The notes under the pieces were generated by a model. The model did no database searches and was not told where the DNA came from. It saw only the letters and a list, made by a program, of their open reading frames with translations. A stretch of 64,000 bases of DNA from positions 5,216,001-5,280,000 of the forward strand of contig CAWIAD010000002.1 of the NCBI GenBank assembly GCA_963833985.1, read 5' to 3'. Shown here one piece after another: positions 1 through 64,000 of the stretch. How positions within the stretch are numbered: position 1 is the stretch's first letter; each line of letters begins with the position of its first letter. The DNA comes from an uncultured Planctomycetaceae bacterium. GTDB taxonomy: Bacteria; Planctomycetota; Planctomycetia; Isosphaerales; Isosphaeraceae. The position numbers were made by a program, and so were the translations under genes.

Positions 1-292
1 GCCGGAATTGCTTGCCGGGGCCAGCCTGGTTCTCATCGGCAAGGACGGTCTGACCGTGGTCCTGGCCGGCGGGCCCCCACCGCGGCGCGTGAGCGTCCGG
101 CATGTGGCCCAGGGAACGACCGGCCAGGGCCTGCGCCGCTCGGCGATCTCCACCCGGCTACCGCAGGTGGATGCCGCCGAACTGGCGCGGGGCGTGGCAC
201 GGCACGTCGCGACCCAGGGCGCTCTTGCCTCGAACTTGCCGGCGGAACTTCAAAGCGAGCTGGCCAAGGTCTGGCCGGCCCGGGAATCTTGA
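1..292 (+). CDS. flhB: C-terminal (cytoplasmic) part of a divergent FlhB/EscU-family export switch protein, 5'-truncated by the window edge
   Basis: Frame 2 reads PELLAGASLVLIGKDGLTVVL...VAQG...LRRSA...LPQVDAAELARGV, which lines up by eye with the FlhB-C pattern (ADVVITNPTHYAVAL...VVAKG...IRE.A...VPIVENPPLARAL); lies directly upstream of flhA. NPTH is absent. Confidence 0.6.
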   Translation, partial: PELLAGASLVLIGKDGLTVVLAGGPPPRRVSVRHVAQGTTGQGLRRSAISTRLPQVDAAELARGVARHVATQGALASNLPAELQSELAKVWPARES

Positions 293-678
293 CCTCCGCA
301 GTTAAAGAAAGCATTGAGCGCGAGACGCGAGATCCGCGACCAAAAGACAAATAGAGCGAGTACCGGGGCGATTGCGGGGGCCATATCGGCTCAATTAAAC
401 TGCCCACGAACGCCGCATTCGCTCTGGACAGTGGCGGACCTCGGCGGTAGATTTCCCGCACACATCAGCCGAGAGCCAGCTCTGGCTTCCCTTGATCAAT
501 ATTCACCAACCCGGCGCGGGCCGGTGTTTCGCTGGACGGTCTTCGCGAAGAGTCTCGGGAGCGCGGTTCCAGGCGACGGCGAGGTCGCCGGCGGTTCCGG
601 CCTGTCGACCGGGTGCTACGGCCTTGCGAAACCGACCGGCCGCCGTACGTGGATTTCAAAGGCCTGTGGAGGACGCGG

Positions 679-2925
679 ATGCCTGGCACGACGTCGAGTT
701 CACCGGCCTCGGGATGGAGCCAGGCCCTGGGATTGGCCCTGCCGGTCGTGATCATCGGCGCGATCCTCGTGTTCGTGATTCCCATCCCGCCCGTGCTGCT
801 CGACGTCCTGCTCTCGGCCAACCTGACGCTGGCGGTGGTGGTGCTGCTCACCACCCTGGCGATCCGCACGCCGCAGGAATTCAGCGCCTTCCCGACGATT
901 CTCCTGACCACGACCCTGACACGGCTGGTGCTCAACGTGGCGACGACGCGTCTGGTGCTCACTCATGGTGGGGATGACGGGCTAGACGCTGCCGGCGGCG
1001 TGATCCGCTCGTTCGGTGAATTCGTGGCGGGCGACCAGGTGCTCGTGGGCGTGATCCTGTTCTCGATCCTCGTGGTGATCCAGTTCGTGGTGATCACGCG
1101 CGGGGCGACCCGGATCAGCGAGGTGGCGGCGCGGTTCATGCTCGACGGTCTGCCCGGCCGGCAGATGGCCATCGACGCCGACCTGCATGCCGGACTCATC
1201 GACCAGCATGAGGCGCACAAGCGGCGCGACGAGGTTTATCGCCAGGCCGACTTCTTCGGCGCCATGGACGGTGCCGGCAAGTTCGTCCGCGGCGATGCCA
1301 TCGCCGGTGTCGTGATCCTGATGGTGAACATCTCGGGCGGATTGTTCCTGGGGATCGTGAACCACCAGATGAGCCTGGGCGAGGCGGTCAATGTCTTCAC
1401 CAAGCTGACCATTGGGGACGGCCTGGTGAGCCAGGTGCCAGCCTTCCTGATCTCACTGGCGGCGGGCCTGATCGTGACCCGCTCGTCGTCGTCGACCGAC
1501 CTGGGCCATGACGTGGTCAGCCAGCTCTTCAGCAGGCGGGGCGTGATGGGAACGGCCGCGGCCTTCCTCGGTTTGCTCCTGTTCACGCCGCTTCCCAAGC
1601 TGCCGCTCATGGTGCTTGCGGGGGGGCTGGCGACCGCGGCACTCTGGCTGCGGACGAATCCGGACGAGACCGCGACACAGGAACCGCACACACACCCTGC
1701 CCCGGCGCGGCAGCGCGAGCGGCGAACGGGTGACGGAGGCGGAAACGCAGCGCGAAGGGAGAATGCCGGAGCGACGCGGGTGGCTGAGCGTGCCACGTTG
1801 GTCCCCAAGGAAAGCTCCAGCATCGCCGGTCCTAACTCCGAGGGCATGGACGATCTCTTGCACGTCGATCCGCTGGAGCTGGAGATCGGGTTCCGGCTCA
1901 TCGGCCTGGCCGATCCGACGCGTGGAGGAGACCTGCTGGAGCGGCTGCGCACGGTCCGGCAACAGGTGGCTCGCGAGCTCGGTCTGATCGTCCCGCAGGT
2001 GCGGATTCATGATCAGATCAGCCTTGCGCCCAACGATTACCGGGTCAAGATCCGGGGGACGGTCGTCGGTCAGGGAACGGCCTACACCGGCCGGCTACTC
2101 GCGATTCCGCCGGCGGGGATGGTGTCACGGCCCGACGGCCGCGACGGGGTCGACCCGGTCACCGGCCTGCCGGCGGTCTGGATTCACGCGGACGGCCGCG
2201 AAGTCGCCGAGCTGGCGGGCTGCCAGATCCTTGAGGCGTCGGCCGTGGTGGCCGGACATTTCGGTGAGATCGTCCGCAACCACGCCGACGAACTCTTGAC
2301 GCGTGAGCAGATCGAGCGGCTGCTCGACCGCGTGAAAACCTCGGCGCCCACCCTGGCCGCCGAGGTGGTGCCGGCCCTGCTCCGCCCCGGAGAGCTACAG
2401 CGCGTGCTCCAGAACCTGCTCCGCGAGCGCGTGAGCATCCGCGACCTGGAAACCATTCTCGAAGCCCTGGCGGTCCATGCCGGCCGGACCAAGGACATCG
2501 ACGTGCTCACCGAGCACGCGCGTCAGAGCGTGGCCCGGCAGATCACCGAGAGCTACCGTGGCGGTGACGGCCGGCTGCGTGTGGTGACGTTGTCGCGGGC
2601 GCTTGACGCCCGGCTCACGGCAGCGGGCAGCCAGACCGACGTCCGACCGACCGAGGCACTGGGCGATGAGACTGCCCGGAGCATCGTCCGCGCCGTGGCG
2701 TACGCGGTGGGCAACCTGATCGAGGCCGGCCTGGCGCCCTTGATCCTGACATCGACGCCCGCCCGGGCCGTGCTCAAGGACCTGACGCGGGCCGACCTGC
2801 CCCGGCTGGTCGTGCTCAGCCAGCGGGAGATCCCGCGCGACACGCCGGTCGAGGTGCTGGGAACCGTGCTCGAGGAAGAGCCGGAAAGCGTGACCACCTT
2901 CTCCACCACCGAGGCCATGGCCTGA
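679..2925 (+). CDS. flhA: Flagellar export gate protein FlhA
   Basis: FHIPEP motifs RISEVAARFMLDGLPGRQMAIDADL and FFGAMDGAGKFVRGDAIAG; N-terminal TM segments; C-terminal LQNLLRERVSIRDLETILE; GGAGGA before ATG 679. Confidence 0.96.
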   Translation: MPGTTSSSPASGWSQALGLALPVVIIGAILVFVIPIPPVLLDVLLSANLTLAVVVLLTTLAIRTPQEFSAFPTILLTTTLTRLVLNVATTRLVLTHGGDDGLDAAGGVIRSFGEFVAGDQVLVGVILFSILVVIQFVVITRGATRISEVAARFMLDGLPGRQMAIDADLHAGLIDQHEAHKRRDEVYRQADFFGAMDGAGKFVRGDAIAGVVILMVNISGGLFLGIVNHQMSLGEAVNVFTKLTIGDGLVSQVPAFLISLAAGLIVTRSSSSTDLGHDVVSQLFSRRGVMGTAAAFLGLLLFTPLPKLPLMVLAGGLATAALWLRTNPDETATQEPHTHPAPARQRERRTGDGGGNAARRENAGATRVAERATLVPKESSSIAGPNSEGMDDLLHVDPLELEIGFRLIGLADPTRGGDLLERLRTVRQQVARELGLIVPQVRIHDQISLAPNDYRVKIRGTVVGQGTAYTGRLLAIPPAGMVSRPDGRDGVDPVTGLPAVWIHADGREVAELAGCQILEASAVVAGHFGEIVRNHADELLTREQIERLLDRVKTSAPTLAAEVVPALLRPGELQRVLQNLLRERVSIRDLETILEALAVHAGRTKDIDVLTEHARQSVARQITESYRGGDGRLRVVTLSRALDARLTAAGSQTDVRPTEALGDETARSIVRAVAYAVGNLIEAGLAPLILTSTPARAVLKDLTRADLPRLVVLSQREIPRDTPVEVLGTVLEEEPESVTTFSTTEAMA

Positions 2926-2949
2926 GCCATGAAACCAGAGAGTCCGAGC

Positions 2950-4094
2950 ATGGGAGCAAGAACCTACAGGGCCAGAACCATGAAAGAGGCGCTGGCGCGG
3001 GTGCGCCGGGACCTCGGCGGCGACGCCGTCATCCTGGCCTCGCGTGAGGTGCGCAGGCGGAGACTCTTCGGGCTCGGCGCAGGAGCTGATCGAGGTGACT
3101 GCCTCTTCCACCATGCCCGCGGACCTGCCGTCCCTGCTGGGTCCGGAAGTCGCCGGACCGGCGCGACTCGCTCGGTTCCACGCTCTCGGCCGGTGCCCAG
3201 GCGCGGTTTGGAACACAGCTCAGCCAGCTTCATGCCATGGTGGAATCGCTGAGCCGGCAAGGCAGAATTGACCATCTGCTGCCGGACCTTCCCGGCGACC
3301 TGGTTCCGACGTACGCCCGGCTGGTCGAGGCGGATGTCCCGGAAGCGCTGGCCCGCCGGCTGGTCCGGTACGTGGCCGAGGGACTGGAGGATAGCCCGCA
3401 AGGCAACCGGCCGTCCATCGACCGGGCGCTCTGCGAGGCGGTCGAGCAATGCATCGCGATCGCGCCGCCGATCCGCGCGGTCGTGGGAACCCGGCGGATG
3501 GTGGCCCTGGTGGGGCCGACCGGGGTGGGCAAGACGACCACGGTGGCCAAGCTGGCGGCCAACTTCAAGCTCGTCCATGGTTTGCGGGTGGGCCTGGTCA
3601 CCGTGGATACGTACCGGATCGCCGCGGTGGAGCAACTGAAGACCTACGCCGAGATCATCGACCTGCCGCTGGCCGTGGCCAACGATCCAGGCCAGATGCA
3701 GCAGGCGGTGGATGAGCTGGGCGCGGTGGACATGGTCTTCATCGACACCACGGGGAGGAGCCCCCGCGACGAGATCAAGATCCGCGAACTGGCCGACTTC
3801 ATGGCACAGGCGCGGCCGGACGAGGTCCACCTGGTGCTCAGCGCGGGGGCTGCGGAGCGCACGCTCCGCTCGGCCATCGAGCGCTTCGCCGCCGTCAGGG
3901 CCGACCGCCTGATCTTGACCAAGCTTGACGAGGCTGAAGGCCTGGGAGCGATCCTGGGCGTACTGGGCCAGATGGATCGTCCGGTCAGCTACCTGACCAC
4001 GGGCCAGGCCGTGCCGGAAGACATCGAGCCGGCGGACCGCAAGCGGCTGGCTCGACTGATCCTCGGAATGGAGGCGATCGGTTGCGAACCCTGA
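2950..4094 (+). CDS. flhF: Flagellar SRP-type GTPase FlhF (two apparent frameshifts, near 3080 and ~3200)
   Basis: N-terminus RTYRARTMKEALARVRRDLGGDAVIL; GTPase motifs GPTGVGKTTT, DTYRIAAVEQL, DTTGRS, TKLDE, TGQAVPEDI; directly follows flhA. Confidence 0.92.
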
Positions 4095-4148
4095 TTTGTA
4101 CGAGGGGCCCGAAGCGCGGCCGGACAGGCCGGGAGGGGAGGTGGCACG

Positions 4149-4388
4149 ATGTCCGACCAGGCGGACAGTCTGCGGCAGCTCGTCCGGGCCCAGCGCCAGT
4201 GGCGTGAGCTCGCCCTGCAAGAGCAGTCCGCGGCACTCGCGTCCGGACCGTTCGCGAAGTCCGCAATGCCGCAACTGCGGACCGCCGGGCATGACCGGCC
4301 GTCCGGTCCCGGCCACGCGGTCGGCCAGTTCGTGGGGCGGGCGGTGCGCTGGGCCGTGGGCCGCCGGGGCGTTCGGAAATGTTCTTGA
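4149..4388 (+). CDS. 79-aa FlhG/FleN remnant: N-terminal DQAxxLR activator segment only, no MinD ATPase domain
   Basis: MSDQADSLRQLV carries the FlhG DQAxxLR motif; GGAGG-rich RBS upstream; occupies the flhG position between flhF and fliA. Confidence 0.65.
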   Translation: MSDQADSLRQLVRAQRQWRELALQEQSAALASGPFAKSAMPQLRTAGHDRPSGPGHAVGQFVGRAVRWAVGRRGVRKCS

Positions 4389-4697
4389 TGGTTCGTGGCG
4401 TGAAACGGACCGTCACACAGGAGAAAGGAGAATCGGCATGGAAGTCTCGATTTTCGGGTTGGCGTGAGAGTGCTGCTCAAGCCGGTTGGTCGGGTTGTCC
4501 GATATTCAATCAGGATCAAGTTCCTTGAACGGCGGGAGGTCAGAGGGCGGGCAAGCCACGGGCCGGGGCACCGGCGTCGCGGCCACCCAGAAATGGCGAC
4601 GCAGCACTGAGTGTTTCGCAACCACGTCGTGATCGTCGCTGGCCTGCCCTTGACACATGGATGTGGGTCCTTCCGCTCAGGCGACACGGAGGTCAGG

Positions 4698-5474
4698 ATG
4701 TCAACCAAGGTGGATGTGGATGTAGCCGAACTCTGGCGTGAGTTCAAGGAACACCCCACCACGGAATTACGGAACCAACTGGTCGAGCGCTACTTGCCTC
4801 TGGTCAAGTACAACGCCGAACGGATCTGGCAGCGGCTGCCCGAGGGGGTCGATCTGGACGATCTGATCTCCGCAGGGGTGTTTGGGTTGATGGACGCCAT
4901 CGATGCGTTCGACCTCGGCCGCGGCGTCAAGTTCGAGACCTATTGTGTTCCGCGGATTCGCGGCGCCATGCTCGATGAGCTGCGCACTATGGACTGGGTT
5001 CCGCGCCTGGTCCGCTCCAAGGCCACCAAGATGGAGGAGGCGCGCAAGGAGCTGGAAGCGCGCCATGGCCGCCCGCCCACCGATGCCGAGCTCGCCGCGC
5101 AGCTCGGTCTGCCCATGGAAGAATATGAGAAGATGGCGCTCGACTCCAACGCGGTCGGGCTGATCAGCCTGAACAAGAAGTGGTACGAGACCGACAGCTA
5201 CAAGGATGTCCGCGAAATCGACATCCTCGAGGATAAGAAAGGGGAAGACCCCACCCGCCGGCTCCAGCGCAAAGACCTGATGCGCATGGTCACCAAGGGG
5301 TTGAACCGCAATGAGCGGCTCATCATTATTCTTTACTATTATGAAGAGTTGACGATGAAGGAGATCGGCGCCACGCTGGACCTCAGCGAGTCGCGGGTTT
5401 CCCAGATGCACTCCTCGATCATTCAGCGGCTGCAATCTCAGCTCTCGACCCGGCGGCCCGAGTTCGGCACCTGA
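4698..5474 (+). CDS. fliA: FliA/WhiG family RNA polymerase sigma-28 factor
   Basis: RNQLVERYLPLVKY, DDLISAGVFGLMDAIDAFD, RIRGAMLDELRTMDWVPR, LYYYEELTMKEIG..LDLSESRVSQMH; GGAGG before ATG 4698. Confidence 0.96.
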   Translation: MSTKVDVDVAELWREFKEHPTTELRNQLVERYLPLVKYNAERIWQRLPEGVDLDDLISAGVFGLMDAIDAFDLGRGVKFETYCVPRIRGAMLDELRTMDWVPRLVRSKATKMEEARKELEARHGRPPTDAELAAQLGLPMEEYEKMALDSNAVGLISLNKKWYETDSYKDVREIDILEDKKGEDPTRRLQRKDLMRMVTKGLNRNERLIIILYYYEELTMKEIGATLDLSESRVSQMHSSIIQRLQSQLSTRRPEFGT

Positions 5475-5782
5475 AACGGGTGGCCTGGCAGCAGATCCGT
5501 CGTGGCCGACCTGGCTGCGGCGGACTTGTGCCGCGGCTTCAAGGGGCGCTGCGAACGCCAGAGCGCGGCGACGAGGATCAGCAAGACGGCGATCCCCACG
5601 ATCCAGAGGACGGCCTTCACGCCTGACGAGAGGGGGACGGCGGGTGTCTCGCGGAGATAGACGGGGAACGGCTTGACGGCCGGACGATCGGCCGCGGCCG
5701 CGTTCGGATCGACGAACAACTCCTGCTCTCGCTTCTTGATCGAGAGCTCCTGCTCGGGCATGTTCCGCGCTTCCGAACTCAT
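5438..5782 (-). CDS. Small single-pass membrane protein, unknown function
   Basis: ORF with one clear TM segment (VKAVLWIVGIAVLLILVAALW) after a charged N-terminus. Confidence 0.6.
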   Translation of the reverse strand: MSSEARNMPEQELSIKKREQELFVDPNAAAADRPAVKPFPVYLRETPAVPLSSGVKAVLWIVGIAVLLILVAALWRSQRPLKPRHKSAAARSATTDLLPGHPFQVPNSGRRVES

Positions 5783-5844
5783 GCGACCGGTCCCGGGTCA
5801 TGACGTCCGCAGCCCCAACGTGAGGCAGTTCCCTCTCTTCAAGA

Positions 5845-6690
5845 CTAGGGCGAACCCGGCCTGCTGGCAATGGCTCCCCTTCTGGGCTGCTGCCGGCCCC
5901 GGCGGGCCATGAAGAACCAGTCCCAGCTGGGGGGAAAGTTGCACAGCTCCACGCTTCCCGGCTGCGTTTCCTCCCAGGGATAGAGAACCTTGCTCAGCCG
6001 GACGTCGCGAAAGCCGGCCCTGCCCAGGCGATGTTCCACCTCGAAGGGAAGCCAGAACTTCTGCCGCAATCCCTCGAACTTGAAGGTTCCGAACGCGAAG
6101 TCGTAATACCGATGCTCGGCGTGGTGCCGCGTGAACCGCATGGCTTCCGGCGGCTCCAGGCCTTGTTCGAGCGTCTGATCCAGCACCAGCATCGTCTGGT
6201 ACTGGATGGCGTCGATGGATGGCACGATCCCGAGCAAGACCCCGCCCGGCCGCAAGCTGGCGTGAATCGATTGCAGCGTCCGCTCGATCAGGCGGACGTC
6301 GGGCATGACGAGTGAATTCACGGTGATGGCCACGTCCACCTGGCCAGCCAGGTCGTCCAGGTCGTGCATGGCGCGGTTCAGAAACTCGACCCGGCCCGCT
6401 TGCTCCGGACCAAGACGCTGTTGCGCGGAGGCCAGCATCGCGGGAGCGAAATCGAGCGCCAGGACGCGCCCGAAGCGCCCCAGCAGGTAGGGCAGTAGCG
6501 GACCCGTTCCGCAACCCAGGTCGGCCACGGTCTTGCGGCCGGGACTGGCGACCGATTCGAGTGCGGCCCAGATCGGGTTCTGCACGCCAGGGGCAAACGG
6601 GTCGACGAACGTCGCGGCATAGCTGGCGGCGTGCCGGCTCCACTGCCGCCCCTGATTCCCGAGTAACTCCATGGGATCATTCACAGTCAT
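5845..6690 (-). CDS. Class I SAM-dependent methyltransferase
   Basis: Motif I VADLGCGTG followed by LALDFAPAML and LRPGGVL; start uncertain (6672/6690). Confidence 0.85.
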   Translation of the reverse strand: MTVNDPMELLGNQGRQWSRHAASYAATFVDPFAPGVQNPIWAALESVASPGRKTVADLGCGTGPLLPYLLGRFGRVLALDFAPAMLASAQQRLGPEQAGRVEFLNRAMHDLDDLAGQVDVAITVNSLVMPDVRLIERTLQSIHASLRPGGVLLGIVPSIDAIQYQTMLVLDQTLEQGLEPPEAMRFTRHHAEHRYYDFAFGTFKFEGLRQKFWLPFEVEHRLGRAGFRDVRLSKVLYPWEETQPGSVELCNFPPSWDWFFMARRGRQQPRRGAIASRPGSP

Positions 6691-6865
6691 GACCATCTTC
6701 AGCGCCGAGATCGTGGCTCGAGAGTCCCCGCGGGCCGATGTAACGTTCGCCCGAGCCAGAGTATGGGTGCTGCTGTGAATAGCATGGAACACCCTGACGG
6801 GCAGGTCAAACCCGGAGCCCGCCGCAAGACAGACGCGAGAGGATCCAGGGTCGGTCCTGGGCTGG

Positions 6866-7423
6866 TCACAGGCCCTGGGGTCCGGGGGTGGCTGCCCGGG
6901 GCGCCTCGGGTATCAGGCGGATCACGTCGATCGCCAGCCCCTGCGAGGTACCCAGCACGTCGCGACGGTACGATCGCGGGTAGCCCAGTTTCGGGTCCGG
7001 AGTGAAGCGCATCACCACCTTCGACCCCTTGGGTTGGCCAAACGGCTGTTCCGCCTTTTTCTGCTCCATTTCGTCGGCGATGGTCGTGAACAGGCCTTCG
7101 ACACCGTAGAACCGGGTCTCAGCCGGGTGCACGTCGAACCTCTGGCCGTCGGGCGCCACCGACTGCACGTCCCGCACCTGGCCGCGCCGCACGGTCACAT
7201 AGTAGTGGGCGTTTGTCTTTCCCGAGGCCGTCCATTCCAGGTCGTAATCGTGAATCCCCGCATCAGTCCAGAGCTTGCGCGCCGCCGCGAGTGTCTCAGG
7301 TGTCACGGTCTCGCCGCTGGAGCAGCGGGCGAACAGACAGACAGCGGTCAGGCCGGCCATGGCCAGCAAGGTCATGCCGATCGCCGGCCGCCGGATTCGT
7401 CGTCTCTCACGGGGTTCGCTCAT
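6866..7423 (-). CDS. Membrane-anchored/exported hypothetical protein (DUF6174-like)
   Basis: N-terminal hydrophobic segment, then LAAARKLW...IHDYDLEW...VTVRRG...VEGLF...DPKLGYP pattern; GGAG upstream of 7423. Confidence 0.55.
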   Translation of the reverse strand: MSEPRERRRIRRPAIGMTLLAMAGLTAVCLFARCSSGETVTPETLAAARKLWTDAGIHDYDLEWTASGKTNAHYYVTVRRGQVRDVQSVAPDGQRFDVHPAETRFYGVEGLFTTIADEMEQKKAEQPFGQPKGSKVVMRFTPDPKLGYPRSYRRDVLGTSQGLAIDVIRLIPEAPRAATPGPQGL

Positions 7424-7496
7424 CGCTCCGCTCCTCTCCTCTGGCTCGAAGGTCGTTCGCCCGCCCGGCCGGCCCCTGTCTGCAACATGCCAGGAA

Positions 7497-8216
7497 TCAG
7501 CACCCGGCGGCCAGCCTTGCGGCGCCGCCCAGGGGTTCGCCGGTCGCTGCAATCACAAGATTGTCAGGACTGGATGCGCCCTCGAGAAGCCTGGGCAGCG
7601 CCGTCAGATCAAAATGATTGGCGGTGCCGTACGCCCAGGTGGCAACCGAAGCCTTGCACCTCAACCACGCAGGGAGACGCTGCCACGCCGCCTGGGCCAG
7701 GTCGTCGATCGGCGTGGGCGAGACGACAATCACCCGCCGCCCCTGACGCATCGCCGCGACGATCGCCGCGACGCGGGGGTCTTCGGCGGGCGGCCGCGGG
7801 CGATTCCGAGACGAAAGGACGATCAGTCTGGCTGGCAACGGCCGATCCTGATCGTCCGGGCTCCAGTCGCGCCTCAGCGCTTTCGCGAACTCGAACGGCC
7901 ATCCGCCACCGAGCCAGTACGACCAGGGGTTGACGAAGACGGCATGGAACGCCAGCGCCCCGGGCCGCCCCTGGTCGTCGTCGCCCTGCGGCGCCACGTC
8001 CACGATCATCCAGGGCCCCTTGCTGATCCGTAATGCGAATGTGCAGGGTTGATCCAGGACGCCGGGCGGGCGCTCGCCAAATTTCTGCCCGGCCGCTTTC
8101 AGGGCATCGAGCCAGTCCGCGCGACAGCCGGCGGAAGACGAGAGCAAGGCATAGCCACGGCTCCAGAACGCAAAGCTGCCGTACACCGCTTGCTCGCAAC
8201 GGACCGTCCTCGTCAT
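7497..8216 (-). CDS. Hypothetical protein resembling a GTPase-associated protein 1 N-terminal (GAP1-N) domain
   Basis: EQAVYGSF...GYALLSSSAG...DDQGRPGALAFHAV pattern recalls GAP1-N domains; ORF fills the space divergent from the sirtuin gene. Confidence 0.45.
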   Translation of the reverse strand: MTRTVRCEQAVYGSFAFWSRGYALLSSSAGCRADWLDALKAAGQKFGERPPGVLDQPCTFALRISKGPWMIVDVAPQGDDDQGRPGALAFHAVFVNPWSYWLGGGWPFEFAKALRRDWSPDDQDRPLPARLIVLSSRNRPRPPAEDPRVAAIVAAMRQGRRVIVVSPTPIDDLAQAAWQRLPAWLRCKASVATWAYGTANHFDLTALPRLLEGASSPDNLVIAATGEPLGGAARLAAGC

Positions 8217-8277
8217 CTTGCCTCGGAGATCAAGTTAAGGGTGATGCCAAGCGTGGATGAAGGATTTTCAGGAATTC

Positions 8278-8307
8278 TTGAAGTCGCAGACTGAAGCATG
8301 GTATAAC
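8278..8307 (+). promoter_or_regulatory. Putative sigma70 promoter (extended -10) for the sirtuin gene
   Basis: TTGAAG (8278-8283), 18-bp spacer ending TGG, TATAAC (8302-8307), in AT-richer intergenic DNA. Confidence 0.45.
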
Positions 8308-8376
8308 AATTTCGCTCTTTGGTAATTGCTCAATCGGGCCTGACTGATCGTCAAGTCCGTCACTGCGAGTCTCACC

Positions 8377-9207
8377 ATGTGCTCGACTCAGACCGACCGC
8401 GCCATGGACGCGCCGGTGCTATCGCAGGATGACGAGCGTGCCATCGACCGAATCGTCCACTCCATGAGTCGGGCCCGGCGCCTGCTGTTCATCACGGGCG
8501 CGGGAATTTCGGCCGATTCCGGACTTCCCACCTACCGCGGACGGGACGGGCTCTACCGGGTCCAGCAGACCACCCCACACGGACTGTCGATCGAGAAAGC
8601 GCTCTCGGGGTCGATGCTCCGCACGCGTCCCGAGATCACCTGGCATTATCTGCTTGAACTTGAGAAGACGAGTCGTCATGCCACTCCGAACCGCGGTCAC
8701 CAAGTGATCGCCGAAATGGATGACTACTTCGACGCAGTCTGGGTGCTCACTCAGAATGTGGATGGTTTGCACCAGAGCGCAGGGTCCCGCAACGTACTGG
8801 ACCTCCATGGCAGCCTGCATGAGCTGCTCTGCACGCAGTGTGGCCAGCAGTCCACGACGCCCGATTATTCCGGCCTCGCGTTGCCGCCCCGTTGCGCCGA
8901 GTGCCAGGGCCTGATCCGCCCCAAGGTCGTGCTGTTCGAGGAAGAACTCCCCTACGACAAGCTTTCCCGTCTCTGGTTCGAGATGGGCACCGGCTTCGAT
9001 CTCATCTTCAGCGTCGGCACCAGTAGTCTCTTCGAGTACATCGTCGAACCCGTCCGGGTCGGCCGCCGGATGGGCACCACGACAGTCGAGATCAACCCCG
9101 AGGACACGACCATTTCGGGCGAGGTGGATATCAAGATCCGTGCCGGCGCAGCCACCGTGCTGGGAGCTGTCTGGGAACGTTACCTGGCCTGGTGGCCCTG
9201 GTCCTGA
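8377..9207 (+). CDS. cobB: Sir2/CobB-family NAD-dependent protein deacylase
   Basis: TGAGISADSGLPTYRG, TQNVDGLHQ, DLHG, CxxC...CxxC zinc site, RPKVVLFEE, VGTS, EINP. Confidence 0.92.
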   Translation: MCSTQTDRAMDAPVLSQDDERAIDRIVHSMSRARRLLFITGAGISADSGLPTYRGRDGLYRVQQTTPHGLSIEKALSGSMLRTRPEITWHYLLELEKTSRHATPNRGHQVIAEMDDYFDAVWVLTQNVDGLHQSAGSRNVLDLHGSLHELLCTQCGQQSTTPDYSGLALPPRCAECQGLIRPKVVLFEEELPYDKLSRLWFEMGTGFDLIFSVGTSSLFEYIVEPVRVGRRMGTTTVEINPEDTTISGEVDIKIRAGAATVLGAVWERYLAWWPWS

Positions 9208-9217
9208 CCCAGCCAGC

Positions 9218-9514
9218 TCAACCGCCTGGTGCCTCCTGGCCGGGGGGCGCGTCGAACTTGACGTCCCCTGGCTCCGCCGTGGCCACACTGGCCGCCGGAG
9301 TACGTGATTCCTGGGCCGGGGACGGTTCATTGTCAGACGGGGGCGGATACTCGTAGTTGAGAATCGTCTCCACCAGCAAGGTCCCGAAGGGCGGAAGATT
9401 GCCCGATTCGATGCCGGCATGCTTCTTGAGGATTTCCAGGATCTCCTCCTTCCCGCGCTGGGTGGTCAGGAGATTTCGAATCTCGTCCTCGCGCTCTTGG
9501 CGGTTCATCGTCAT
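9218..9514 (-). CDS. Small hypothetical protein
   Basis: Protein-like ORF MNRQEREDEIRNLL...LLVETILNYEY with an acidic/proline-rich tail. Confidence 0.55.
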   Translation of the reverse strand: MTMNRQEREDEIRNLLTTQRGKEEILEILKKHAGIESGNLPPFGTLLVETILNYEYPPPSDNEPSPAQESRTPAASVATAEPGDVKFDAPPGQEAPGG

Positions 9515-9634
9515 CGCCTCGTTGTCGAGATGGCTGCCCCGCATGACCCGCCGTCCACCGATGGGCCAGTAACAGTCATGATGATCATGCAACTGGCGGG
9601 CCAGTCGGAACCGGTTCGTTCGTGGACGGGCCGG

Positions 9635-10183
9635 TCAGGGCTGGGCCTCCAGCACGAAATACATGCGCAGAGTCGGTTGCGGCTCGGTGCGCGCGTACAT
9701 GAGACCGAGGAAGAGGCCGGGACCGATCTGGCGGATCTCGTCGCGATTCCGGGCGTAGACGCGTGAGGTCTGGCTGTAGTCCAGGATCAACGCCGGTGCT
9801 CCGTCGAGCCAGCTTTGCTGCTGATAGACCTGGGCACGGATCATCGGCAGGCCGAAGAAACGATTGACCGCCGACGAGCTGGCGGGATCGAAGACCTTGC
9901 CCTGCCAGAGGATCCGGGTTCCCCGTGCCATGGTCACGTTCCGCCGCGTTCCCGGTGCCAGGATGGCCGTTCCGCGGACTCGCCCCGCCGGGATGGCCGT
10001 GGCGCTTCCCTGGCGATAGAGTGCCTCGAGTTCGGGGCCGGTCATGTGAAGCAGTTGCTCGGGACGAAGTGGTGTTTCCAGGCAGAGCGCCCGGGACGGA
10101 AGCTCCATGCAGCAGAGCCAGGCAGCCAGGCTGAGAGCAGATATGGGGATTCGATGTCTCGATCGATCAGCTGAAAAACTCAT
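9635..10183 (-). CDS. Exported hypothetical protein (WQGKVF / LDY / RDEIR family)
   Basis: Only the last 182 codons of the 902-aa track ORF look protein-like: signal-like N-terminus, ELEALY, WQGKVFD, SWLDGAPALILDY, RDEIRQIGPGLFLG. Confidence 0.7.
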   Translation of the reverse strand: MSFSADRSRHRIPISALSLAAWLCCMELPSRALCLETPLRPEQLLHMTGPELEALYRQGSATAIPAGRVRGTAILAPGTRRNVTMARGTRILWQGKVFDPASSSAVNRFFGLPMIRAQVYQQQSWLDGAPALILDYSQTSRVYARNRDEIRQIGPGLFLGLMYARTEPQPTLRMYFVLEAQP

Positions 10184-10356
10184 GGATGACCTCGGCGGAG
10201 GGTGCTGCGGCCGATGGGGATGCGTCGGTATCCCCAGACATCGGCCAGACGTGCCCGGCGGCTTGAGCCTTTGTAGCCGAGACAGCGACACGCGCCGCGC
10301 AGCCAGCGCAGACCGGCGCGGCATCGCCAGGCAACCGCTCGGGTCGGGCCCGATCG

Positions 10357-13300
10357 CTACTTCACGGCCCGGCCGATCGGCTCCAGCAGTGAGCCGAGCC
10401 AGTACCCAAGCGACGGGAACGCAGTGAGCACGAAGCCCACGACGGGCACCGCATACGGCAGCAGGTTGGACATCAGCGTCTGATCGAGCTTGAAGCTGTT
10501 GGGCGCCTTGCGAGAGACGCGGCTCACAAAGTCGCTCTTCTCGATTTGCAGGAGCACCAGCAGGGTGGCCAGGACGCCGGCCGCGATGAACCCCCAGATG
10601 ATGATCGACATCAGTTTCAGGGGGTGAAACGGGTACCAGGCCACCGCCAGCAGCAAGAGCAGAGGCCCATAGATGAGCTGGGCCGACATGCTGCGGAGCG
10701 GATGGGCGAACTGGCTGACCAGGTAGACAACCCTCAACGCCAGGAGCTGCTCGGCCAGGTCGAGCCACTGGCTGGTGGCGGCATCGGTGTCTGGCGTGAC
10801 GGGACCACCCGCTTCGCCCTTGGCCTGACCGTCGTCGGCCATGGTTCCGCCGTAGGCCTGCTCCAGGCTGCGCCTTGGCCACGCCAGGTTCATGACCGGC
10901 CCGACACAGGCGTTCGACACGATCTCGAACCGCTCCACATCGGAGGTGGGACCGCGGGCCGCGACCGCAGCCCGGAGCGCTTCCTGAGCGGGCAGCCGCG
11001 CGGCGTCGGCTTGCTCGGCCGCGGGCGCCCAGCCCAGGACCAGCCGGCATTGCTGAAGGGGGATCTCCAGGTCCATGTCCTCCTGCAATGAGGTCCGCAG
11101 GAACCGGCCGAACTTCGCGGCCACGCGGGGAGGGATCTGGTCGAAGGCCGAAGCCATCGGCAGCAGGCTGATCTGGCGAAAGAGCTGGAACAGCGACCGC
11201 CAGAGCCAGAGGTAACGCACCTGCGAGTAGACCAGCAGCAGCAGGTAGGCCAGGAGCGCCAGGATGATCAGCAGATCGAACCGCGCACCCTCGGGCGTGG
11301 GAATGAACCGCGGCCAGATCACGCCCCAGACCAGGACCAACAGCCCGGCCACGGCCGAGACCACCAGCCCGGCCACGGGCAGGTTCTTCGAGACCAGCAC
11401 GGTCACCGGGTACTCCAGCAAGTCGACGCACAGCCGGAACCGGGCATTGAGCCGCGGAATGACGCGCTTCCAGGGGAAGTCGCCAGGCATCGTCACACCC
11501 GCCAGTGAGATCAACTCCGAACCTCTGCGCAGCAGCGGATAGGCCCTGAGCCGTTTGAGCTCGAGATAGCACCACCAGAAGATCGCCGCGCCGATGCAGG
11601 TGACCGGCACGATGGGTGAGATTCCCCCCAGCAGATGGGCGCTGCGGTCGAGCGCCAGCCAGGAATTCGGCAGCTCCGGGCGCAACAGCGCGAACTCGAA
11701 GAGACGGATGACAATGAAGGCGATTCCGACCACGACCACCGAGAGAGTCATGACCCTGTAGAACAGGCTCTCGAAGATCAGCCAGCGGTCCACTTGCACC
11801 GGCCCTTTGCCCGCGGTCCGCTTGCCGGAGCTGTTCCGGCGAATCGCCTCGCGCAGGCAAACCAGCAAGGGGACGAGCAGCCAGAGCATGGTCAGGATGC
11901 CCAGCATGGCCAGTGCGTAGACGTCCCAGCTCACCATCAGCCTGGCCTCCCGATCCCCGGCGGGCGCCACGCGGGGCGGTATCGCCACATCCAGGGGCGT
12001 GGCCAGCATGCCGTACGGTACCGCCAGAGCGACCAGCAACAGCGAAGTCAAGAACAGATGCTTGCGCGTGCTCGACTGGCCGGAGACCACGAACCGGCTG
12101 AGAACCGGGTCGAACCAGCTTGTCAGCGCCCGCGGCTCGCCGTCTTTCCGGGCACGCAGGTTCGTGTAAAGCACCAACGCCGCAACCATGAACGTGACGA
12201 AGGTGCCCACGCAGAAGACCAGTTTCCAGATCAGTGGAAAATCGTACTCGAATTTGAGCGAGATGACCGTCTCGGCCTGCGGGTCCAGGCTGACGATGGG
12301 GGGGATGAGGGCCTCGCCCCGCGCCCGCTGTTCCGTCTCGCAATGACTGAGCGAGCGGACCGCGAGCGGCCAGATCCGGCCCAGCCCCACCTGGTTGATC
12401 CAGATCTGCGGACGGCGGTTCACCGAATCAAGGAACGTGGCCACGAAGGGTCGGCCATAAACCAGGAAGTCCTCGGCCTTGGCGGTATCGACGACCAGGC
12501 GATTGGCCCGGTCGGGATCGCTCACCGCGTTCAGCAACACCAGCGCGGCGTTGTACCGGCCGACGTCGAACTCGCTGGCAAAGAGACGCCGCTCGATGGA
12601 TCCCTGGAACGGATACGACCAGACCTGGGCACGGGCGTCCAGCGGGTACGACGAGGCGATGATGGTGCCCCGAAAGTCGAGTGTGAACTGCGGATCGGAG
12701 TAGCGCAGGTCGTTGCCCACCAGGATGATCTGCACATCCGGGCAATTCTCCCGGACCAGCCGGGTGAGGTAGATCACGTCCAGGATATCGGTCGCCACGA
12801 TACCCAGGTAACGGACGTCCTCGTGGGCGATCGTCGTGAGGATGTTCGAGAGGATCAGACTGTCGGTGGCGACAGTCATTTTGGGCGAAAGCGCGGGCAG
12901 GCGGTCGGTCTGGCGGCCCGTCGGTGGATCGAAGGGAATCGAGACGCGGCTCTTGGCCGCAGCGCCTGTGCCCGAGCTGGCGCTGGCCGCTTCGCTGGCT
13001 CGAACCTGGGCGATCTGAGACGGAAAGGGAATCGAGATGATCTGTTTTGACTGGTTGCTGGTGCCGCTGGTGCCATAGGTGTTGCCCACCACGGAGCCGT
13101 AACCCGATCCGGTCTCGACCAGCAGTGCAATCTTGCCCGCGGGCAGCGCGGGGCTGGAGGGATCGTGCCGGCGGGCAGGGTTGGCCAGGAAGCGGTAGAG
13201 CGCGGCCAGCAGAATGTCGTCGGGAATCACGCTGGCGGAGTAGAGGGCACGAGCGGGCGAGGCGTTGCGTTCGAACGAGGATTTGTCGATGGCAGTGGCC

Positions 13301-14247
13301 GATCCCGAACAGACCCAGATGGGGGCCTCGCGGCGCTCCTGCCGGGCTTCGGCCCACATTCGCAGCACGCGCGCCATCGAATCGCCAGTGCCGGAGAACG
13401 TCGGCGCCAGGACGCGGATGACCGGCTCGCGATCCAGCGACTTGCTGTTTCGCTGGTAGTCGAGCGACCAGGCGATATTCAGGCTCGTCGTGAGCGCCTC
13501 CTGCTCGATGCCCCACGTCGGCGTCTCGCCGACGATGAGCAAGAGCAGCAGTTCCTGGGGAGCGGCGAGTTGGCCGGGTTGCGGCGGAGAGCGGTCGATC
13601 CGGAACAAAATGGATCCGGGCTGACGCTCATACCGAGCACCGCGGAGAGCGGCCAGGACGGCCGCGGGGGGAGCGGGGCCTGGTGCTGCCGGCGTGGCGC
13701 CTGCCCCGGAAGCAGCAGCGGAAGCAGGAACACTGGCGGCAGCAGGGGGCGCGGAGGCGGCCGGCGCGCCGCCGCTGGAGGAGGAGGCATCAAGCCACGG
13801 CAGGCGGAAACGATCGAGCGTGTATCCCTCGGACTCGATGGCCCGCTGGATCGCCTCGGTCGCCATGTCGAAGTCATAGCCCAGGCGCGACTCGGTCGGG
13901 TCAGGAAGCGAGGCAATCACCGTGGTGACGCGGTATCCGCCCAGCGCGCCCGCGAGCTCTTCGAGTGAGCCTGGCGTCTGGCGCAGGTTGAGGAACCTCA
14001 GAAGCGGTTCGCACGCCTCCAGCGCGTCGGCCTCGCTGGCGTGTGGGGGAGGGCCGGAGAGGACCCCGGCCGGTGCCGTGGACTGGCCCGAGCCATCTCC
14101 CTGCGCCGAACCACCTCCGGAACGCGCCGAGAGGTTGTACACGCCGGCGGTCGCCGCGAGGATCAGCATCAGGGCAAGCACGGGCGTCGGCCCGCGGGTG
14201 GCAATCGCCTTGCCCAGGTCGTTGGAATCCGAATCAGCCATCGTCAC
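10357..14247 (-). CDS. Large (1296 aa) membrane protein: N-terminal anchor, large extracytoplasmic region, ~10-11 TM segments
   Basis: Uninterrupted long ORF; hydrophobic segments cluster in the C-terminal half; soluble region has alternating alpha/beta motifs. Confidence 0.85.
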   Translation of the reverse strand: MTMADSDSNDLGKAIATRGPTPVLALMLILAATAGVYNLSARSGGGSAQGDGSGQSTAPAGVLSGPPPHASEADALEACEPLLRFLNLRQTPGSLEELAGALGGYRVTTVIASLPDPTESRLGYDFDMATEAIQRAIESEGYTLDRFRLPWLDASSSSGGAPAASAPPAAASVPASAAASGAGATPAAPGPAPPAAVLAALRGARYERQPGSILFRIDRSPPQPGQLAAPQELLLLLIVGETPTWGIEQEALTTSLNIAWSLDYQRNSKSLDREPVIRVLAPTFSGTGDSMARVLRMWAEARQERREAPIWVCSGSATAIDKSSFERNASPARALYSASVIPDDILLAALYRFLANPARRHDPSSPALPAGKIALLVETGSGYGSVVGNTYGTSGTSNQSKQIISIPFPSQIAQVRASEAASASSGTGAAAKSRVSIPFDPPTGRQTDRLPALSPKMTVATDSLILSNILTTIAHEDVRYLGIVATDILDVIYLTRLVRENCPDVQIILVGNDLRYSDPQFTLDFRGTIIASSYPLDARAQVWSYPFQGSIERRLFASEFDVGRYNAALVLLNAVSDPDRANRLVVDTAKAEDFLVYGRPFVATFLDSVNRRPQIWINQVGLGRIWPLAVRSLSHCETEQRARGEALIPPIVSLDPQAETVISLKFEYDFPLIWKLVFCVGTFVTFMVAALVLYTNLRARKDGEPRALTSWFDPVLSRFVVSGQSSTRKHLFLTSLLLVALAVPYGMLATPLDVAIPPRVAPAGDREARLMVSWDVYALAMLGILTMLWLLVPLLVCLREAIRRNSSGKRTAGKGPVQVDRWLIFESLFYRVMTLSVVVVGIAFIVIRLFEFALLRPELPNSWLALDRSAHLLGGISPIVPVTCIGAAIFWWCYLELKRLRAYPLLRRGSELISLAGVTMPGDFPWKRVIPRLNARFRLCVDLLEYPVTVLVSKNLPVAGLVVSAVAGLLVLVWGVIWPRFIPTPEGARFDLLIILALLAYLLLLVYSQVRYLWLWRSLFQLFRQISLLPMASAFDQIPPRVAAKFGRFLRTSLQEDMDLEIPLQQCRLVLGWAPAAEQADAARLPAQEALRAAVAARGPTSDVERFEIVSNACVGPVMNLAWPRRSLEQAYGGTMADDGQAKGEAGGPVTPDTDAATSQWLDLAEQLLALRVVYLVSQFAHPLRSMSAQLIYGPLLLLLAVAWYPFHPLKLMSIIIWGFIAAGVLATLLVLLQIEKSDFVSRVSRKAPNSFKLDQTLMSNLLPYAVPVVGFVLTAFPSLGYWLGSLLEPIGRAVK

Positions 14248-14260
14248 CCGGCTGGTACCG

Positions 14261-14728
14261 TCACGGCCTCTTCTTCAGGTCGAAGGCGAACGAGTTGCCG
14301 AAGTCGGTCTTGAACTCCTTGGGACGGCCCGAGTCGCCATTGCTGAAGCAGATCTTGAGCGTGCCGTCGCTGGTGAAGCGGTAGATTCCCCGGGCCTTGT
14401 ATCCCTTTGCGTTGGGCGAATTCTCGAGGACGTCGAAATCGATCTGCTTCTCGGGCTCGGCCCTGGAATTGAGCTTGATGGTCATCTCGTAGCCGCGGGT
14501 CGGGGTCTTGAGCGAGACATGCTCCCTCTTGAAGCTCCAGACGCTTTCATTGCCCTGGCCGTCCCGGGAGACCCACTCCCCTTGCATGGTCTTGAGGTCG
14601 CCGGTGATCTCCGGCGCCGGCTTCTGGTCCTGGCCAGGCACCGGCTGGCTCGCCAAAGCTTCAGGTACCAAACAGGCAGCCACGAGAGAGAACAGCATCG
14701 CGGCCCGCAGAGATCGAGGCATCGTCAA
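14261..14728 (-). CDS. TIGR03067-type planctomycete exported domain protein
   Basis: Signal peptide; DLKTMQGEW...PEKQIDF...GIYRF..DGTLKICF...RPKEF pattern. Confidence 0.8.
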   Translation of the reverse strand: MTMPRSLRAAMLFSLVAACLVPEALASQPVPGQDQKPAPEITGDLKTMQGEWVSRDGQGNESVWSFKREHVSLKTPTRGYEMTIKLNSRAEPEKQIDFDVLENSPNAKGYKARGIYRFTSDGTLKICFSNGDSGRPKEFKTDFGNSFAFDLKKRP

Positions 14729-14929
14729 GTGGCTCCTCGCAGCAGATCGGGGGCGCAGCCGATGGATTGTAGGGAGATCCGCTGCGCACCCGGTGGTGTA
14801 CGGACGGGGAAATCTTGCAAGAGAGTCAGCCTAGCATGAGCCATGCGCCGAGTCGAGACGTCGGCTCAATCCTGGTCGGGCGCCGGGTGATTGATCTGCG
14901 TGAAATCAGACCGAGATCGGCCAGTCGGG

Positions 14930-14958
14930 TTGACAGCACCGCGGGCTCAGGGTTAAAT
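14930..14958 (+). promoter_or_regulatory. Possible sigma70 promoter upstream of the MBOAT operon
   Basis: Perfect TTGACA (14930-14935), 17-bp spacer, weak -10 TTAAAT. Confidence 0.3.
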
Positions 14959-15397
14959 CGCCGGAGTCATGGGAAAGGAGACCCACAATCTTGAGTTGTC
15001 GCGCCAGCGTTGGCCGCTTGAGGCCAGGGAATCGCCAGGCACTCCGAGGTGCTTCCGCGGCAGTTCCTGCGGGCCGTCCTTTCGTTCTGGACACGGACGT
15101 ATCGATGATCTATCACGGGTAACCGTAGCGATATTGCAGGCGTATCAGGGATGACGCGGCCGCAGCGGGGGACTCACCGGTTCATGGATGAACCGGTCCC
15201 CGCAAACCTTCTCACCCGGGCAGTTCTCCTCCGCCAGATCCCGTCATCTCCGCCGTCGACTTTCCTTTCATCCCGTTATGCCGGGCGCCGATTTTCCGCG
15301 GGCTGGCTCAGTCAGAGGTAGGACCTCGAGCATCCGCCGTGCGAATGGCTTGAGCCCTGGACGACCGGGAGTCCCGCCAGGGGCAGGGGGCCGGTTC

Positions 15398-16816
15398 ATG
15401 AGTGCGGAGATCAGAGACCATAAAACCCGCAGGCTGGCGCCGCATCGCAAGTATTTCCCCGCCGGGGAGCAGGCCCAGCGCGACGGCCGCGTGGCCCCAT
15501 CGTGGTGGGAACTGATCTACCAGGACGAGCCGGAAGCCTGCCGCCGCCGCCTCGTGCCGTTTCTCCGGTCGCTGATCCAGCTTGGCCTCCTGGTGGTTCT
15601 GTTCAAGAAGTATCAGATCGAGGGCCGGGCGTTCCTGGCGCTGGCGAAGCTGGCACTGGCCGCCCTGCCGATCCACTATCTGGCCCCCTACCGCTGGAAG
15701 AAGCCGCTCTTCCTGGCGGTCTCGGTGGCCGGGCTGTACTGGGTCTTCGGAACCGAGATCGCCTCCGTGGTCGTGGGGCTGGCCGCAGTGTTCATTGGCA
15801 TCTGCTGCGCGCCTGTGCCCTGGCGGCTTCGTGCCGGCTGCATGGCCGCGCTGGCCGTGGGCCTGGCCGTGGCGCGCAGCCACTCGCTGCTCTCGTTCGT
15901 ACCCAGCACGGTCTGGCCAATCATTGCAACCATGTTCATGTTCCGCACGATAATTTACCTTTATGAGCTGAAGCACGCGAAGGCCCCCGAATCGCTGGTG
16001 GATGCCGCTGGTTACTTCTTCTTGCTGCCTAACTTCTGCTTCATGCATTTTCCGGTCGTCGACTACCGGACGCTCCAGCGCGGCTACTTCGCCGACGACA
16101 TTCACGCGATCCAGCGGCGGGGCTTTCAGATGATGTTTCGCGGCACCATTCACTTGCTGATTTATCGCCTGATCTACCACGAATTACTCATCCCCGCCAC
16201 CGACGTCCAGGACTTCGGGAGCCTTGCCGGCTACCTGGTTTGCAATTACCTGCTTTACATGCGCGTTTCAGGGCAGTTCCACATGGCCTGCGGCATGCTT
16301 CACCTGTTCGGCTACCAGCTTCCTGACACGCACCACCACTACCTACTGGCCACCAGCTTCACCGACTACTGGAGAAGGATCAACATTTACTGGAAAGATT
16401 TCATGGTTCGGCTTTTCTTCAATCCCGTTGTCTTCCGGCTCAAGCGGTGGCCGCAATCTGCCGCCCTGGCGATGGCCACGGTGACGGTCTTTCTGGCCAC
16501 ATGGGCACTGCATGCGTACCAGTCGTACTGGCTGCGGGGAACCTGGGGACTGTCGGTGCCTGATGCGCTGTTCTGGGGTGTGCTGGGGCTTCTGGTCTTG
16601 ATCAACGTGCAGCTGGACGCCCGGCGCAGCCGGAGACGGCCGGCCGCCCGGAGAGCGCGCGATCCGGACCGTTGGATCGTGGTCCGGGGGCTGGCGGCTC
16701 GAGGGCTGAAGACCGCGGCCACCTTCACCACGATTGCCGTACTCTGGTCGCTGTGGTCCAGCCCCACACTGTCGGAGTGGCTGGAAATGATGCACCGCGG
16801 ACTTCTGGGATCGTGA
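15398..16816 (+). CDS. MBOAT-family membrane-bound O-acyltransferase (DltB/AlgI-like)
   Basis: Many TM segments; LLYMRVSGQFHMA, LLATSFTDYWRRINIYWKDF, and putative catalytic His in TWALHAYQ. Confidence 0.8.
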   Translation: MSAEIRDHKTRRLAPHRKYFPAGEQAQRDGRVAPSWWELIYQDEPEACRRRLVPFLRSLIQLGLLVVLFKKYQIEGRAFLALAKLALAALPIHYLAPYRWKKPLFLAVSVAGLYWVFGTEIASVVVGLAAVFIGICCAPVPWRLRAGCMAALAVGLAVARSHSLLSFVPSTVWPIIATMFMFRTIIYLYELKHAKAPESLVDAAGYFFLLPNFCFMHFPVVDYRTLQRGYFADDIHAIQRRGFQMMFRGTIHLLIYRLIYHELLIPATDVQDFGSLAGYLVCNYLLYMRVSGQFHMACGMLHLFGYQLPDTHHHYLLATSFTDYWRRINIYWKDFMVRLFFNPVVFRLKRWPQSAALAMATVTVFLATWALHAYQSYWLRGTWGLSVPDALFWGVLGLLVLINVQLDARRSRRRPAARRARDPDRWIVVRGLAARGLKTAATFTTIAVLWSLWSSPTLSEWLEMMHRGLLGS

Positions 16817-16834
16817 CAGGGGGGCTGGATCGCG

Positions 16835-18061
16835 ATGGCAAGCAACCCGGCAACGTCGGTGGCCGCGGCCCGGATGATGGCGATCCAGTGCCTGCTACTG
16901 CTGGCTCTGGCATTCATACCCTGGCCCGAACGGTGGACCTTCCTCCGCTCGCTGCTGGCCTCGGCGCGCTCTCCGGAGCTGAACCGGGCCGAACGGGAGG
17001 TGCATGCCGCGGGCTATTACGAGGGGCTGATCGGCGGCGGCGATGGCGCGGAGGGTGCGCGCGGCGAGCTGGCGCTGCGGCTCATGGGCAAGCCCAACGG
17101 TTGGGTCCGGTTCAACGACGCCGGCGTCTCGCGGATGCTCCCCGGCGATTTCCTTCAGTTCGAGCTCGTGCCCGGCGTGCGGCGGATGCTTTTCGGCCAG
17201 CCGTTCGTCATCAACTCCCACGGCATGCACAGTGCCGAGGTCACCGTCGAGAAGCCCCCGGAGACCTTCCGGATCGCCCTTCTGGGCTCCTCGCTCGACA
17301 TGGGCTGGGGCGTGACCTTCCAGGAGACCTACAGCCACCAGCTCGAGGAATGGCTGAACCGGCACGCCCGGCGGCTGGGCCGGAATTCGCCCCGGCGGTA
17401 CGAGGTGCTCAACTTCGCGGTCGCCGCGTATAGCCCACTTCAGCGGCTAGAAACACTGCGCCGCAAGGCCCTGGCGTTCCACCCGGATCTCGTCATCTAC
17501 TCGGCAACAATGCTCGACCCGCGGCTCATGGAGATCCATCTCTGCGACGCCCTGGCCAGCAAGGCCGATCTGACTTACGGCTTCGTCAAGGACGCATTCG
17601 AGCAGGCCGGAGTCGGCCCGGAGCAGTTCGAGGTTGACGGCGAAGGCAAGCTGGTCTTCAAGGATCAGATCAAGGCCAGGATGCAGCCGCATCACTGGAC
17701 GCTGTACGACTCCACGATCGGTGCGCTCGCGGGAACCTGCCGCAGCGCGGGCATGCCGGTGCTGGTCGTGATCATCCCCCGGGTTGGCAAGGCCGATGCG
17801 CCGCTGGCCCGCGCCGAGTCCGTCGCCCGCCTGAAGGCGATCGCCGGCCACCACGCCCTGCCGATCTACGACCTGAGTGATACGTTCGACCGGTTCGACC
17901 CTGCGACCATCGAGATCGCCGCATGGGACGACCATCCCAACGCCCTGGGACACAAACGGCTCTTCCTGGCACTGGCCCGCTCGCTGGTCAAGGACGAGGC
18001 TCGCTACCGCTTGCTTTTCCCCGAGGATTCCGATCAATCACCGAGATCCCTGAGCAGGTGA
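16835..18061 (+). CDS. SGNH/GDSL-fold periplasmic protein (DltD/AlgJ/AlgX-like)
   Basis: N-terminal anchor; RIALLGSSLDMG (block I Ser), EVLNFAV, WDDHPNALGH (DxH). Confidence 0.8.
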   Translation: MASNPATSVAAARMMAIQCLLLLALAFIPWPERWTFLRSLLASARSPELNRAEREVHAAGYYEGLIGGGDGAEGARGELALRLMGKPNGWVRFNDAGVSRMLPGDFLQFELVPGVRRMLFGQPFVINSHGMHSAEVTVEKPPETFRIALLGSSLDMGWGVTFQETYSHQLEEWLNRHARRLGRNSPRRYEVLNFAVAAYSPLQRLETLRRKALAFHPDLVIYSATMLDPRLMEIHLCDALASKADLTYGFVKDAFEQAGVGPEQFEVDGEGKLVFKDQIKARMQPHHWTLYDSTIGALAGTCRSAGMPVLVVIIPRVGKADAPLARAESVARLKAIAGHHALPIYDLSDTFDRFDPATIEIAAWDDHPNALGHKRLFLALARSLVKDEARYRLLFPEDSDQSPRSLSR

Positions 18062-18087
18062 CTCGACGCACAAGAGAGATTTTGCCC

Positions 18088-19674
18088 ATGGATGGACTCC
18101 ATCTGAGCAAGCTGCTCGACCACGCCGCGACCGAGCGGCCGGACCACGCGGCGATACTTGACGAGCATGGCCGCAGCCTGTCTTATGCCATGCTGCGGCA
18201 TGAGGCGGATCGCCTCGCCACACGGCTGGCCCGCTGGGGAGCGGGCCGGGGCGACCGCGTGGGGCTGTGGCTGCCCAAGAGCCTTCAGGCCGTCGCCGCC
18301 GTCCACGGCATCCTCCGTTCGGGGGCCGCTTATGTGCCCGTCGATCCCACGGGCCCGGCCCTCCGCGCCGCGGGCATCTTCGCATCGGCCGGAGTGAAGG
18401 CGGTGGTCGTAGACCGTGCGCTGGCGGGTGCTCTGAAGGATGCCTGGACCGGTCCGGGGCCCCTGCCCCGCGCGATCATTGTTGATCGGGACGGCTCCGA
18501 GCCAGCCCCCGTCGCCGCTCCCGACGCCCACTGGGCCGATATCGTGGCCGACGATGCGTCTTCTCCCCTGCCGCTGATCCGTGATGCGGAAGACCTGGCC
18601 TACATCCTGTTCACCTCGGGCTCCACGGGCCAACCCAAGGGTGTCATGCTCTCGCACGGCAACGCCTTCACGTTCCTGGACTGGTGCCAGCAGACGCTTG
18701 GCCCCTGGCACGCGGACGACCGCTTCTCCTCGCACGCGCCTTTCCATTTTGACCTGTCGGTCTTCGACCTCTTCATGGCTTGCCGCAACGCCGCGACGCT
18801 CGTGCTCATTGGCGAGAGCCTGGCGAAGGAGCCCGAGGAACTGGGCGCGTTTCTCAGCCGGCAGCAGATCAGTGTCTGGTACTCGGCACCCTCCATCCTG
18901 GCCCTCATAGCGAGCCAAGGCGGGCTCGATCGCCCCGGACGCCAGGCCCCGCGGCTGGTGCTCTTTGCGGGCGAGGTCTTTCCGATCGGCCCCTTGCGCA
19001 GGCTCAGGCAGCTCTGGCCGGAGTCTCGGCTCTGGAACCTGTACGGCCCGACCGAGACCAACGTCTGTACGGCCTACCCGATTCCGGACGACATCCCCGA
19101 GGATCGCACCGCTCCCTATCCCATCGGATCGGTCTGTCCTCCGCTGCGGGCGCGGGTCGTCGACGAGCAGGGCAACGATGTGGCCGCCGGCGCACTGGGT
19201 GAGCTGGTGATCGCCGGGCCTGGCGTGATGCGTGGCTACTTCGGCCAGCCCGAGCTCACCGCCCGCGCGTTCTTCACCAGCGATGAGCAGACGCGCTGGT
19301 ATCGTACGGGCGACCTTGTCGTCGACGATGGCACCGGCTGCTACCAGTTCCACGGGCGCCGCGACCGCATGGTCAAGAAGCGCGGCTACCGCATCGAGCT
19401 CGGAGAGATCGAGTCCGCCCTGTACCGTCATGACGGCGTCGACCGCGCGGCCGTCGTGGCCCGTTCCGACGAGGCGGGAGTGTCGATCGCGGCCTTCGTG
19501 GCCCTCAAGCCCGACCACAAGAGGTCCATCATCGCCATGAAACGGCATTGCACCGTCTACCTGCCCCACTACATGGTACCCGACACGATCACCTTTCTGG
19601 GCAGCCTTCCCGCTACCTCGACGGACAAGGTGGACTACCAGCGCCTCGGGACGATCGCGGGGGAGGAAAGCTGA
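18088..19674 (+). CDS. Stand-alone amino acid adenylation enzyme (DltA/AlmE-like carrier-protein ligase)
   Basis: AYVPVDP, YILFTSGSTGQPKG, FHFDLSVFD, NLYGPTET, GELVIAGPGVMRGY, YRTGD, RGYRIELGEIE, LPHYMVP; no fused T or C domain. Confidence 0.92.
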   Translation: MDGLHLSKLLDHAATERPDHAAILDEHGRSLSYAMLRHEADRLATRLARWGAGRGDRVGLWLPKSLQAVAAVHGILRSGAAYVPVDPTGPALRAAGIFASAGVKAVVVDRALAGALKDAWTGPGPLPRAIIVDRDGSEPAPVAAPDAHWADIVADDASSPLPLIRDAEDLAYILFTSGSTGQPKGVMLSHGNAFTFLDWCQQTLGPWHADDRFSSHAPFHFDLSVFDLFMACRNAATLVLIGESLAKEPEELGAFLSRQQISVWYSAPSILALIASQGGLDRPGRQAPRLVLFAGEVFPIGPLRRLRQLWPESRLWNLYGPTETNVCTAYPIPDDIPEDRTAPYPIGSVCPPLRARVVDEQGNDVAAGALGELVIAGPGVMRGYFGQPELTARAFFTSDEQTRWYRTGDLVVDDGTGCYQFHGRRDRMVKKRGYRIELGEIESALYRHDGVDRAAVVARSDEAGVSIAAFVALKPDHKRSIIAMKRHCTVYLPHYMVPDTITFLGSLPATSTDKVDYQRLGTIAGEES

Positions 19675-19692
19675 GACCGAGGGGCCACAACA

Positions 19693-20723
19693 ATGAATCC
19701 GCTGCTCCGCGAGCTCTTCTGCTGGAAGTTCGTGTTTTACTCCCTGCTCTTGCCCGTGCTTCGCCGGCTGGGTCCGGTACGCTGCGATGCGGCCCTGCGT
19801 CGCCTGGGCCAGGCCCTGGCGGTGCTCTGTCCGGGACGAAAAAAGCGGTTGCAAGCCGCGCTCATGGCGGTTCAACCGGCGCTCGAACGGGATGCACCGG
19901 CCGCGGCGCTCTGGCTTGACCTGGCCGCCGGCTCGGCGCGGTTCCAGGCGCGCGACTGCACGCTGGAAGGATCCTCGGAGAAGGCCCTCTGGCGCGGTTC
20001 GATGTCACGGGAAATGAGCGCCTTCAGCAAGCTCTGGAGGCCGGCCGCGGCGCGATTCTCGTCGGCAGCCACCACGGTGCGTACATTGCCGGCCTGCACT
20101 GGCTGGCCCGCGCCCGGTTGCCCCTGCGCGCCCTCATCCAGCGTCCACGGCACGTCTCGCGTGAATTGCGCGCGTGGTTCGATGAAGCCAGACCCCCGCA
20201 TCCGCAGAGCGAGATGTTCCTGCGCCGCGATTTGACGCCCGAGGAGGGCATCAAGCTGCTGTTCCGCGCCCGTGCCGCCCTGCGCGACGGCCAGGCGCTT
20301 TATCTCTGCGGGGACATCCCCTGGAACGGTCTGAACACGCGCCAGGGAACGCTGCTGGGCCAGCCGCTGAACTTCCTGGCCGTCTGGACCGAGCTCGCCG
20401 TACTCACGCGGGCTCTCGTGTTTTACGTGTTCTGTGCGCATCGTCCCGGCGGCAGGTTCCGCCTGGAGATCGAGGCGGCCGGCCAGGTTCACGCCGGGCA
20501 GGAGAACGACGCCATGGCCGATTATCTCAGGGAGCTCGAGGCGCGGATCGCCCACGATCCGACTTCGGCCGTCGCCCACCTGCTCTGGCCCTGCTTCAGC
20601 GGCTCGCCCGCAGCGAGGGCCAGCCGCCGAGCAACGCGGGGCCCGGCCGGCTTCCGTCCCGGCCGCCGCCAGCCCGCCCGTTTTATCGTCCCGAGAGTGG
20701 ATCGCCGCGACACGCCGGCTTGA
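19693..20723 (+). CDS. LpxL/LABLAT-like (lysophospholipid) acyltransferase, apparent frameshift near 19990
   Basis: After the shift reads RFDVTGNERLQQALEAGRGAILVGSHHGAY...LRDGQALYLCGD...TLLGQ...LAVLTRA, the layout of lipid A late acyltransferases. Confidence 0.7.
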
Positions 20724-22297
20724 CCCCGACGCCCGCCAGGTTGAGTGAATCCGCCTCGGCACCCCCCTCCAGGCGCTTCCCCGCCAGTTCATAACGCTGC
20801 GCTTTCCGCGTGCGTTCCGCGGCATCGAACCGGATCCGCAAGGTGGTCCGGTAAAAGCGAGCCGCGAACCGGCACACCTCTTTCCAGGCGGCCGGAGTGA
20901 GATCGAAGTGCCGGGCGCAGGCAGACGGATCAAGGGCTGGAGCGGGAATGCCGGCCGGCCAGCCGAACGCGCCGCGCGACTTCAGCGCGGCCAGCACGCT
21001 CTCGGCCAGCGCCAGGTGCCCCTCCAGCGAGGGGTGCATCGCGTCGTGGAACAGAGCATCATCGAGCTGGCCGCAAGCGTGCCGGGCGTGGAAGACCGCC
21101 TGGCCGTCGACCAGGACCGCTCCGTAGCGCGGGGCGAGCGTGCGGTAGACGTCCTGAAACGAGCTCACGCAGCGCATCGGATGGCCGTCCAGGTCGCGGG
21201 CCCGAACGTACTCGCGGTACGCCTCTTCCAGGCGCCCCGCCTGTTCGAGCATTCGAGCCAGGCGGAAGTGCGTCTCGGCAAAGCCAGGCTGCTGCGCGAT
21301 CAGGGCACGATAGCGCTCCATGCTTTGCTCGGGCTCATGCGCTTCCAGTGCGCGCGCCCACTCCACCTGACGGACGAACTCCTGACGTTGGGCCATGGGC
21401 AGATCAGCAGGCAAGAGCGACCGGTTCGGCTCGTAACCGGCGTCGTTTCCCGGCGGTATGATGACCACCGTGAGCACACCCGAGGCTTGCAGATCGGCCA
21501 GCATGATTTGCAGCCGGCGGCGAAAGTCTTCAAGCCGCTCGCGGTGCTCGGCAAGGGTGTGCGACGGCACGTCGGCAATGCTGCGCGGCCGTGGCTCCGG
21601 CGGGAGTGCAACCAACATGCGCTCCCGGGATTCGTGAACCAGCCGGCAGAGCGGCGAATGCTGCGTGACCCAGGCCGCCAGACGCTTCGTCCACCAGGCC
21701 GGTGGATCGTCCCGATAGTAGGGAACTTCCGAGGACCAGGCGTGCCGTGACGCGAACTCGTTGTGTCCCGCGTAGAGGATCACCGCGTCCGGGCGCTGCC
21801 GGGATTCCGCCAGCCGCTGGTGCATCTGCTCCAGCGTCCATCCGGGTCTGGCCTGCACTTCCAGGTGGAACATGCGCCGGGGGAACAGCCAGCGAAGCTG
21901 CCAGACGACGAGCTTGCCGACGGATAGCCAATCCTTGTACGGCACCCCCTCCGCGCTCGACTCGCCCACCACCACGATGGTGGCATCCTGATCCGGTCCG
22001 GCAGCCCTGGCCGGGGCGTTCGTCATGCTCAGCCGGGGTGCGCGATGCAGCCACGACGCATACAGGGCGCAGGAAAACTCGGCCAGCACCAGGCCCGCCA
22101 GCGTGGTCGTCGCCACAGCGGTGGCACGCAGGATGAGACGGCGGCCACGGCCCGGCCGGTGCCGCAGTCGAACGAACGCCAGCGCCGTGAGCACCGCCAG
22201 GCCGAGCGCCTCCCAGGATCAGCAACGGGTAAGCGGTTTCCACTGCCACCAGAATCGCAGCGCGGGAAGCTCCATCCTGGGGCGTCATGGACACCAT
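20683..22297 (-). CDS. Membrane-anchored SGNH-like protein with TPR insertion (apparent frameshift near 22205)
   Basis: VVGESSAEG, YAGHNEF, TPR-like PGFAETHFRLARML, DAMHPS; N-terminal TM segments. Confidence 0.75.
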
Positions 22298-22302
22298 CCT
22301 GA

Positions 22303-24088
22303 TCAGGGTGCCGGCGCGGGGTGCACGCCCAGGCCGGTGATCCCGGCCGACTCAGGCGGCTTACCCCCGGTGATCAACCTGGCCGCGTGCTGGTATTCGT
22401 TCTCGCGTTTCAGCCGCTCGCTGGGATCGTGGCGGATGAACGCGGTCAATCCGTAAAAGTGCCCGGAGCGCTCGCAGACAGTCGCCCAGCGCTCTCGCGT
22501 TCAACCCGAAATGCCTGGCACACTGGTCCGCATCGATCATGGGCGTGGCGGCCCTGGCGGGCCAGCCCAGAGCGTGACGGTCGTGCATCTGCTTGAGGGT
22601 CTCTTGAGCCAGCGCGAGATAACCGCACAGGTTGGGATGCTGCGCGTCGTGGTAGAAGTGGTCGTCCAGGATCTGGTGCGGGCTCACCGGTTTGAGCACC
22701 TGGGTGCTGTCGATGAGGATGAGCCGGGGATGGCGTGCGGCCACGTCATGGTAGGCCCGGCGAAATGCCTCGGGACAGCGCATGGGCATGGCATCGGCTT
22801 CACGCGCCGCGACGTAATGCGTTGCCGCTTCGTTCCACTCTCCCGCCCGTTCCAGCAACTGCGCCAGGCGGTAATGCGCCTCGGCAAACCCGGGCGCGGT
22901 CTTGAGCAGGGCGCGGTAGGCAGCGCAGGCTTGCGCCGGTTCGCCCGGCTCGAGCTCACGGGCATGATCAAAGCTCTGCGTGAAGGCCTCGCGCACGTCC
23001 CGGCCCGCGGTGGGAGGGAGGACCGACCGGCTGGGCTCGAAGTCGCCGTCGTTCGAACCAGGGACGATGAACACAGGCAGTGAGCCGATCGCCTCGCAGT
23101 AAGTGGCGATCGCCTCGGTCCTGCTCTGAAAGTCGCTCAGGATGCGGGCTCGCTCGCTCTCCGTACAGACCGGACGGTCGACGAGCTGCCGCGTGATCAC
23201 CGCCCGGGGGATCCGCTCGAGACGCTGATGGTCCAGGGTCTCGAGGATCAGCCGGCAGATCGACGACTGCCGCAGGATCAGGTCCACAAGTGACCTCACG
23301 GCCTTGCGCTCTTGCTCGTCATCGTAGTAGGGCGGGTTACGGTCCCAGGCATAGCGGCCCTGGAACTCGTTGTGGCCGGAAAAGAGCAGAACCAGGTCCG
23401 GCCGGTAGTTCAGAAAGGACAGCTTCTGATGCATCCGCTCCAGGGTCGCGCCGCCCTCCGCCCACATGTCGACCTCGATCTTCCGGTCCGGGAAGACCCG
23501 TTCGAGCTGCCAGCCGACAATCTGACCCACCGAGAGCCACGGGTGATAGGGCTCGCCGCGCCCGCTCGATTCCCCGATGACCAGGACGCGCAAGGGCTCA
23601 GCGCTCGATTCCGGTTTCTCGTCGGAAAACGCCGTCGGCAGTTTCGACGAGGCATCGGCCGTCCTGGCCCCGGGCTTCGGCGGTGCCGGGGCGCGATGCA
23701 GCCAGCCGGTCCAGACTGCCGCGGTCAGCTCCAGAATGCCCAGGCTCAGGACCAGCGAGCTCCAGAGCAGAAAAAGCCGGGCGATCCTGGGACGGCGGAA
23801 GATCGCCGCCCGCCCTCGAGTCAGCAGCAGGCTGCCGATGAGCAGTCCCAGAATGGCAATCGCCAGCACCGCCACGTAAGCGATGAGCAATCCATTCAGG
23901 AACGCGGTGGCGATGCTGCACCGCGTGGAATAAGGAAGAGATTCCCAGGCGAGCGAGAACCACGCGGGAACGAGCTCCCAGGCGAAGAATGCGCAGGCAC
24001 AAAGGCACCCCAGGCCCGCCAGGCGAAGAAGCCGCCCCGGTTGGAGCGATGCGCGGACGCCGTGCGACAGGGGATCGCTCTCTTTCAT
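22303..24088 (-). CDS. Paralogous membrane-anchored SGNH-like TPR protein (apparent frameshift near 22495)
   Basis: VIGESSGRG, FSGHNEF, PGFAEAHYRLAQLL, DAQHPN; the alternative frame continues to TGA at 22303 with a C-terminus resembling the neighbouring paralogue. Confidence 0.75.
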
Positions 24089-24304
24089 GAACGAGGATGA
24101 CTCCCCGATCGTATCCTGCCGTGCAAGACCCTGGACTCATTGAGCCGCCTATCTTACTGGAAATGCTCGATGTGGGTACACCAACTGGAAGTCGTTCGCA
24201 CGGGCCAGGGAACGCCGACGGCTGTTCATCGTCCACCGGCCGCGTTAGATTGAACCTCCTTCGAGCTGACCCTGAAACCCTGGTCTCCACGATCCGCGCG
24301 GCCC

Positions 24305-25495
24305 ATGTCGAGTGCTTCATCGTTGCGCCCCGATCCCGATCCGTTCGCCTCGATGTTCGAGACCGTCTCCGCACTGACGCAGCGGATCAAGGATGCCCTG
24401 GAGACCGACTTCACGGAGATCGCCCTGCACGGCGAGATCACGAACCTGGCCCGGCCGAAGTCGGGGCATCTCTACTTCAGCCTCAGGGACCAGTCCGCGG
24501 CGATCCGCGGGGTGATGTGGAGAGGCGACGCCCAGCGCCTGGCCTTCGACGTCTCGGACGGCCTGGCCGTGCGCTTGCTCGGCCGGCTCACGGTCTACCC
24601 TCCCCGTGGCGAGTATCAGGTCGTCGTCCGCCACCTCGAGCCCGATGGCCTGGGTGCACTCGAGCTGGCTTTTCGCCGGCTGCACGCCCGGCTTGCGGCC
24701 GAGGGGCTCTTCGATTCCGCGCGGAAGCGGCCGCTGCCGCGTTACCCGGGGCGCATCGTCATCGTCACCAGCCCGACCGGTGCCGCGGTTCGCGACCTGC
24801 TCCAGGTGACCGGCCGGCGCTGGAACCCCACGGAGATTCTCATCGCGCCGGCTCGCGTTCAGGGCAACGGTGCAGGCGCCGAGATCGCTGCCGCCATCAT
24901 GCTGGCCAACCAGGTCAAGGACGCCGAGCTCGTGATCATCGCCCGTGGGGGCGGGTCCGCCGAGGACCTCTGGGCCTTCAACGAGGAGATCGTGGTCCGC
25001 ACCATCGCGGCGTCGCGCCTGCCGACAATCTCCGCCGTGGGCCACGAGATCGACGTCACCCTGGCTGACCTGGCCGCTGACCGGCGCGCCCTCACACCCA
25101 GCGAGGCCGGCGAGCTCGCCGTGCCCGATGCCCGCGAGGTTGCCATGCACCTCGACCGCCTCGCCGAGCGCATCCGCATCCTCTCCGAGGCTCGCCTCTG
25201 CGAGGCGCGTGCCCGCCTCGACCAGCTTGGAAAGATCGCCGAGCAGGCCATGCACCGAACCCTCGAAGCGCGCCGACACCTCTTGACCCGCCTGGCCGCT
25301 TCGCTCGAGGCCCTCAGCCCCCTGGCCGTGCTCGCCCGCGGCTACAGCCTCACCTTCCAGGCCGACAAAACCACACTCGTCCGATCCGCCAGCGACGTTC
25401 GACCCGATGACCTCATCCACACCCGCCTGGCCTCTGGTCAGGTCACTTCCCGGGTGATCTCATCCATCTCACCTGGCACTCCCTCCACTTCCTGA
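24305..25495 (+). CDS. xseA: Exodeoxyribonuclease VII large subunit
   Basis: GEITN...SGHLYFSL, VTSPTGAAVRD, RGGGSAEDLWAFNEE, SAVGHEID, TPSEAGE, LSPLAVLARGYS. Confidence 0.96.
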   Translation: MSSASSLRPDPDPFASMFETVSALTQRIKDALETDFTEIALHGEITNLARPKSGHLYFSLRDQSAAIRGVMWRGDAQRLAFDVSDGLAVRLLGRLTVYPPRGEYQVVVRHLEPDGLGALELAFRRLHARLAAEGLFDSARKRPLPRYPGRIVIVTSPTGAAVRDLLQVTGRRWNPTEILIAPARVQGNGAGAEIAAAIMLANQVKDAELVIIARGGGSAEDLWAFNEEIVVRTIAASRLPTISAVGHEIDVTLADLAADRRALTPSEAGELAVPDAREVAMHLDRLAERIRILSEARLCEARARLDQLGKIAEQAMHRTLEARRHLLTRLAASLEALSPLAVLARGYSLTFQADKTTLVRSASDVRPDDLIHTRLASGQVTSRVISSISPGTPSTS

Positions 25496-25712
25496 ACTGA
25501 TACGGCTGCTGGAGCACCGAGTTAGCACTCTGGATAATCTCTAGCAGTCGCCACGACTGAATACGATTTGCACGGCCTGGAAGGATAGGTATTATTGATA
25601 GCCTACTTCAGGCAAGCCATCATCCCCTTCGTGCATCGAGACGGGTCCCACAGCGGAAGCGTACGCTTCCTGGCGGCACTCGCCAGGAATCCACACCACG
25701 GGAGACAGAACG

Positions 25713-28667
25713 ATGAGTCGTGATTCCGGAATTCCGGTCCACACGGGTTGGTTCGGACTGCGGCGCCCTTCTTCTTCAAGGGCACTTGCTGGCGGGAGGC
25801 GTTTGCCCCGGCGACGGCCTTGCGAGTTCCTGGACTTGCTGGAGGAGCGCACGCTTCTTTCCACGATCACTCTCGATATCGCCGGTGGCGCTCTCAGCTA
25901 CGCCGAGACAGGCACTCCCGGATCGGGCAGCGTGCTCACGGTGTCCACCACGGGCAAGGCCGGCAGCTACACGTTCAGTGAGTCGACTCAACCCATCACG
26001 CTTGGACCCGGTGCGGTCCTGGCCGGCTGGACGGGAAGCGGGACCGACACCGTCACCGGGCCGGATAGCTCCGTGACATCGATCGCGATCACGAAGCTCG
26101 GTCAAGATAACATCAACATCGAATCCGTGGATGCGAGCACGGTCGTTGATGCCGGTTCAGGAACCACCAGCGTGCACGTTGGCAATGCCGGCAGTCTGGC
26201 CGGCATCCAGGCCGCGATCACCGCCAGGTCCACCGGGGGCAGCGGCGTTCTGAGCGTGGACGATTCGAGCAACTCCGCGAGCCGCACCTTCAGTGTGACC
26301 AGCACCCAGGTCAACGGCAATGCTCTCGCCGACCCGATCACGTTCGGCACCGGCATCAGCAACGTGACGATCAAAGGGGGAACCGGCGACGATACGTTCA
26401 ATGTCAGCAGCTTCGGCACCGGCAGCCTGTCGAGTTACAACTTGCAGGGCGGCACCGGCACGAACACGCTGAACGTGACTTCCACCCTGGCCGGACTGAC
26501 CTTCACGAACCCAGGTCAGATCGTGGCCAGTCCGTCGCTGATTCTCAACTACGCCAACCTCGCGAGCGTCCACATCACCGAGCCGGCGACCGCACCTTCG
26601 GGCACGGCCGCAACGATCAAGGGCGTTGAAGGCACGCCAGTGAACAACCAGGTCGTCGCAACCTTCACCGACAGCGACCTGGGCGTGACCCCGACCGACT
26701 TCGCGGCCTCGATCAACTGGGGCGACAGCACGGCGGCTTCCAGCGGCCAGATCGTTTCCACCGGACCCGGCGCATTCGAAGTACTGGGAAGCCATACGTT
26801 TGCGGCCACGGGAACATTTCCGGTCAACGTCACGCTGAGCGCGCTGGGCGCAACCGGTTCGACCACCGTCGGCGGCACAACCATCGTGGTGACGACCACC
26901 GGCCCGGTCGCGTCCACGCCCAGTCCGATTGTATCGTCGGCCACGGTGGCCGCGGCGCCGCTGTCCGCGCAGGGTGCGCCGATCGCTGGTTACCAGGGAC
27001 TGCCGCTGAGTGATTACCCGGTCGTCAGCTCTCCATCGGCGGACGTCCTGGTCGCGACGTTCACAGACACCGGGACCATTGGAACTCCGGCGGATTACAC
27101 GGCCAGCATCAACTGGGGGGACGGCAGCGCCGCAACTTCAGCCACGCGCATCGTCTCCGCCGGAACCGCCAACGGAACGGTCTTCAGCGTCTACGGCGAC
27201 CACACGTACGCGGGTCTCGGCCCTTATCAGGTGGTCACCACAATCACCAAGACCGCGTCGGGCGCCCAGGCGGTTGCCACGTCCCAGGCGACCATCGTCG
27301 ATGCGCCGCTTTCAGGAACGACCACGCCGACGTTGAGCGTCACGGAGGGCATGTACTTCACGGGGACCCTCGCCTTGCTTACCGACACGAATCCCTCATC
27401 CAGCCCGGATCATTTCCGGATCATGATCGACTGGGGAGACGGCTCGCCCGAGTCGGCCGGCATCCTGGTGGCGAGCCCTTCGTCGGGGGGAAGCGGTGTT
27501 TCTTACGCTGTTGATGGAAGCCACACCTACGCCGACTCGCTCCCCACCGGCGCTCCGGGAACCGGCTTGCCGGGACCCCAGACCGGCAACTATCTGATCC
27601 ATGTTTATATCACCGAGACCGGCGGCGCGACGCTGAACCTGACCAATAACGCACTCGTCACGGACCGGGCCTTGACCCTCACCGGCAAGCTCAACCCCTC
27701 CAGCGACTCCGGCATCTCGAACAGCGACAACATCACAAACGTGGTGCAGCCGAACTTCATCGGCACGACCAGCGAGCCGGATGCCACGGTTTCGCTCTAC
27801 GCCACGGCGGCCGGCTCATCCTCGCCGGTCCTCCTGGGCACAACCCGGTCCGACTCCAGCGACGCCTGGAGCATCACTTCGAGCATGGCTCTGTCCGACG
27901 GCAGCTACGCCATCACCGCGCAGGCCACCGACAGCTCGGGGCACACAATCAGCAACATGACGACCATCGTGTCCAGCCTGGTGATCGACACGGTCGGACC
28001 GAAGGTGACGAACATCTACTTCGACCGCATCCACGGCCAGGTGCAGATCACCTTCCAGGATTTCGGCGGGGTGGGCAACGCCGGTGTGGGTATGAACCAG
28101 TCCACCGTGGTCGATGCCAACAACTACGCCTTCTCGCTCATCTACTCGCCGTTCAACCCCAAGCGTGTACCCAGGTTCCTGGTGACCTCGATCACCGTCA
28201 GCCCGGGCACGCAGACCGGCGCCCAGGCGGCGACCGTCGTCATCAACCACAACCGGTACCTCCGCGGGGGCCACTTCCTGTTCACGGCCCGCTCGGTGAG
28301 TCCGACGAACCTGACGGGCATCCAGGATATCGCGGGCAATGCGCTGGACGGCGAGTTCTACAGCTATTTCCCGTCGGGCAACAACCACCCGGGCGGCGAC
28401 TTTGTGGCCGAGATTGACGCTGAACACCATAAGGTCTACGCGCCGCGATCCGTGATCGGCTCGGCCACGCCCGTGAGTCCTCCCGGCACGCCGGGAACCT
28501 CCAGCCATATTCCGACCTACCAGCCGGGCCGTTCCAGGTACGGGACTGCCGCGGTCAAGCTCGCCAGCAAGCAGGTCGTGAACACAACTCCCAGGGCAAC
28601 GGCCACTCCGGTCGCGCGGGCCAGCCTGGCGCATGTACGGAGAGAGCTTCCGGCCAGGCGCCGTTGA
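25713..28667 (+). CDS. Secreted Thr/Ser/Gly-rich surface protein with PKD-like and bacterial Ig-like repeats (putative adhesin)
   Basis: Planctomycete export motif RRRP...LLEERTLLS; three (A/I)xI(N/D)WGD...G.HT(F/Y)A repeats; SDSGISNSDNITN Ig-like module; GIQDIAGNALDGEF. Confidence 0.85.
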   Translation: MSRDSGIPVHTGWFGLRRPSSSRALAGGRRLPRRRPCEFLDLLEERTLLSTITLDIAGGALSYAETGTPGSGSVLTVSTTGKAGSYTFSESTQPITLGPGAVLAGWTGSGTDTVTGPDSSVTSIAITKLGQDNINIESVDASTVVDAGSGTTSVHVGNAGSLAGIQAAITARSTGGSGVLSVDDSSNSASRTFSVTSTQVNGNALADPITFGTGISNVTIKGGTGDDTFNVSSFGTGSLSSYNLQGGTGTNTLNVTSTLAGLTFTNPGQIVASPSLILNYANLASVHITEPATAPSGTAATIKGVEGTPVNNQVVATFTDSDLGVTPTDFAASINWGDSTAASSGQIVSTGPGAFEVLGSHTFAATGTFPVNVTLSALGATGSTTVGGTTIVVTTTGPVASTPSPIVSSATVAAAPLSAQGAPIAGYQGLPLSDYPVVSSPSADVLVATFTDTGTIGTPADYTASINWGDGSAATSATRIVSAGTANGTVFSVYGDHTYAGLGPYQVVTTITKTASGAQAVATSQATIVDAPLSGTTTPTLSVTEGMYFTGTLALLTDTNPSSSPDHFRIMIDWGDGSPESAGILVASPSSGGSGVSYAVDGSHTYADSLPTGAPGTGLPGPQTGNYLIHVYITETGGATLNLTNNALVTDRALTLTGKLNPSSDSGISNSDNITNVVQPNFIGTTSEPDATVSLYATAAGSSSPVLLGTTRSDSSDAWSITSSMALSDGSYAITAQATDSSGHTISNMTTIVSSLVIDTVGPKVTNIYFDRIHGQVQITFQDFGGVGNAGVGMNQSTVVDANNYAFSLIYSPFNPKRVPRFLVTSITVSPGTQTGAQAATVVINHNRYLRGGHFLFTARSVSPTNLTGIQDIAGNALDGEFYSYFPSGNNHPGGDFVAEIDAEHHKVYAPRSVIGSATPVSPPGTPGTSSHIPTYQPGRSRYGTAAVKLASKQVVNTTPRATATPVARASLAHVRRELPARRR

Positions 28668-28825
28668 GCTCGGGCCGTCGAGTGCCGCGCGTCGCGTCCG
28701 GCCAGGGGTGGTCACCGCTCCCTTGGCCGGATCGCCTCCGGAGAGTACCTTGAGAATGGATCGAACCTGAAACCCAAGCGGTATCCCCTGAACGCGCCGG
28801 AACGCGCTTTGTCCGCGAGTGAACC

Positions 28826-29227
28826 ATGCCCGAGGAACCTGAGCCTTGCTTCGAGGCCGCTGTCAGCCAGCTCGAGCAGATCGTCGCGTCGCTGGAGCGC
28901 GGCGAGCCCGAACTGGCGGCGGCCCTGAGCAAGTACGAGACGGGCATCCGGCTGCTCAGCCGGTGCTATGCGCTGCTGGAGCGTGCGGAACGCTCCGTGG
29001 CGCTGCTGACGGGCGTCGATGCCGCCGGGAGCCCGAAGACGGTCGCGTTCGACTCCTCTGCAACCATGGGTGTTCAGAGCGAGAAGGCCGCGCCAGCTCC
29101 ACCAGTGCAGAAGGCACCCGCCACCGAAGACATCCTCGAGCCGGTCATCGCACCGAAGCCGGCGCGTCCACGGCGTACCAGGCCGCTGGCCGAGCCGGAG
29201 GCCGATGTTCTCGAACCGCCCTTCTAG
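28826..29227 (+). CDS. xseB: Exodeoxyribonuclease VII small subunit
   Basis: FEAAVSQLEQIVASLERG...L..YETGIRL...C...LERAE; upstream of ispA. Confidence 0.92.
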   Translation: MPEEPEPCFEAAVSQLEQIVASLERGEPELAAALSKYETGIRLLSRCYALLERAERSVALLTGVDAAGSPKTVAFDSSATMGVQSEKAAPAPPVQKAPATEDILEPVIAPKPARPRRTRPLAEPEADVLEPPF

Positions 29228-29715
29228 CTACCAGGCCATGCCCTGGCAGCAGCCCCACCAGTCCTTTACGGATACAGCCCGAGCTTCCCACCGACCCCCG
29301 GCCGCAGGGCCATCCCCTTTTTCCTTCCCGATTCTCTAAACCTGAATATTTTTACATTGATTGCCGCCTGATCGGGTATTCTTTCGCCCGGCCGTTTCGC
29401 GGCAGGTTCCGAGGTTCCCTCTTCCCACAGAACGCAAAACTTGATAAGTAAAGGATTTGTGGAATATGTGCTGGCATCAATCTTTGCCCATTTGCTCCAT
29501 CTCACCACCCGTGGCGGGACGCGGCGAAGCGGCTTGCCGAATCCGACGCTTTGCCGTACAAAGTTTTCGCGGGTGGCATGTGGACATTCGGGTCCTGAGT
29601 GTCAACAATATCGAGAGCACCGGGCGCCCGGGGAGGCAAGCCCTGTGAACCCATCGTCCGCCAGCACGCTAGGGTTCCGCCCGGGTTCCTGGAACATGAC
29701 GTAACAAACTGTCCC

Positions 29716-30657
29716 ATGACACCTTGCCCCCAAATTTCGAGTGAGTTTTCGTTACGCGATTACCTGGAACAGGCGCGTCGCCAGGTGGATGACGCACTGG
29801 ATGGGTACTTACCGGAAGTTGAGAACGGCTGCGAAACGGCAACGCCGGCACGGCTGGCCGCGGCGATGCGTTACAGCGTCCTGGGAGGAGGCAAGCGGCT
29901 ACGGCCCCTGCTTTGCTTGATGGCCACCGAAGCCTGTGGTGGCGATGCGACCGCGGCGATGGGTCCGGCGTGCGCCCTGGAGCTGATCCATACGTATTCC
30001 CTGATCCACGACGACCTGCCCGCTATGGACAACGACGACCTGCGTCGCGGGAGGCCGACCTGCCACAAGCAGTTTGACGAGGCGACGGCCATTCTGGCCG
30101 GGGATGGTCTTTTGACCTTGGCGTTCGAGTTGATCGCTCAAGAAGTGGAACCGGCGGCCGCGGCGCTGCGGTGCGTGCAGATCCTGGCCGGGGCTGCCGG
30201 TCCGGCCGGCATGGTGGGGGGGCAAATGGCGGACCTCCAGGCGGAGCAGCAGCTCTGCGGACAGCACCTCGAAGGCTCGCTCTGCGCGCTCGAGGCCATC
30301 CATCGCCGCAAGACGGGTGCGTTGTTGCGGGCTCCGCTCCAGATGGGGGCAGTGATTGCGCATGCTCCCCAGGCACACCAGGAGGCCCTGGACGATTACG
30401 GGCGGGCCGTGGGCCTGGCGTTCCAGATCGTCGACGATCTGCTCGACGTGGAGGGGGACGAGACCAAGCTGGGCAAGCGCGTGGGCAAGGATTCCGGGCA
30501 CGGCAAATGGACTTATCCGCGGTTTCTGGGCGTTGATGGCAGCCGCCGTCGCGCCCGGCAGCTCGCCGACGAGGCCACGGCGGCGATCGCGCCTCTGGGT
30601 CCTCGCGGCTATCGTCTCCGCGAGCTGGCGCTGGCTCTTTTGGAAAGGGATCGTTGA
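29716..30657 (+). CDS. ispA: Geranyltranstransferase / farnesyl diphosphate synthase
   Basis: GGKRLRP, SLIHDDLPAMDNDDLRRGRPTCH, GGQMAD, KTGALL, FQIVDDLLD. Confidence 0.95.
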   Translation: MTPCPQISSEFSLRDYLEQARRQVDDALDGYLPEVENGCETATPARLAAAMRYSVLGGGKRLRPLLCLMATEACGGDATAAMGPACALELIHTYSLIHDDLPAMDNDDLRRGRPTCHKQFDEATAILAGDGLLTLAFELIAQEVEPAAAALRCVQILAGAAGPAGMVGGQMADLQAEQQLCGQHLEGSLCALEAIHRRKTGALLRAPLQMGAVIAHAPQAHQEALDDYGRAVGLAFQIVDDLLDVEGDETKLGKRVGKDSGHGKWTYPRFLGVDGSRRRARQLADEATAAIAPLGPRGYRLRELALALLERDR

Positions 30658-32651
30658 TGGTCAATGTGGACTCGTTGCTGGCACGGATTGCGACACCCGA
30701 TGATCTCAAGAACCTGTCCGAAAAGGAGCTTGATCAGCTTGCCGCCGAGATGCGAACCGAGCTCATCGGCGTGGTCGGCCGGCGGTCCGCGCACTTTGCA
30801 AGCAACCTTGGCGTGGTCGAGCTTTGCCTCGCCTTGCATCTTTCGTTCGACTTTTCGCAGGACCGGCTGATCTGGGACACGGGCCACCAGATCTACCCCC
30901 ACAAGCTGATCACCGGCCGGGCCGCGGAGCTGCACACCATCCGCACACGGGGCGGCCTGATGGGCTATCCCAACCCGGCCGAGAGCCCCTTCGATCTGTT
31001 CATGACCGGCCATGCCGGCTGCGCTCCCTCCACCGCCCTGGGGCTGAAGTTCGGCGACCAGCTCATGGGCCGGCCCGACCGCCATGCCGTGGCCGTCATC
31101 GGCGACGGGGCACTTCCTTCGGGCATCGTCTTCGAGGCGCTCAATGATGCCAGCGGCCGGAAAGCCAAGCTGCTGGTCATCCTCAATGATAACCAGATGT
31201 CAATCTGCCCGCGCGTCGGCGGCCTGGCCGACTACCTCGACCGCGCACGGATGTCGACCACCTATCACGACTGGAACAAGCGCGTCAAATCCCTCTTACC
31301 CAGCATCCCCTTAGTCGGCGAGCACGCCGAACGCTGGTTCCAGCAATTCAAGGACGCCATCAAGGCCTCGCTGCACCACGGCATGCTCTTCGAGGAGCTG
31401 GGCTTCACCTACCTGGGCCCGATTGACGGCCACGACCTGAAGTGTCTGCGCACATACCTTGAGAAGGTCAAGGCGATGGACGGGCCGATCCTCCTGCACG
31501 TGCTGACCAACAAGGGTCACGGCTTCGAGCCGGCCGTGAAGGACCCGGTCAAGTTCCACGCCCCGGCGCCGTTCCGCAAGGCCGAGAACGGCATCATCCC
31601 GCTCAAATCCTCGTCGAGCCGCACTTACACCGACGCCGTCAGCGATGCCCTGTTTGAGGCCTGCCGGCGGGACGCGCGCGTGGCCATCCTCACGGCAGCC
31701 ATGTGCGAGGGAAACAAGCTGCAAAAAGTCCGCGAGTCGTTCCCGGGCCAGTTCTTCGACGTGGGTATCTGCGAGAGCCACGCCGTGGCCTTTGCCGCCG
31801 GCATGGCCAAGGCCGGCGCACGGCCTGTCGTCGACATCTACAGCACGTTCCTTCAGCGGTCCTACGACCAGATCTTCCAGGAAGTCTCGCTCCAGAACTT
31901 GCCAGTGGTCTTCTGCCTCGACCGCGCCGGCCTGGTGGGCGCGGATGGTCCGACTCACCACGGCAGCTACGACATGGCCTACCTGCGCGTCTTCCCCAGC
32001 ATGGTCGTGATGGCACCTGGCGACGAACACGACATCGAGCCCATGATCGACTTCGCCCTCGCCCATACCTCGCCCACCGCGATCCGCTACCCCCGGGCCA
32101 ACCTGGAAGCGGTCGAGCGCGAGCCGCAGCCCATCGAGCTGGGCCAGGCCGAGGTCCTGGAATGGGAGACCGACGGCATGATCCTCTGCTGCGGAGCCAT
32201 GCTCGGCTCGTGCGTCCGCGCCGTCGAGGAACTGCGTGAGCAACACGGCCTGCGCGTGGGAGTTGTGAACGCACGGTTCCTCAAGCCGCTGGACCGGTCC
32301 ACCGTGTGCAAGGCCGTCGAGGAAGCCACGTTCGTCCTGACCGTCGAGGAAGGCTGCCTGATGGGCGGCTTTGGCTCGGCCGTGCTCGAAGCCGCCAGCG
32401 ACGCCGGCATCTCCACCGCCCATGTCCGCCGACTGGGCCTGCCCGACCGGTTCGTGATGCACGCCGAGCGCGACGAGCAGCTTGCCGAGCTGGGCCTCGA
32501 CGTCGCCGGCATCGTGCGGTCGGCTGTCGCGCTGGCCCATACAGTCGGGCTCTCGTTGCCCGAACTCGAGGGCGACGCCGAGATCAACGGCTCGCACACC
32601 AACGGTGCGGGACCCAAGCCCCCCTCACCTGCTTTATCGGCCAAGAGCTGA
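30654..32651 (+). CDS. dxs: 1-deoxy-D-xylulose-5-phosphate synthase
   Basis: LIWDTGHQIYPHKLITGR, IGDGAL, ILNDNQMSI, GPIDGHD, YSTFLQRSYDQ, DRAGLVGADGPTH. Confidence 0.97.
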   Translation: MMVNVDSLLARIATPDDLKNLSEKELDQLAAEMRTELIGVVGRRSAHFASNLGVVELCLALHLSFDFSQDRLIWDTGHQIYPHKLITGRAAELHTIRTRGGLMGYPNPAESPFDLFMTGHAGCAPSTALGLKFGDQLMGRPDRHAVAVIGDGALPSGIVFEALNDASGRKAKLLVILNDNQMSICPRVGGLADYLDRARMSTTYHDWNKRVKSLLPSIPLVGEHAERWFQQFKDAIKASLHHGMLFEELGFTYLGPIDGHDLKCLRTYLEKVKAMDGPILLHVLTNKGHGFEPAVKDPVKFHAPAPFRKAENGIIPLKSSSSRTYTDAVSDALFEACRRDARVAILTAAMCEGNKLQKVRESFPGQFFDVGICESHAVAFAAGMAKAGARPVVDIYSTFLQRSYDQIFQEVSLQNLPVVFCLDRAGLVGADGPTHHGSYDMAYLRVFPSMVVMAPGDEHDIEPMIDFALAHTSPTAIRYPRANLEAVEREPQPIELGQAEVLEWETDGMILCCGAMLGSCVRAVEELREQHGLRVGVVNARFLKPLDRSTVCKAVEEATFVLTVEEGCLMGGFGSAVLEAASDAGISTAHVRRLGLPDRFVMHAERDEQLAELGLDVAGIVRSAVALAHTVGLSLPELEGDAEINGSHTNGAGPKPPSPALSAKS

Positions 32652-32922
32652 GCGGCCGGCGGGATCTTTCATCGCGCACGCGGGCATTTCACCCCAGTAC
32701 CGTTGAAACCACGTTCACCAGAGGGGAGCCAGTGGTTCGCGACAGACTGGTTCCCGCGCGGAGCGTGTGAACGAGGACCAAGGAAGGGGATGCCCTCGCG
32801 TCCCGTGGTCTCTTCGCCGTTGTCAGAACGCTCTCGATCGGGTGTCATGGAGTCACAGCAGCAGAGCCGGTTGTCCGGATCGCCAGCTGGACCATCATCC
32901 CCGGTTGAGGGCCATCGTGCTC

Positions 32923-33824
32923 ATGGAGCCTTCTTCCTCTCCGCCCGACCGGGCTGAGCCGCTGTCCACACTCCGTTTGATGCTCCTGGGCAACGGCACC
33001 CGTGAAGAGGTTCGTGCGGAAGCCGAGCGGCTGGCCGTGGGGATCGTCTGCGCACGGGCGTGGTCCTGGCCGGTATCGACCTTTCGGCCGACTCGGACCT
33101 CTCGCAACTGCCGGCCGACATTGCAGTCGTGCTGGGCGGTGATGGCACGGTGTTGCACACGGCCAGGCGGATGGATGACCACCCCACGCCCGTGCTGGGC
33201 GTGAATGTGGGCCGGCTGGGCTTCCTGGCCGATCTCACGCCGGCCGCCTTCTTCGAGCGCCTCACGGACCTCGCCGGACGGCGATTCATGGTCGAGAACC
33301 TGATGACCCTGAGCTGCACGCTCACGCCCAGGAAAGGCCCGACGCAGAACTTCCGCGGACTGAATGATGCCGTCCTCCGCGCTGCTCCGTTTTTTCATCT
33401 CATCGAGATCGGCCTCTCGATCGACGGCGAGAGCGTGATGACCTATCGTGGCGACGGCCTGATCCTGGCCACTCCGGTGGGCTCGACCGCACACAGCCTT
33501 TCGGCCGGTGGGCCGATCCTGCCGCCGAACGCGCACATGTTCGTGGTCACGCCGCTCTGCGCGCACACGCTTACCCAGCGCCCGCTGGTGGATAGCGCCC
33601 ACAAGACGTATGACCTGGTTTCTCTGGGCGACGGTGCGGCGACGGTGCTGGTGATTGACGGGCAGGTGCAGATACCCCTCCAGGCCGGTGACCGTGTCAC
33701 CATCCGGCGCGGCAAGACGCCCTTCCCCATGATCCGCCTCCCAGGCTACAGCTTCTACCGGACCCTCCGCGATAAGCTGGGCTGGGGCGCTTACCCCACC
33801 GGTGACCGCGGGCCGCGGTCGTAA
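32923..33824 (+). CDS. nadK: NAD kinase (apparent frameshift near 33050)
   Basis: VLGGDGTVL, GVNVGRLGFL, GLND, GDGLILATPVGSTAHSLSAGGP, LRDKLGWG. Confidence 0.93.
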
Positions 33825-34166
33825 GCGGGAAACACGCAGGCCGCGTCCTCACGCCAGGCCGCCATGTGGTGATTGCACAGCGCGCCGTTGCCCGTTGAGA
33901 ACCCTGGCCTAGAGTTCTCGTGGAGGCGAGATCCAGTCTTTTCGCTGGAACTGTTTCGCCCCCTGCGCCGGGGTTTTTCCGTGCCGACAACTTCGTGAGT
34001 CGGCCTGCGAAGCGGACCCCGCTACCACGACGTTCGGTTCAAGGCCCTCACCCCGGCCGGCTCGCTCCGACTCTCCGGAGCAGAGACGCCCCCGGTATCA
34101 GCCGCCCTGCGCGCCGCGAAAACCGATCGGCCCCACGAATCTTGCTCACGCGAGGAGGGAACTCTC

Positions 34167-36096
34167 GTGCCGTTTCGCCGTCCGTCCTGTACACGACGCA
34201 ACTCCAGCAAGCTCCGCCCCGCGCTCTGGACTCTCAAGGAACGGCTCCTGCTGAGCACGGGATACACGGATCTCGCTCTGCCGGCCGGCCCACCGGCGAT
34301 CATCGTCCCGGGCGCCATCCTCGATACCTCGCCGGCCATTCCTGTTGACCCGCCGGACCCCATGATTCCGCTGCCCGCGACGGCTCCCACGGGAACCACC
34401 ACGCCCACGGGCGGCTCGGGCACCAGGTATCCCTTGAGCCTCCCTCCCCGCGCTTTCCAGCCTGCCGGGCGCCCGGGATTCGCTCTACCTGAACTTCACG
34501 GGCGACTTCACGGCCTCGTACGGCAGCTACTACAACATCACGACCCCGGCCTTTGATCAGGATGGCGACCCCACGACCTTCACGGCCTCCGAGCTGGCCT
34601 CGATCCGGACCATCTGGAGCACCGTCGCCGAGGATTACGCGCCATTCAACATCAATGTGACGACCGTTCAGCCGAGCAACATGGCCCATGGGGTCACGGA
34701 GAAGGTGGACATTGGCGGCAATGGGGCGTGGAGCGGGGGAACTTACGGCGGCTATACGTACGTCGGTGATTTCGTGATGACGGCCGTACCGAACATTGCC
34801 TTCGTCTTCTCGGGCAACCTCGCCGACGGCAATGCCCGCTATACAGGCGACGCGTGCTCGCACGAGTCCGGCCACAGCTTTGGACTGCTCCACCAGAGCA
34901 CGTATTCGGGTTCGACGAAGACGGCTGAGTACAGTCTTGGCCCCGGCAACGGCACCGCGCCGCTCATGGGCAATAGCTACGCTGCGGCGCGCAGCCTCTG
35001 GTGGTATGGCCAGGACGACGTGTCATCGACGACTTACCAGGATGACATGGCCGTGATCTCGGGCCCGACCAACGGCTTCGGCTATCGCGCAGAGCCCGCC
35101 GATACCAGCCCCGCCACGGCAACGCCGCTGGTCGCGCAGAGCGGAGGTACGCTGGGCGCATCCGGCCTGATCATTCACACGACAGATACCGATTATTACT
35201 CGTTCACGTCAGCCGGTGGAACCGTGAACTTCACCGTCTCGGTTCCACAGGCCGTCGCCGACCTGGTTCCGAAGGTGGAGCTGCTCGACGCCAGCGGCAG
35301 CAAGGTCATAGCCGCGGGCGGCCCGATCGGATCGAACTTCTCGGCGAGCCTGAGCGTGAATCTGCCGGCAGGCGGCAAGTACCTGCTGCTGGTGACCAGC
35401 AACGGCGGCTACGGGAACGTCGGGCAGTACGCGATCAGCGGCACCGTCGCTGGAACGGGATACACGGGAGGCCAGAGTGCCAGCCAGCCGGCGGCACAGG
35501 CCGTTCAAACGGCCGCCAATCTGGCGGCCACTGCGTCCAGCCCGAGTCAGGTGAACCTGAGCTGGACAGGCGCCGGGGGCGCCACCGGGCTGCTCGTCGA
35601 GCGGACGACGAACTACGTCAACTGGTCCGTCGTGGCGTCGCTGAGCCCGGGCATGACCACCTTTTCCGACGGCAGCGTCACGCCCGGAACGGCGTACGGG
35701 TACGTGATCGTCGCCGTGGGTCTGAACAGTTCCACGGCCGTTTCCACCCCCGCGCTTCTGGTCACACCGGCCCTCCCCACACCGCCGGCGGCCGTCGTGA
35801 GCCTGAGGGCCGTCTCCGTGGCATCCAGGCAGGTGGTTCTGAGCTGGCAACCCGGCTCGGCCAATGCTCAAAGCTATGTGGTCGAACGCACGTCCAACGG
35901 CAGGACGTGGACGAGGGTCGGCAGCCTCTCGGCCAGTACGACCAGCTTCACCGACTCCTCCGTGGCGCCCCTGAAGACTTACGTCTACCGCGTGCGGGCG
36001 TTCAATACGCTCGGTTTCTCCGCGCCCACCCTGCTGCGCGTCAACACGCCGCGCATGGCGCCGTTACGGCTCATCCGCGTCAGCCGGGTACGCTGA
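34167..36096 (+). CDS. Secreted metzincin-type zinc metalloprotease with PPC-like and two fibronectin type III domains (apparent frameshift ~34430-34480)
   Basis: Export-type motif LRPALWTLKERLLLS; VAEDYAPFNINVTT; HESGHSFGLLH (HExxHxxGxxH) plus Met-turn PLMG; DTDYYSF; FN3 repeats (VNLSW, YVYRVRAFN). Confidence 0.85.
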
Positions 36097-36234
36097 TTCG
36101 CTTGCTACTGGGAAACCGGCCGCGGACAGTGATCTTCCCCAGGCCCAATGCGGAGCCTTCGTGGTATACTGGATGATCAATCGATCCAGCTCGCCTCGGA
36201 GTCGCGCAAAGTCTCCTTCGTGGGCCATCCTTCC

Positions 36235-36805
36235 ATGACCGGCTTCCGCAAACGACTGGCACAGGCCCTCGTCGCCACCATACTCGCCTGCGCCTTGGGG
36301 TTTGTCATCTGCGGCTGGATGTCAACAAAGGGAAGCTTCTGGGAAAGCATCTGCGTCGCTCTGGTGATTGTGATGCTGGCGTGCATGTTCGGCGCCCTTG
36401 GGCTGGCCGCTGCCACATACATCAAGTTCCGGGGTGAAGTGGAAAACCTGATCGGCCGGACACCGCTCTCGGACGGCGAGTTCATGGCCATGCTGGCTGA
36501 TTCCGGGAGCGTCGACCTGGAACTGGTCAGCCGCATCCGCGCTGGCGGCGCACTACTTTCGATCGCTCGGAGGCGATCGCTTTTACCCCGACGACCGCCT
36601 GATGGAAGACCTTCACCTCTTCGACCTGGCCCCGTTTGGCTGGGAGAAATTCTGCGCCGGGCTCGAGGAGTCGCTGGGCCTGGAGAATGAACAGCTCGAG
36701 CAGCGCATGCAGGCGCAGCACGTCACGACCTTTGGAGACATCATCCTGGTGGCTGCATCGTTCGTCGGGCGGGAACGGGAGGGACTGCAAGTCGTCGATC
36801 CGTAG
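36235..36805 (+). CDS. Two-TM membrane protein with an acyl-carrier-like C-terminal domain (apparent frameshift near 36545)
   Basis: Two hydrophobic helices; after the shift reads FYPDDRLMEDLHLFDL...LEESLGL...VTTFGDII. Confidence 0.5.
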
Positions 36806-36899
36806 CACGTAGCAATTCCTAAGGATGTCCCGGCTCGCACGTTACAGGGATGGAGTTTTGCAGCGTTACTCCGAATTCTCGTGCGCGGAGGATTCTGTC

Positions 36900-37259
36900 A
36901 TGCGAGTCAAACCTGCGGCGGACCTCAATTTTGCCGCGAGCGCCGGGCCGAAACCGAAACCGCGGCCGCGGCTGCAATCGTTCCGCTCTCTGGGTCGGCT
37001 GATGATCTTCGTGGCCTTCAGCGGCCTGGTGCTTGCCGTGGCCGCCCAGCGTCCACAGCCCCGGCCGTTCGGGCCCCGGACCAGGCCCGCCCCGCCAGGC
37101 CCCGTGCCCGGGCCGTGGCTGCCAGGTTCCCCTGACCCGTTTTCCTGGATTTCTCCCGAGGATCGTGCGGTCTGGGTGGCCCCTCGGGGCATCGACGAGG
37201 CCATGATCATCCCGGCCCGCGTGGGCATCGACGAGGCCATGATCGTCCATCCACGGTGA
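36900..37259 (+). CDS. Small membrane-anchored hypothetical protein with a duplicated C-terminal GIDEAMI motif
   Basis: GGAGGA upstream of ATG; RSLGRLMIFVAFSGLVLAV anchor; Pro-rich linker. Confidence 0.6.
   Translation: MRVKPAADLNFAASAGPKPKPRPRLQSFRSLGRLMIFVAFSGLVLAVAAQRPQPRPFGPRTRPAPPGPVPGPWLPGSPDPFSWISPEDRAVWVAPRGIDEAMIIPARVGIDEAMIVHPR
37187..37244 (+). repeat. Exact 22-bp direct repeat, period 36 bp, coding GIDEAMI twice
   Basis: GGGCATCGACGAGGCCATGATC at 37187-37208 and 37223-37244. Confidence 0.85.
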
Positions 37260-37350
37260 AGTCCCCGAGCGTCACGCCTCGGAAGGACCCATAAGCGCCA
37301 GCGACGGCGTTTGGCATCCTTTCGACCTGCGCGCCCGTCAGCGTGGGCGC

Positions 37351-38300
37351 TCAGCCTTGCGGCCTTGTCCCGGCCACGTTCACGCCGCTGCCGATGATAA
37401 GGTTGTGCTCGTACGCCCAGTCGTAAACCCGCCCGCTCTTCGCCGGGGCAAGCGCATGGATCTCGCTGAAACCTTCCTCCCTGAACCAGGACACCAGCTC
37501 GTCTTCAGTGTGATGCGACTGGTATCGGGGTGCGTACCAGTCGAAGTTATCGCAGACGCGCAGGGTCCAGTCCGGATGGCTCGAAAAGTTCGCGACCTTG
37601 TTGAGCGTCCGGTTCACGACCGGCACGCTGCCGAGCACTCCCAGGCCGGCGCAGAGTGGTTCGAGCACGCGGGCGGGCAGGCGAGACGTGGCCAAGCGCA
37701 AGCCCGAATTGAGCCATTCCTGCGGTCGAGTGTTCTTGCGGTAGAGCCAGACCGCCAGCCTTCCGCCCGGTTTCACCTTGCGGGCAATCTGGGCGAATGC
37801 CTGCCGCGGGTCGGGCGTGTGGTGGAGCACACCGATCGAGAATACCAGGTCGAACGAGGCATCGGCCACGGGCAGATCGAGCAGGCTGGCCTGGACGATG
37901 CAGACGTTCGGAAGCTCGCCGCACAGCGCCGAGGCTTTCTCGACCGCTGCGCTCAGGTCGACGCCGATCACTCGCGCTTGATGGCGGCCGGCGAGCCGGG
38001 TGTAGCGGCCTCCTCCGCAGCCGGCGTCGAGCACCAGCTTGCCGGCAAGATCGCCCGGCGCGACCCCCGTTTTCACCTGGAACATGGCCGCATCTTCGTC
38101 GTCGCGAGCCACGTCGTAGCGGTTCCACTGGCGGCCGAAGCTGTGGGCATAGGTATCGCCCGCCAGGCGCGGCACGCTGTTGACAACGGCATAGCGGGAG
38201 CCGCAAGCTCGACAATGAAGAGCCACGGGCGGTTCCGCGCCCGGGTACAGCGCGCCCGGCATCGAGGGCAGGCAAGTAGCGAGATCAGCTCGTGATTCAT
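37351..38300 (-). CDS. SAM-dependent methyltransferase with N-terminal Trm112-like zinc-ribbon (apparent frameshift near 38240)
   Basis: MNHELISLLACPRC...LHCRACGSRYAVVNSVPRL; VLDAGCGGGR; FDLVFSIGVLHHTPD; KPGG. Confidence 0.85.
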
Positions 38301-38357
38301 GCTCCGGCCTGATGCAAGAGTCGTCGTCGATTACCCCCGCGGTCTGCACGATCCGAA

Positions 38358-39710
38358 TCAGATCTCTCGCCAGACCCCAGCATTACGCAACTGGAGCCTG
38401 ATCACCTCGGTACTGACGCGAAACTCGCTTGCGAGCTCTTGTTGAAGCTCCAATCGTTCGTCGGGCTCCATGTCGCGCCTGGCACGCTCGCAAAGTGCGG
38501 CCTGCGGAGCGAGCAATTCTGCCGCGAAAGCCCTTGTAGCCTGTTGATCCCAGGTGTGGGCACGCGTCACCAAGCGTGCACCCCGGCGGCATCCAAGCAG
38601 AGCATGGTACAGCCCCCTCGACTCCAAGAATCGGGCGCTCTCTGCCTGGGGCGGGCGAGGTCCGGCGATGACGATTTCACCATCTGCGGACCATCCCGCT
38701 GCGGCCAGTACGGCACGTCCCGGCAAGTGATTCTGCGACCTGAACGAGAACGGCATTCCACCCACGGCCCTTGCGACCGATGCAAGATCATCGATTGCCT
38801 CCGTCGGACCCAGCCCGGCGATCTGGCGAATCCGGCGGGCCACATCATAGCCCTGGTCCTTCGCCGTACGGAAGCCTTCGACGGGAGCCAGTCGATCGAT
38901 GGCTCCTGCCCGTAAACCGAACGTGCGCTCCGCGCTTGTGATCCATCGCCACAACTCGACAGCGGACGCTGGCTCCGCGGATTCGAGCAGATCCACCACG
39001 ATGTCGTCGTTCACACGCGACCCGAGGTCCGCGGAGAGGAATTCCACAAGGCCCGGTTCCCAGGTTTCCACTGAAAAAGGATCGAGTCCCATCCGCCCCG
39101 CGGCGCGGCAGAACTCCAGCTCTTCCATGTCCATGTCCGTGATGGCGCTCCAGTCGGCACGTAGCTGGTCGACACGCGGTTCTTCCAGCCCTTCACACCA
39201 CCCAAGCACTTTCGCGACAAACTCGCTCATGCCTGCCATCACATCGCGTGTCTCGAGCGTGGCCTGTCCGTCGTACAAGAAATAGCCGGGCATGCTCGGA
39301 TAGGCAAAAGCATCGTCAGCAAACCATGCAATCGAGGTGGATGGGCCGTTGCTGTAGAAGTGAACATAAGGCAGGAAGAGCCCACTCTCAGCCGACCGCA
39401 AGCAGTGCCGGCGGATCCAGCGGCGCTCAACCGTGGACCAGCGATCGGTTTCGGCCGGAGGTCGGTCGGCTGTGCAAGGCTCGTAAAACAGTGCCCACCA
39501 GTTGCTGACGATCCATCGAGCCAGCGCGAACGCGGGCACGTAAATGGTTTCCGATTCGGCGTTGGCGCGACGGTCCCAGAACTGGGTGACACAACGGCCC
39601 TGGACCACAAGACGCAGCCCGGCCCATGTCCGCCTTTCCAGCAAGTCCGTGGCGGCGGGCTCATCGGTGTGCCAGCAGCTAATAAACACTGATGGTGACA
39701 CGCGGGGCAT
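38358..39710 (-). CDS. 450-aa protein with a C-terminal ImmA/IrrE (peptidase M78)-like domain lacking the HExxH motif
   Basis: RFLESRGLYH occupies the RFTLAHELGH position; QQATRAFAAELLAP and LASEFRVSTEVIRLQL match the M78 C-terminal pattern; N-terminal ~250 aa unassigned. Confidence 0.7.
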   Translation of the reverse strand: MPRVSPSVFISCWHTDEPAATDLLERRTWAGLRLVVQGRCVTQFWDRRANAESETIYVPAFALARWIVSNWWALFYEPCTADRPPAETDRWSTVERRWIRRHCLRSAESGLFLPYVHFYSNGPSTSIAWFADDAFAYPSMPGYFLYDGQATLETRDVMAGMSEFVAKVLGWCEGLEEPRVDQLRADWSAITDMDMEELEFCRAAGRMGLDPFSVETWEPGLVEFLSADLGSRVNDDIVVDLLESAEPASAVELWRWITSAERTFGLRAGAIDRLAPVEGFRTAKDQGYDVARRIRQIAGLGPTEAIDDLASVARAVGGMPFSFRSQNHLPGRAVLAAAGWSADGEIVIAGPRPPQAESARFLESRGLYHALLGCRRGARLVTRAHTWDQQATRAFAAELLAPQAALCERARRDMEPDERLELQQELASEFRVSTEVIRLQLRNAGVWREI

Positions 39711-40137
39711 TCCTCAGGAGGTCATGCGGATCTTCTGGCTTTTGAGACTCATACTCCAGCGGAAAGCCATGATACTCTCCATTTCCCTGGTTGGTGAGCC
39801 TTGCTTCGTGGAGCGTTCCATTGATATACGCCCAGGCGCGCGTTGGAAAACCTCGGCGCGGCTCCAGCTGGACACAGGATCGCCGGATCGATTCACGGAG
39901 TGCCTCCTCCAGACGATGCCATTCAGTTGGGTTGAAGCGAGCGCAAACCGCCGTACCGGGCCGGTGCACAGGCTCCCATTCGTGATTCGGGGCCGGGTAG
40001 CTCTTATGCTTTCCGCTTCCTCGATAGCTGACGCGCTCAGCCACCTCCGCGGCGCTCGGTGTGTGATCGCCCCACGGATCAACATGTCCGGGCTTGAAGT
40101 CGTGCTCTGATCGCTGGTAAGACGGACGTCGCGGCAT
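39679..40137 (-). CDS. 152-aa toxin-like hypothetical protein
   Basis: YRGSGKHK...C...FPTRAW...HEARLTN...EYHGFP; its 3' end overlaps the start of the IrrE-like gene by 32 bp. Confidence 0.65.
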   Translation of the reverse strand: MPRRPSYQRSEHDFKPGHVDPWGDHTPSAAEVAERVSYRGSGKHKSYPAPNHEWEPVHRPGTAVCARFNPTEWHRLEEALRESIRRSCVQLEPRRGFPTRAWAYINGTLHEARLTNQGNGEYHGFPLEYESQKPEDPHDLLRNAPRVTISVY

Positions 40138-40223
40138 GATGCGTTATCGTATAGCGGATGAGACGGAACGGCCAGTCTGAGGATCTCTCTGGAGATGAGG
40201 CGCTCGCGACGATTGGCGGATTC

Positions 40224-41679
40224 ATGAACCACGATGAATCCCGTGAAGGGAGAATTCCCCTGACCTGGTTCGATGGCATCCGCCGTCGCGTGCAAAAATG
40301 GTGCGGCAGCGGCGCGGGGAAGACCTGGATCGTGGCCGTTTCTGGTGGCGGCGACAGCGTAGCTCTCCTTCGTGTGCTTCACCGGCTGGCACCCGAGCTT
40401 GGCCTGACACTCTCGGTCGCCCACCTGGATCATGGTGCACGAGGCGAGGCCTCCCGGGCGGACGCGCTGTTCGTGCAAGAGCTGGCAGCCTCTCTGGGAT
40501 TGACGTGCGACCTTGGCCACTGGCGGCCGACGCGCGGCACACACTTTGAATCCGACGCCCGCCGCGCCCGCTATTCCTGGCTACTGGAAGTTGCGACGGC
40601 GCGCGGCGCTGCGGCCGTCGCGGTCGGGCACACGCGGGATGACCAGGCCGAGACCATCCTCCACCGCATCGTCCGCGGCACCGGCCTGCGCGGGCTTGCC
40701 GGCATGCCGGCGCGGCGCGTCCTGAGCCGGGACCCGCCGGTCAGCCTCGTCCGCCCATTCCTCTCGGTCTCCCGGCAGCAGCTCCGCGCCAGCCTGGAAG
40801 AGCTCGGGCAGCCTTTTCGTGAGGATGCCAGCAACGCCGATCTTTCCAGGACCCGGGCGCGCATTCGCCTGGACCTGTTGCCCCGGCTGGCCCGCGAATA
40901 TAATCCGCGTGCGGCCGAGGCGATCCTCAGGCTGGGCTGGCTGGCCAGTGCAGCGCAGCTTGCCCTGGAAAACCAGCTCATCGAACTGGAGCACGATGCG
41001 GTACGGCGGCTCTCCAGCGAGCGGATCGAGCTGTGCCGGAATCGGCTGCGGCGCTACCCCGTTTTCCTCCGCGCCGAGCTGCTACGGCGCGTCTGGCGGC
41101 AAGCGGGCTGGCCGGAACGGGGAATGTCCGCGACGCGTTGGCGTCGCCTGGCCCTGCACGCGAGGAGCGCACCCGATTGTGCGCCGGGTCGTCGCCGGCG
41201 ATATCGAGCTGACGACGACGGGACCGGAAGACGATCCCGCCGACCGCTTCATTCTGAGGCGGCAGAGGGCCGCCGACCTGCGTGCGTCCGAGCCGGAGCC
41301 AGTCCCTGGTTTGCCTCTGGATATTCCCGGTGCGGTTTGCTGGGAAGGGGGCGAAATCGTGGTGTCGATCGATCCGATCGATGCGTGCGACGAGACGATC
41401 GACCTTGACTGCGTTGTGCCTCCCCTTCTCGTTCGCCGGCCGCTGCCGGGCGACCGCTTCGAGCCGCTGGGGATGTCCGGCCGCGGCATGACGCTGAACG
41501 ACTTCTTTCGCGGCCGGGCCCTCCGGCAGGAAGAACGCAGAGGTACCCCACTGCTCTGCGATGCGGACGGCATCGTGTGGGTGGTCGGCCACCGCATCGC
41601 CGATCGCGTGAAGATCACAGCGGAGACCCGCCGGACGCTCTGCTTGCGGTGGGCAGCCGGAGTGGACCGTGCCCGTTGA
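40224..41679 (+). CDS. tilS: tRNA(Ile)-lysidine synthase (apparent frameshift near 41170)
   Basis: VAVSGGGDSVALL, AHLDHGAR, GHTRDDQAETIL, RGTGLRGLAGM, EDASN; C-terminal RRPLPGDRFEPLG...IVWVVG. Confidence 0.95.
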
Positions 41680-41685
41680 AGCCCA

Positions 41686-44600
41686 TCACTCGTGGACCAC
41701 GCTCTCGACCTCGCGCAAGAAGCTGAGTGCTTCCTGGTCTCCGGCTCCCGGGGCTTCCTGCACCACGGCGCGGAGCTGGTCCAGCGCGGCCTGCGCGTCG
41801 GCGAAGCGCCCGAGCTTATGGCTGGCCATGGCCGAGACGGCCAGGTCGATGGGGAGAATCCGTCCGCGGCCCGAGATCGGCGCGGCATTGAGACGGGCAA
41901 CGAGCTGGAGGGCCTCGTCGGCGTGGCCCGCGCGATACAGCGCCAGCGCGAGGACGTGCAAGTATTCGGTCCGCCGCTGGGGATCCGCGGCCACCACCTG
42001 GCAAGCGGCTTCGATGCGCCGCAGTGCCTGGTTGTTCATTTCGGGGGTGCCCAGCGGTCGCAGGAGCGTCAGCCGCGAGGTTTCGAACAGCCTGTGAGCG
42101 TCCTCGCTGCGCCCGCGCGCAACCTCCTGCGCCGCATCGCGCAGGCGGGGATCAATCGTGGTATCCGGCTTCAGGGCCTCCATGACTTCCGACTTGAGCA
42201 TCCTCGCTTCGAAGAGGGACTGGACAAGCTCGACCGCGGCTTTCCTGCGCACCTGGTTCACCTCGGTGACTGGCGGCTCGGCACTCCACACCCGGGCCGT
42301 GCAGTCGATGCTTCCCGAGACGACCTGGTGGCCGTCGCGGCTGATGGCCAGGCTGACGACGCCGCTGGTATGGCCGCGGAGGGTGAAGACGTCGTCTCCG
42401 GTGCGGGGGTCCCAGAGCTTGAGCGTACGGTCATCGCTGGCCGTGGCCACGCGTGTGCCGTCAGGAAAGAAGGCCACGGCGGTGACCAGCCCGGTGTGTC
42501 CTTCCAGCCGGCGCAACAGGTCTCCCCGGGCGGCGTCCCAAATGAAGACCTCGGCGCCGGGCGTGCCGCGGTACTGGCCCCCGACCGAGGCCACCCAGCG
42601 GCCGTCGGGCGCGAAGGCCACGTCCCGGACGCCCGTCTTGTGGCCCCTCAACGTCATGAGCAACGCACCGCTCAGAGCGTTCCAGAGCATGACCTGCTGA
42701 TCTTCGCTGGCACTCGCCAGCCGTTGGCCGTCGGGTGAGAACGCCACGGCGTTCACGGCCGCGCGGTGGCCCGTGAGCTGGCGCTCCACTTTGCCGCTCG
42801 TCAGGTTCCAGAGCGTGATCGTGCCGTCGCCGCCGGCGGTGGCCAGCCGCAGTCCATCGGGCGTGCACGCGGCGCTCTGGATGGATGAAGGCGGCCGGGC
42901 CAGCTTGCGTTCCAGGTGTCCGGTATCGGCGTTCCAGAGGTTGATGCCGCCATCGGGCGACGAGGCAATGAGGAACCGGCCGTCGGGGCTGAAGACCAGT
43001 CCGATGCGGCCCATGAGCCCGCGCGGGCCGACGACGCTCCAGTGCTCCTCGCCGGTGCGCGGGTCCCAGACACGGAGATCTCCATCGTGTGCCGTGGCCA
43101 CGCGCTGGCCGTCAGGATGGAACGCGACGGTGCCTACCCAGCCGGAACCGTTGCGGAAGAGCACCTGCGTGTCGGGCGCAGCCGCGGGCCAGAGCTTGAT
43201 GGAGCCGTCCATGCCGCCGGAGGCGGCCTGGGCTCCGTCGGGGCTGAACGCCACGCAATGAACGAACCCCGTGTGGCCGTGAAACGAGGCCAGTGACCGG
43301 CCGCTGGCCACGTCCCAGAGCCGCAGGCCGCGATCCTCGCTGCACGAGATGAGCTGCTTGCCGTCGGGGCGGAACGCGAGCCCGCGCACGAATCCCCGGC
43401 TGCCCACGAAGCTGCGCACCAGCATGCCCGTGTTTCGGTCCCAGAGCCGGATGGCCCTGTCCCAGCCGCCCGAGGCGATCCAGCGGCCATCCGGGCTGAA
43501 GGCCACGGCGTAGACGAACTCCTGGTGGCCGCGGAGCTGCCGCGCGATCGCGTGGCTGGAGAGGTCCCAGATGTCGACCGTGCCGCGGCTGGTCAGGGCA
43601 AGCTGGCGGCCGTCGGGACTGAACGCCACGCAGGCAACACCGCCGGGGCCGCCGGGCACCTGGCCGCGCGCCTTCCCCGTGGCGGCGTCGCGCAGCCGGA
43701 CGTAGCCGATCGTCTCGTAGTTGTTGAAGCCTCCGCAGCCGCTGGCGATCGTCTTGCCGTCGGCAGAGTACGCCAGGCTGAGGATGTTCGTCTCAGGCTC
43801 GCTGGTGGTCCAGAGGACCTCGCCGGTGGCGGCATCGTGGCAGGTGAGCACCGCGGAGGCGGACGCGCCGGTGGTCCCCGTCCCCGCGACCACCCGCTTG
43901 CCGTCCGGACTGAACGCCACGGCCTGTACGGCGCCTTTCCAGCCGCGCCGGCTGAAGACCTCGCGGCCGGTCTCCACCTCGCGGACCGCGAGCGCGGCGG
44001 TCGCGGCCGACTGCGGCTGGTACCACGGACCCGAGCCCGAGACCAGCCGGCGGCCGTCGGGACTGAACGCCACGCTCCAGACGTCCTGGCGCTGGGCCCT
44101 GAGACTATTCACGAACGTGTCGAGCTCGAGATGGCCCAGCCTTTGAACATACGACCACTCCCAGTTGCGCAGGTTGATGGGGCAGCCGTAGAGTAGCTGT
44201 TCGGCCTGCCCGGCGTTATCATCGAGGAACTCGCGGTTCGCCAGGTTCACGCGACTGATGTAATCGCGGCGCCGCAGCGAATCGGCCCGCAGCATGGCCT
44301 CGTGCCTGAGGATGGTCGCCAGCTCACGCTCTTGCACGGCCGACTGGCGCTGCGCCTCGGTCTCACGCTGGGCGCGGCCCAGCAAAAGGACGCCCAGAGA
44401 GAGCCCGACCAGTGTCGCCAGCAGCAGCGCGGCCGCCCCGGCAACCAGTGGGCGATGCCCGCGGCCCCACCGCAGGACGCGCGCCGACGCGCGGTTCCCG
44501 GTACGCGCCGACCGGCTCGTCCCCCAGCCAGCGCTCGATGTCGGTGGCCAGGTCCTCGGCGGTTGCGTAGCGCTGCTCGGGGACCCTGGCCATGGCCTTC

Positions 44601-46036
44601 AGGCAGATGGACTCCAGGGCCCTGGGGACCCGCGGGTTGATCTGCCGAGGCGGTGCGAACTCGCCGTTCTTCACCCGCGCCAGCAGCGTCGTGACCTCGC
44701 ACCAGGCGTACTCGAAGGGCGGCCTGCCGCAGAGGAGCGTGTACAGCATGGCGCCCAGGCTATACACGTCGCTGGCCGGACCCAGCCGCTCCAGCAGGCC
44801 TTCCGCCTGCTCGGGGCTCATGAAAGCGGGAGTGCCAAACGCCGCACCGGCGACGGTCTCGGTGGAGCTGCTCTGAGCCAGCGGCGGAAGCACCCGCCCC
44901 GGCCTGCCGCGATCGCGTCCGTCCGCGTCGAGGCCGCGCTCCTCGGCCGTCGCATGCAACGGCCTGGCATCGCGGTGCAGCACCTTGGCCAGCCCCCAGT
45001 CGACGATCAGCGTCTCGTTATAGGGACCCAGAAGGACATTGGCCGGTTTCAGGTCGCGGTGCAGCACGCCCCGGCTGTGCGCGTAGGCCATCGTATGGCA
45101 GACGTTCACGAACCGGCCCAGCAAGTGGCGCAGCTCGAGTGCCCGCTCCCGAGGGTCTCCGCCATGCGCGCCCGAGCTTGCATGGAACCGCGTGATCGCT
45201 TCCTCCAGCGTGATGCCGTGAACGAAGCGCATGGCGTAGTAAGGATGACCCTGGTCATCATAGCCCAGGCCATACACCGGCACGATGCCGGGGTGTTCCA
45301 GCCGCCCGGTGACCTCGGCCTCGAGCAGGAACCGCGAACGGCTGTCGGGGTCGTCCGCGCTATCGGTCTTGATCTGCTTGAGCGCGACCTCGCGCTGGAG
45401 CTCACAGTCGAACGCGACCGAGACCACTCCGATGCCGCCCCGCGCGTGGGGGTGAAGCAACTGAAACCGATTGCCCAGCGCATGAGGCGCTCGCAGGGTC
45501 CATTCATAATCCTTCGCTTCCGCAGCCTCGTCCACACTGGCATCACCATTGCCGGCTTCCGGGTCGTCGCCGTCCTCATCAATCCCGGGGTCATCACCGG
45601 TGCGGCCGGCGGCGCTCACGCCGGCATTGAATTCTGGATCGGCCCGCCCGTTCGAGGGCCTGGCCCGGGGTTCGCCTCGCGCACCACGGTTGGCGACCCT
45701 TGGAGATACGGTGGAGTTCCGGCTTTCCAGCCCGGCAAGCCGGCGCTCCAGGTCGTGCCGCAGGCGGCCGAAGGCCGACAGCGCGTGCAGGCACTGCCGC
45801 AAGTTGCCGTCATGGCACGCCAGCAAGTCGCTGGCCAGCAGCTCCAGCAAGTCGGCGCGCTCGGCCGACAAGCCCGCACACCGCGTCAAGATCTTCGCCA
45901 GCGATGTTTCGTGCGAGGACTCGAGCGGCTGACCGCTCGTCTTGCGGGCCTGTTCCACCGACTGCCTGGTCACGAAGCCGAGATGGATGGCCAGGGCTTC
46001 GACCAGCAGATCATGGTCCACACGCGCGGTCGCCAC
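41686..46036 (-). CDS. Ser/Thr protein kinase with TM segment and many WD40 repeats (apparent frameshift near 44490)
   Basis: ARGGIG, VALK, LEHPGIVPVY, HRDLKPAN, DWGLAK, GTPAFMSPEQ; repeated GH...VAFSPDG...LWD units. Confidence 0.93.
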
Positions 46037-46352
46037 TGTTTTCGACCTTCTTGCCTCACTCAGAAGGGAGACCCTGCCAGAGAGACGCTCAGGTAAGCGG
46101 CACTCTGATCAGGATCGGTCAAGACGAATGGATCGTACCACGGACGGGAGATTCCGTCCAAGTCTCCGGGCAACGGCCCGGTGGGTGCGGATTCCCCCTT
46201 CGGAATAACCCCATCCCGCCGGGCCGCCTTGACCGTCACAAGCCGCCTTCTTGTCATTGACGGCATGGCCGCTTTGGCTTACCATCCGCTGCCCGACTCG
46301 GCCGCGCCAGGAAGGCCCTTTCCGTTCACGTCCCGAGTACGAGTGGCCGAGC

Positions 46353-47690
46353 ATGACCGAGCCGAAGCCGCAATGGAACGCGATTGCGATCAAGCCGCCT
46401 GCGTTCTGGCGCGTGCTCGAACTCGCGCTGTTCCTGCGGTTGCTTGCCGCGCTCGGCGTGGAGTGGCTGGTGCGCCGGCGCGGGGGGATGCGAGTCTGCC
46501 TCTTCGACGACGCCGAGTACTACTGGATGCTCGCGAGCACCCTCCGCCAGGGGACGCCCTACCAGGTTGTGGAATGGGGAGACATTCCCCACTTCGCGCT
46601 GCGAACGCCCGGGTATCCCGCGTTCCTGGCGGCCTGCCAGGCCGCCTTCGGCGACCGCCCCTTTGCAGCCCGGCTGGTGCAGGCGGGGCTCGGGGCGTTG
46701 ACGGTCTGGCTGGTCCTTCGCTTGACGCGGGAAGTACTTGGCAACGCCACGGAACCGGCGGGCGGCGTCAGGTTCTGGACGCTGCCGCTCCTGGCCGCAC
46801 TGCTTGCCGCCATCCATCCTTACCTTGTCGTCATGTCGGCCCTGGTCCTCTCGGAAGCCGCATTCGTTCCGCTCATGCTTGCGGCGCTCTGGGGGATGGC
46901 CGTGGTCTGGAACCGGACAGAGACGGACTCGAAGGCGGTCGCCGGACGCAGGCGCACATGCGGAATCGCACTCGGCACTGGCGCGGTGTGCGGGATGGCG
47001 ATCCTCGTCCGGCCATCGTGGGCGCTGTTTGTTCCCGGAATGCTCGCTGTCTGGGCCGTGACCGTGCTGCGGTCGGGGGAATCATCCTTGCGGTCACGTC
47101 TGCTCGCAATCATTCGAACAGGGCTGATGCTCGTGCTCGGGCTCGTCCTGGTGCTGAGTCCGTGGTGGATACGCAATGAGCGGGTGTTCGGCAGCTTCGT
47201 GCCGACGGCTGTGTGGCTGGGGGCCAGCCTCTATGACGGGCTCAATCCGCGGGCCACGGGCGGCAGTGATATGAAGTTCCTGGAGGATCCCGAGCTCTGG
47301 CCGCTCGACGAGATCGACCAGGATCATGAGCTGACGCGGCGCGCGCTCCGGTTCGTGCGGAACGATCCCGGGCGCGCCTTGAAGCTGGCATGGGTGAAGC
47401 TGGGCCGTTTCTGGAGCCCCTGGCCGAACGCCGAGGGTTTCCGGTCGCCGGTTCTGGCCGTGCTCTGCGCGCTGACTGTGATACCCGCCATGGTCGCGGC
47501 GGGGTTCGGGCTCTGGCTCCGGCGGCACGATGCACGGGCCTGGGTACTGCTGGCGGGGCCGGTACTTTATTTCTGTGCACTGCATACCGTGTTCGCCAGC
47601 TCGATGCGTTACCGGGTTCCTGGAGAGCCGCCCGCACTGGGCCTGGCGGCGCTGGGGATGATCGCGATCACCAGGAGACTCAGCGGATGA
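46353..47690 (+). CDS. ArnT/PMT-like (GT39/GT83-type) membrane glycosyltransferase
   Basis: FDDAEYY, RTPGYPAFL, VLSEAAF, LVRPS, LSPWWIRN, RYRVP; multiple TM segments. Confidence 0.8.
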   Translation: MTEPKPQWNAIAIKPPAFWRVLELALFLRLLAALGVEWLVRRRGGMRVCLFDDAEYYWMLASTLRQGTPYQVVEWGDIPHFALRTPGYPAFLAACQAAFGDRPFAARLVQAGLGALTVWLVLRLTREVLGNATEPAGGVRFWTLPLLAALLAAIHPYLVVMSALVLSEAAFVPLMLAALWGMAVVWNRTETDSKAVAGRRRTCGIALGTGAVCGMAILVRPSWALFVPGMLAVWAVTVLRSGESSLRSRLLAIIRTGLMLVLGLVLVLSPWWIRNERVFGSFVPTAVWLGASLYDGLNPRATGGSDMKFLEDPELWPLDEIDQDHELTRRALRFVRNDPGRALKLAWVKLGRFWSPWPNAEGFRSPVLAVLCALTVIPAMVAAGFGLWLRRHDARAWVLLAGPVLYFCALHTVFASSMRYRVPGEPPALGLAALGMIAITRRLSG

Positions 47691-50600
47691 GACTGCGGCT
47701 GCGCCTGAGGCGAAAGCTGGCGAGGATTCTCCTCCTGGGCCTGGTCCTGATGCTGCTGCTCATGTCCGGAGGGGCCTGGTTCGTGTACGCGCTGCTGACC
47801 GATAGCGACTTCGCCGCGCGGTTGATCCGTGCCAAGGCCGCACTGTACCTGCCGCACGCCATCGTGCAGATGGGCAGAGTGAACGTCGGCATCTTGAAGG
47901 GGGAAGTGACGGTCAGCCATTTTCAAGTGATGCAGCGGATCGACGGCCGATCGTTCCTCACGGCTCGGGTCCCCTGGCTCAGCGTCCGCCTTGATCCGCG
48001 GCAGGTTCTGCACAGGCAGTTCGTGCCCCGCGAGGTGACAGTCAGCCAGCCCACGCTCCGCCTATGCAGGCGCGGCGACGGCACATGGAACCTGCAAGGG
48101 TTCGTCGCCGATCCATGGCCCGGACCGATGATCAAGAATCCGCCGCCAATCGTGATCCGCAACGGCACGATCGAGCTGGTCAGCGATGCGGAGTCAAACG
48201 AAGCAACGGTGAGCGCGGCGACAGCCCAGGCAAGGCCGGCGCACGGCTTCGCGGCCATTCGCGACGCCAACCTGGTGCGAACGCGGGGCGTTCCTTCCCG
48301 GCCGCGAACGGTGCCGGTTACGAACGCGCCGCCGGCTGCCAGCCCGATCTCTGATGAGGGCGTGGCGATCTTGCGCGACGTCTCGATGCGGATCGAGGCG
48401 GTCCCGGATGGACGGCTGCGGTTTGAAGGCTCGGCGCGGGGCGACCTCTTCGAACGCCTGGCGCTCGAGGGCTTCATCGATCCCAATACCGGCGAGACGA
48501 CCCTGAGTGGGCAGCTTTCCGGGTTGACCCTCTCGGAGAACCTGTACCGGCGGCTGCCGCCGGAGATCCGCCCGGCGTACGACTCGCTGGGGTTGAACCG
48601 GGGCGAGATCGATCTGGAGCTGCGCCGCCTGGCCATCCACCCCGCGGCGCCGATCGACCGCAGGTTTGATTACGACATGATCGCACGGCTCCACGGCGGC
48701 GTCTGGGAATGCCCCAAGCTTCCGTTCCCCGTCAACGACATGGTCGCGGTTGTGGCGATCACCAATGATCTGGTGTCGATCAAGCATGCGGGGGGGATCA
48801 ACGGCAACACGATCCTCAGGGCCAGCGGCTCGCTGACGCCGGGACGAGCCTCATGCTGCCTCTTCGATCTCCGGCTGGACCTGCTCCAGCTCGTGCTGGA
48901 TGAGCGGCTCCAGGAGCGGACTCCGCCCGAGTTTGCCGAGCTCTGGGAGCTGTTCAGGCCGCGCGGCGTGGTGGATGCCAGGCTGCATGTCACGCGTCGC
49001 GAACAGAACAGCCCGGTGACCGTCGGCGCCGAGGTGTTGTGCCGCGACGTGGCGGCCCTCTATCGCGCGTTTCCTTACCCCGTGGAGCACATGCGCGGAA
49101 GTCTGGTGCTGGAGAACCAGCGTCTTGTCGTGGATCTCCACGGGCTCATCGGCGAGCGCCCGGCGCTGCTCCGGGGAACCATCGACAACCCCGGACCGGA
49201 TGCGGTGGTGCAGCTCGGCGTCGAGGCTGAGTCCGTCCCGATCGATCCCGCGTTCCTCAAAGCCCTGCCGCCGGACGTGCGCAAGGTCGTCGATCAGTTC
49301 CGGCCGGCCGGGTCGGTCAAGGCGGCCGTCCGCATCGTGCGGACCCCCATGGTTGGGCCGATGGCCAGGCCCGAAGGGAACGTGCTGATCGATGCCAACC
49401 TCGACCTCAACCCGCGGTGCGAGATCACCTGGGCCGGCCTGCCCTACCCCATTCGCAACCTCACCGGACGGCTCGAGCTGCACCCGGACCTCTGGGAGTT
49501 CAAGAACATGCGGGGCGGCAACGGCCAGGCCACCGTCCGCGGGAACGGCCGCGTTGCGAAGCTGATCGCTCCCAACCTTCCCAGCGGCGAACCCCCACTC
49601 CAGATCGACCTGAAGGTCCTGGCCCAGAACCTGCCCTTCAACGAAGACCTGCGCAAGGCGCTTCAGCCCGCCTGGCAGAAGACCTGGTCGATCATCAACC
49701 CGACCGGCGCCAGCGACGTCGAGGCCAGCATCCACGTCATGCCGGGCCGGGCCGACGTGAATCACATCACGATCGTGCCCCGTCGCGACTCGGGCGTGAA
49801 GCTGCAAATCGAGCGCACGCCCCAGCCGGGCATCGACCCCGGCGGCACTCTCGAGCTTCGCATGGAAAACGTCCAGGGCCGGTTTGACTTCGACAACGGC
49901 AAGGTGGCCATGAGCGATGTCGGCTTCCTGTTCCACGGCGCGCCGGTGCAGTTTGGCTCGGGTGACGTGATGGTCGAGGACAGCGGCCGGTTCGACCTTG
50001 CGGTGCGCGACCTCTGGATCAAGGAGATCCGGCTCGATTCCAGCTTCCGGGCCATCATGCCCCCGCTCATGGCCCAGTTCGCGCTGCGGCTGGACGATGG
50101 CCGGCCATTCACGGCACGCGGCAACCTTCAGATTGGCTGGTCCGGTGTCCTGGGCGAACCGGCCTGGTGCCGCTGGGACAACACCCGCGTGGTCTTCATC
50201 GATAACACGCTCAAGGCCGGAATTCCACTGGAGCACATCCAGGGCCAGCTGGAATATGTTCAGGGCTGGTCCGACGGCCGGACTCTCGAAGTTCACGGCA
50301 ACGTGAAGCTGGAAAGCGTGACTCTGCTGGGACAGCAGATCCTCTTTCTCGGATCCCCGTTTCATCTCAAGAAAGGATCGGCCCGGCTTGACAACCTGGC
50401 GGGCCAGTTGCTCAAGGGGCGGCTCGAGGGCAACGGCATGATCACCCTGGACACAACCCCGAAGTACAGCGTCTCGCTGCGGCTGGCCGGAGCGCAGCTC
50501 GAAGAATACGCGCGCACGCTGCCGGGCCGGCAATCGTACCGCGGCTCGCTCGAGGCGGCTCTCGAGCTCAGCGGCCTGGGCAGCGATATCCGCAGCGTGC

Positions 50601-51046
50601 AGGGCAAGGGCGAGGCGCACATCACCCAGGGAGACCTCGGCCAGTTGCCCGTGGCCCTGCGGTTCATCAACTTTCTCAACAGCAGGCTGTCGCTGTTCGA
50701 CTCGCCGCTGGCCTCGGGCAAGACCGCGTTCGACGCCGCGGACGTGATCTTTCGCATCGACCACGGCACGGCGATCCTCGACCCGATCAAGCTCACCGGC
50801 AGCGCCGTCAGCTTGCAGGGAAGCGGCACGCGCGACCCTCTGGGCAACCTGGATATCCAGCTGCGCGTGCTCTACGGCCGCGACCGCTACCATTTGCCGA
50901 TCGTCAGCGACCTGATGCGCGAGGCCAGCGGCCAGTTGTTCATCATTCACGTTCAGGGGCCGTCGTCCGACCCCCGGTTCCGGGCCGAGACGCTCCCCCA
51001 GGTTCGCAAGCTGGGTGTGAGGCGGTCGCAGCGCAACCCCGAATGA
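47687..51046 (+). CDS. AsmA-like (AsmA/TamB/YhdP superfamily) large periplasmic protein
   Basis: N-terminal anchor, QPTLRL..RGDGTWNL, repeated (F/L)P(F/Y)P(V/I) beta-rich units, C-terminal AFDAA...GSAVSLQGSG...GPSSDP; ATGA overlap with upstream gene. Confidence 0.8.
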   Translation: MRLRLRLRRKLARILLLGLVLMLLLMSGGAWFVYALLTDSDFAARLIRAKAALYLPHAIVQMGRVNVGILKGEVTVSHFQVMQRIDGRSFLTARVPWLSVRLDPRQVLHRQFVPREVTVSQPTLRLCRRGDGTWNLQGFVADPWPGPMIKNPPPIVIRNGTIELVSDAESNEATVSAATAQARPAHGFAAIRDANLVRTRGVPSRPRTVPVTNAPPAASPISDEGVAILRDVSMRIEAVPDGRLRFEGSARGDLFERLALEGFIDPNTGETTLSGQLSGLTLSENLYRRLPPEIRPAYDSLGLNRGEIDLELRRLAIHPAAPIDRRFDYDMIARLHGGVWECPKLPFPVNDMVAVVAITNDLVSIKHAGGINGNTILRASGSLTPGRASCCLFDLRLDLLQLVLDERLQERTPPEFAELWELFRPRGVVDARLHVTRREQNSPVTVGAEVLCRDVAALYRAFPYPVEHMRGSLVLENQRLVVDLHGLIGERPALLRGTIDNPGPDAVVQLGVEAESVPIDPAFLKALPPDVRKVVDQFRPAGSVKAAVRIVRTPMVGPMARPEGNVLIDANLDLNPRCEITWAGLPYPIRNLTGRLELHPDLWEFKNMRGGNGQATVRGNGRVAKLIAPNLPSGEPPLQIDLKVLAQNLPFNEDLRKALQPAWQKTWSIINPTGASDVEASIHVMPGRADVNHITIVPRRDSGVKLQIERTPQPGIDPGGTLELRMENVQGRFDFDNGKVAMSDVGFLFHGAPVQFGSGDVMVEDSGRFDLAVRDLWIKEIRLDSSFRAIMPPLMAQFALRLDDGRPFTARGNLQIGWSGVLGEPAWCRWDNTRVVFIDNTLKAGIPLEHIQGQLEYVQGWSDGRTLEVHGNVKLESVTLLGQQILFLGSPFHLKKGSARLDNLAGQLLKGRLEGNGMITLDTTPKYSVSLRLAGAQLEEYARTLPGRQSYRGSLEAALELSGLGSDIRSVQGKGEAHITQGDLGQLPVALRFINFLNSRLSLFDSPLASGKTAFDAADVIFRIDHGTAILDPIKLTGSAVSLQGSGTRDPLGNLDIQLRVLYGRDRYHLPIVSDLMREASGQLFIIHVQGPSSDPRFRAETLPQVRKLGVRRSQRNPE

Positions 51047-51058
51047 CGGCACCGCGAG

Positions 51059-52555
51059 TCACCTCGTCGAACGGACCGCGAGATCCGCGGAGTCCGCCAT
51101 GACGGGGTCCATCGCATCGGCCGGCTCGGCGGCCAGCGGCAGCCTGAGCGAGAAGCAACTCCCCTTGCCCGCCTCGCTGGAGACGCCGATCGCGCCACCG
51201 AACGACCGTGCCAGCCTGCCGGCGACAGCAAGGCCCAGGCCCAGGCCCGGTGCGCCCCGCCGCCGGGCGGCCGGAGATCGGTAAAAGGGCTCGAACAAGA
51301 GTGCCAGCTCATCGGCCGCGATGCCGATGCCGCGGTCCTCGACGCGGAGCAGGACGTCACCGCCATCATGCTCCAGCCGCACCACGATCGGCGTTCCGGG
51401 CTCGCTGTACCGCGCAGCATTGTCCAGCAGGTTGTTGACCAGCTCGGCCAGGAGTGCGGGCTGCACGCGTACCGGCAACGGTTCCTCGGCCGCACCACAT
51501 TCCAGGCGCAGGTCGCAGCCTCGGCCCGTCTCCTGCCAGGAGGTCAGGTGATCGCGCAGCCAGGCGGCCAGGTTGATCACCTCCAGCAAGGGAGCCAGCA
51601 TCTCGTTATCGGCGCGGGCCAGGAAGAGCAGCGACTCCACGATCTGCCGCAGGTGACGGGTCTGCCGTGCCACCACCTGGAGCACGCGCTGATACTCGGC
51701 GACGTCGCGGGGTTGCCGCAGCGCCAGGTCGACCTGCCCGAGGATTGCGGTTAGCGGCGTTCGCAACTGGTGCGACGCGTCGCCGGTGAACCGCCGCTGG
51801 CGCTCGAAGGATTCTTGCAGACGGCCCAGCAGCGAGTTGATCGACTGGCCCAGCTCTTGAAGCTCGTCACCGGTGTGCGGTACCGGCAAGCGCTCCTCGA
51901 TCGCGTCGCCGCCAATCGCATGAGCCGCCTGGGCCATGGCCGAGAGCGGCCGCAGGGCCCGCCGGCAGAGCCGCTGGCCGCAGATCAGGGCCAGCGTCCA
52001 GACGGCCAGCGACAGGCACGAAAGAACGATGGCCAGGTTCCGCAGCGTCTGCTGCACGCCTTCCAGCGAGACGGCGGCATCGAGCGTTAACCGGGAATGG
52101 AACGCAGAGCGCCGGCCATGATCCGCGGGCAAGGTATCGACGCGCCCGGGAGATTCCAGAACGCGCTGCATGGCCCGCCACGAGACTCCGCGGTCGTCGT
52201 GGACCGTTCGCGGACGCCGGCTCGCAGGGCCCGCGGTGGTAGGCTCCGGAAGGCCGGAGAAGTCCGCCGCGGAGCCGTCGAGCCGCTGGCCGTGCTCGTC
52301 TGTGACCTGCCAGGTGAACGGGCCCTCGAGCGTGTGACGGCCAAACGAGAGCGTGCGCTCTTGCGGCTCCCATTCGACCCCCCTGGAGCTGACCTCGGTG
52401 GCAGCCGCCAGGGTGCCAATGACGGCCTCGAGCCGCTCATCAATCTGGCGGTGAAGATAGCGCGCGGCCAGCGAGTACAGCGCGCAGGAGAATCCCGCGA
52501 GCACGATCGCCAGTGCGGCAGTGAAGAACAAGAGCAATCGCGTGCTCAGCTTCAT
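51059..52555 (-). CDS. Two-component sensor histidine kinase (2 TM, HAMP, HisKA, HATPase)
   Basis: FTGDASHQLRTPL, NLLDNAARYS, DRGIGI, LFEPFYR, GLGLGLA. Confidence 0.95.
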   Translation of the reverse strand: MKLSTRLLLFFTAALAIVLAGFSCALYSLAARYLHRQIDERLEAVIGTLAAATEVSSRGVEWEPQERTLSFGRHTLEGPFTWQVTDEHGQRLDGSAADFSGLPEPTTAGPASRRPRTVHDDRGVSWRAMQRVLESPGRVDTLPADHGRRSAFHSRLTLDAAVSLEGVQQTLRNLAIVLSCLSLAVWTLALICGQRLCRRALRPLSAMAQAAHAIGGDAIEERLPVPHTGDELQELGQSINSLLGRLQESFERQRRFTGDASHQLRTPLTAILGQVDLALRQPRDVAEYQRVLQVVARQTRHLRQIVESLLFLARADNEMLAPLLEVINLAAWLRDHLTSWQETGRGCDLRLECGAAEEPLPVRVQPALLAELVNNLLDNAARYSEPGTPIVVRLEHDGGDVLLRVEDRGIGIAADELALLFEPFYRSPAARRRGAPGLGLGLAVAGRLARSFGGAIGVSSEAGKGSCFSLRLPLAAEPADAMDPVMADSADLAVRSTR

Positions 52556-52575
52556 GGATGAGCGTGAAATCAGGA

Positions 52576-53274
52576 TCATGAGACACTCTCAGGGTGATCG
52601 CCAGCGCCAAAGCGGTAGCCGCGGCCGCGCAGGGTGTGGATGAGCCGCGGACCGTGGGCTTCCAGCTTGCGCCGCACCTCCATGACATGGTACTCCAGCG
52701 TGTTCGACAACCCCACGTAGCGCTCGTCCCAGACATGGTCGTAAATCCGCGTCCGCGAGAGCACCTCGTCAGGATGCCGCATGAAGAAGACGAGCAGGGC
52801 CTGCTCCTTGGCGGTGAGCTCCAGCCGCTTGCCTGCGCGTTCGACGCGATGGGTGGCCAGATCCACGCTCAGATCGCCATAGGAGAGCACATTTCCCGAA
52901 CGCTTCCCCGGCCGCCTGGTGAGCGCACGCACGCGGGCCAGCAGCTCGTCATAATCGAACGGCTTGCAGAGATAATCGTCGGCACCGCAGTTCAGCCCGC
53001 GTACCCGGTCAGAGACCGCGTCGCGGGCCGTGAGGAAGAGCACGGGGTCATCATGACCGGCCTGGCGGAACCGCATGAGCAACGTCAGGCCGTCGGGCCC
53101 CGGCAGCCACCAGTCGAGCACCACCAGGTCCCAGGGTCCCTGGTGCTGAAGGGCATGCCAGCCATCGTCGCCGGTGGCAGCCAGCTCGACTGTGAACCCT
53201 TCCTCACGGAGCCCGCGCACGATGAAATCCGCAATCTCTTCTTCGTCCTCGATCACCAGCACGCGGATTCCCAT
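52576..53274 (-). CDS. OmpR/PhoB-family response regulator
   Basis: VLVIEDE, LDWWLPGPDG, FLTARD, GADDYLCKPF, LTAKE, HTLRGRGY. Confidence 0.95.
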   Translation of the reverse strand: MGIRVLVIEDEEEIADFIVRGLREEGFTVELAATGDDGWHALQHQGPWDLVVLDWWLPGPDGLTLLMRFRQAGHDDPVLFLTARDAVSDRVRGLNCGADDYLCKPFDYDELLARVRALTRRPGKRSGNVLSYGDLSVDLATHRVERAGKRLELTAKEQALLVFFMRHPDEVLSRTRIYDHVWDERYVGLSNTLEYHVMEVRRKLEAHGPRLIHTLRGRGYRFGAGDHPESVS

Positions 53275-53325
53275 CAGTCTGCCCCGATCAAAGGGTGTGA
53301 GCCAGGACTCCACCTGGCGCCCGGG

Positions 53326-53838
53326 TTACTTGCCTTCCTTCTCCTCCGCCTCTTCTTTCTCCTGCGCGGCTTCCTTGATTTTCCCCCTGGCGTCAACGGT
53401 CACCTCGACCGACTTGCCGGCCGCGGTGACAACGTCCAGCTCGTACGCCTTCTCTTCCTCCTTGCCGTCCTCGATCTCCACGATCTCCTCGGCCTTTTTG
53501 ATCTTCGCCTGCGGATACCGGGCGGCAATCGCCTCGGTAACGGCCCTGGGTACATCGCTCATGGCGATCTCGGTCTCGATCTCCTCGATCTCGCCCTTCT
53601 CATCGAGGCTCACGGTGATGTGCTTCCCTGCACTGGTGAGACTGACCTCGTAGGTGGTCTTCTTGCCTTCCACTTCCTTGGAGGCCTCCTTGAGCTCCGC
53701 TTGCGGGAACTTGTGCTTCACGGCATCGATCCCGGCCCTGGGTACTTGAGCGAGCGGGACCTTCTGCTCGTCGCCCCGGATGGATGGCCCGAAAACCAGG
53801 ACAGACACTGCCAGGATACCAGAGACGCTGAACTTCAT
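53326..53838 (-). CDS. Periplasmic PepSY-like / BLIP-like repeat protein
   Basis: Signal peptide; two repeats VP.AV...(F/Y)PQA.....E....YE(V/L); GGAAAGGA upstream. Confidence 0.8.
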   Translation of the reverse strand: MKFSVSGILAVSVLVFGPSIRGDEQKVPLAQVPRAGIDAVKHKFPQAELKEASKEVEGKKTTYEVSLTSAGKHITVSLDEKGEIEEIETEIAMSDVPRAVTEAIAARYPQAKIKKAEEIVEIEDGKEEEKAYELDVVTAAGKSVEVTVDARGKIKEAAQEKEEAEEKEGK

Positions 53839-53918
53839 CGGCTTTTCCTTTCCAGCATGGAGAGAGGTAGCAGCAGCCAGAACTCCAGGTCAGGCTCGAG
53901 CGCGGCCTTTCCGCTCGG

Positions 53919-53962
53919 ATTGTACGGCCAGGCACATCAGGTAAGCGTGAGCAGACGATAAG
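53919..53962 (-). promoter_or_regulatory. Putative OmpR-family binding boxes plus -10 element for the PepSY-RR-HK operon
   Basis: Minus strand reads CTTAT-N6-CTCAC-N6-CTGAT (11-bp period, 53962-53936), then TACAAT (53924-53919). Confidence 0.4.
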
Positions 53963-54081
53963 AAATGTCTTATCTACGGCTCACGGCCTGCTCAGGTCCG
54001 GCGCCTATATTGCTCCAGTGGCAGAGTGAAGAACCCTGTTCCTCCTTTCTGGTATCCACGGTCATGAGAAAACTTCAAGTC

Positions 54082-55151
54082 ATGGACTCATGGAAGAGTT
54101 TCGTCGCGTCAGCGTCCGGCTTCCTGCACAGGCACGTGCTCTTGCTCGTGGTGGCAAGCTATGCACTGGCAGCCACCTGGCCGGGCATAGGAATGTGGAT
54201 CAAGGATACGAGCCTCCTTGAATCCGCCGTGGGTCCGGTGCGGATTCACGCCACCATCCCGGCGCTCTTGCTGGCGTTCTTGCTGGGCAGCGCGGGAATG
54301 CGGGTGCGCGGCGAGCGGATGCGGGCGATGGTCCGGCGCCCGGAATGATCGTCGCCGGAATCCTGGCCAACCTGTCAGTCCCGGTGTTTTACCTCGTCCT
54401 GCTCATTCCCGTGCTCGGCTGCTGGCACAACCCGGATGAAGTGTCGACGATCGTGATCGGCCTGGCGCTCGTGGCGTCGATGCCGGTGGCCGGCTCATCT
54501 ACCGGATGGGCACAGCATGCCGGGGCCGACATGGCCGTCAGCCTGGGGCTTGTGCTGGTGTCCACGCTCATCAGCCCGCTGGTCACGCCCCTGGTGCTCA
54601 AGTTCCTGGGAACGGTTTCACCCACTCAGGCAGCGACGGCTCTCCATCAAGTGTCCGGCAGCAAGACGGGCGAGTTCCTCCTGGTCTGGGTGCTGGCCCC
54701 GTCGCTCCTGGGTATCGCGGTGCGGCAGATCATCCCCGAAAGACGCATGGTCCAGCTGGAGCAGTTGCTCAAGCCGCTGGCCACACTTTGCCTGCTGGTG
54801 CTCTGCTACGCCAACGCGTCCGCCTGCCTGCCGCAAGCCCTGCACAGCCAGGACTGGGACTTCCTGGGTGCCGTGGTCGTTGCGGTGCTGGGCATGTGCA
54901 CGGTCACCTTCACGATGGGATACACCGTCGGCAAGGTTTTTCACGCTGACCGGCAAGCCCGTACCGCACTCATGTACGGGCTGGGGATGAACAACAACGG
55001 CACGGGACTGGTACTGGCGTCGGCGGCTCTGGCGTCCCGGCCGATCGTGCTCCTGCCCATCATCATCTACAACCTGGGACAGCACCTGGTCGCCGGCTGC
55101 GTGCATGGGCTCACAGCGGCGGAGCACGACGCTCCGCGCCGAGCCGATTGA
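54082..55151 (+). CDS. Bile acid:sodium symporter (BASS) family transporter (apparent frameshift near 54345)
   Basis: GLALVASMPVAGSS, LVSTLISPLVTP, GMNNNGTGLVLA, PIIIYNLGQH; ~10 TM segments. Confidence 0.85.
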
Positions 55152-55185
55152 CGGCGGGGCACGACGCTCCGCGCCGATTGACCGC

Positions 55186-55671
55186 TCACTTGGACTCGTG
55201 CGCCAGGTAGGCCTCGACCATGAGCACGCTGGGGCCGGCACGGCGGATCACGGAGAGCCGCGTCTCGGCGCTGCTGACTTCCTCCAGTTGCTCGTTCACG
55301 AACCACTGGAGGAAGTTCATGGCGATGTAGTTCTTCTCGGCCGCCGCCAGATCCATCAACTCATAAATCTGCCGCGTCGTGACCTGTTCGGTGTCGAGCG
55401 CCAGCTGCGCGGCGTCGAGTGCCGAGTCGAACTCGTTGCGCGGGGCGGAGATCGCCGGAAAGGCAGCCTTGCCCCCGGCATCGAGCAGGAACTTCACGAA
55501 CTTCATCGCGTGCTGCCGCTCTTCGTCGGCCTGGGTGGAATAGATCCGGGCCAGGCCGAAGAGCCCCTCTCGATCAAAATAAGCCGCGATCGCCAGGTAC
55601 TGGATCGAATTCCCCAGCTCGTGACCGATCTGTTCGTTGAACGCTTTGTTGATCTTCTCGCTGATCAGCAC
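55186..55671 (-). CDS. ftnA: Non-haem ferritin
   Basis: FNEQIGHE, QADEERQHAMK, EQVTTRQI, FLQWFVNEQLEE ferroxidase motifs; GTG start after GGGAG. Confidence 0.9.
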   Translation of the reverse strand: MLISEKINKAFNEQIGHELGNSIQYLAIAAYFDREGLFGLARIYSTQADEERQHAMKFVKFLLDAGGKAAFPAISAPRNEFDSALDAAQLALDTEQVTTRQIYELMDLAAAEKNYIAMNFLQWFVNEQLEEVSSAETRLSVIRRAGPSVLMVEAYLAHESK

Positions 55672-55787
55672 TGAAGGCTCCCTGCGTCGGGCGATCATTC
55701 CCCTGGCCTGTCCGTTACGGGCTTCATCATCGTGAAGCGGCTTGATCTTCCGGAATTCCTCGGCGCTGCACAAGCCCGCGGGCCCTG

Positions 55788-57537
55788 TCACCAGCGCAGC
55801 ACCACCAGCGAGACGGCCTGACGCGGCAGCAGGAACGTGAGGGGGAGCACTCCGCCCTGCGCGGGCCGCCACTCGGGAGACGTGCTCAGCGCAAGCTGTG
55901 CGGCGTGCTTCAGTGCGGCGAGCTGCTCGGACGTGGGCTGCGCGGCGCTCCCATGCGTTTCCACGCCTCGAACGCGTTACCGTGGCCGCCGTCGATCCGG
56001 TAATGCTCCACCAGCACCGGGCTGGCTGCGGGCGGCAAACCATTGAGCCGGAGCTCGACGGCCGCGTCCGGCGCCGGCAGGTCGTCATCGTGATAGTGCC
56101 AGACCAGCACGCTCAGGGTGCGCTCGTCCCGGGCGGCAAGGGCCATGACCTCCGGCTGCTCTCGCACGCCGTGCCGCATCAGGGCCTCGACGCCCGCATC
56201 GGCCTTGCACTCGACCTTCAGCCTGCGGCCGTTCATGAGTCCGAGCATCCGGAAAACGTTCAGCACCGGCAGGTCGATCCCGTTGCTGGCCAGCACGCGA
56301 AAGCCGGCGAAATAGGGCTGGTCCTCGAACTCGAACGCCCAGGTGAGCGAGCCCTCCAGGTTCACGCCATGCTTCTCGGCCAGGTCGAGCGTGCGGGCAT
56401 AGGCGGCTGCCGTGTAGCTGGCGTAAAGCGTGCTGTTGCGATAGGCATTCTGGGGGAAGACCGTGGCCGGACACGCCGCGCAGCCGTCGGGATCGGATTC
56501 GCCGATGATGATCGGCCGGCCCTTCAGCTCTGGATAGCCGGCAATGACCCTGAAACCGCGGTCGATGTCCTGGAGCTGCGTGGCAATCCCCATCTGCACG
56601 TGTCCAGCCGCGATATGCGGTGAGCCCTTGGCGTGGAACGCCAGGAAATCGAGCGGTGCGCCGGTCTTTCCCGTCGCATGGTTCGTACCCCGCAGGCAAT
56701 GCTCGATGAATCCCTGGAGGAACCGCGCCGCCTCGGGCGTGCGCGTGCCGGCGATCTCCGGCCCGCCCACGCGGGCCGCGGGCAGGGCGCGCTTGACGGC
56801 GTCGGCGGCATGGTCGTAGAGGCGGTGGTAATCCTCGGCCGTGCCACGCCAGTAGGAGATGTTCGGCTCGTTCCAGACTTCCCAGTACCACTGCTCCACC
56901 TCCGGGCGGCCGTAGCGGCTGACGCAGTGGGTCACCCACTGGTTCACCAGCTCGCCCCACTTCCGGTAATCCCTGGGCGGATACGCCCAGCCCGTTGACA
57001 GGCTTCCCCGCGCGGGGTCCAGTGGTGCCGATACGGCTCGGGCTTCGTGGAGAGTGCCTGAGGCATGAAGCCAATCTGGACATAGGGCTTCACCCCGCAT
57101 TGCAGATACGTGTCGAAGATGCGGTCGACGATCGTCCAGTCGTAGCGCGGCTGCCCCTGGCCGTCCTCGGTGTAGGCGTTCGTCGAGCCCCACTTCAGCG
57201 CCGGGGTGCCGTCACCGGTGGTCAGCAGGTTGTGCGTGCGGATGAAGACCGTTTGCCGGCTGAGCGCCGCCAGCTCCCCGAGCAGGGTCTTGCCATCTTT
57301 CATGTAGGTGTAGTTGGGTTCATCATATCCGAAGAATCGCCAGGCGGGTGGGAGTGGCAGCCCCGGCCGGGAGGCGTCCACGGTGATGGCGAACGGCTCC
57401 GTGCAGTTTCCACTTCGACTCCCGGCGGCCAGGCAGAGGGCCAGAACGGCCAGCATCACGACGCATCGGGATCTCGCGAAGAATACTGTTCGCTGGCTCT
57501 CATCTTCCAGCCGCCTCTTTTCGGTCCACATGCTCAT
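55788..57537 (-). CDS. GH39 beta-xylosidase-like glycoside hydrolase (apparent frameshifts near 57010 and 55930)
   Basis: FFGYDEPNY, RTHNLL, YDWTIVDRIFD, WEVWNEP, FHAKG, IIIGESDP; alternative frame ends LPRQAVSLVVLRW*. Confidence 0.88.
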
Positions 57538-57740
57538 GATCCTCCGCTGGCCTCTGGTGGTTCCACAGGCGCAGGTCGTCCAGGCGATGACACCCGTGCA
57601 ATATCGTTCCAGTGATGCTCAGTGTACCCCTTTTCGCGCCGCTGCCGAAGCACAAGTCGCAATCCGGGAGCTGACGCCCGGGGACGCCCGGCCCCCTTTC
57701 GCGGGGCACAAGCCAAAGTCGCGAGACAAGATTCCAAATC

Positions 57741-57856
57741 GTGGGACACGATTCCATTCGTGTCGCATAATCATAATGATTTTAATGAAAAAATGAATTG
57801 TAATAATATAACATTAGAATAACTATTGAAGAGACACCATCGGAGTCTTGTCCCAC
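57741..57856. repeat. Inverted pair of REP-like palindromic units flanking a 68-bp AT-rich spacer (REPIN/MITE-like)
   Basis: GTGG-GACACGA-TTCCAT-TCGTGTC at 57741-57764; inverted imperfect copy GTGG-GACAAGA-CTCCGA-TGGTGTC on the minus strand at 57856-57833. Confidence 0.65.
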
Positions 57857-57924
57857 GAAATGGAATCCAGGATGACAGGTCGGGTACCGCTGGACTCTGA
57901 GGGTTCTCCGAATCAGGGGAGGCT

Positions 57925-58617
57925 CTACCTCGCGGGATCTTCCAGGGCTGGAAGCTCGGTGCGATCCAGCACGCGCAGCAGGTCGAGCGCGTGGTCGATG
58001 ACCAGAATCGCACCGCTCTCGAACAGCTCCCCGGCGGTGCGGAAGCCCCACGCGGCGCCGATGGGGATCATGCCGGCGCGGCGGGCGGTGGTCATGTCGA
58101 TCGCCGAATCGCCCAAGTAGACGACCTCGTGCGGACCGGCGCCCAGGAGCGTGGCGATGCGCACGGCCTCGCCGGGGTCCGGCTTGCGCGCGAAGCCCGG
58201 GCGATCACCCAGAACCGCCTGGAACTGCCACCGGGGCAGCAGCTCGGTGACGCATTGCACGGTGAACGCGTGCGGCTTGTTGGACAGCACGGCCATGCCC
58301 AGAGAACGCTCCACCAGGCCGTCGAGCAGCTCGGGGACGCCGGGATAGGGCCGCGTGGCGCGGTTCCAGCCGCGGCCGTAGGTCTCGCGGAAGGCGGCCA
58401 CACAGCGATCCACCAGGGGGGGCTCGCCCATGCCCGGAGGCAGGGCGCGGCGGAAGAGCGTCGCGATCCCCTCGCCGATGAACTGGCGGTAGGATTCAAT
58501 GGGGTGCGGTGGAAAACCGAGCGTTTCGAGCGCCTCGTTCGCCGACCTGCCGATGTCCTCAAGGGTATCAAGCAGGGTGCCGTCGAGATCGAAGAGGACT
58601 GCGCGGGCGTCCTTCAT
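57925..58617 (-). CDS. HAD-superfamily hydrolase (phosphoglycolate phosphatase-like)
   Basis: FDLDGTLLDT, VLSNKP, RKPDP, YLGDSAIDM. Confidence 0.9.
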   Translation of the reverse strand: MKDARAVLFDLDGTLLDTLEDIGRSANEALETLGFPPHPIESYRQFIGEGIATLFRRALPPGMGEPPLVDRCVAAFRETYGRGWNRATRPYPGVPELLDGLVERSLGMAVLSNKPHAFTVQCVTELLPRWQFQAVLGDRPGFARKPDPGEAVRIATLLGAGPHEVVYLGDSAIDMTTARRAGMIPIGAAWGFRTAGELFESGAILVIDHALDLLRVLDRTELPALEDPAR

Positions 58618-58650
58618 TCGTGAGTGCTCCTGGAATGGCACGACTTCAAG

Positions 58651-60231
58651 TCAGTGTAACGGGCTGATCCGCACCAGCACCACGCCGTGGCTCGCGACGG
58701 ACGCCGTGAACTGGTTGTCGCACGTGCCCTGGTCTTTTTGCCGCCAGAGGTCGCGCAGTTGCCGGGGACCGGAGAGGCCCAGGTCGCGCCAGCGTGCGGT
58801 CACGACCGAGGGCGACGGACCCCGGTTGAACAGCCCCACGGCAATGGACCCGTCGGCCATGTCCCTGGCCCAGACCTCGACCGTGCCCTCCCTGGCGACG
58901 CGCCGGCCTGGCCGGCCCAGCACATCCTGATCGACGTCGATCACCTCGTCGTTGCAGAGCAGTCCGAGCGTGAAGTCGTCCAGGCGGGTGATGTCGCCGC
59001 TGAAGATCAGGGGGGCGGCCAGCAGGCACCAGAGGGAGACGTGCGCGTATTGCTCGTCGGGCGTGAGCGGCGTGGGAACGGTTTTGCCTTTCCAGTTGCT
59101 CAGGTAGCCCAGCAGCAGGTAATCCGGGTCGTTCCAGCCGCCAGGCCCTCCATACCGATGCAGCGCCCGGTTGGCGTAGAGGTCGAAGCCGTCGCGGAAC
59201 AGTGCCGCGGGAATGCCCTCGAAGCTGCCGCCGAAGTCGCCGGCCGTCCGCCAGCTCTGGCCGCCGACCTCCTTGCCCCACTCCCAGACGTCGCCCATGC
59301 CGTACTGGCAGAGGTTCAGCACCACGTCGCGCGGCTGCCGCCTGAGGATCTCGCCAATCTGCCGGTAGGGCTTCATGAGCGTGGCCCGGTCGGTCGATTT
59401 CGCAACCTGCCCGTAGGAGCACCAGTCATGCTTCAGGAAGTCGAAGCCCCAGGCGACGAACTGCTGCACGTCCTGCTCCTCATGCTGGTACGCGCCCACG
59501 TGACCACCGCAGGTGAGCGGGCCCGGCGAGGTGTAGATACCCGCTTTCAGACCCCGAGCGTGAATGTAATCGGTCAGGGCCTTCATGTCCGGGAAGCGCG
59601 CGTTGGAGCGGACGCGGCCAGCCGGGTCGCGGGGCGTGCCGCCCAGGTCCTGCTCCGGCGCGCCGGGCTTGACTGCCCAGCAGTCGTCGATATTCACATA
59701 GCTGTATCCGTGGTCGATCATTCCCGAACGCACCATGGCGTCGGCCGCGTCGCGAATGATCCGGTCCGTGACGTGGTTCTCCCAGATGTACCAGCTATTC
59801 CAGCCCATGTGCGGAGTGAGGGCCAATGTCTGGCCGCAGAGGATGCGGAACGGCCGGCGCGCGGTTCCGTGCGAGTTGGCCGCCTCGAAGACGACATCGT
59901 AGGTTCCCGCGGTGGTGAGGCAACCGCTGACCTGCCCCGTCGCGGGATCGACCGAGAGCCCGTGCGGCAGATCCTGCACGCCGTAACGCAGGGGCCGCGT
60001 ACCGGTGGCGGGAATGGTGAACAGAAAGGGAGAGCCGGGGCGGACGCCGAAGACTTTCGGACCGTTGATCCGGGGCGCCGGGCCGGGCCGGGGCGTGAGA
60101 ATCTCTGGCGCGGCCGCCACGGCCTGGGCAAAACTCAGGAGGCCCAGAGCAAGGAGGCCCACGGGCAGGAGCCAGGCCCCCGCGTGCATGCGTTTGATGG
60201 AAGTAGAAGTGGTCATCGATTGTTCATCCAT
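58651..60231 (-). CDS. GH27 alpha-galactosidase with putative Ig (He_PIG) domain
   Basis: TPHMGWNSW, YVNIDDCW, GLKAGIY, DFLKHDWC, SWRTAGD, WNDPDYL; signal peptide. Confidence 0.92.
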   Translation of the reverse strand: MDEQSMTTSTSIKRMHAGAWLLPVGLLALGLLSFAQAVAAAPEILTPRPGPAPRINGPKVFGVRPGSPFLFTIPATGTRPLRYGVQDLPHGLSVDPATGQVSGCLTTAGTYDVVFEAANSHGTARRPFRILCGQTLALTPHMGWNSWYIWENHVTDRIIRDAADAMVRSGMIDHGYSYVNIDDCWAVKPGAPEQDLGGTPRDPAGRVRSNARFPDMKALTDYIHARGLKAGIYTSPGPLTCGGHVGAYQHEEQDVQQFVAWGFDFLKHDWCSYGQVAKSTDRATLMKPYRQIGEILRRQPRDVVLNLCQYGMGDVWEWGKEVGGQSWRTAGDFGGSFEGIPAALFRDGFDLYANRALHRYGGPGGWNDPDYLLLGYLSNWKGKTVPTPLTPDEQYAHVSLWCLLAAPLIFSGDITRLDDFTLGLLCNDEVIDVDQDVLGRPGRRVAREGTVEVWARDMADGSIAVGLFNRGPSPSVVTARWRDLGLSGPRQLRDLWRQKDQGTCDNQFTASVASHGVVLVRISPLH

Positions 60232-61684
60232 TCATTCCACAGGCGGCGCGTCGAGCAGGCTCTCAATTTCCTCCAGGGTCTTTCCCCTGGTTTCGGGGAG
60301 CCGCAGGAAGACGAATGTGAAGCCCAGCACGCAGATCGCCGCATAGGTCCAGAAGGTTCCCGCCGGGCCGAGCACGTGGTTCAGCACGGGGAAGGAACCG
60401 GTCAACGTGAAGCAGCCCATCCAGAGAGCGAAGACGGCCAGCGCCAGGCGCAGCGCCGCGAATGCGGTTGGGGAAGATCTCCGCCAGCACTACCCAGACC
60501 ACTGGCCCGAGCGTGCAGGCAAAGCATGCAATGGCCGCGACGACCAGAAGCAGAACGTGAATGCCCTGCGTGTGCAGCGCATAGCTCAGGCCGATCAGTG
60601 CATAGATGACCGCCAGGCCCGCCGAGCCGGCAAGCATGAGCAGGCGGCGGCCCAGGCGGTCCACGGTGGCGATGGCCACGAAGGTGAATGCCAGGTTCAC
60701 CACGCCGGTGATGACGATGTTGAAGAGGATGTCGGAGACGCCGTATCCGGCCGACGCGAAGACTTCCTCGGCGTAGTTGAAGATGACGTTGATGCCACAC
60801 CACTGCTGGAAGACCGCCAGGACCACGCCGATCACCAGTGCCGGGCGGACCCGCAGATCCAGCAACGCGCGCGCACCCGACGCGCTGGCGTCGTGTGTCT
60901 CGGCCAGCGTCATGCGGATCTCGTCCAGGGCCGTCTGCGCGTAGGACGGACCGCCGACCCTGGCAAGAATGTGCGCCGCTTCCTGCTCGAAGCCCGCCCG
61001 TGCCAGCCAGCGCGGGCTCTCGGGTACAACGAACATCGCCACGAAGAAGAACAGAGCCGGGACGGCCGTCACGCCAAACATCCAGCGCCAGCCGAACTGA
61101 CCGTTCCAGGACTGGAGGATCTGCTCAGGCGTTGCGCCCGGTGCCACCGGTTCAGCGATCAGCCAGTTGACAAGCTGGGCCAGCAGGATGCCGATGACGA
61201 TCGTGAGCTGGTTGAGCGCCACGAGCTTGCCCCGGATTGCAGCCGGAGCGATCTCGGCGATGTACATCGGCGAGAGGTTCGACGCCAGGCCGATGGCCAC
61301 TCCGCCGGCGATCCGGCCAAGCACGAAAAGCGTGAAGGAAGCAGCGAGCGCCGTGCCGATCGACGAGAGCGTGAAAAGCACGGCCGCAAGGATCAGCAAC
61401 CGCTTGCGGCCGAAGCGATCGGCCAGCATGCCGGAGGCAATCGCCCCCAGCAGGCAGCCCACCAGGGCGCTGCTCATCGCCCAGCCCACCGCGAGCGGAC
61501 TGGCCAGATGGAAGTACTTCTCGTAAAACGGCTTGGCCCCGCCGATGACCACGAAGTCATACCCGAAGAGCAACCCGCCGAGAGCGGCCACCAGGCTGAT
61601 GGTCCAGATCCATCTCACATCAAGGATCCCCTCCGGCTCGGTGCGCGTCTGGAGCTGACGAGGGCGATCATCGGCGGCGAGCAT
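60232..61684 (-). CDS. MFS sugar porter (XylE/AraE-like; apparent frameshift near 60445)
   Basis: GGLLFGYD, DRFGRK, PMYIAEIAP..IRG, PESPRWL, QQWCGIN, EIFP, LPETRGKTLEEIE. Confidence 0.93.
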
Positions 61685-62027
61685 GGCGGGGATTCCGAGG
61701 GTGGGATCGGGGCGGCAGCCCTTTCAACGGGCCGGTGGACGTTGCGGTGTCCGGAACTGATTGTACAGGAAGCGGCGGCGCAGGGGAAAAGTCTTCCGTG
61801 ACGATCCTCGACGTCTCGACGTGCCCGTCGCCTGCCAGGGTAGCGCGGTGGCCTGGTTCGAGCCGGGAACCATCGAGCCGCGCCTCATCGTGCTGCCGGT
61901 CCGCCGCCCCCTTCGCAAGAAGTGAAAAGGATGGTATGCCTTGAAGGCAGGGCATTGCCGGAGCGGCAGGCGAGAAACCGCGCCGCATTGCCCTCTCCTC
62001 ACCTCTCCCACGCTCGACGGAGGCCTC

Positions 62028-64000
62028 ATGGACCGCATCCAATGTCTGTTCACTCTTCTCCTCGGAGGGTTCTTTGCGTTTTCCGCGGCGGTGCCCACGC
62101 CGGCGGCGGCGCAGCAGGCCCGATCCTCGGCGCGGACAGTGCGGCTGGAGGCCACGCGTGACACCTGGGTCTCCGAGGTCGGTCGCGAGGCTGACGGGAA
62201 CAACGGCGCGGCGCCGCGGCTCAAGCTCAAGAGCATTCAGGAGATGACGCTCATCGACATCGATCCTGCGCCGCTCCAGGGGCACGTCATCACCAGCGCG
62301 GAGCTGCATATGAAGTCCGTGGGTGAGCCGCGGCTGCGGCGCGTGACCGTGAGTGGGATTGGTGCTGAGTGGTACGAGGGAGCCGGCACCAATTACGCAC
62401 GGGAGCCGGGTGGCGCCACGTTCCGCCAGCGCCGCTTTCCCGATCTGACCTGGTCGATCGCCCGGCCCGGCGGCGACCTGTGTTTCGTCGTGCTGGGCAA
62501 CGGCGGCACGAACTGGGGCATGGCCGACGCCACGCCGCCAGATGCCGACGGCTGGCAAACCATCGCCATCAAGCCGGCCGTGCTGGCTGCCCGTGCCGCG
62601 GGACTTTCCCACGGGTTCCTGGTCTTCGACGACACGGGGTCGGAATGGAGCCGCCAGGGAGAGAAGTTCCAGTTCCACCTGTTCCCGAACCGCTTTGTCT
62701 TCAGCCGCGACCAGAACCGCGCCAGTGCGCCGTACCTCACCGTCGTCCTGGGCGCCGGGGATCGCGAGCCGCCCGATGCGCCCGACAGGCGTGCTCTCGG
62801 AATCCCATGGCTTGCCGCCCGGCGAGGCGCTCGTCTCCTGGGCCACCCCGCGCGATCGCGGGCCGGCCGGCACGCTCGGGTTCGTGGCCAGCCTGTCGGG
62901 CCGCCCCATTCCGCGCGAGCTGATCCCGCTGGCCGGAGCGCCCGGATCGCGCGTGCCGATGCACCTCAGCGACCTGGGACTGGAGCAGACGCCCTCAGCC
63001 ACGCTCAGCGTCCGGGCCGTCGATGCCGCGGGGAACCTCGGGCCGGAGGCCAGCACCACGGTCCACTTCCCGGAAAGGCCCGCCGTCGCCGCGGTACTTC
63101 CAGGGTCTGCTCCGGAAATCCTTCACCTCGCTTCCTCGACTCCCTTGCCCTCGCTGGGAGGCGCGGAGATCGCCGTGGTCGACGAGCTGGACAAGATTCA
63201 TCCGCGCACCGGCGCGATGATCCCTCGGCAATCGCTGGATTATCTCCGTTCCAACCATCTCTGGAACGCGGTCGCTCGCCGGATTGACCTGCACGCGGCC
63301 CGCAACGAATACGCGGGGTTCCAGGTGGTCATGCAGGGGAAGCGTCTGGGCCCTGACCCGGAATTCCGGCCGGAACTGACGTTCCGCGGCGCAGCCGGAC
63401 CACTGGTTCAGGTGGGTTACGGCCGCTACCACCCGGTCCCCACGCCGGACGGCCCATTGCCCGATCCGATCGTTCCCCTGGGCGTCGCGGCGCCCGGCGG
63501 AACGGACGAATCCGCGGACGGCACGTCCAGCCGCAGCCTGCACGTCGAGCTGTACGTGCCGCACGACATGCCGGCCGGCACGCACCAGGGCACGCTCACC
63601 CTGAAGGCGGGTGGCGATCGCCTGGAACTGGCGGTCGTGCTCAAGGTCTGGGATTTCACCCTGCCAGACCATCTCAGCTTCCTGCCCGAAATGAACTGCT
63701 ACGGACTGCCGGACAACGAGCGCGATTATTACCGCCTGGCGCACCGCCATCGCACGGTGCTGAACCGCCTGACCTACAACCAGAACGGCCGGGTGCAGGA
63801 AGGCTGTGCCCCGCGCTGGGACGGCAGGCGGCTGGACTGGACGGGCTGGGACCAGCGCTTCGGCCCCTTGCTGGACGGCTCGGCCTTTCGCGACCTGCCG
63901 CGCAAGGGAGTGCCCGTGGAGTGCTTCTACCTGCCCTTGCATGAGAACTGGCCCAGCCCGATGGAAGGGAACTACAATGGCAACTACTGGGCCGACCAGG
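62028..64000 (+). CDS. Large secreted carbohydrate-active-like protein (DNRLRE-like N-terminus, DUF4091/GH123-like region); frameshifted and 3'-truncated by the window edge
   Basis: GGAGG before ATG; signal peptide; LEATRDTWVSE; in other frames LHAARNEYAGFQVV, PDPIVP, VELYVP, LKVWDFTLP; shifts near 62790 and 63070. Confidence 0.65.

What the first reader, a model, noticed from the sequence alone, without database searches (positions are those of the whole stretch)
1..5474. Re-purposed flagellar type III export module: intact gate, GTPase and sigma factor, but eroded switch and counter
Seen: flhA and fliA are full-length with canonical motifs, and flhF keeps all its GTPase motifs, while both regulatory neighbours are altered (FlhB-C without NPTH, FlhG reduced to a peptide). 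Established: flhB-flhA-flhF-flhG-fliA is the conserved flagellar order, and described Isosphaeraceae are not flagellated swimmers. Inference: selective retention with targeted erosion suggests a filament-less, flagellum-derived polar secretion or landmark machine (e.g. for budding, adhesion or holdfast export) rather than random decay.
Basis: partly seen in the sequence, partly recalled or inferred. Interest (0 to 1): 0.8.

Follow-up and report, generated by a model that had tools for sequence, protein, structure and literature searches.

The report
Flagellum-less export gate with sigma-28 switch
A family of non-swimming bacteria lacks the flagellum's filament, rod, hook and export ATPase, yet keeps its membrane export gate together with the transcription factor sigma-28 and its inhibitor FlgM, and likely uses the gate as a switch that would remove the inhibitor and turn on predicted cell-surface genes.

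Summary
The window catches the tail of fliF-fliG'-fliO-fliP-fliQ-fliR-flhB-flhA-flhF-miniflhG-fliA. The state is family-wide (Isosphaeraceae): FlhA 59 of 59 genomes, FliI 0 of 59, flagellin 0 of 74, FliE 0 of 40, rod/hook 0 of 24, while the anti-sigma FlgM, encoded elsewhere, is in 59 of 59. FlhB, FlhA, FlhF, FliA, FliF and FliPQR are under purifying selection. FlhB lost NPTH (0 of 120 homologues) but keeps its predicted fold; FliG lost its FliM-binding middle domain; mini-FlhG is the FlhF-activating DQAxxLR helix. Sigma-28-type promoters precede flgM (26 of 29), fliA (16 of 22) and non-flagellar envelope genes. The gate+FliA+FlgM set without ATPase or rod recurs in other planctomycete lineages, which are not one clade (AU p=0.0003). 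Best reading (0.5): the gate removes FlgM to release sigma-28, a flagellum-free switch. Against: uncleavable FlhB blocks FlgM export in Salmonella, and five FlhA-less relatives keep sigma-28. No description found in ten literature searches; the scan had not noted it. New variant of a known kind; interest 0.72.

The parts
1..292 (+). 3' end of flhB (345 aa; starts 745 bases before the window). NPTH autocleavage site replaced (Asn to Gly); C-terminal domain predicted to keep the FlhB/EscU fold. Upstream, outside the window, lie fliF (560 aa), fliG without middle domain (about 166 aa core), fliO, fliP, fliQ, fliR (G000:C2:5210389-5215222)
425..453 (+). sigma-70-type promoter-like element before flhA (TGGACA-N17-TAGATT), shared words in about half of 23 family loci; predicted, not tested
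679..2925 (+). flhA, full length, gate motifs conserved
   Evidence: dN/dS 0.12-0.26
2950..4094 (+). flhF (SRP-type GTPase) with N-terminal FliG-interacting region and complete G1-G5; two frameshifts in the 5' part in this assembly (about 3079 and 3122-3147), likely sequencing errors
   Evidence: dN/dS 0.10-0.29
4149..4388 (+). mini-flhG, 79 aa: N-terminal DQAxxLR activator helix plus a C-terminal amphipathic stretch resembling the membrane-targeting helix; the MinD-type ATPase body is deleted
   Evidence: motif function from PMC12826062 passages
4477..4504 (+). predicted sigma-28 promoter before fliA (TCAA-N17-TCCGATA), i.e. autoregulation
   Evidence: 16 of 22 family loci; top score in the genome
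4698..5474 (+). fliA (sigma-28). Its anti-sigma flgM (94 aa) lies outside the window at G000:C2:2555896-2556180 behind the same promoter motif
   Evidence: dN/dS 0.00-0.10

Best explanation
This is a flagellum-derived membrane module (FliF, a short FliG, FliO, FliP, FliQ, FliR, FlhB, FlhA, FlhF, mini-FlhG) kept without filament, rod, hook or export ATPase, together with sigma-28 and its inhibitor FlgM; the gate likely serves to remove FlgM from sigma-28 and would thereby switch on a predicted non-flagellar set of cell-envelope genes. Shown: gene content, family-wide retention, purifying selection, lost FlhB cleavage site, internal deletions in FliG and FlhG, conserved promoter motif. Inferred: the ring and gate assemble in the inner membrane; FlhF (through FliG-FliF) places them, with mini-FlhG acting as a bare GTPase activator; FlgM is removed either by proton-driven export into the periplasm (my slight preference, about 55:45) or by binding to the FlhA cytoplasmic ring as proposed for Helicobacter pylori; free sigma-28 then transcribes fliA (positive loop), flgM (negative loop), a second sigma-70-family factor and envelope genes. 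With one substrate and no rod or hook there is nothing to switch between, which explains why the FlhB cleavage site, FliK, FliE and the FliM-binding parts of FliG and FlhG could go.
For: FlgM over the Pfam cut-off in G000 and matched in 59 of 59 family genomes, alongside FlhA 59 of 59 and FliI 0 of 59; it is the only known flagellar export substrate found. The same kit (FlhA, FliP, FliA where the locus was long enough, FlgM; no FliI, no rod) occurs in G025, G040, G027, G222, G135, G147, G153, G184, G198 of five other family codes (FliP was checked in 7 of these 9), and these do not form one clade with the family (AU p 0.00026). In G153, G184, G198 flhA, fliA and flgM are neighbours on one strand. 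FlgM's N-terminal part is almost as conserved as its sigma-binding part in the family (0.76 vs 0.82; 0.40 vs 0.61 and 0.43 vs 0.63 in two mostly flagellated families). Promoter motif before flgM in 26 of 29 and fliA in 16 of 22 family genomes, and before flagellin in flagellated G031. FlhA FHIPEP loop conserved in 20 of 20 family rows. dN/dS 0.10-0.41 for FliF, FliG, FliP, FliR, FlhB, FlhA, FlhF. Precedents: FlgM relief by FlhA-C without secretion is reported for H. pylori (review PMC3930126, passages); FliHIJ can be dispensable at high proton motive force (review PMC7911332, passages).
Against: FliA is kept at 73-78% identity in 5 of 5 tested FlhA-less genomes of family f5, and a FlgM-like C-terminus in 4 of 4 tested: sigma-28 and FlgM can persist without any gate, so their co-occurrence with the gate is not specific. 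In Salmonella the uncleavable FlhB(N269A) cannot export late substrates such as FlgM (PMC7911332); here the site is gone in 120 of 120 homologues and FlhB stops short of most of the C-terminal domain in G017, G025, G040. FliE and FliI/FliH/FliJ, which help open and feed the gate, were not found. The flhA-fliA-flgM neighbourhood may be partly inherited (flgM lies about 5 kb behind fliA in flagellated G031). The N-terminal conservation of FlgM is not corrected for the different depth of the three groups. The promoter motif was derived from flgM upstream regions, so the 26 of 29 is partly circular, and about half of the genome-wide sites are expected by chance (27 vs 10-18). No expression, localisation or binding data.
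Confidence: 0.5

Rival explanations
1. The gate is a re-purposed secretion or polar-landmark machine with new, non-flagellar substrates or partners; sigma-28 and FlgM are kept for reasons of their own.
For: Gate, MS ring and the FlhF positioning pair are intact and selected; sigma-28/FlgM survive without the gate in family f5; non-flagellated Lysobacter secretes non-flagellar proteins through retained gate genes (PMC7688988, passages).
Against: No ATPase, no conduit beyond the inner membrane, no candidate substrate gene conserved in the operon; Lysobacter keeps FliI and FlgD; three independent small-genome relatives kept flhA-fliA-flgM but dropped flhF from the locus, which a landmark would need.
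Confidence: 0.2
2. The retained genes are a CORE-only platform for membrane nanotubes or protrusions.
For: FliO, FliP, FliQ, FliR, FlhB, FlhA are exactly the CORE set; species with CORE but few other flagellar genes were proposed to use it for nanotubes (PMC6456723, passages).
Against: Does not explain retention of FliF, FliG, FlhF, mini-FlhG, FliA and FlgM or the promoter loops; that paper's table scores Isosphaera pallida only for FliP and FlhA and does not name it as CORE-only.
Confidence: 0.12
3. The assembled ring and gate act as a checkpoint sensed by another regulator (as MS ring, rotor and gate activate FlgSR in Campylobacter), not through FlgM.
For: FliF, FliG N- and C-domains and the gate are the parts kept, the same parts named in the abstract of PMC3760246 (search listing).
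Against: The kinase and sigma-54 activator that head the operon in flagellated G031 have no counterpart next to the G000 operon, and no conserved sigma-54 site was found before fliF or flhA.
Confidence: 0.08
4. Slow decay: only fliA matters; the other genes are remnants on their way out.
For: Long branches of reduced FlhA proteins; nested losses (FlhG, FlhF, FlhB C-domain); full loss of the gate in most of family f5 (FlhA 16 of 54); mini-FlhG linker and FliO evolve fast (dN/dS up to 0.83).
Against: FlhA in 59 of 59 genomes of about 27 genus codes; dN/dS 0.1-0.4 in nine pairs; the operon is split by insertions in G004, G008, G013 yet all parts persist; precise domain deletions recur in FlhG in at least three places of the tree; conserved promoter-like elements.
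Confidence: 0.1

Closest known systems
Flagellar FlgM-sigma-28 checkpoint (Salmonella type; review PMC7911332, passages)
   Same: FliPQR-FlhB-FlhA gate in a FliF ring, FliA, FlgM, sigma-28 promoters before flgM and fliA
   Different: No rod, hook, FliK, FliI/H/J, flagellin or motor; FlhB cannot self-cleave; predicted targets are not flagellar
Helicobacter pylori FlgM-FlhA-C relief (review PMC3930126, passages; the primary paper was not read)
   Same: Offers a way to free sigma-28 through FlhA without secretion
   Different: H. pylori builds a complete flagellum; here the triad stands alone
Chlamydiaceae cryptic flagellar genes flhA, fliF, fliI with sigma-28 (PMC10597470 and PMC5604735, passages; PMC2830194, abstract start)
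   Same: Non-flagellated PVC bacteria keeping FlhA, FliF and sigma-28; flhA (CT060) and fliA (CT061) have consecutive locus numbers; release of sigma-28 by secretion of an anti-sigma was speculated there
   Different: Chlamydia keeps FliI and an injectisome, and no anti-sigma-28 is identified; here FlgM is present, FliI is absent and the cells are free-living
CORE nanotube platform (PMC6456723, passages and supplement rows)
   Same: FliO, FliP, FliQ, FliR, FlhB, FlhA kept without the rest of the flagellum
   Different: Also FliF, short FliG, FlhF, mini-FlhG, FliA, FlgM; no evidence of tubes
Lysobacter enzymogenes OH11 residual flagellar T3SS (PMC7688988, passages)
   Same: Gate genes functional in a non-flagellated bacterium
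   Different: OH11 keeps FliI and FlgD and secretes to the medium
FlhF-FlhG positioning switch (review PMC12826062, passages)
   Same: FlhF with all GTPase motifs; DQAxxLR activator helix; C-terminal amphipathic stretch
   Different: ATPase body deleted in 14 of 27 family loci, and lacking the Walker A lysine in 10 of 10 full-length copies

Membership tests
Bacterial flagellum | Export gate FliPQR-FlhB-FlhA and MS ring FliF | tested here: met
Bacterial flagellum | Flagellin | tested here: not met
   PF00669 0 of 74 family genomes
Bacterial flagellum | Rod and hook proteins, FliE | tested here: not met
   PF06429 0 of 24 relatives and G000; PF02049 0 of 40
Bacterial flagellum | Stator MotA/MotB | tested here: not met
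   G000 only: tblastn, phmmer and profile from flagellated planctomycetes
Type III secretion system (flagellar or injectisome) | Export ATPase FliI/SctN | tested here: not met
   PF18269 0 of 59; best hits in G000 are F1 ATPase subunits
Type III secretion system (flagellar or injectisome) | Self-cleaving FlhB/SctU NPTH site | tested here: not met
   0 of 120 homologues; fold kept in the model
Type III secretion system (flagellar or injectisome) | Proton-driven protein export | not testable with these tools
   charged FlhA motifs kept; activity needs an assay
FlgM-sigma-28 checkpoint | FliA and FlgM genes with sigma-28 promoters | tested here: met
FlgM-sigma-28 checkpoint | FlgM removal depends on the export apparatus | not testable with these tools
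   inferred from co-retention; FlhA-less relatives keep FliA and a FlgM-like protein
CORE nanotube platform | FliO, FliP, FliQ, FliR, FlhB, FlhA present | tested here: met
CORE nanotube platform | CORE-dependent nanotubes | not testable with these tools
   needs microscopy
FlhG (MinD-type ATPase) | DQAxxLR activator helix | tested here: met
FlhG (MinD-type ATPase) | ATPase domain with Walker A | tested here: not met
   79 aa only; no full FlhG elsewhere in G000
FlhG (MinD-type ATPase) | C-terminal membrane-targeting helix | tested here: inconclusive
   amphipathic stretch (moment 0.74 in G000) but profile match only weak (E 0.1-1.4) in 3 of 14 mini forms

The most novel reading that the evidence does not exclude
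A stand-alone type III gate whose only substrate is an anti-sigma factor: a secretion-operated developmental switch, distilled from the flagellum several times independently in planctomycetes (and perhaps in Chlamydia), placed at one pole by FlhF with a membrane-bound mini-FlhG as its activator, so that mother cell and bud differ in sigma-28 activity and envelope programme.
Probability: 0.25. Interest if true: 0.9.

Novelty: new variant of a known kind. Interest (0 to 1): 0.72.

Why it matters
It would show that the flagellar export gate can be kept purely as a gene-regulatory device, without ATPase, rod or filament, and it gives a free-living, cultured system in which to test a question left open in Chlamydia (why FlhA, FliF and sigma-28 are kept without a flagellum; PMC10597470 speculates on a secreted anti-sigma that nobody has found) and for CORE-only bacteria. 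It also supplies natural minimal versions of three well-studied parts: an uncleavable FlhB, a FliG without its middle domain and a FlhG cut down to its GTPase-activating helix, and a first candidate sigma-28 regulon for the budding life cycle of Isosphaeraceae.

Tried and rejected
Public reads for window 600-5500: none was listed, so the flhF frameshifts could not be checked against reads and there is no expression evidence either way. A complex prediction of FliA, FlgM and the FlhA cytoplasmic domain could not be run (tool not available), so binding is untested. A FliE-profile hit in G000 was rejected as HAMP-like repeats. MinD/ParA-type hits elsewhere in G000 carry no DQAxxLR motif and are not FlhG. 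G100, G205, G235 lacked FliI but have rod and hook genes and were dropped from the reduced set; G251 has one rod-type gene and was left out of the clade test group. No conserved sigma-54 or sigma-28 site before fliF or flhA. No Rfam family in the window. The mini-FlhG has no useful match among solved structures by sequence. The careful FlhA tree did not finish; quick trees were used; G126 and G236 fell out of the first tree by the length filter. Earlier scan notes: one unrelated note on an internal flhA promoter, none by sequence or by other words. Papers read without bearing: PMC10746217, PMC13514998, PMC13092639 (passages), 10.1101/2021.09.03.458937 (first part of the text; hat-like structure, not formed by FliF), 10.64898/2026.07.27.740770 (abstract and outline).
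Full report
What is there. The window is G000:C2:5216001-5280000 of a 10.16-Mb, two-contig genome. Database names and record titles of close homologues point to Isosphaeraceae. The finding covers the tail of a longer operon: fliF (560 aa), a short fliG, fliO, fliP, fliQ, fliR and flhB lie in the 5.6 kb before base 1, then flhA (679-2925), flhF (2950-4094), a 79-aa ORF (4149-4388) and fliA (4698-5474) (Pfam). flhF is split over three frames near its 5' end. It is intact in three close relatives, and 11 of 61 orthologous test loci of this assembly gave multi-frame hits, about 7 by my reading true indels, so I treat the shifts as likely assembly errors; no reads were listed to check this.

What is missing. 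In G000, queries and profiles from flagellated planctomycetes found no flagellin, rod/hook proteins, FlgB, FlgD, FlgH, FliD, FliH, FliJ, FliK, FliL, MotA or MotB; FliI queries hit only F1-ATPase subunits, and no full FlhG exists elsewhere. Across the family: FlhA 59 of 59 genomes at 90% completeness or more, FliI C-domain 0 of 59, flagellin 0 of 74, FliE 0 of 40, and among 24 relatives of mixed completeness rod/hook domain 0, FliF 22, FliG-C 22, a FliM/N-C protein 18. These are 'not found in those searched'. As a contrast, family f5 mostly loses the gate with the ATPase (FlhA 16 of 54, FliI 15 of 54). Ivanova et al. noted only 'poor representation' of flagellar genes and no swarmers in this family (PMC5352709, passages).

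The altered parts are shaped, not eroded. FlhB: the NPTE of flagellated G031 aligns to x-G-x-x-G in the family; 0 of 120 homologues have NPTH or NPTE; the AlphaFold model (mean pLDDT 83.5) has an alpha/beta C-domain whose best matches are FlhB in the FliPQR-FlhB complex (E 8e-4) and EscU/YscU/FlhB C-domains (E 0.03-0.1). FliG is a 166-aa core joining the N-terminal and C-terminal domains; residues about 61-230 of G031 FliG, the middle domain that binds FliM (recalled), are gone. FliF aligns end to end with flagellated FliF (HHalign probability 100) including the C-terminal helix, with a poorly conserved stretch at 279-400. FlhG: of 27 family loci with both flhF and fliA, 14 carry a 59-94-aa form, 10 a full-length form, 1 a truncated form in a frameshift-rich assembly and 2 none. 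All mini forms start with DQAxxLR, the helix whose glutamine stimulates FlhF GTPase (PMC12826062, passages); many end in an amphipathic stretch like the full-length C-terminus, though the profile match is weak. None of the 10 full-length copies has the Walker A lysine. On the FlhA tree the mini forms fall in at least three places. Nei-Gojobori dN/dS over nine pairs within the genus: FliA 0.00-0.10, FlhA 0.12-0.26, FlhF 0.10-0.29, FlhB 0.14-0.35, FliP 0.13-0.32, FliR 0.14-0.39, FliF 0.26-0.40, FliG 0.15-0.41, FliO 0.27-0.83, mini-FlhG 0.38-0.83 where it could be aligned.

FlgM is encoded at G000:C2:2555896-2556180 and matched in 59 of 59 family genomes. A sigma-28-type motif, T(C/T)AA-N16/17-(G/T)(C/T)CGATA, first seen upstream of flgM, lies 186-242 bases before flgM in 26 of 29 family genomes (partly circular) and, independently, before fliA in 16 of 22 (window 4477-4504) and before flagellin in flagellated G031. 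It is enriched over controls: 32 vs 7-18 at other spacings in G000, 21 vs 3 and 29 vs 6 in G004 and G053, less so in G236 (37 vs 18), G043 (12 vs 6), G101 (59 vs 41) and G031 (19 vs 12). Mapping downstream genes (all 21 sites of G004, 27 of 29 of G053, 12 of 12 of G043, 18 of 37 of G236, 15 of 59 of G101, 15 of 19 of G031; the head of the output was cut) gave shared targets with a site in G000 too: an outer-membrane efflux-family lipoprotein, a sigma-70-family factor, enolase, a thioredoxin-trypsin protein and proteins without Pfam match, plus a cyclophilin-Ig protein family. Five of the 27 top-scoring G000 genes carry the planctomycete LExRxLL surface-protein motif (name recalled) against 81 of 8044 genes (Fisher p 6e-6); about half of the 27 are expected by chance. 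The predicted regulon is envelope-directed and has no flagellar gene.

Convergence. Outside the family, G025, G040, G027, G222, G135, G147, G153, G184 and G198 have FlhA and FlgM but no FliI and no rod/hook match; FliP was found in the 7 checked. G025 and G040 keep nearly the same operon; G153, G184, G198 and G222 have flhA directly before fliA, the first three with flgM next. On a quick FlhA tree the f4 members group with flagellated G037 and G198 with flagellated f8/f11 rows; holding the 15 reduced rows together is rejected (AU p 0.00026; long branches are involved, and the group was defined by gene content after I had seen the tree). These are draft genomes of 97-100% completeness, so single absences may be gaps.

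How it most likely works. Shown: the parts list and its conservation. Inferred: FliF rings the FliPQR-FlhB-FlhA gate; FlhF, which captures FliG-FliF in polar flagellates, positions it and is turned off by mini-FlhG; the gate removes FlgM; sigma-28 amplifies itself, makes more FlgM and expresses an envelope programme. Export without the ATPase is possible at high proton motive force (PMC7911332) and the FlhA charged motifs are intact; relief through FlhA-C without secretion is reported for H. pylori (PMC3930126). Against: uncleavable FlhB blocks FlgM export in Salmonella; FlhB is C-terminally truncated in G017, G025, G040; and FliA (5 of 5) and a FlgM-like protein (4 of 4) persist in FlhA-less f5 genomes, so sigma-28 has a gate-independent life in this class and the link to the gate is an inference. 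I put 0.5 on this reading, 0.2 on secretion or landmark with unknown cargo, 0.12 on a nanotube platform, 0.08 on another checkpoint, 0.1 on decay.

Relation to what is known. It fails membership of the flagellum and of a complete type III system, but works, on this reading, like the FlgM checkpoint. Gate genes without flagella are known in CORE-only species (PMC6456723, passages; its table lists Isosphaera pallida with FliP and FlhA only; one road to that paper's supplements gave no answer, the mirror did), Lysobacter (PMC7688988) and Chlamydiaceae (PMC5604735), where release of sigma-28 by a secreted, unidentified anti-sigma has been speculated (PMC10597470). Ten full-text searches of open-licence papers and preprints found no description of this module, of the gate-FliA-FlgM set in planctomycetes or of a mini-FlhG; subscription papers and preprint supplements were not covered.

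Verdict. Real, family-wide, selected and apparently undescribed; a new variant of a known kind with a testable mechanism. Interest 0.72.

Noticed in passing
G000:C2:3115530-3117020 (-), locus L315: Stand-alone 496-aa protein with a FliN/FliM C-terminal domain and a weak FliM match, no EIDAL-type motif; a FliMN_C match exists in 18 of 24 relatives although FliG lacks its middle domain.
   Followed up: partly
G000:C2:2556404-2558023 (+), locus L316: A type II/IV secretion ATPase (PF00437) lies directly behind flgM on the same strand; conservation of this link not checked.
   Followed up: no
L175-L184 (family f5): FliA at 73-78% identity and a shortened FlgM-like protein persist in genomes without FlhA: sigma-28 seems to be a class-wide non-flagellar regulator in planctomycetes.
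   Followed up: partly
L041, L043, L045, L047, L048, L131, L134-L136, L138: Full-length FlhG of other family genera lacks the Walker A lysine; FlhG of flagellated G026 and G031 is also degenerate at Walker A.
   Followed up: partly
L050:14720-14968 (G031) and orthologues: A small membrane-protein gene sits between flhG and fliA in several flagellated planctomycetes and is absent from G000.
   Followed up: no
L022 (G035), L125 (G100): These FlhA proteins form a separate long branch from other planctomycete FlhA, hinting at a second, acquired flagellar system.
   Followed up: no
window 24323-29224: xseA and xseB are separated by a 943-aa Ig-like surface protein gene inside the xseA-xseB-ispA-dxs-NAD kinase cluster.
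   Followed up: no
window 10360-14241 (-): 1294-aa predicted membrane protein with no Pfam match at E 1e-5.
   Followed up: no
window 19693-20720, 54082-55148, 55913-57456: Adjacent ORF pairs that look like single genes split by indels (e.g. SBF transporter, GH39), in line with assembly errors.
   Followed up: no
G000 genome-wide: 13 CheW-domain matches in a genome without stator or flagellin; two sets of F1-ATPase genes (C1 near 2.16 Mb, C2 near 1.33 Mb).
   Followed up: no
G000:C2:5209323-5209781 (+), locus L306: Small Cys/His/Lys-rich protein just upstream of fliF, with a sigma-28-like site before it in G000 (one mismatch) and G053.
   Followed up: partly

Follow-up and report, generated by a model that had tools for sequence, protein, structure and literature searches.

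FlhG and related systems

According to the sections drawn on here of each source cited, FlhG (YlxH, FleN) is a single-domain ATPase, and short forms go unmentioned in parts 1-3 of the 6 that make up that account (PMC12826062). Its partner, the GTPase FlhF, binds FliG and thereby captures FliF (PMC11236974). The N-terminal region of YlxH is the part that stimulates FlhF, and in the 3SYN structure a 23-residue YlxH N-terminal peptide is bound near the FlhF catalytic site (PMC7226244). The Gln of this activator is co-catalytic (PMC12826062, PMC12327844). In B. subtilis FlhG, the Q8A variant behaves like the deletion, D65A has no effect and removal of the membrane helix has an effect of about 10%, and the Ala mutant of K36 in Geobacillus FlhG (GtFlhG) is unable to bind ATP (PMC12327844). 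The same 2025 study inferred that the primary function of FlhG is stimulation of FlhF, with ATP hydrolysis and membrane binding nearly dispensable (PMC12327844). Literature searches, which covered open-access main texts, listed no account of a natural FlhG that is truncated or stands alone, nor of the gene cluster of Isosphaeraceae described below.

Here we describe a predicted 79-aa FlhG-derived protein, micro-FlhG, from an uncultured member of the Isosphaeraceae. It resembles FlhG/YlxH/FleN in its slot directly behind flhF, its N-terminal DQAxxLR helix and its C-terminal amphipathic helix motif. Its ancestor is the full-length FlhG of its own family, with which it shares N- and C-terminal words. 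Unlike FlhG, which has about 300 aa, micro-FlhG lacks the ATPase domain and with it the ATP-dependent dimer and gated membrane binding, as well as the known surfaces for FliM/FliY, FlrA/FleQ and GpsB; moreover, flagellin, rod, hook and FliM genes were not found in its host. The YlxH 23-mer bound to the FlhF NG domain in 3SYN is likewise an isolated helix; however, it is a laboratory construct, whereas micro-FlhG is a natural, recurrent and selected gene, often with a membrane helix.

Flagellar export gates persist in some bacteria without flagella, and the nanotube CORE complex is counted with these. Lysobacter enzymogenes OH11 and Buchnera retain FlhA/FlhB/FliP/Q/R without flagellin (PMC7688988), as the Isosphaeraceae cluster does. 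OH11 also retains hook, rod and FliI genes, and flhF and fliA go unmentioned for it in the part of that source drawn on (PMC7688988); here, by contrast, rod/hook, FliM and FliI were not found, and FlhF, FlhG or micro-FlhG, and FliA are kept.

A 79-residue reading frame in the flhG slot

The window (the whole stretch of 64,000 nt analysed) belongs to a genome assembly of two contigs and 10.2 Mb, with a completeness of 96%. On its forward strand, flhA (613..2925), flhF (2950..4094; TIGR03499 and SRP54 matches, five GTPase motifs intact) and the FliA/WhiG sigma factor gene fliA (sigma28, 4698..5474; TIGR02479 over cut-off) neighbour an ORF at 4149..4388, the translation of which starts with MSDQADSLRQL; fliF, a short fliG, fliO, fliP, fliQ, fliR and flhB lie just outside the window, 5' of flhA. 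A Shine-Dalgarno-like GGAGGT (4137..4142, +) stands 6 nt from the ATG, and the stop codon is 309 nt from the fliA ATG at 4698, in agreement with the original prediction of a 79-aa ORF with a strong ribosome-binding site, in the flhG slot and some 310 bp from fliA. The ORF is divided, on the forward strand, into a DQAxxLR activator (enhancer) helix (codons 1-20, 4149..4208), a variable linker in place of the ~250-aa MinD-type domain (4209..4319) and an amphipathic helix (residues 58-72, 4320..4364), the homologue of the sequence that targets the C-terminus of FlhG to the membrane.

The micro-protein gave no Pfam or NCBIfam match, no ESM Atlas match at 0.9 or more, and nothing significant when the PDB was searched with its profile. 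The overlapping frames 4096-4467 and 3044-3271 are without Pfam match, an Rfam scan of 3900-4900 returned one match at chance level (E 0.57), and a sigma70 scan of the locus returned no promoter and a single terminator-like site no better than chance. For micro-ORFs of the window's genus and of a second genus, database entries come from species of Aquisphaera and Paludisphaera, each labelled a hypothetical protein (7 of the 10 micro-proteins tried were in the collection). Copies from cultured strains include those of Aquisphaera giovannonii (WP_148595515.1), A. insulae (WP_165232026.1), Paludisphaera borealis (WP_076347967.1), P. mucosa (WP_277858885.1) and Planctomyces sp. SH-PL62 (AMV40328.1). 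The expectation that annotation would easily miss the gene therefore holds for its label and fails for the ORF itself, which gene callers do predict; because of that label, surveys of flhF/flhG co-occurrence will count these genomes as flhG-less.

Compared to relatives, the 5' part of flhF (2950-3240) shows two frameshifts, one near 3077 and one at about 3165. In a public DNA run, sampled at a share of 0.05, low-depth contigs carry extra bases at 3080, 3082 and 3160, so that these frameshifts are probably assembly errors; among the pieces listed from this run, none spans the micro-ORF.

Predicted structure and selection

AlphaFold2 predicts two helices in the micro-protein (residues 3-31 and 56-73) with a coil between them, at a mean pLDDT of 64, the first helix alone being confident. 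The DQADSLR motif occupies residues 3-9, in the predicted helix and in the part that corresponds to positions 1-29 of the family FlhG profile, as expected of an N-terminal enhancer helix, and by analogy Gln4 is likely the co-catalytic Gln. An added conserved extension, AQRQW/AQRDW, is common to the window's genus and the second genus, g59, and the predicted helix is lengthened to residue 31.

Selection was analyzed in 11 genomes of the window's genus, all taken by FlhF and none by motif. Codons 3-12 gave a pS of 0.485 and a pN of 0.052, and the two other frames gave ratios of 1.7-1.8; in g59 (6 genomes), the pN/pS of the helix is 0.07. A 17-ORF set was drawn from 9 genomes and 8 metagenome loci, with two frameshifted genomes dropped. 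On this set, codons 2-20 give a pN/pS of 0.15 (0.11-0.15 within the genus for the activator helix, with other frames >1.6), the linker gives 0.90 and the C-terminal helix 0.70 (0.63-0.70), compared to 0.17 for the FlhF G domain (150 codons, 10 genomes); these figures are descriptive, as kin are not independent. The DQAxxLR helix has evolved under purifying selection, as has FlhF; selection on the C-terminal helix is weak, and the linker is neutral. Linker length varies among micro-proteins, and its in-frame variation was dropped as evidence because trinucleotide repeats in the closest relatives slip in threes. The neutral drift and loss of start signals that mark a pseudogene were not found in the ORF, apart from the neutral linker.

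The C-terminal helix and the internal deletion

The original prediction had pointed to an amphipathic-looking segment near the C-terminus. This segment, residues 58-71 (VGQFVGRAVRWAVG), has a hydrophobic moment of 0.69 and fits a matrix built from 43 full-length family FlhG ends (shuffle p=0.006), which at the level of a sequence motif makes it a candidate membrane-targeting helix. The C-terminal end of the full-length family FlhGs, GFFAALAARWAL, can be aligned with that of GtFlhG (4RZ2). Selection on the DQAxxLR helix and this C-terminal homology back the original prediction.

Among the 29 micro-proteins found in the family, 12 match the C-terminal matrix at shuffle p<0.01; the matrix search left the motif undetected in the other 17, including those of g59, g51, g20, g49 and g31. 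In G009 and G010, the motif lies one frame off, probably through indel errors, since the FlhF frames of both genomes are short as well. Natural loss of the motif is seen in L044/P0041 and P0034, and partial internal deletions in L047/P0106 and P0130, whereas in P0079, P0089, P0102 and P0107 (62-69 aa) the two ends of FlhG are fused with hardly any change; P numbers denote profile-search hits, judged from the protein sequence alone. Because both FlhG ends are kept in micro-proteins, the ATPase domain was deleted from within the gene, and the event was not a truncation. The proposal that the GAP helix was kept and the ATPase deleted thus stands, and the possible membrane anchor stands as a motif in the window's protein, with detection in only 12 of the 29.

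A missing and probably ATP-blind ATPase domain

A profile from 49 full-length family FlhGs, run against all six frames of the flhF-fliA gap, matched at its positions 1-29 only. Six-frame search of this genome for a displaced FlhG ATPase found none (the best other profile score, 55 bits, belongs to ParA-like frames), a full-length relative used as query gave one match, with 29% identity, in an 815-aa frame, and an FlhG ATPase was found in none of the 14 genomes of the genus searched. A split gene with its ATPase half encoded elsewhere was rejected, as these genome and genus searches give no second piece. The MinD/SIMIBI ATPase domain and its deviant Walker A are missing from the micro-protein; because this defining domain is absent, we class micro-FlhG outside the FlhG ATPase family.

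The canonical P-loop Lys was seen in none of the 60 full-length family FlhGs, seven of which are unreadable by the pattern used. Fifty-one carry KGGVGTS, in which Thr replaces the Walker A Lys (e.g. L011:496-1419 and L012:2169-3059), and two carry KGGAG[ST]S. In alignments, this Thr stands where FleN and GtFlhG have their Lys. With the numbering shifted by 8 residues, an offset deduced from the D-to-A substitution that separates 4RZ2 from 4RZ3, the position corresponds to GtFlhG K36. Since the K36 equivalent is Thr in this family, its full-length FlhG is probably a pseudo-ATPase, and the domain had probably lost ATP binding before it was deleted. Several other planctomycetes retain the Lys (KGGVGKS); P-loops are degenerate in many other planctomycete FlhGs as well.

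Distribution and recurrence

Among 121 family genomes, FlhF was found in 105 (the DNA behind flhF was read in 104 of them) and a full FlhG match in 75. Thirty-three have FlhF without a full FlhG, and 29 of these, from nine genera, carry a 59-98-aa DQAxxLR ORF in the slot, which bears out the conservation expected between flhF and fliA in relatives. As the ORFs were picked across genera by a DQA..L pattern, the invariance of those residues in all 29 is partly circular. In the window's genus, all 11 genomes having flhF carry the micro-ORF in the same slot, and its occurrence is therefore beyond chance. The start codon (ATG/GTG) stands two codons ahead of DQAxxLR in 29/29 and a purine-rich site precedes 28/29 by a loose pattern, so that both start codon and ribosome site are retained across nine genera. 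The remaining four comprise G106, G107 and G109, with a decayed start region, and G017, with nothing in the slot.

The metagenome loci are short in 13 of 16 cases. Among 1.8 billion representatives searched with a profile, 75 matched, 60 of them with at most 110 aa and without Walker A by the rule applied; a few short ones (P0110, P0116, P0123) resemble frameshifted full-length genes. Outside the family, 38 planctomycete genomes were sampled, of which 30 have DQA-led proteins of 200-357 aa and 8 have none; micro-FlhG was found in none of the 38. In two flagellated planctomycetes (L193 and L196, from G223 and G169), the flhG slot encodes a DQA-led protein of 200 aa that has no recognisable ATPase motifs, and at L170, L174, L175, L194 and L199, also outside the family, flhF is just 257-384 nt from fliA.

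In FlhF+FliA trees, the micro state needs 9 changes, of which the starred branches force 4 (83 rows) or 3 (51 of those 83 rows), and an AU test rejects micro and none as one clade (p=0.003). Moreover, G055 (micro) and G054 (full) belong to the same genus. Loss of the ATPase domain apparently happened several times; the trees, which come from quick searches with two genes of the operon, do not fix the exact origin count, and operon transfer could inflate the number of apparent origins.

FlhF, the presumed partner

FlhF of all 29 micro-bearing genomes keeps GPTGVGKTT, D[TA]YR, DT[AT]G, TKLDE and GQxVP. In the single clade of G106, G107 and G109 (L096, L097 and L099), where the DQA motif has decayed, the FlhF G2, G3 and G5 motifs are eroded (DARRIGA/DGRRI, DTPG/DSPG and GPA, respectively), and FliA is still 96-97% identical to the consensus; FlhF erosion is tied to the loss of DQA by this one clade of three and the partial case of G017. 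FlhF occurs without any FlhG remnant in 4/33 family genomes and 8/38 sampled outside the family, with intact motifs in G019 and G023 (outside the family), so the activator is not indispensable. FlhF lies farther from the family consensus in micro (mean 0.81) and none (0.63) genomes than in those with full FlhG (0.89).

A flagellar cluster without a flagellum

Flagellar genes are poorly represented in Isosphaeraceae, and no motile swarmers are described in the part of the source drawn on (PMC5352709). A stripped cluster, fliF-fliG(short, about 200 aa)-fliO-fliP-fliQ-fliR-flhB-flhA-flhF-flhG-fliA, is present family-wide (window 613-5474, and L119:13744-19689 upstream). FlhA was found in 47/47 good family genomes, and FliA has a mean identity of 95-96% to the family consensus. 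Flagellin and rod/hook domains were each over cut-off in 1/121 family genomes and in 0/47 good ones; the same flagellin search was positive in 76/114 genomes from the rest of the class. Neither FliM nor the rod N-terminal domain was found in this genome, and no FliI is above cut-off. Its sole FliN-domain protein is a 516-aa frame far from the cluster (L162:1495-3042; G000 C2:3115533-3117080), which adjoins response-regulator and kinase-like genes. Because flagellin and rod/hook genes are absent yet FlhA is kept, the switch serves something other than a normal flagellum; the missing genes mean that it cannot pattern ordinary flagella, and by this genetic test control of flagella number or position is not a role of micro-FlhG.

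A TCAAG-N16-TCCGATA motif, which we take to be sigma28-like, lies 5' of fliA (4477..4504, +) and is found at 88/89 family loci and 0/4 outside. The motif also stands 65-80 nt 5' of 4/62 genes with an N-terminal LExRxLL (G000 C1:303488, C1:2538890, C2:3084301 and C2:3906269), presumably the planctomycete extracellular signature, vs 25/5601 other genes, 8 of these 25 being copies of one repeated element. A FliA regulon of surface proteins is possible on these motif counts. At 4438-4467, a 9-10-codon ORF (MEVSIFGLA) behind AAAGGAG occurs in all 11 genomes of the genus and in two from g59. Since its TTTTCGG core is found in full-FlhG genomes too, where the start signals are missing, the stretch may be a DNA element beside the promoter rather than a peptide. 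The fliA leader (4655-4693) contains the conserved words ACATGGATGT and ACACGGAGGT, which to us look like CsrA binding sites.

Interpretation

Micro-FlhG is an FlhG minus its MinD-type ATPase domain, and we consider it likely to act on its own as an activator, driving GTP hydrolysis by the FlhF dimer and thereby turning this GTPase off. Micro-flhG would be translated from the flhA-flhF transcript, and its helix would dock at the composite active site of FlhF and insert Gln4, like the B. subtilis peptide in 3SYN. The second helix would keep the peptide constitutively membrane-bound without ATP cycling. We propose that the ATPase domain became dispensable because ATP binding had already been lost and the partners known for it, FliM and FliY, are missing or reduced. 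The task of FlhF would be to place or time the flagellum-less FliF-FliG-FliOPQR-FlhBA export gate.

The foremost rival, which we regard as unlikely, is that the peptide binds FlhF mainly as a stoichiometric tether or brake, or that translation of the ORF matters for coupling to the fliA region. As a tether, the first helix would hold FlhF and the C-terminal helix would tie it to the membrane, replacing a polar landmark. Both binding ends are kept in 12/29 micro-proteins, and the AQRQW/AQRDW extension may add binding surface; however, g59 and g51 lost the membrane-helix motif yet conserve the activator helix, and the invariant residue is the known co-catalytic one. Coupling is opposed by the promoter-like motif and ribosome site that fliA has of its own 309 nt downstream.

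Slow decay follows as an improbable account, in which flhG erodes stepwise after loss of the flagellum and the short ORF is a stage with little function. A gradient is indeed seen in this flagellin-less family, from full FlhG through partial deletions (L047, P0106, P0130) and micro-proteins with, then without, the membrane helix to decayed DQA motifs (G106, G107, G109) and finally nothing (G017), and the greater divergence of FlhF in micro and none genomes fits it. Against this, about half of the silent sites have changed in the genus and the helix is nearly unchanged, at a ratio equal to that of the FlhF G domain, the start signals are kept in nine genera, and the stripped cluster itself is kept, with FlhA in every good genome and FliA about 95% identical.

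An assembly or sequencing artefact, with a full flhG collapsed here or its ATPase half located elsewhere, has next to no probability and is already refuted by independent assemblies: the same assembly has indel errors in flhF, 1 kb upstream, and several relatives have a frameshifted full-length flhG, but 11/11 genomes of the genus share the short spacing (607-748 nt), which bears out the argument of the original prediction that a single-base indel cannot account for the loss, 13 metagenome contigs carry the short ORF too, cultured strains have identical-type proteins, and the genus and six-frame searches found no FlhG ATPase.

With micro-FlhG read as an activator of FlhF, evolution would have repeated the dissection of FlhG, losing the P-loop Lys, then the domain and sometimes the membrane helix, while the Gln helix stayed selected. 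A natural peptide of 60-80 aa in cultured strains makes the idea of FlhF stimulation directly testable. The family-wide FlhF/FliA/export-gate cluster has been overlooked in flagellum-less bacteria. We tentatively suggest, as a possibility and not as the expected outcome, that Isosphaeraceae repurposed a flagellar positioning switch for secretion without a flagellum. FlhF would place the export gate, e.g. at the budding pole, and would be reset by an FlhG that works without ATP and is recurrently reduced to a two-helix GAP peptide tethered to the membrane, and sigma28 would drive LExRxLL surface proteins. If true, nature would have proved that FlhG has its core in the activator helix, and FlhF would have a non-motility role across the family.
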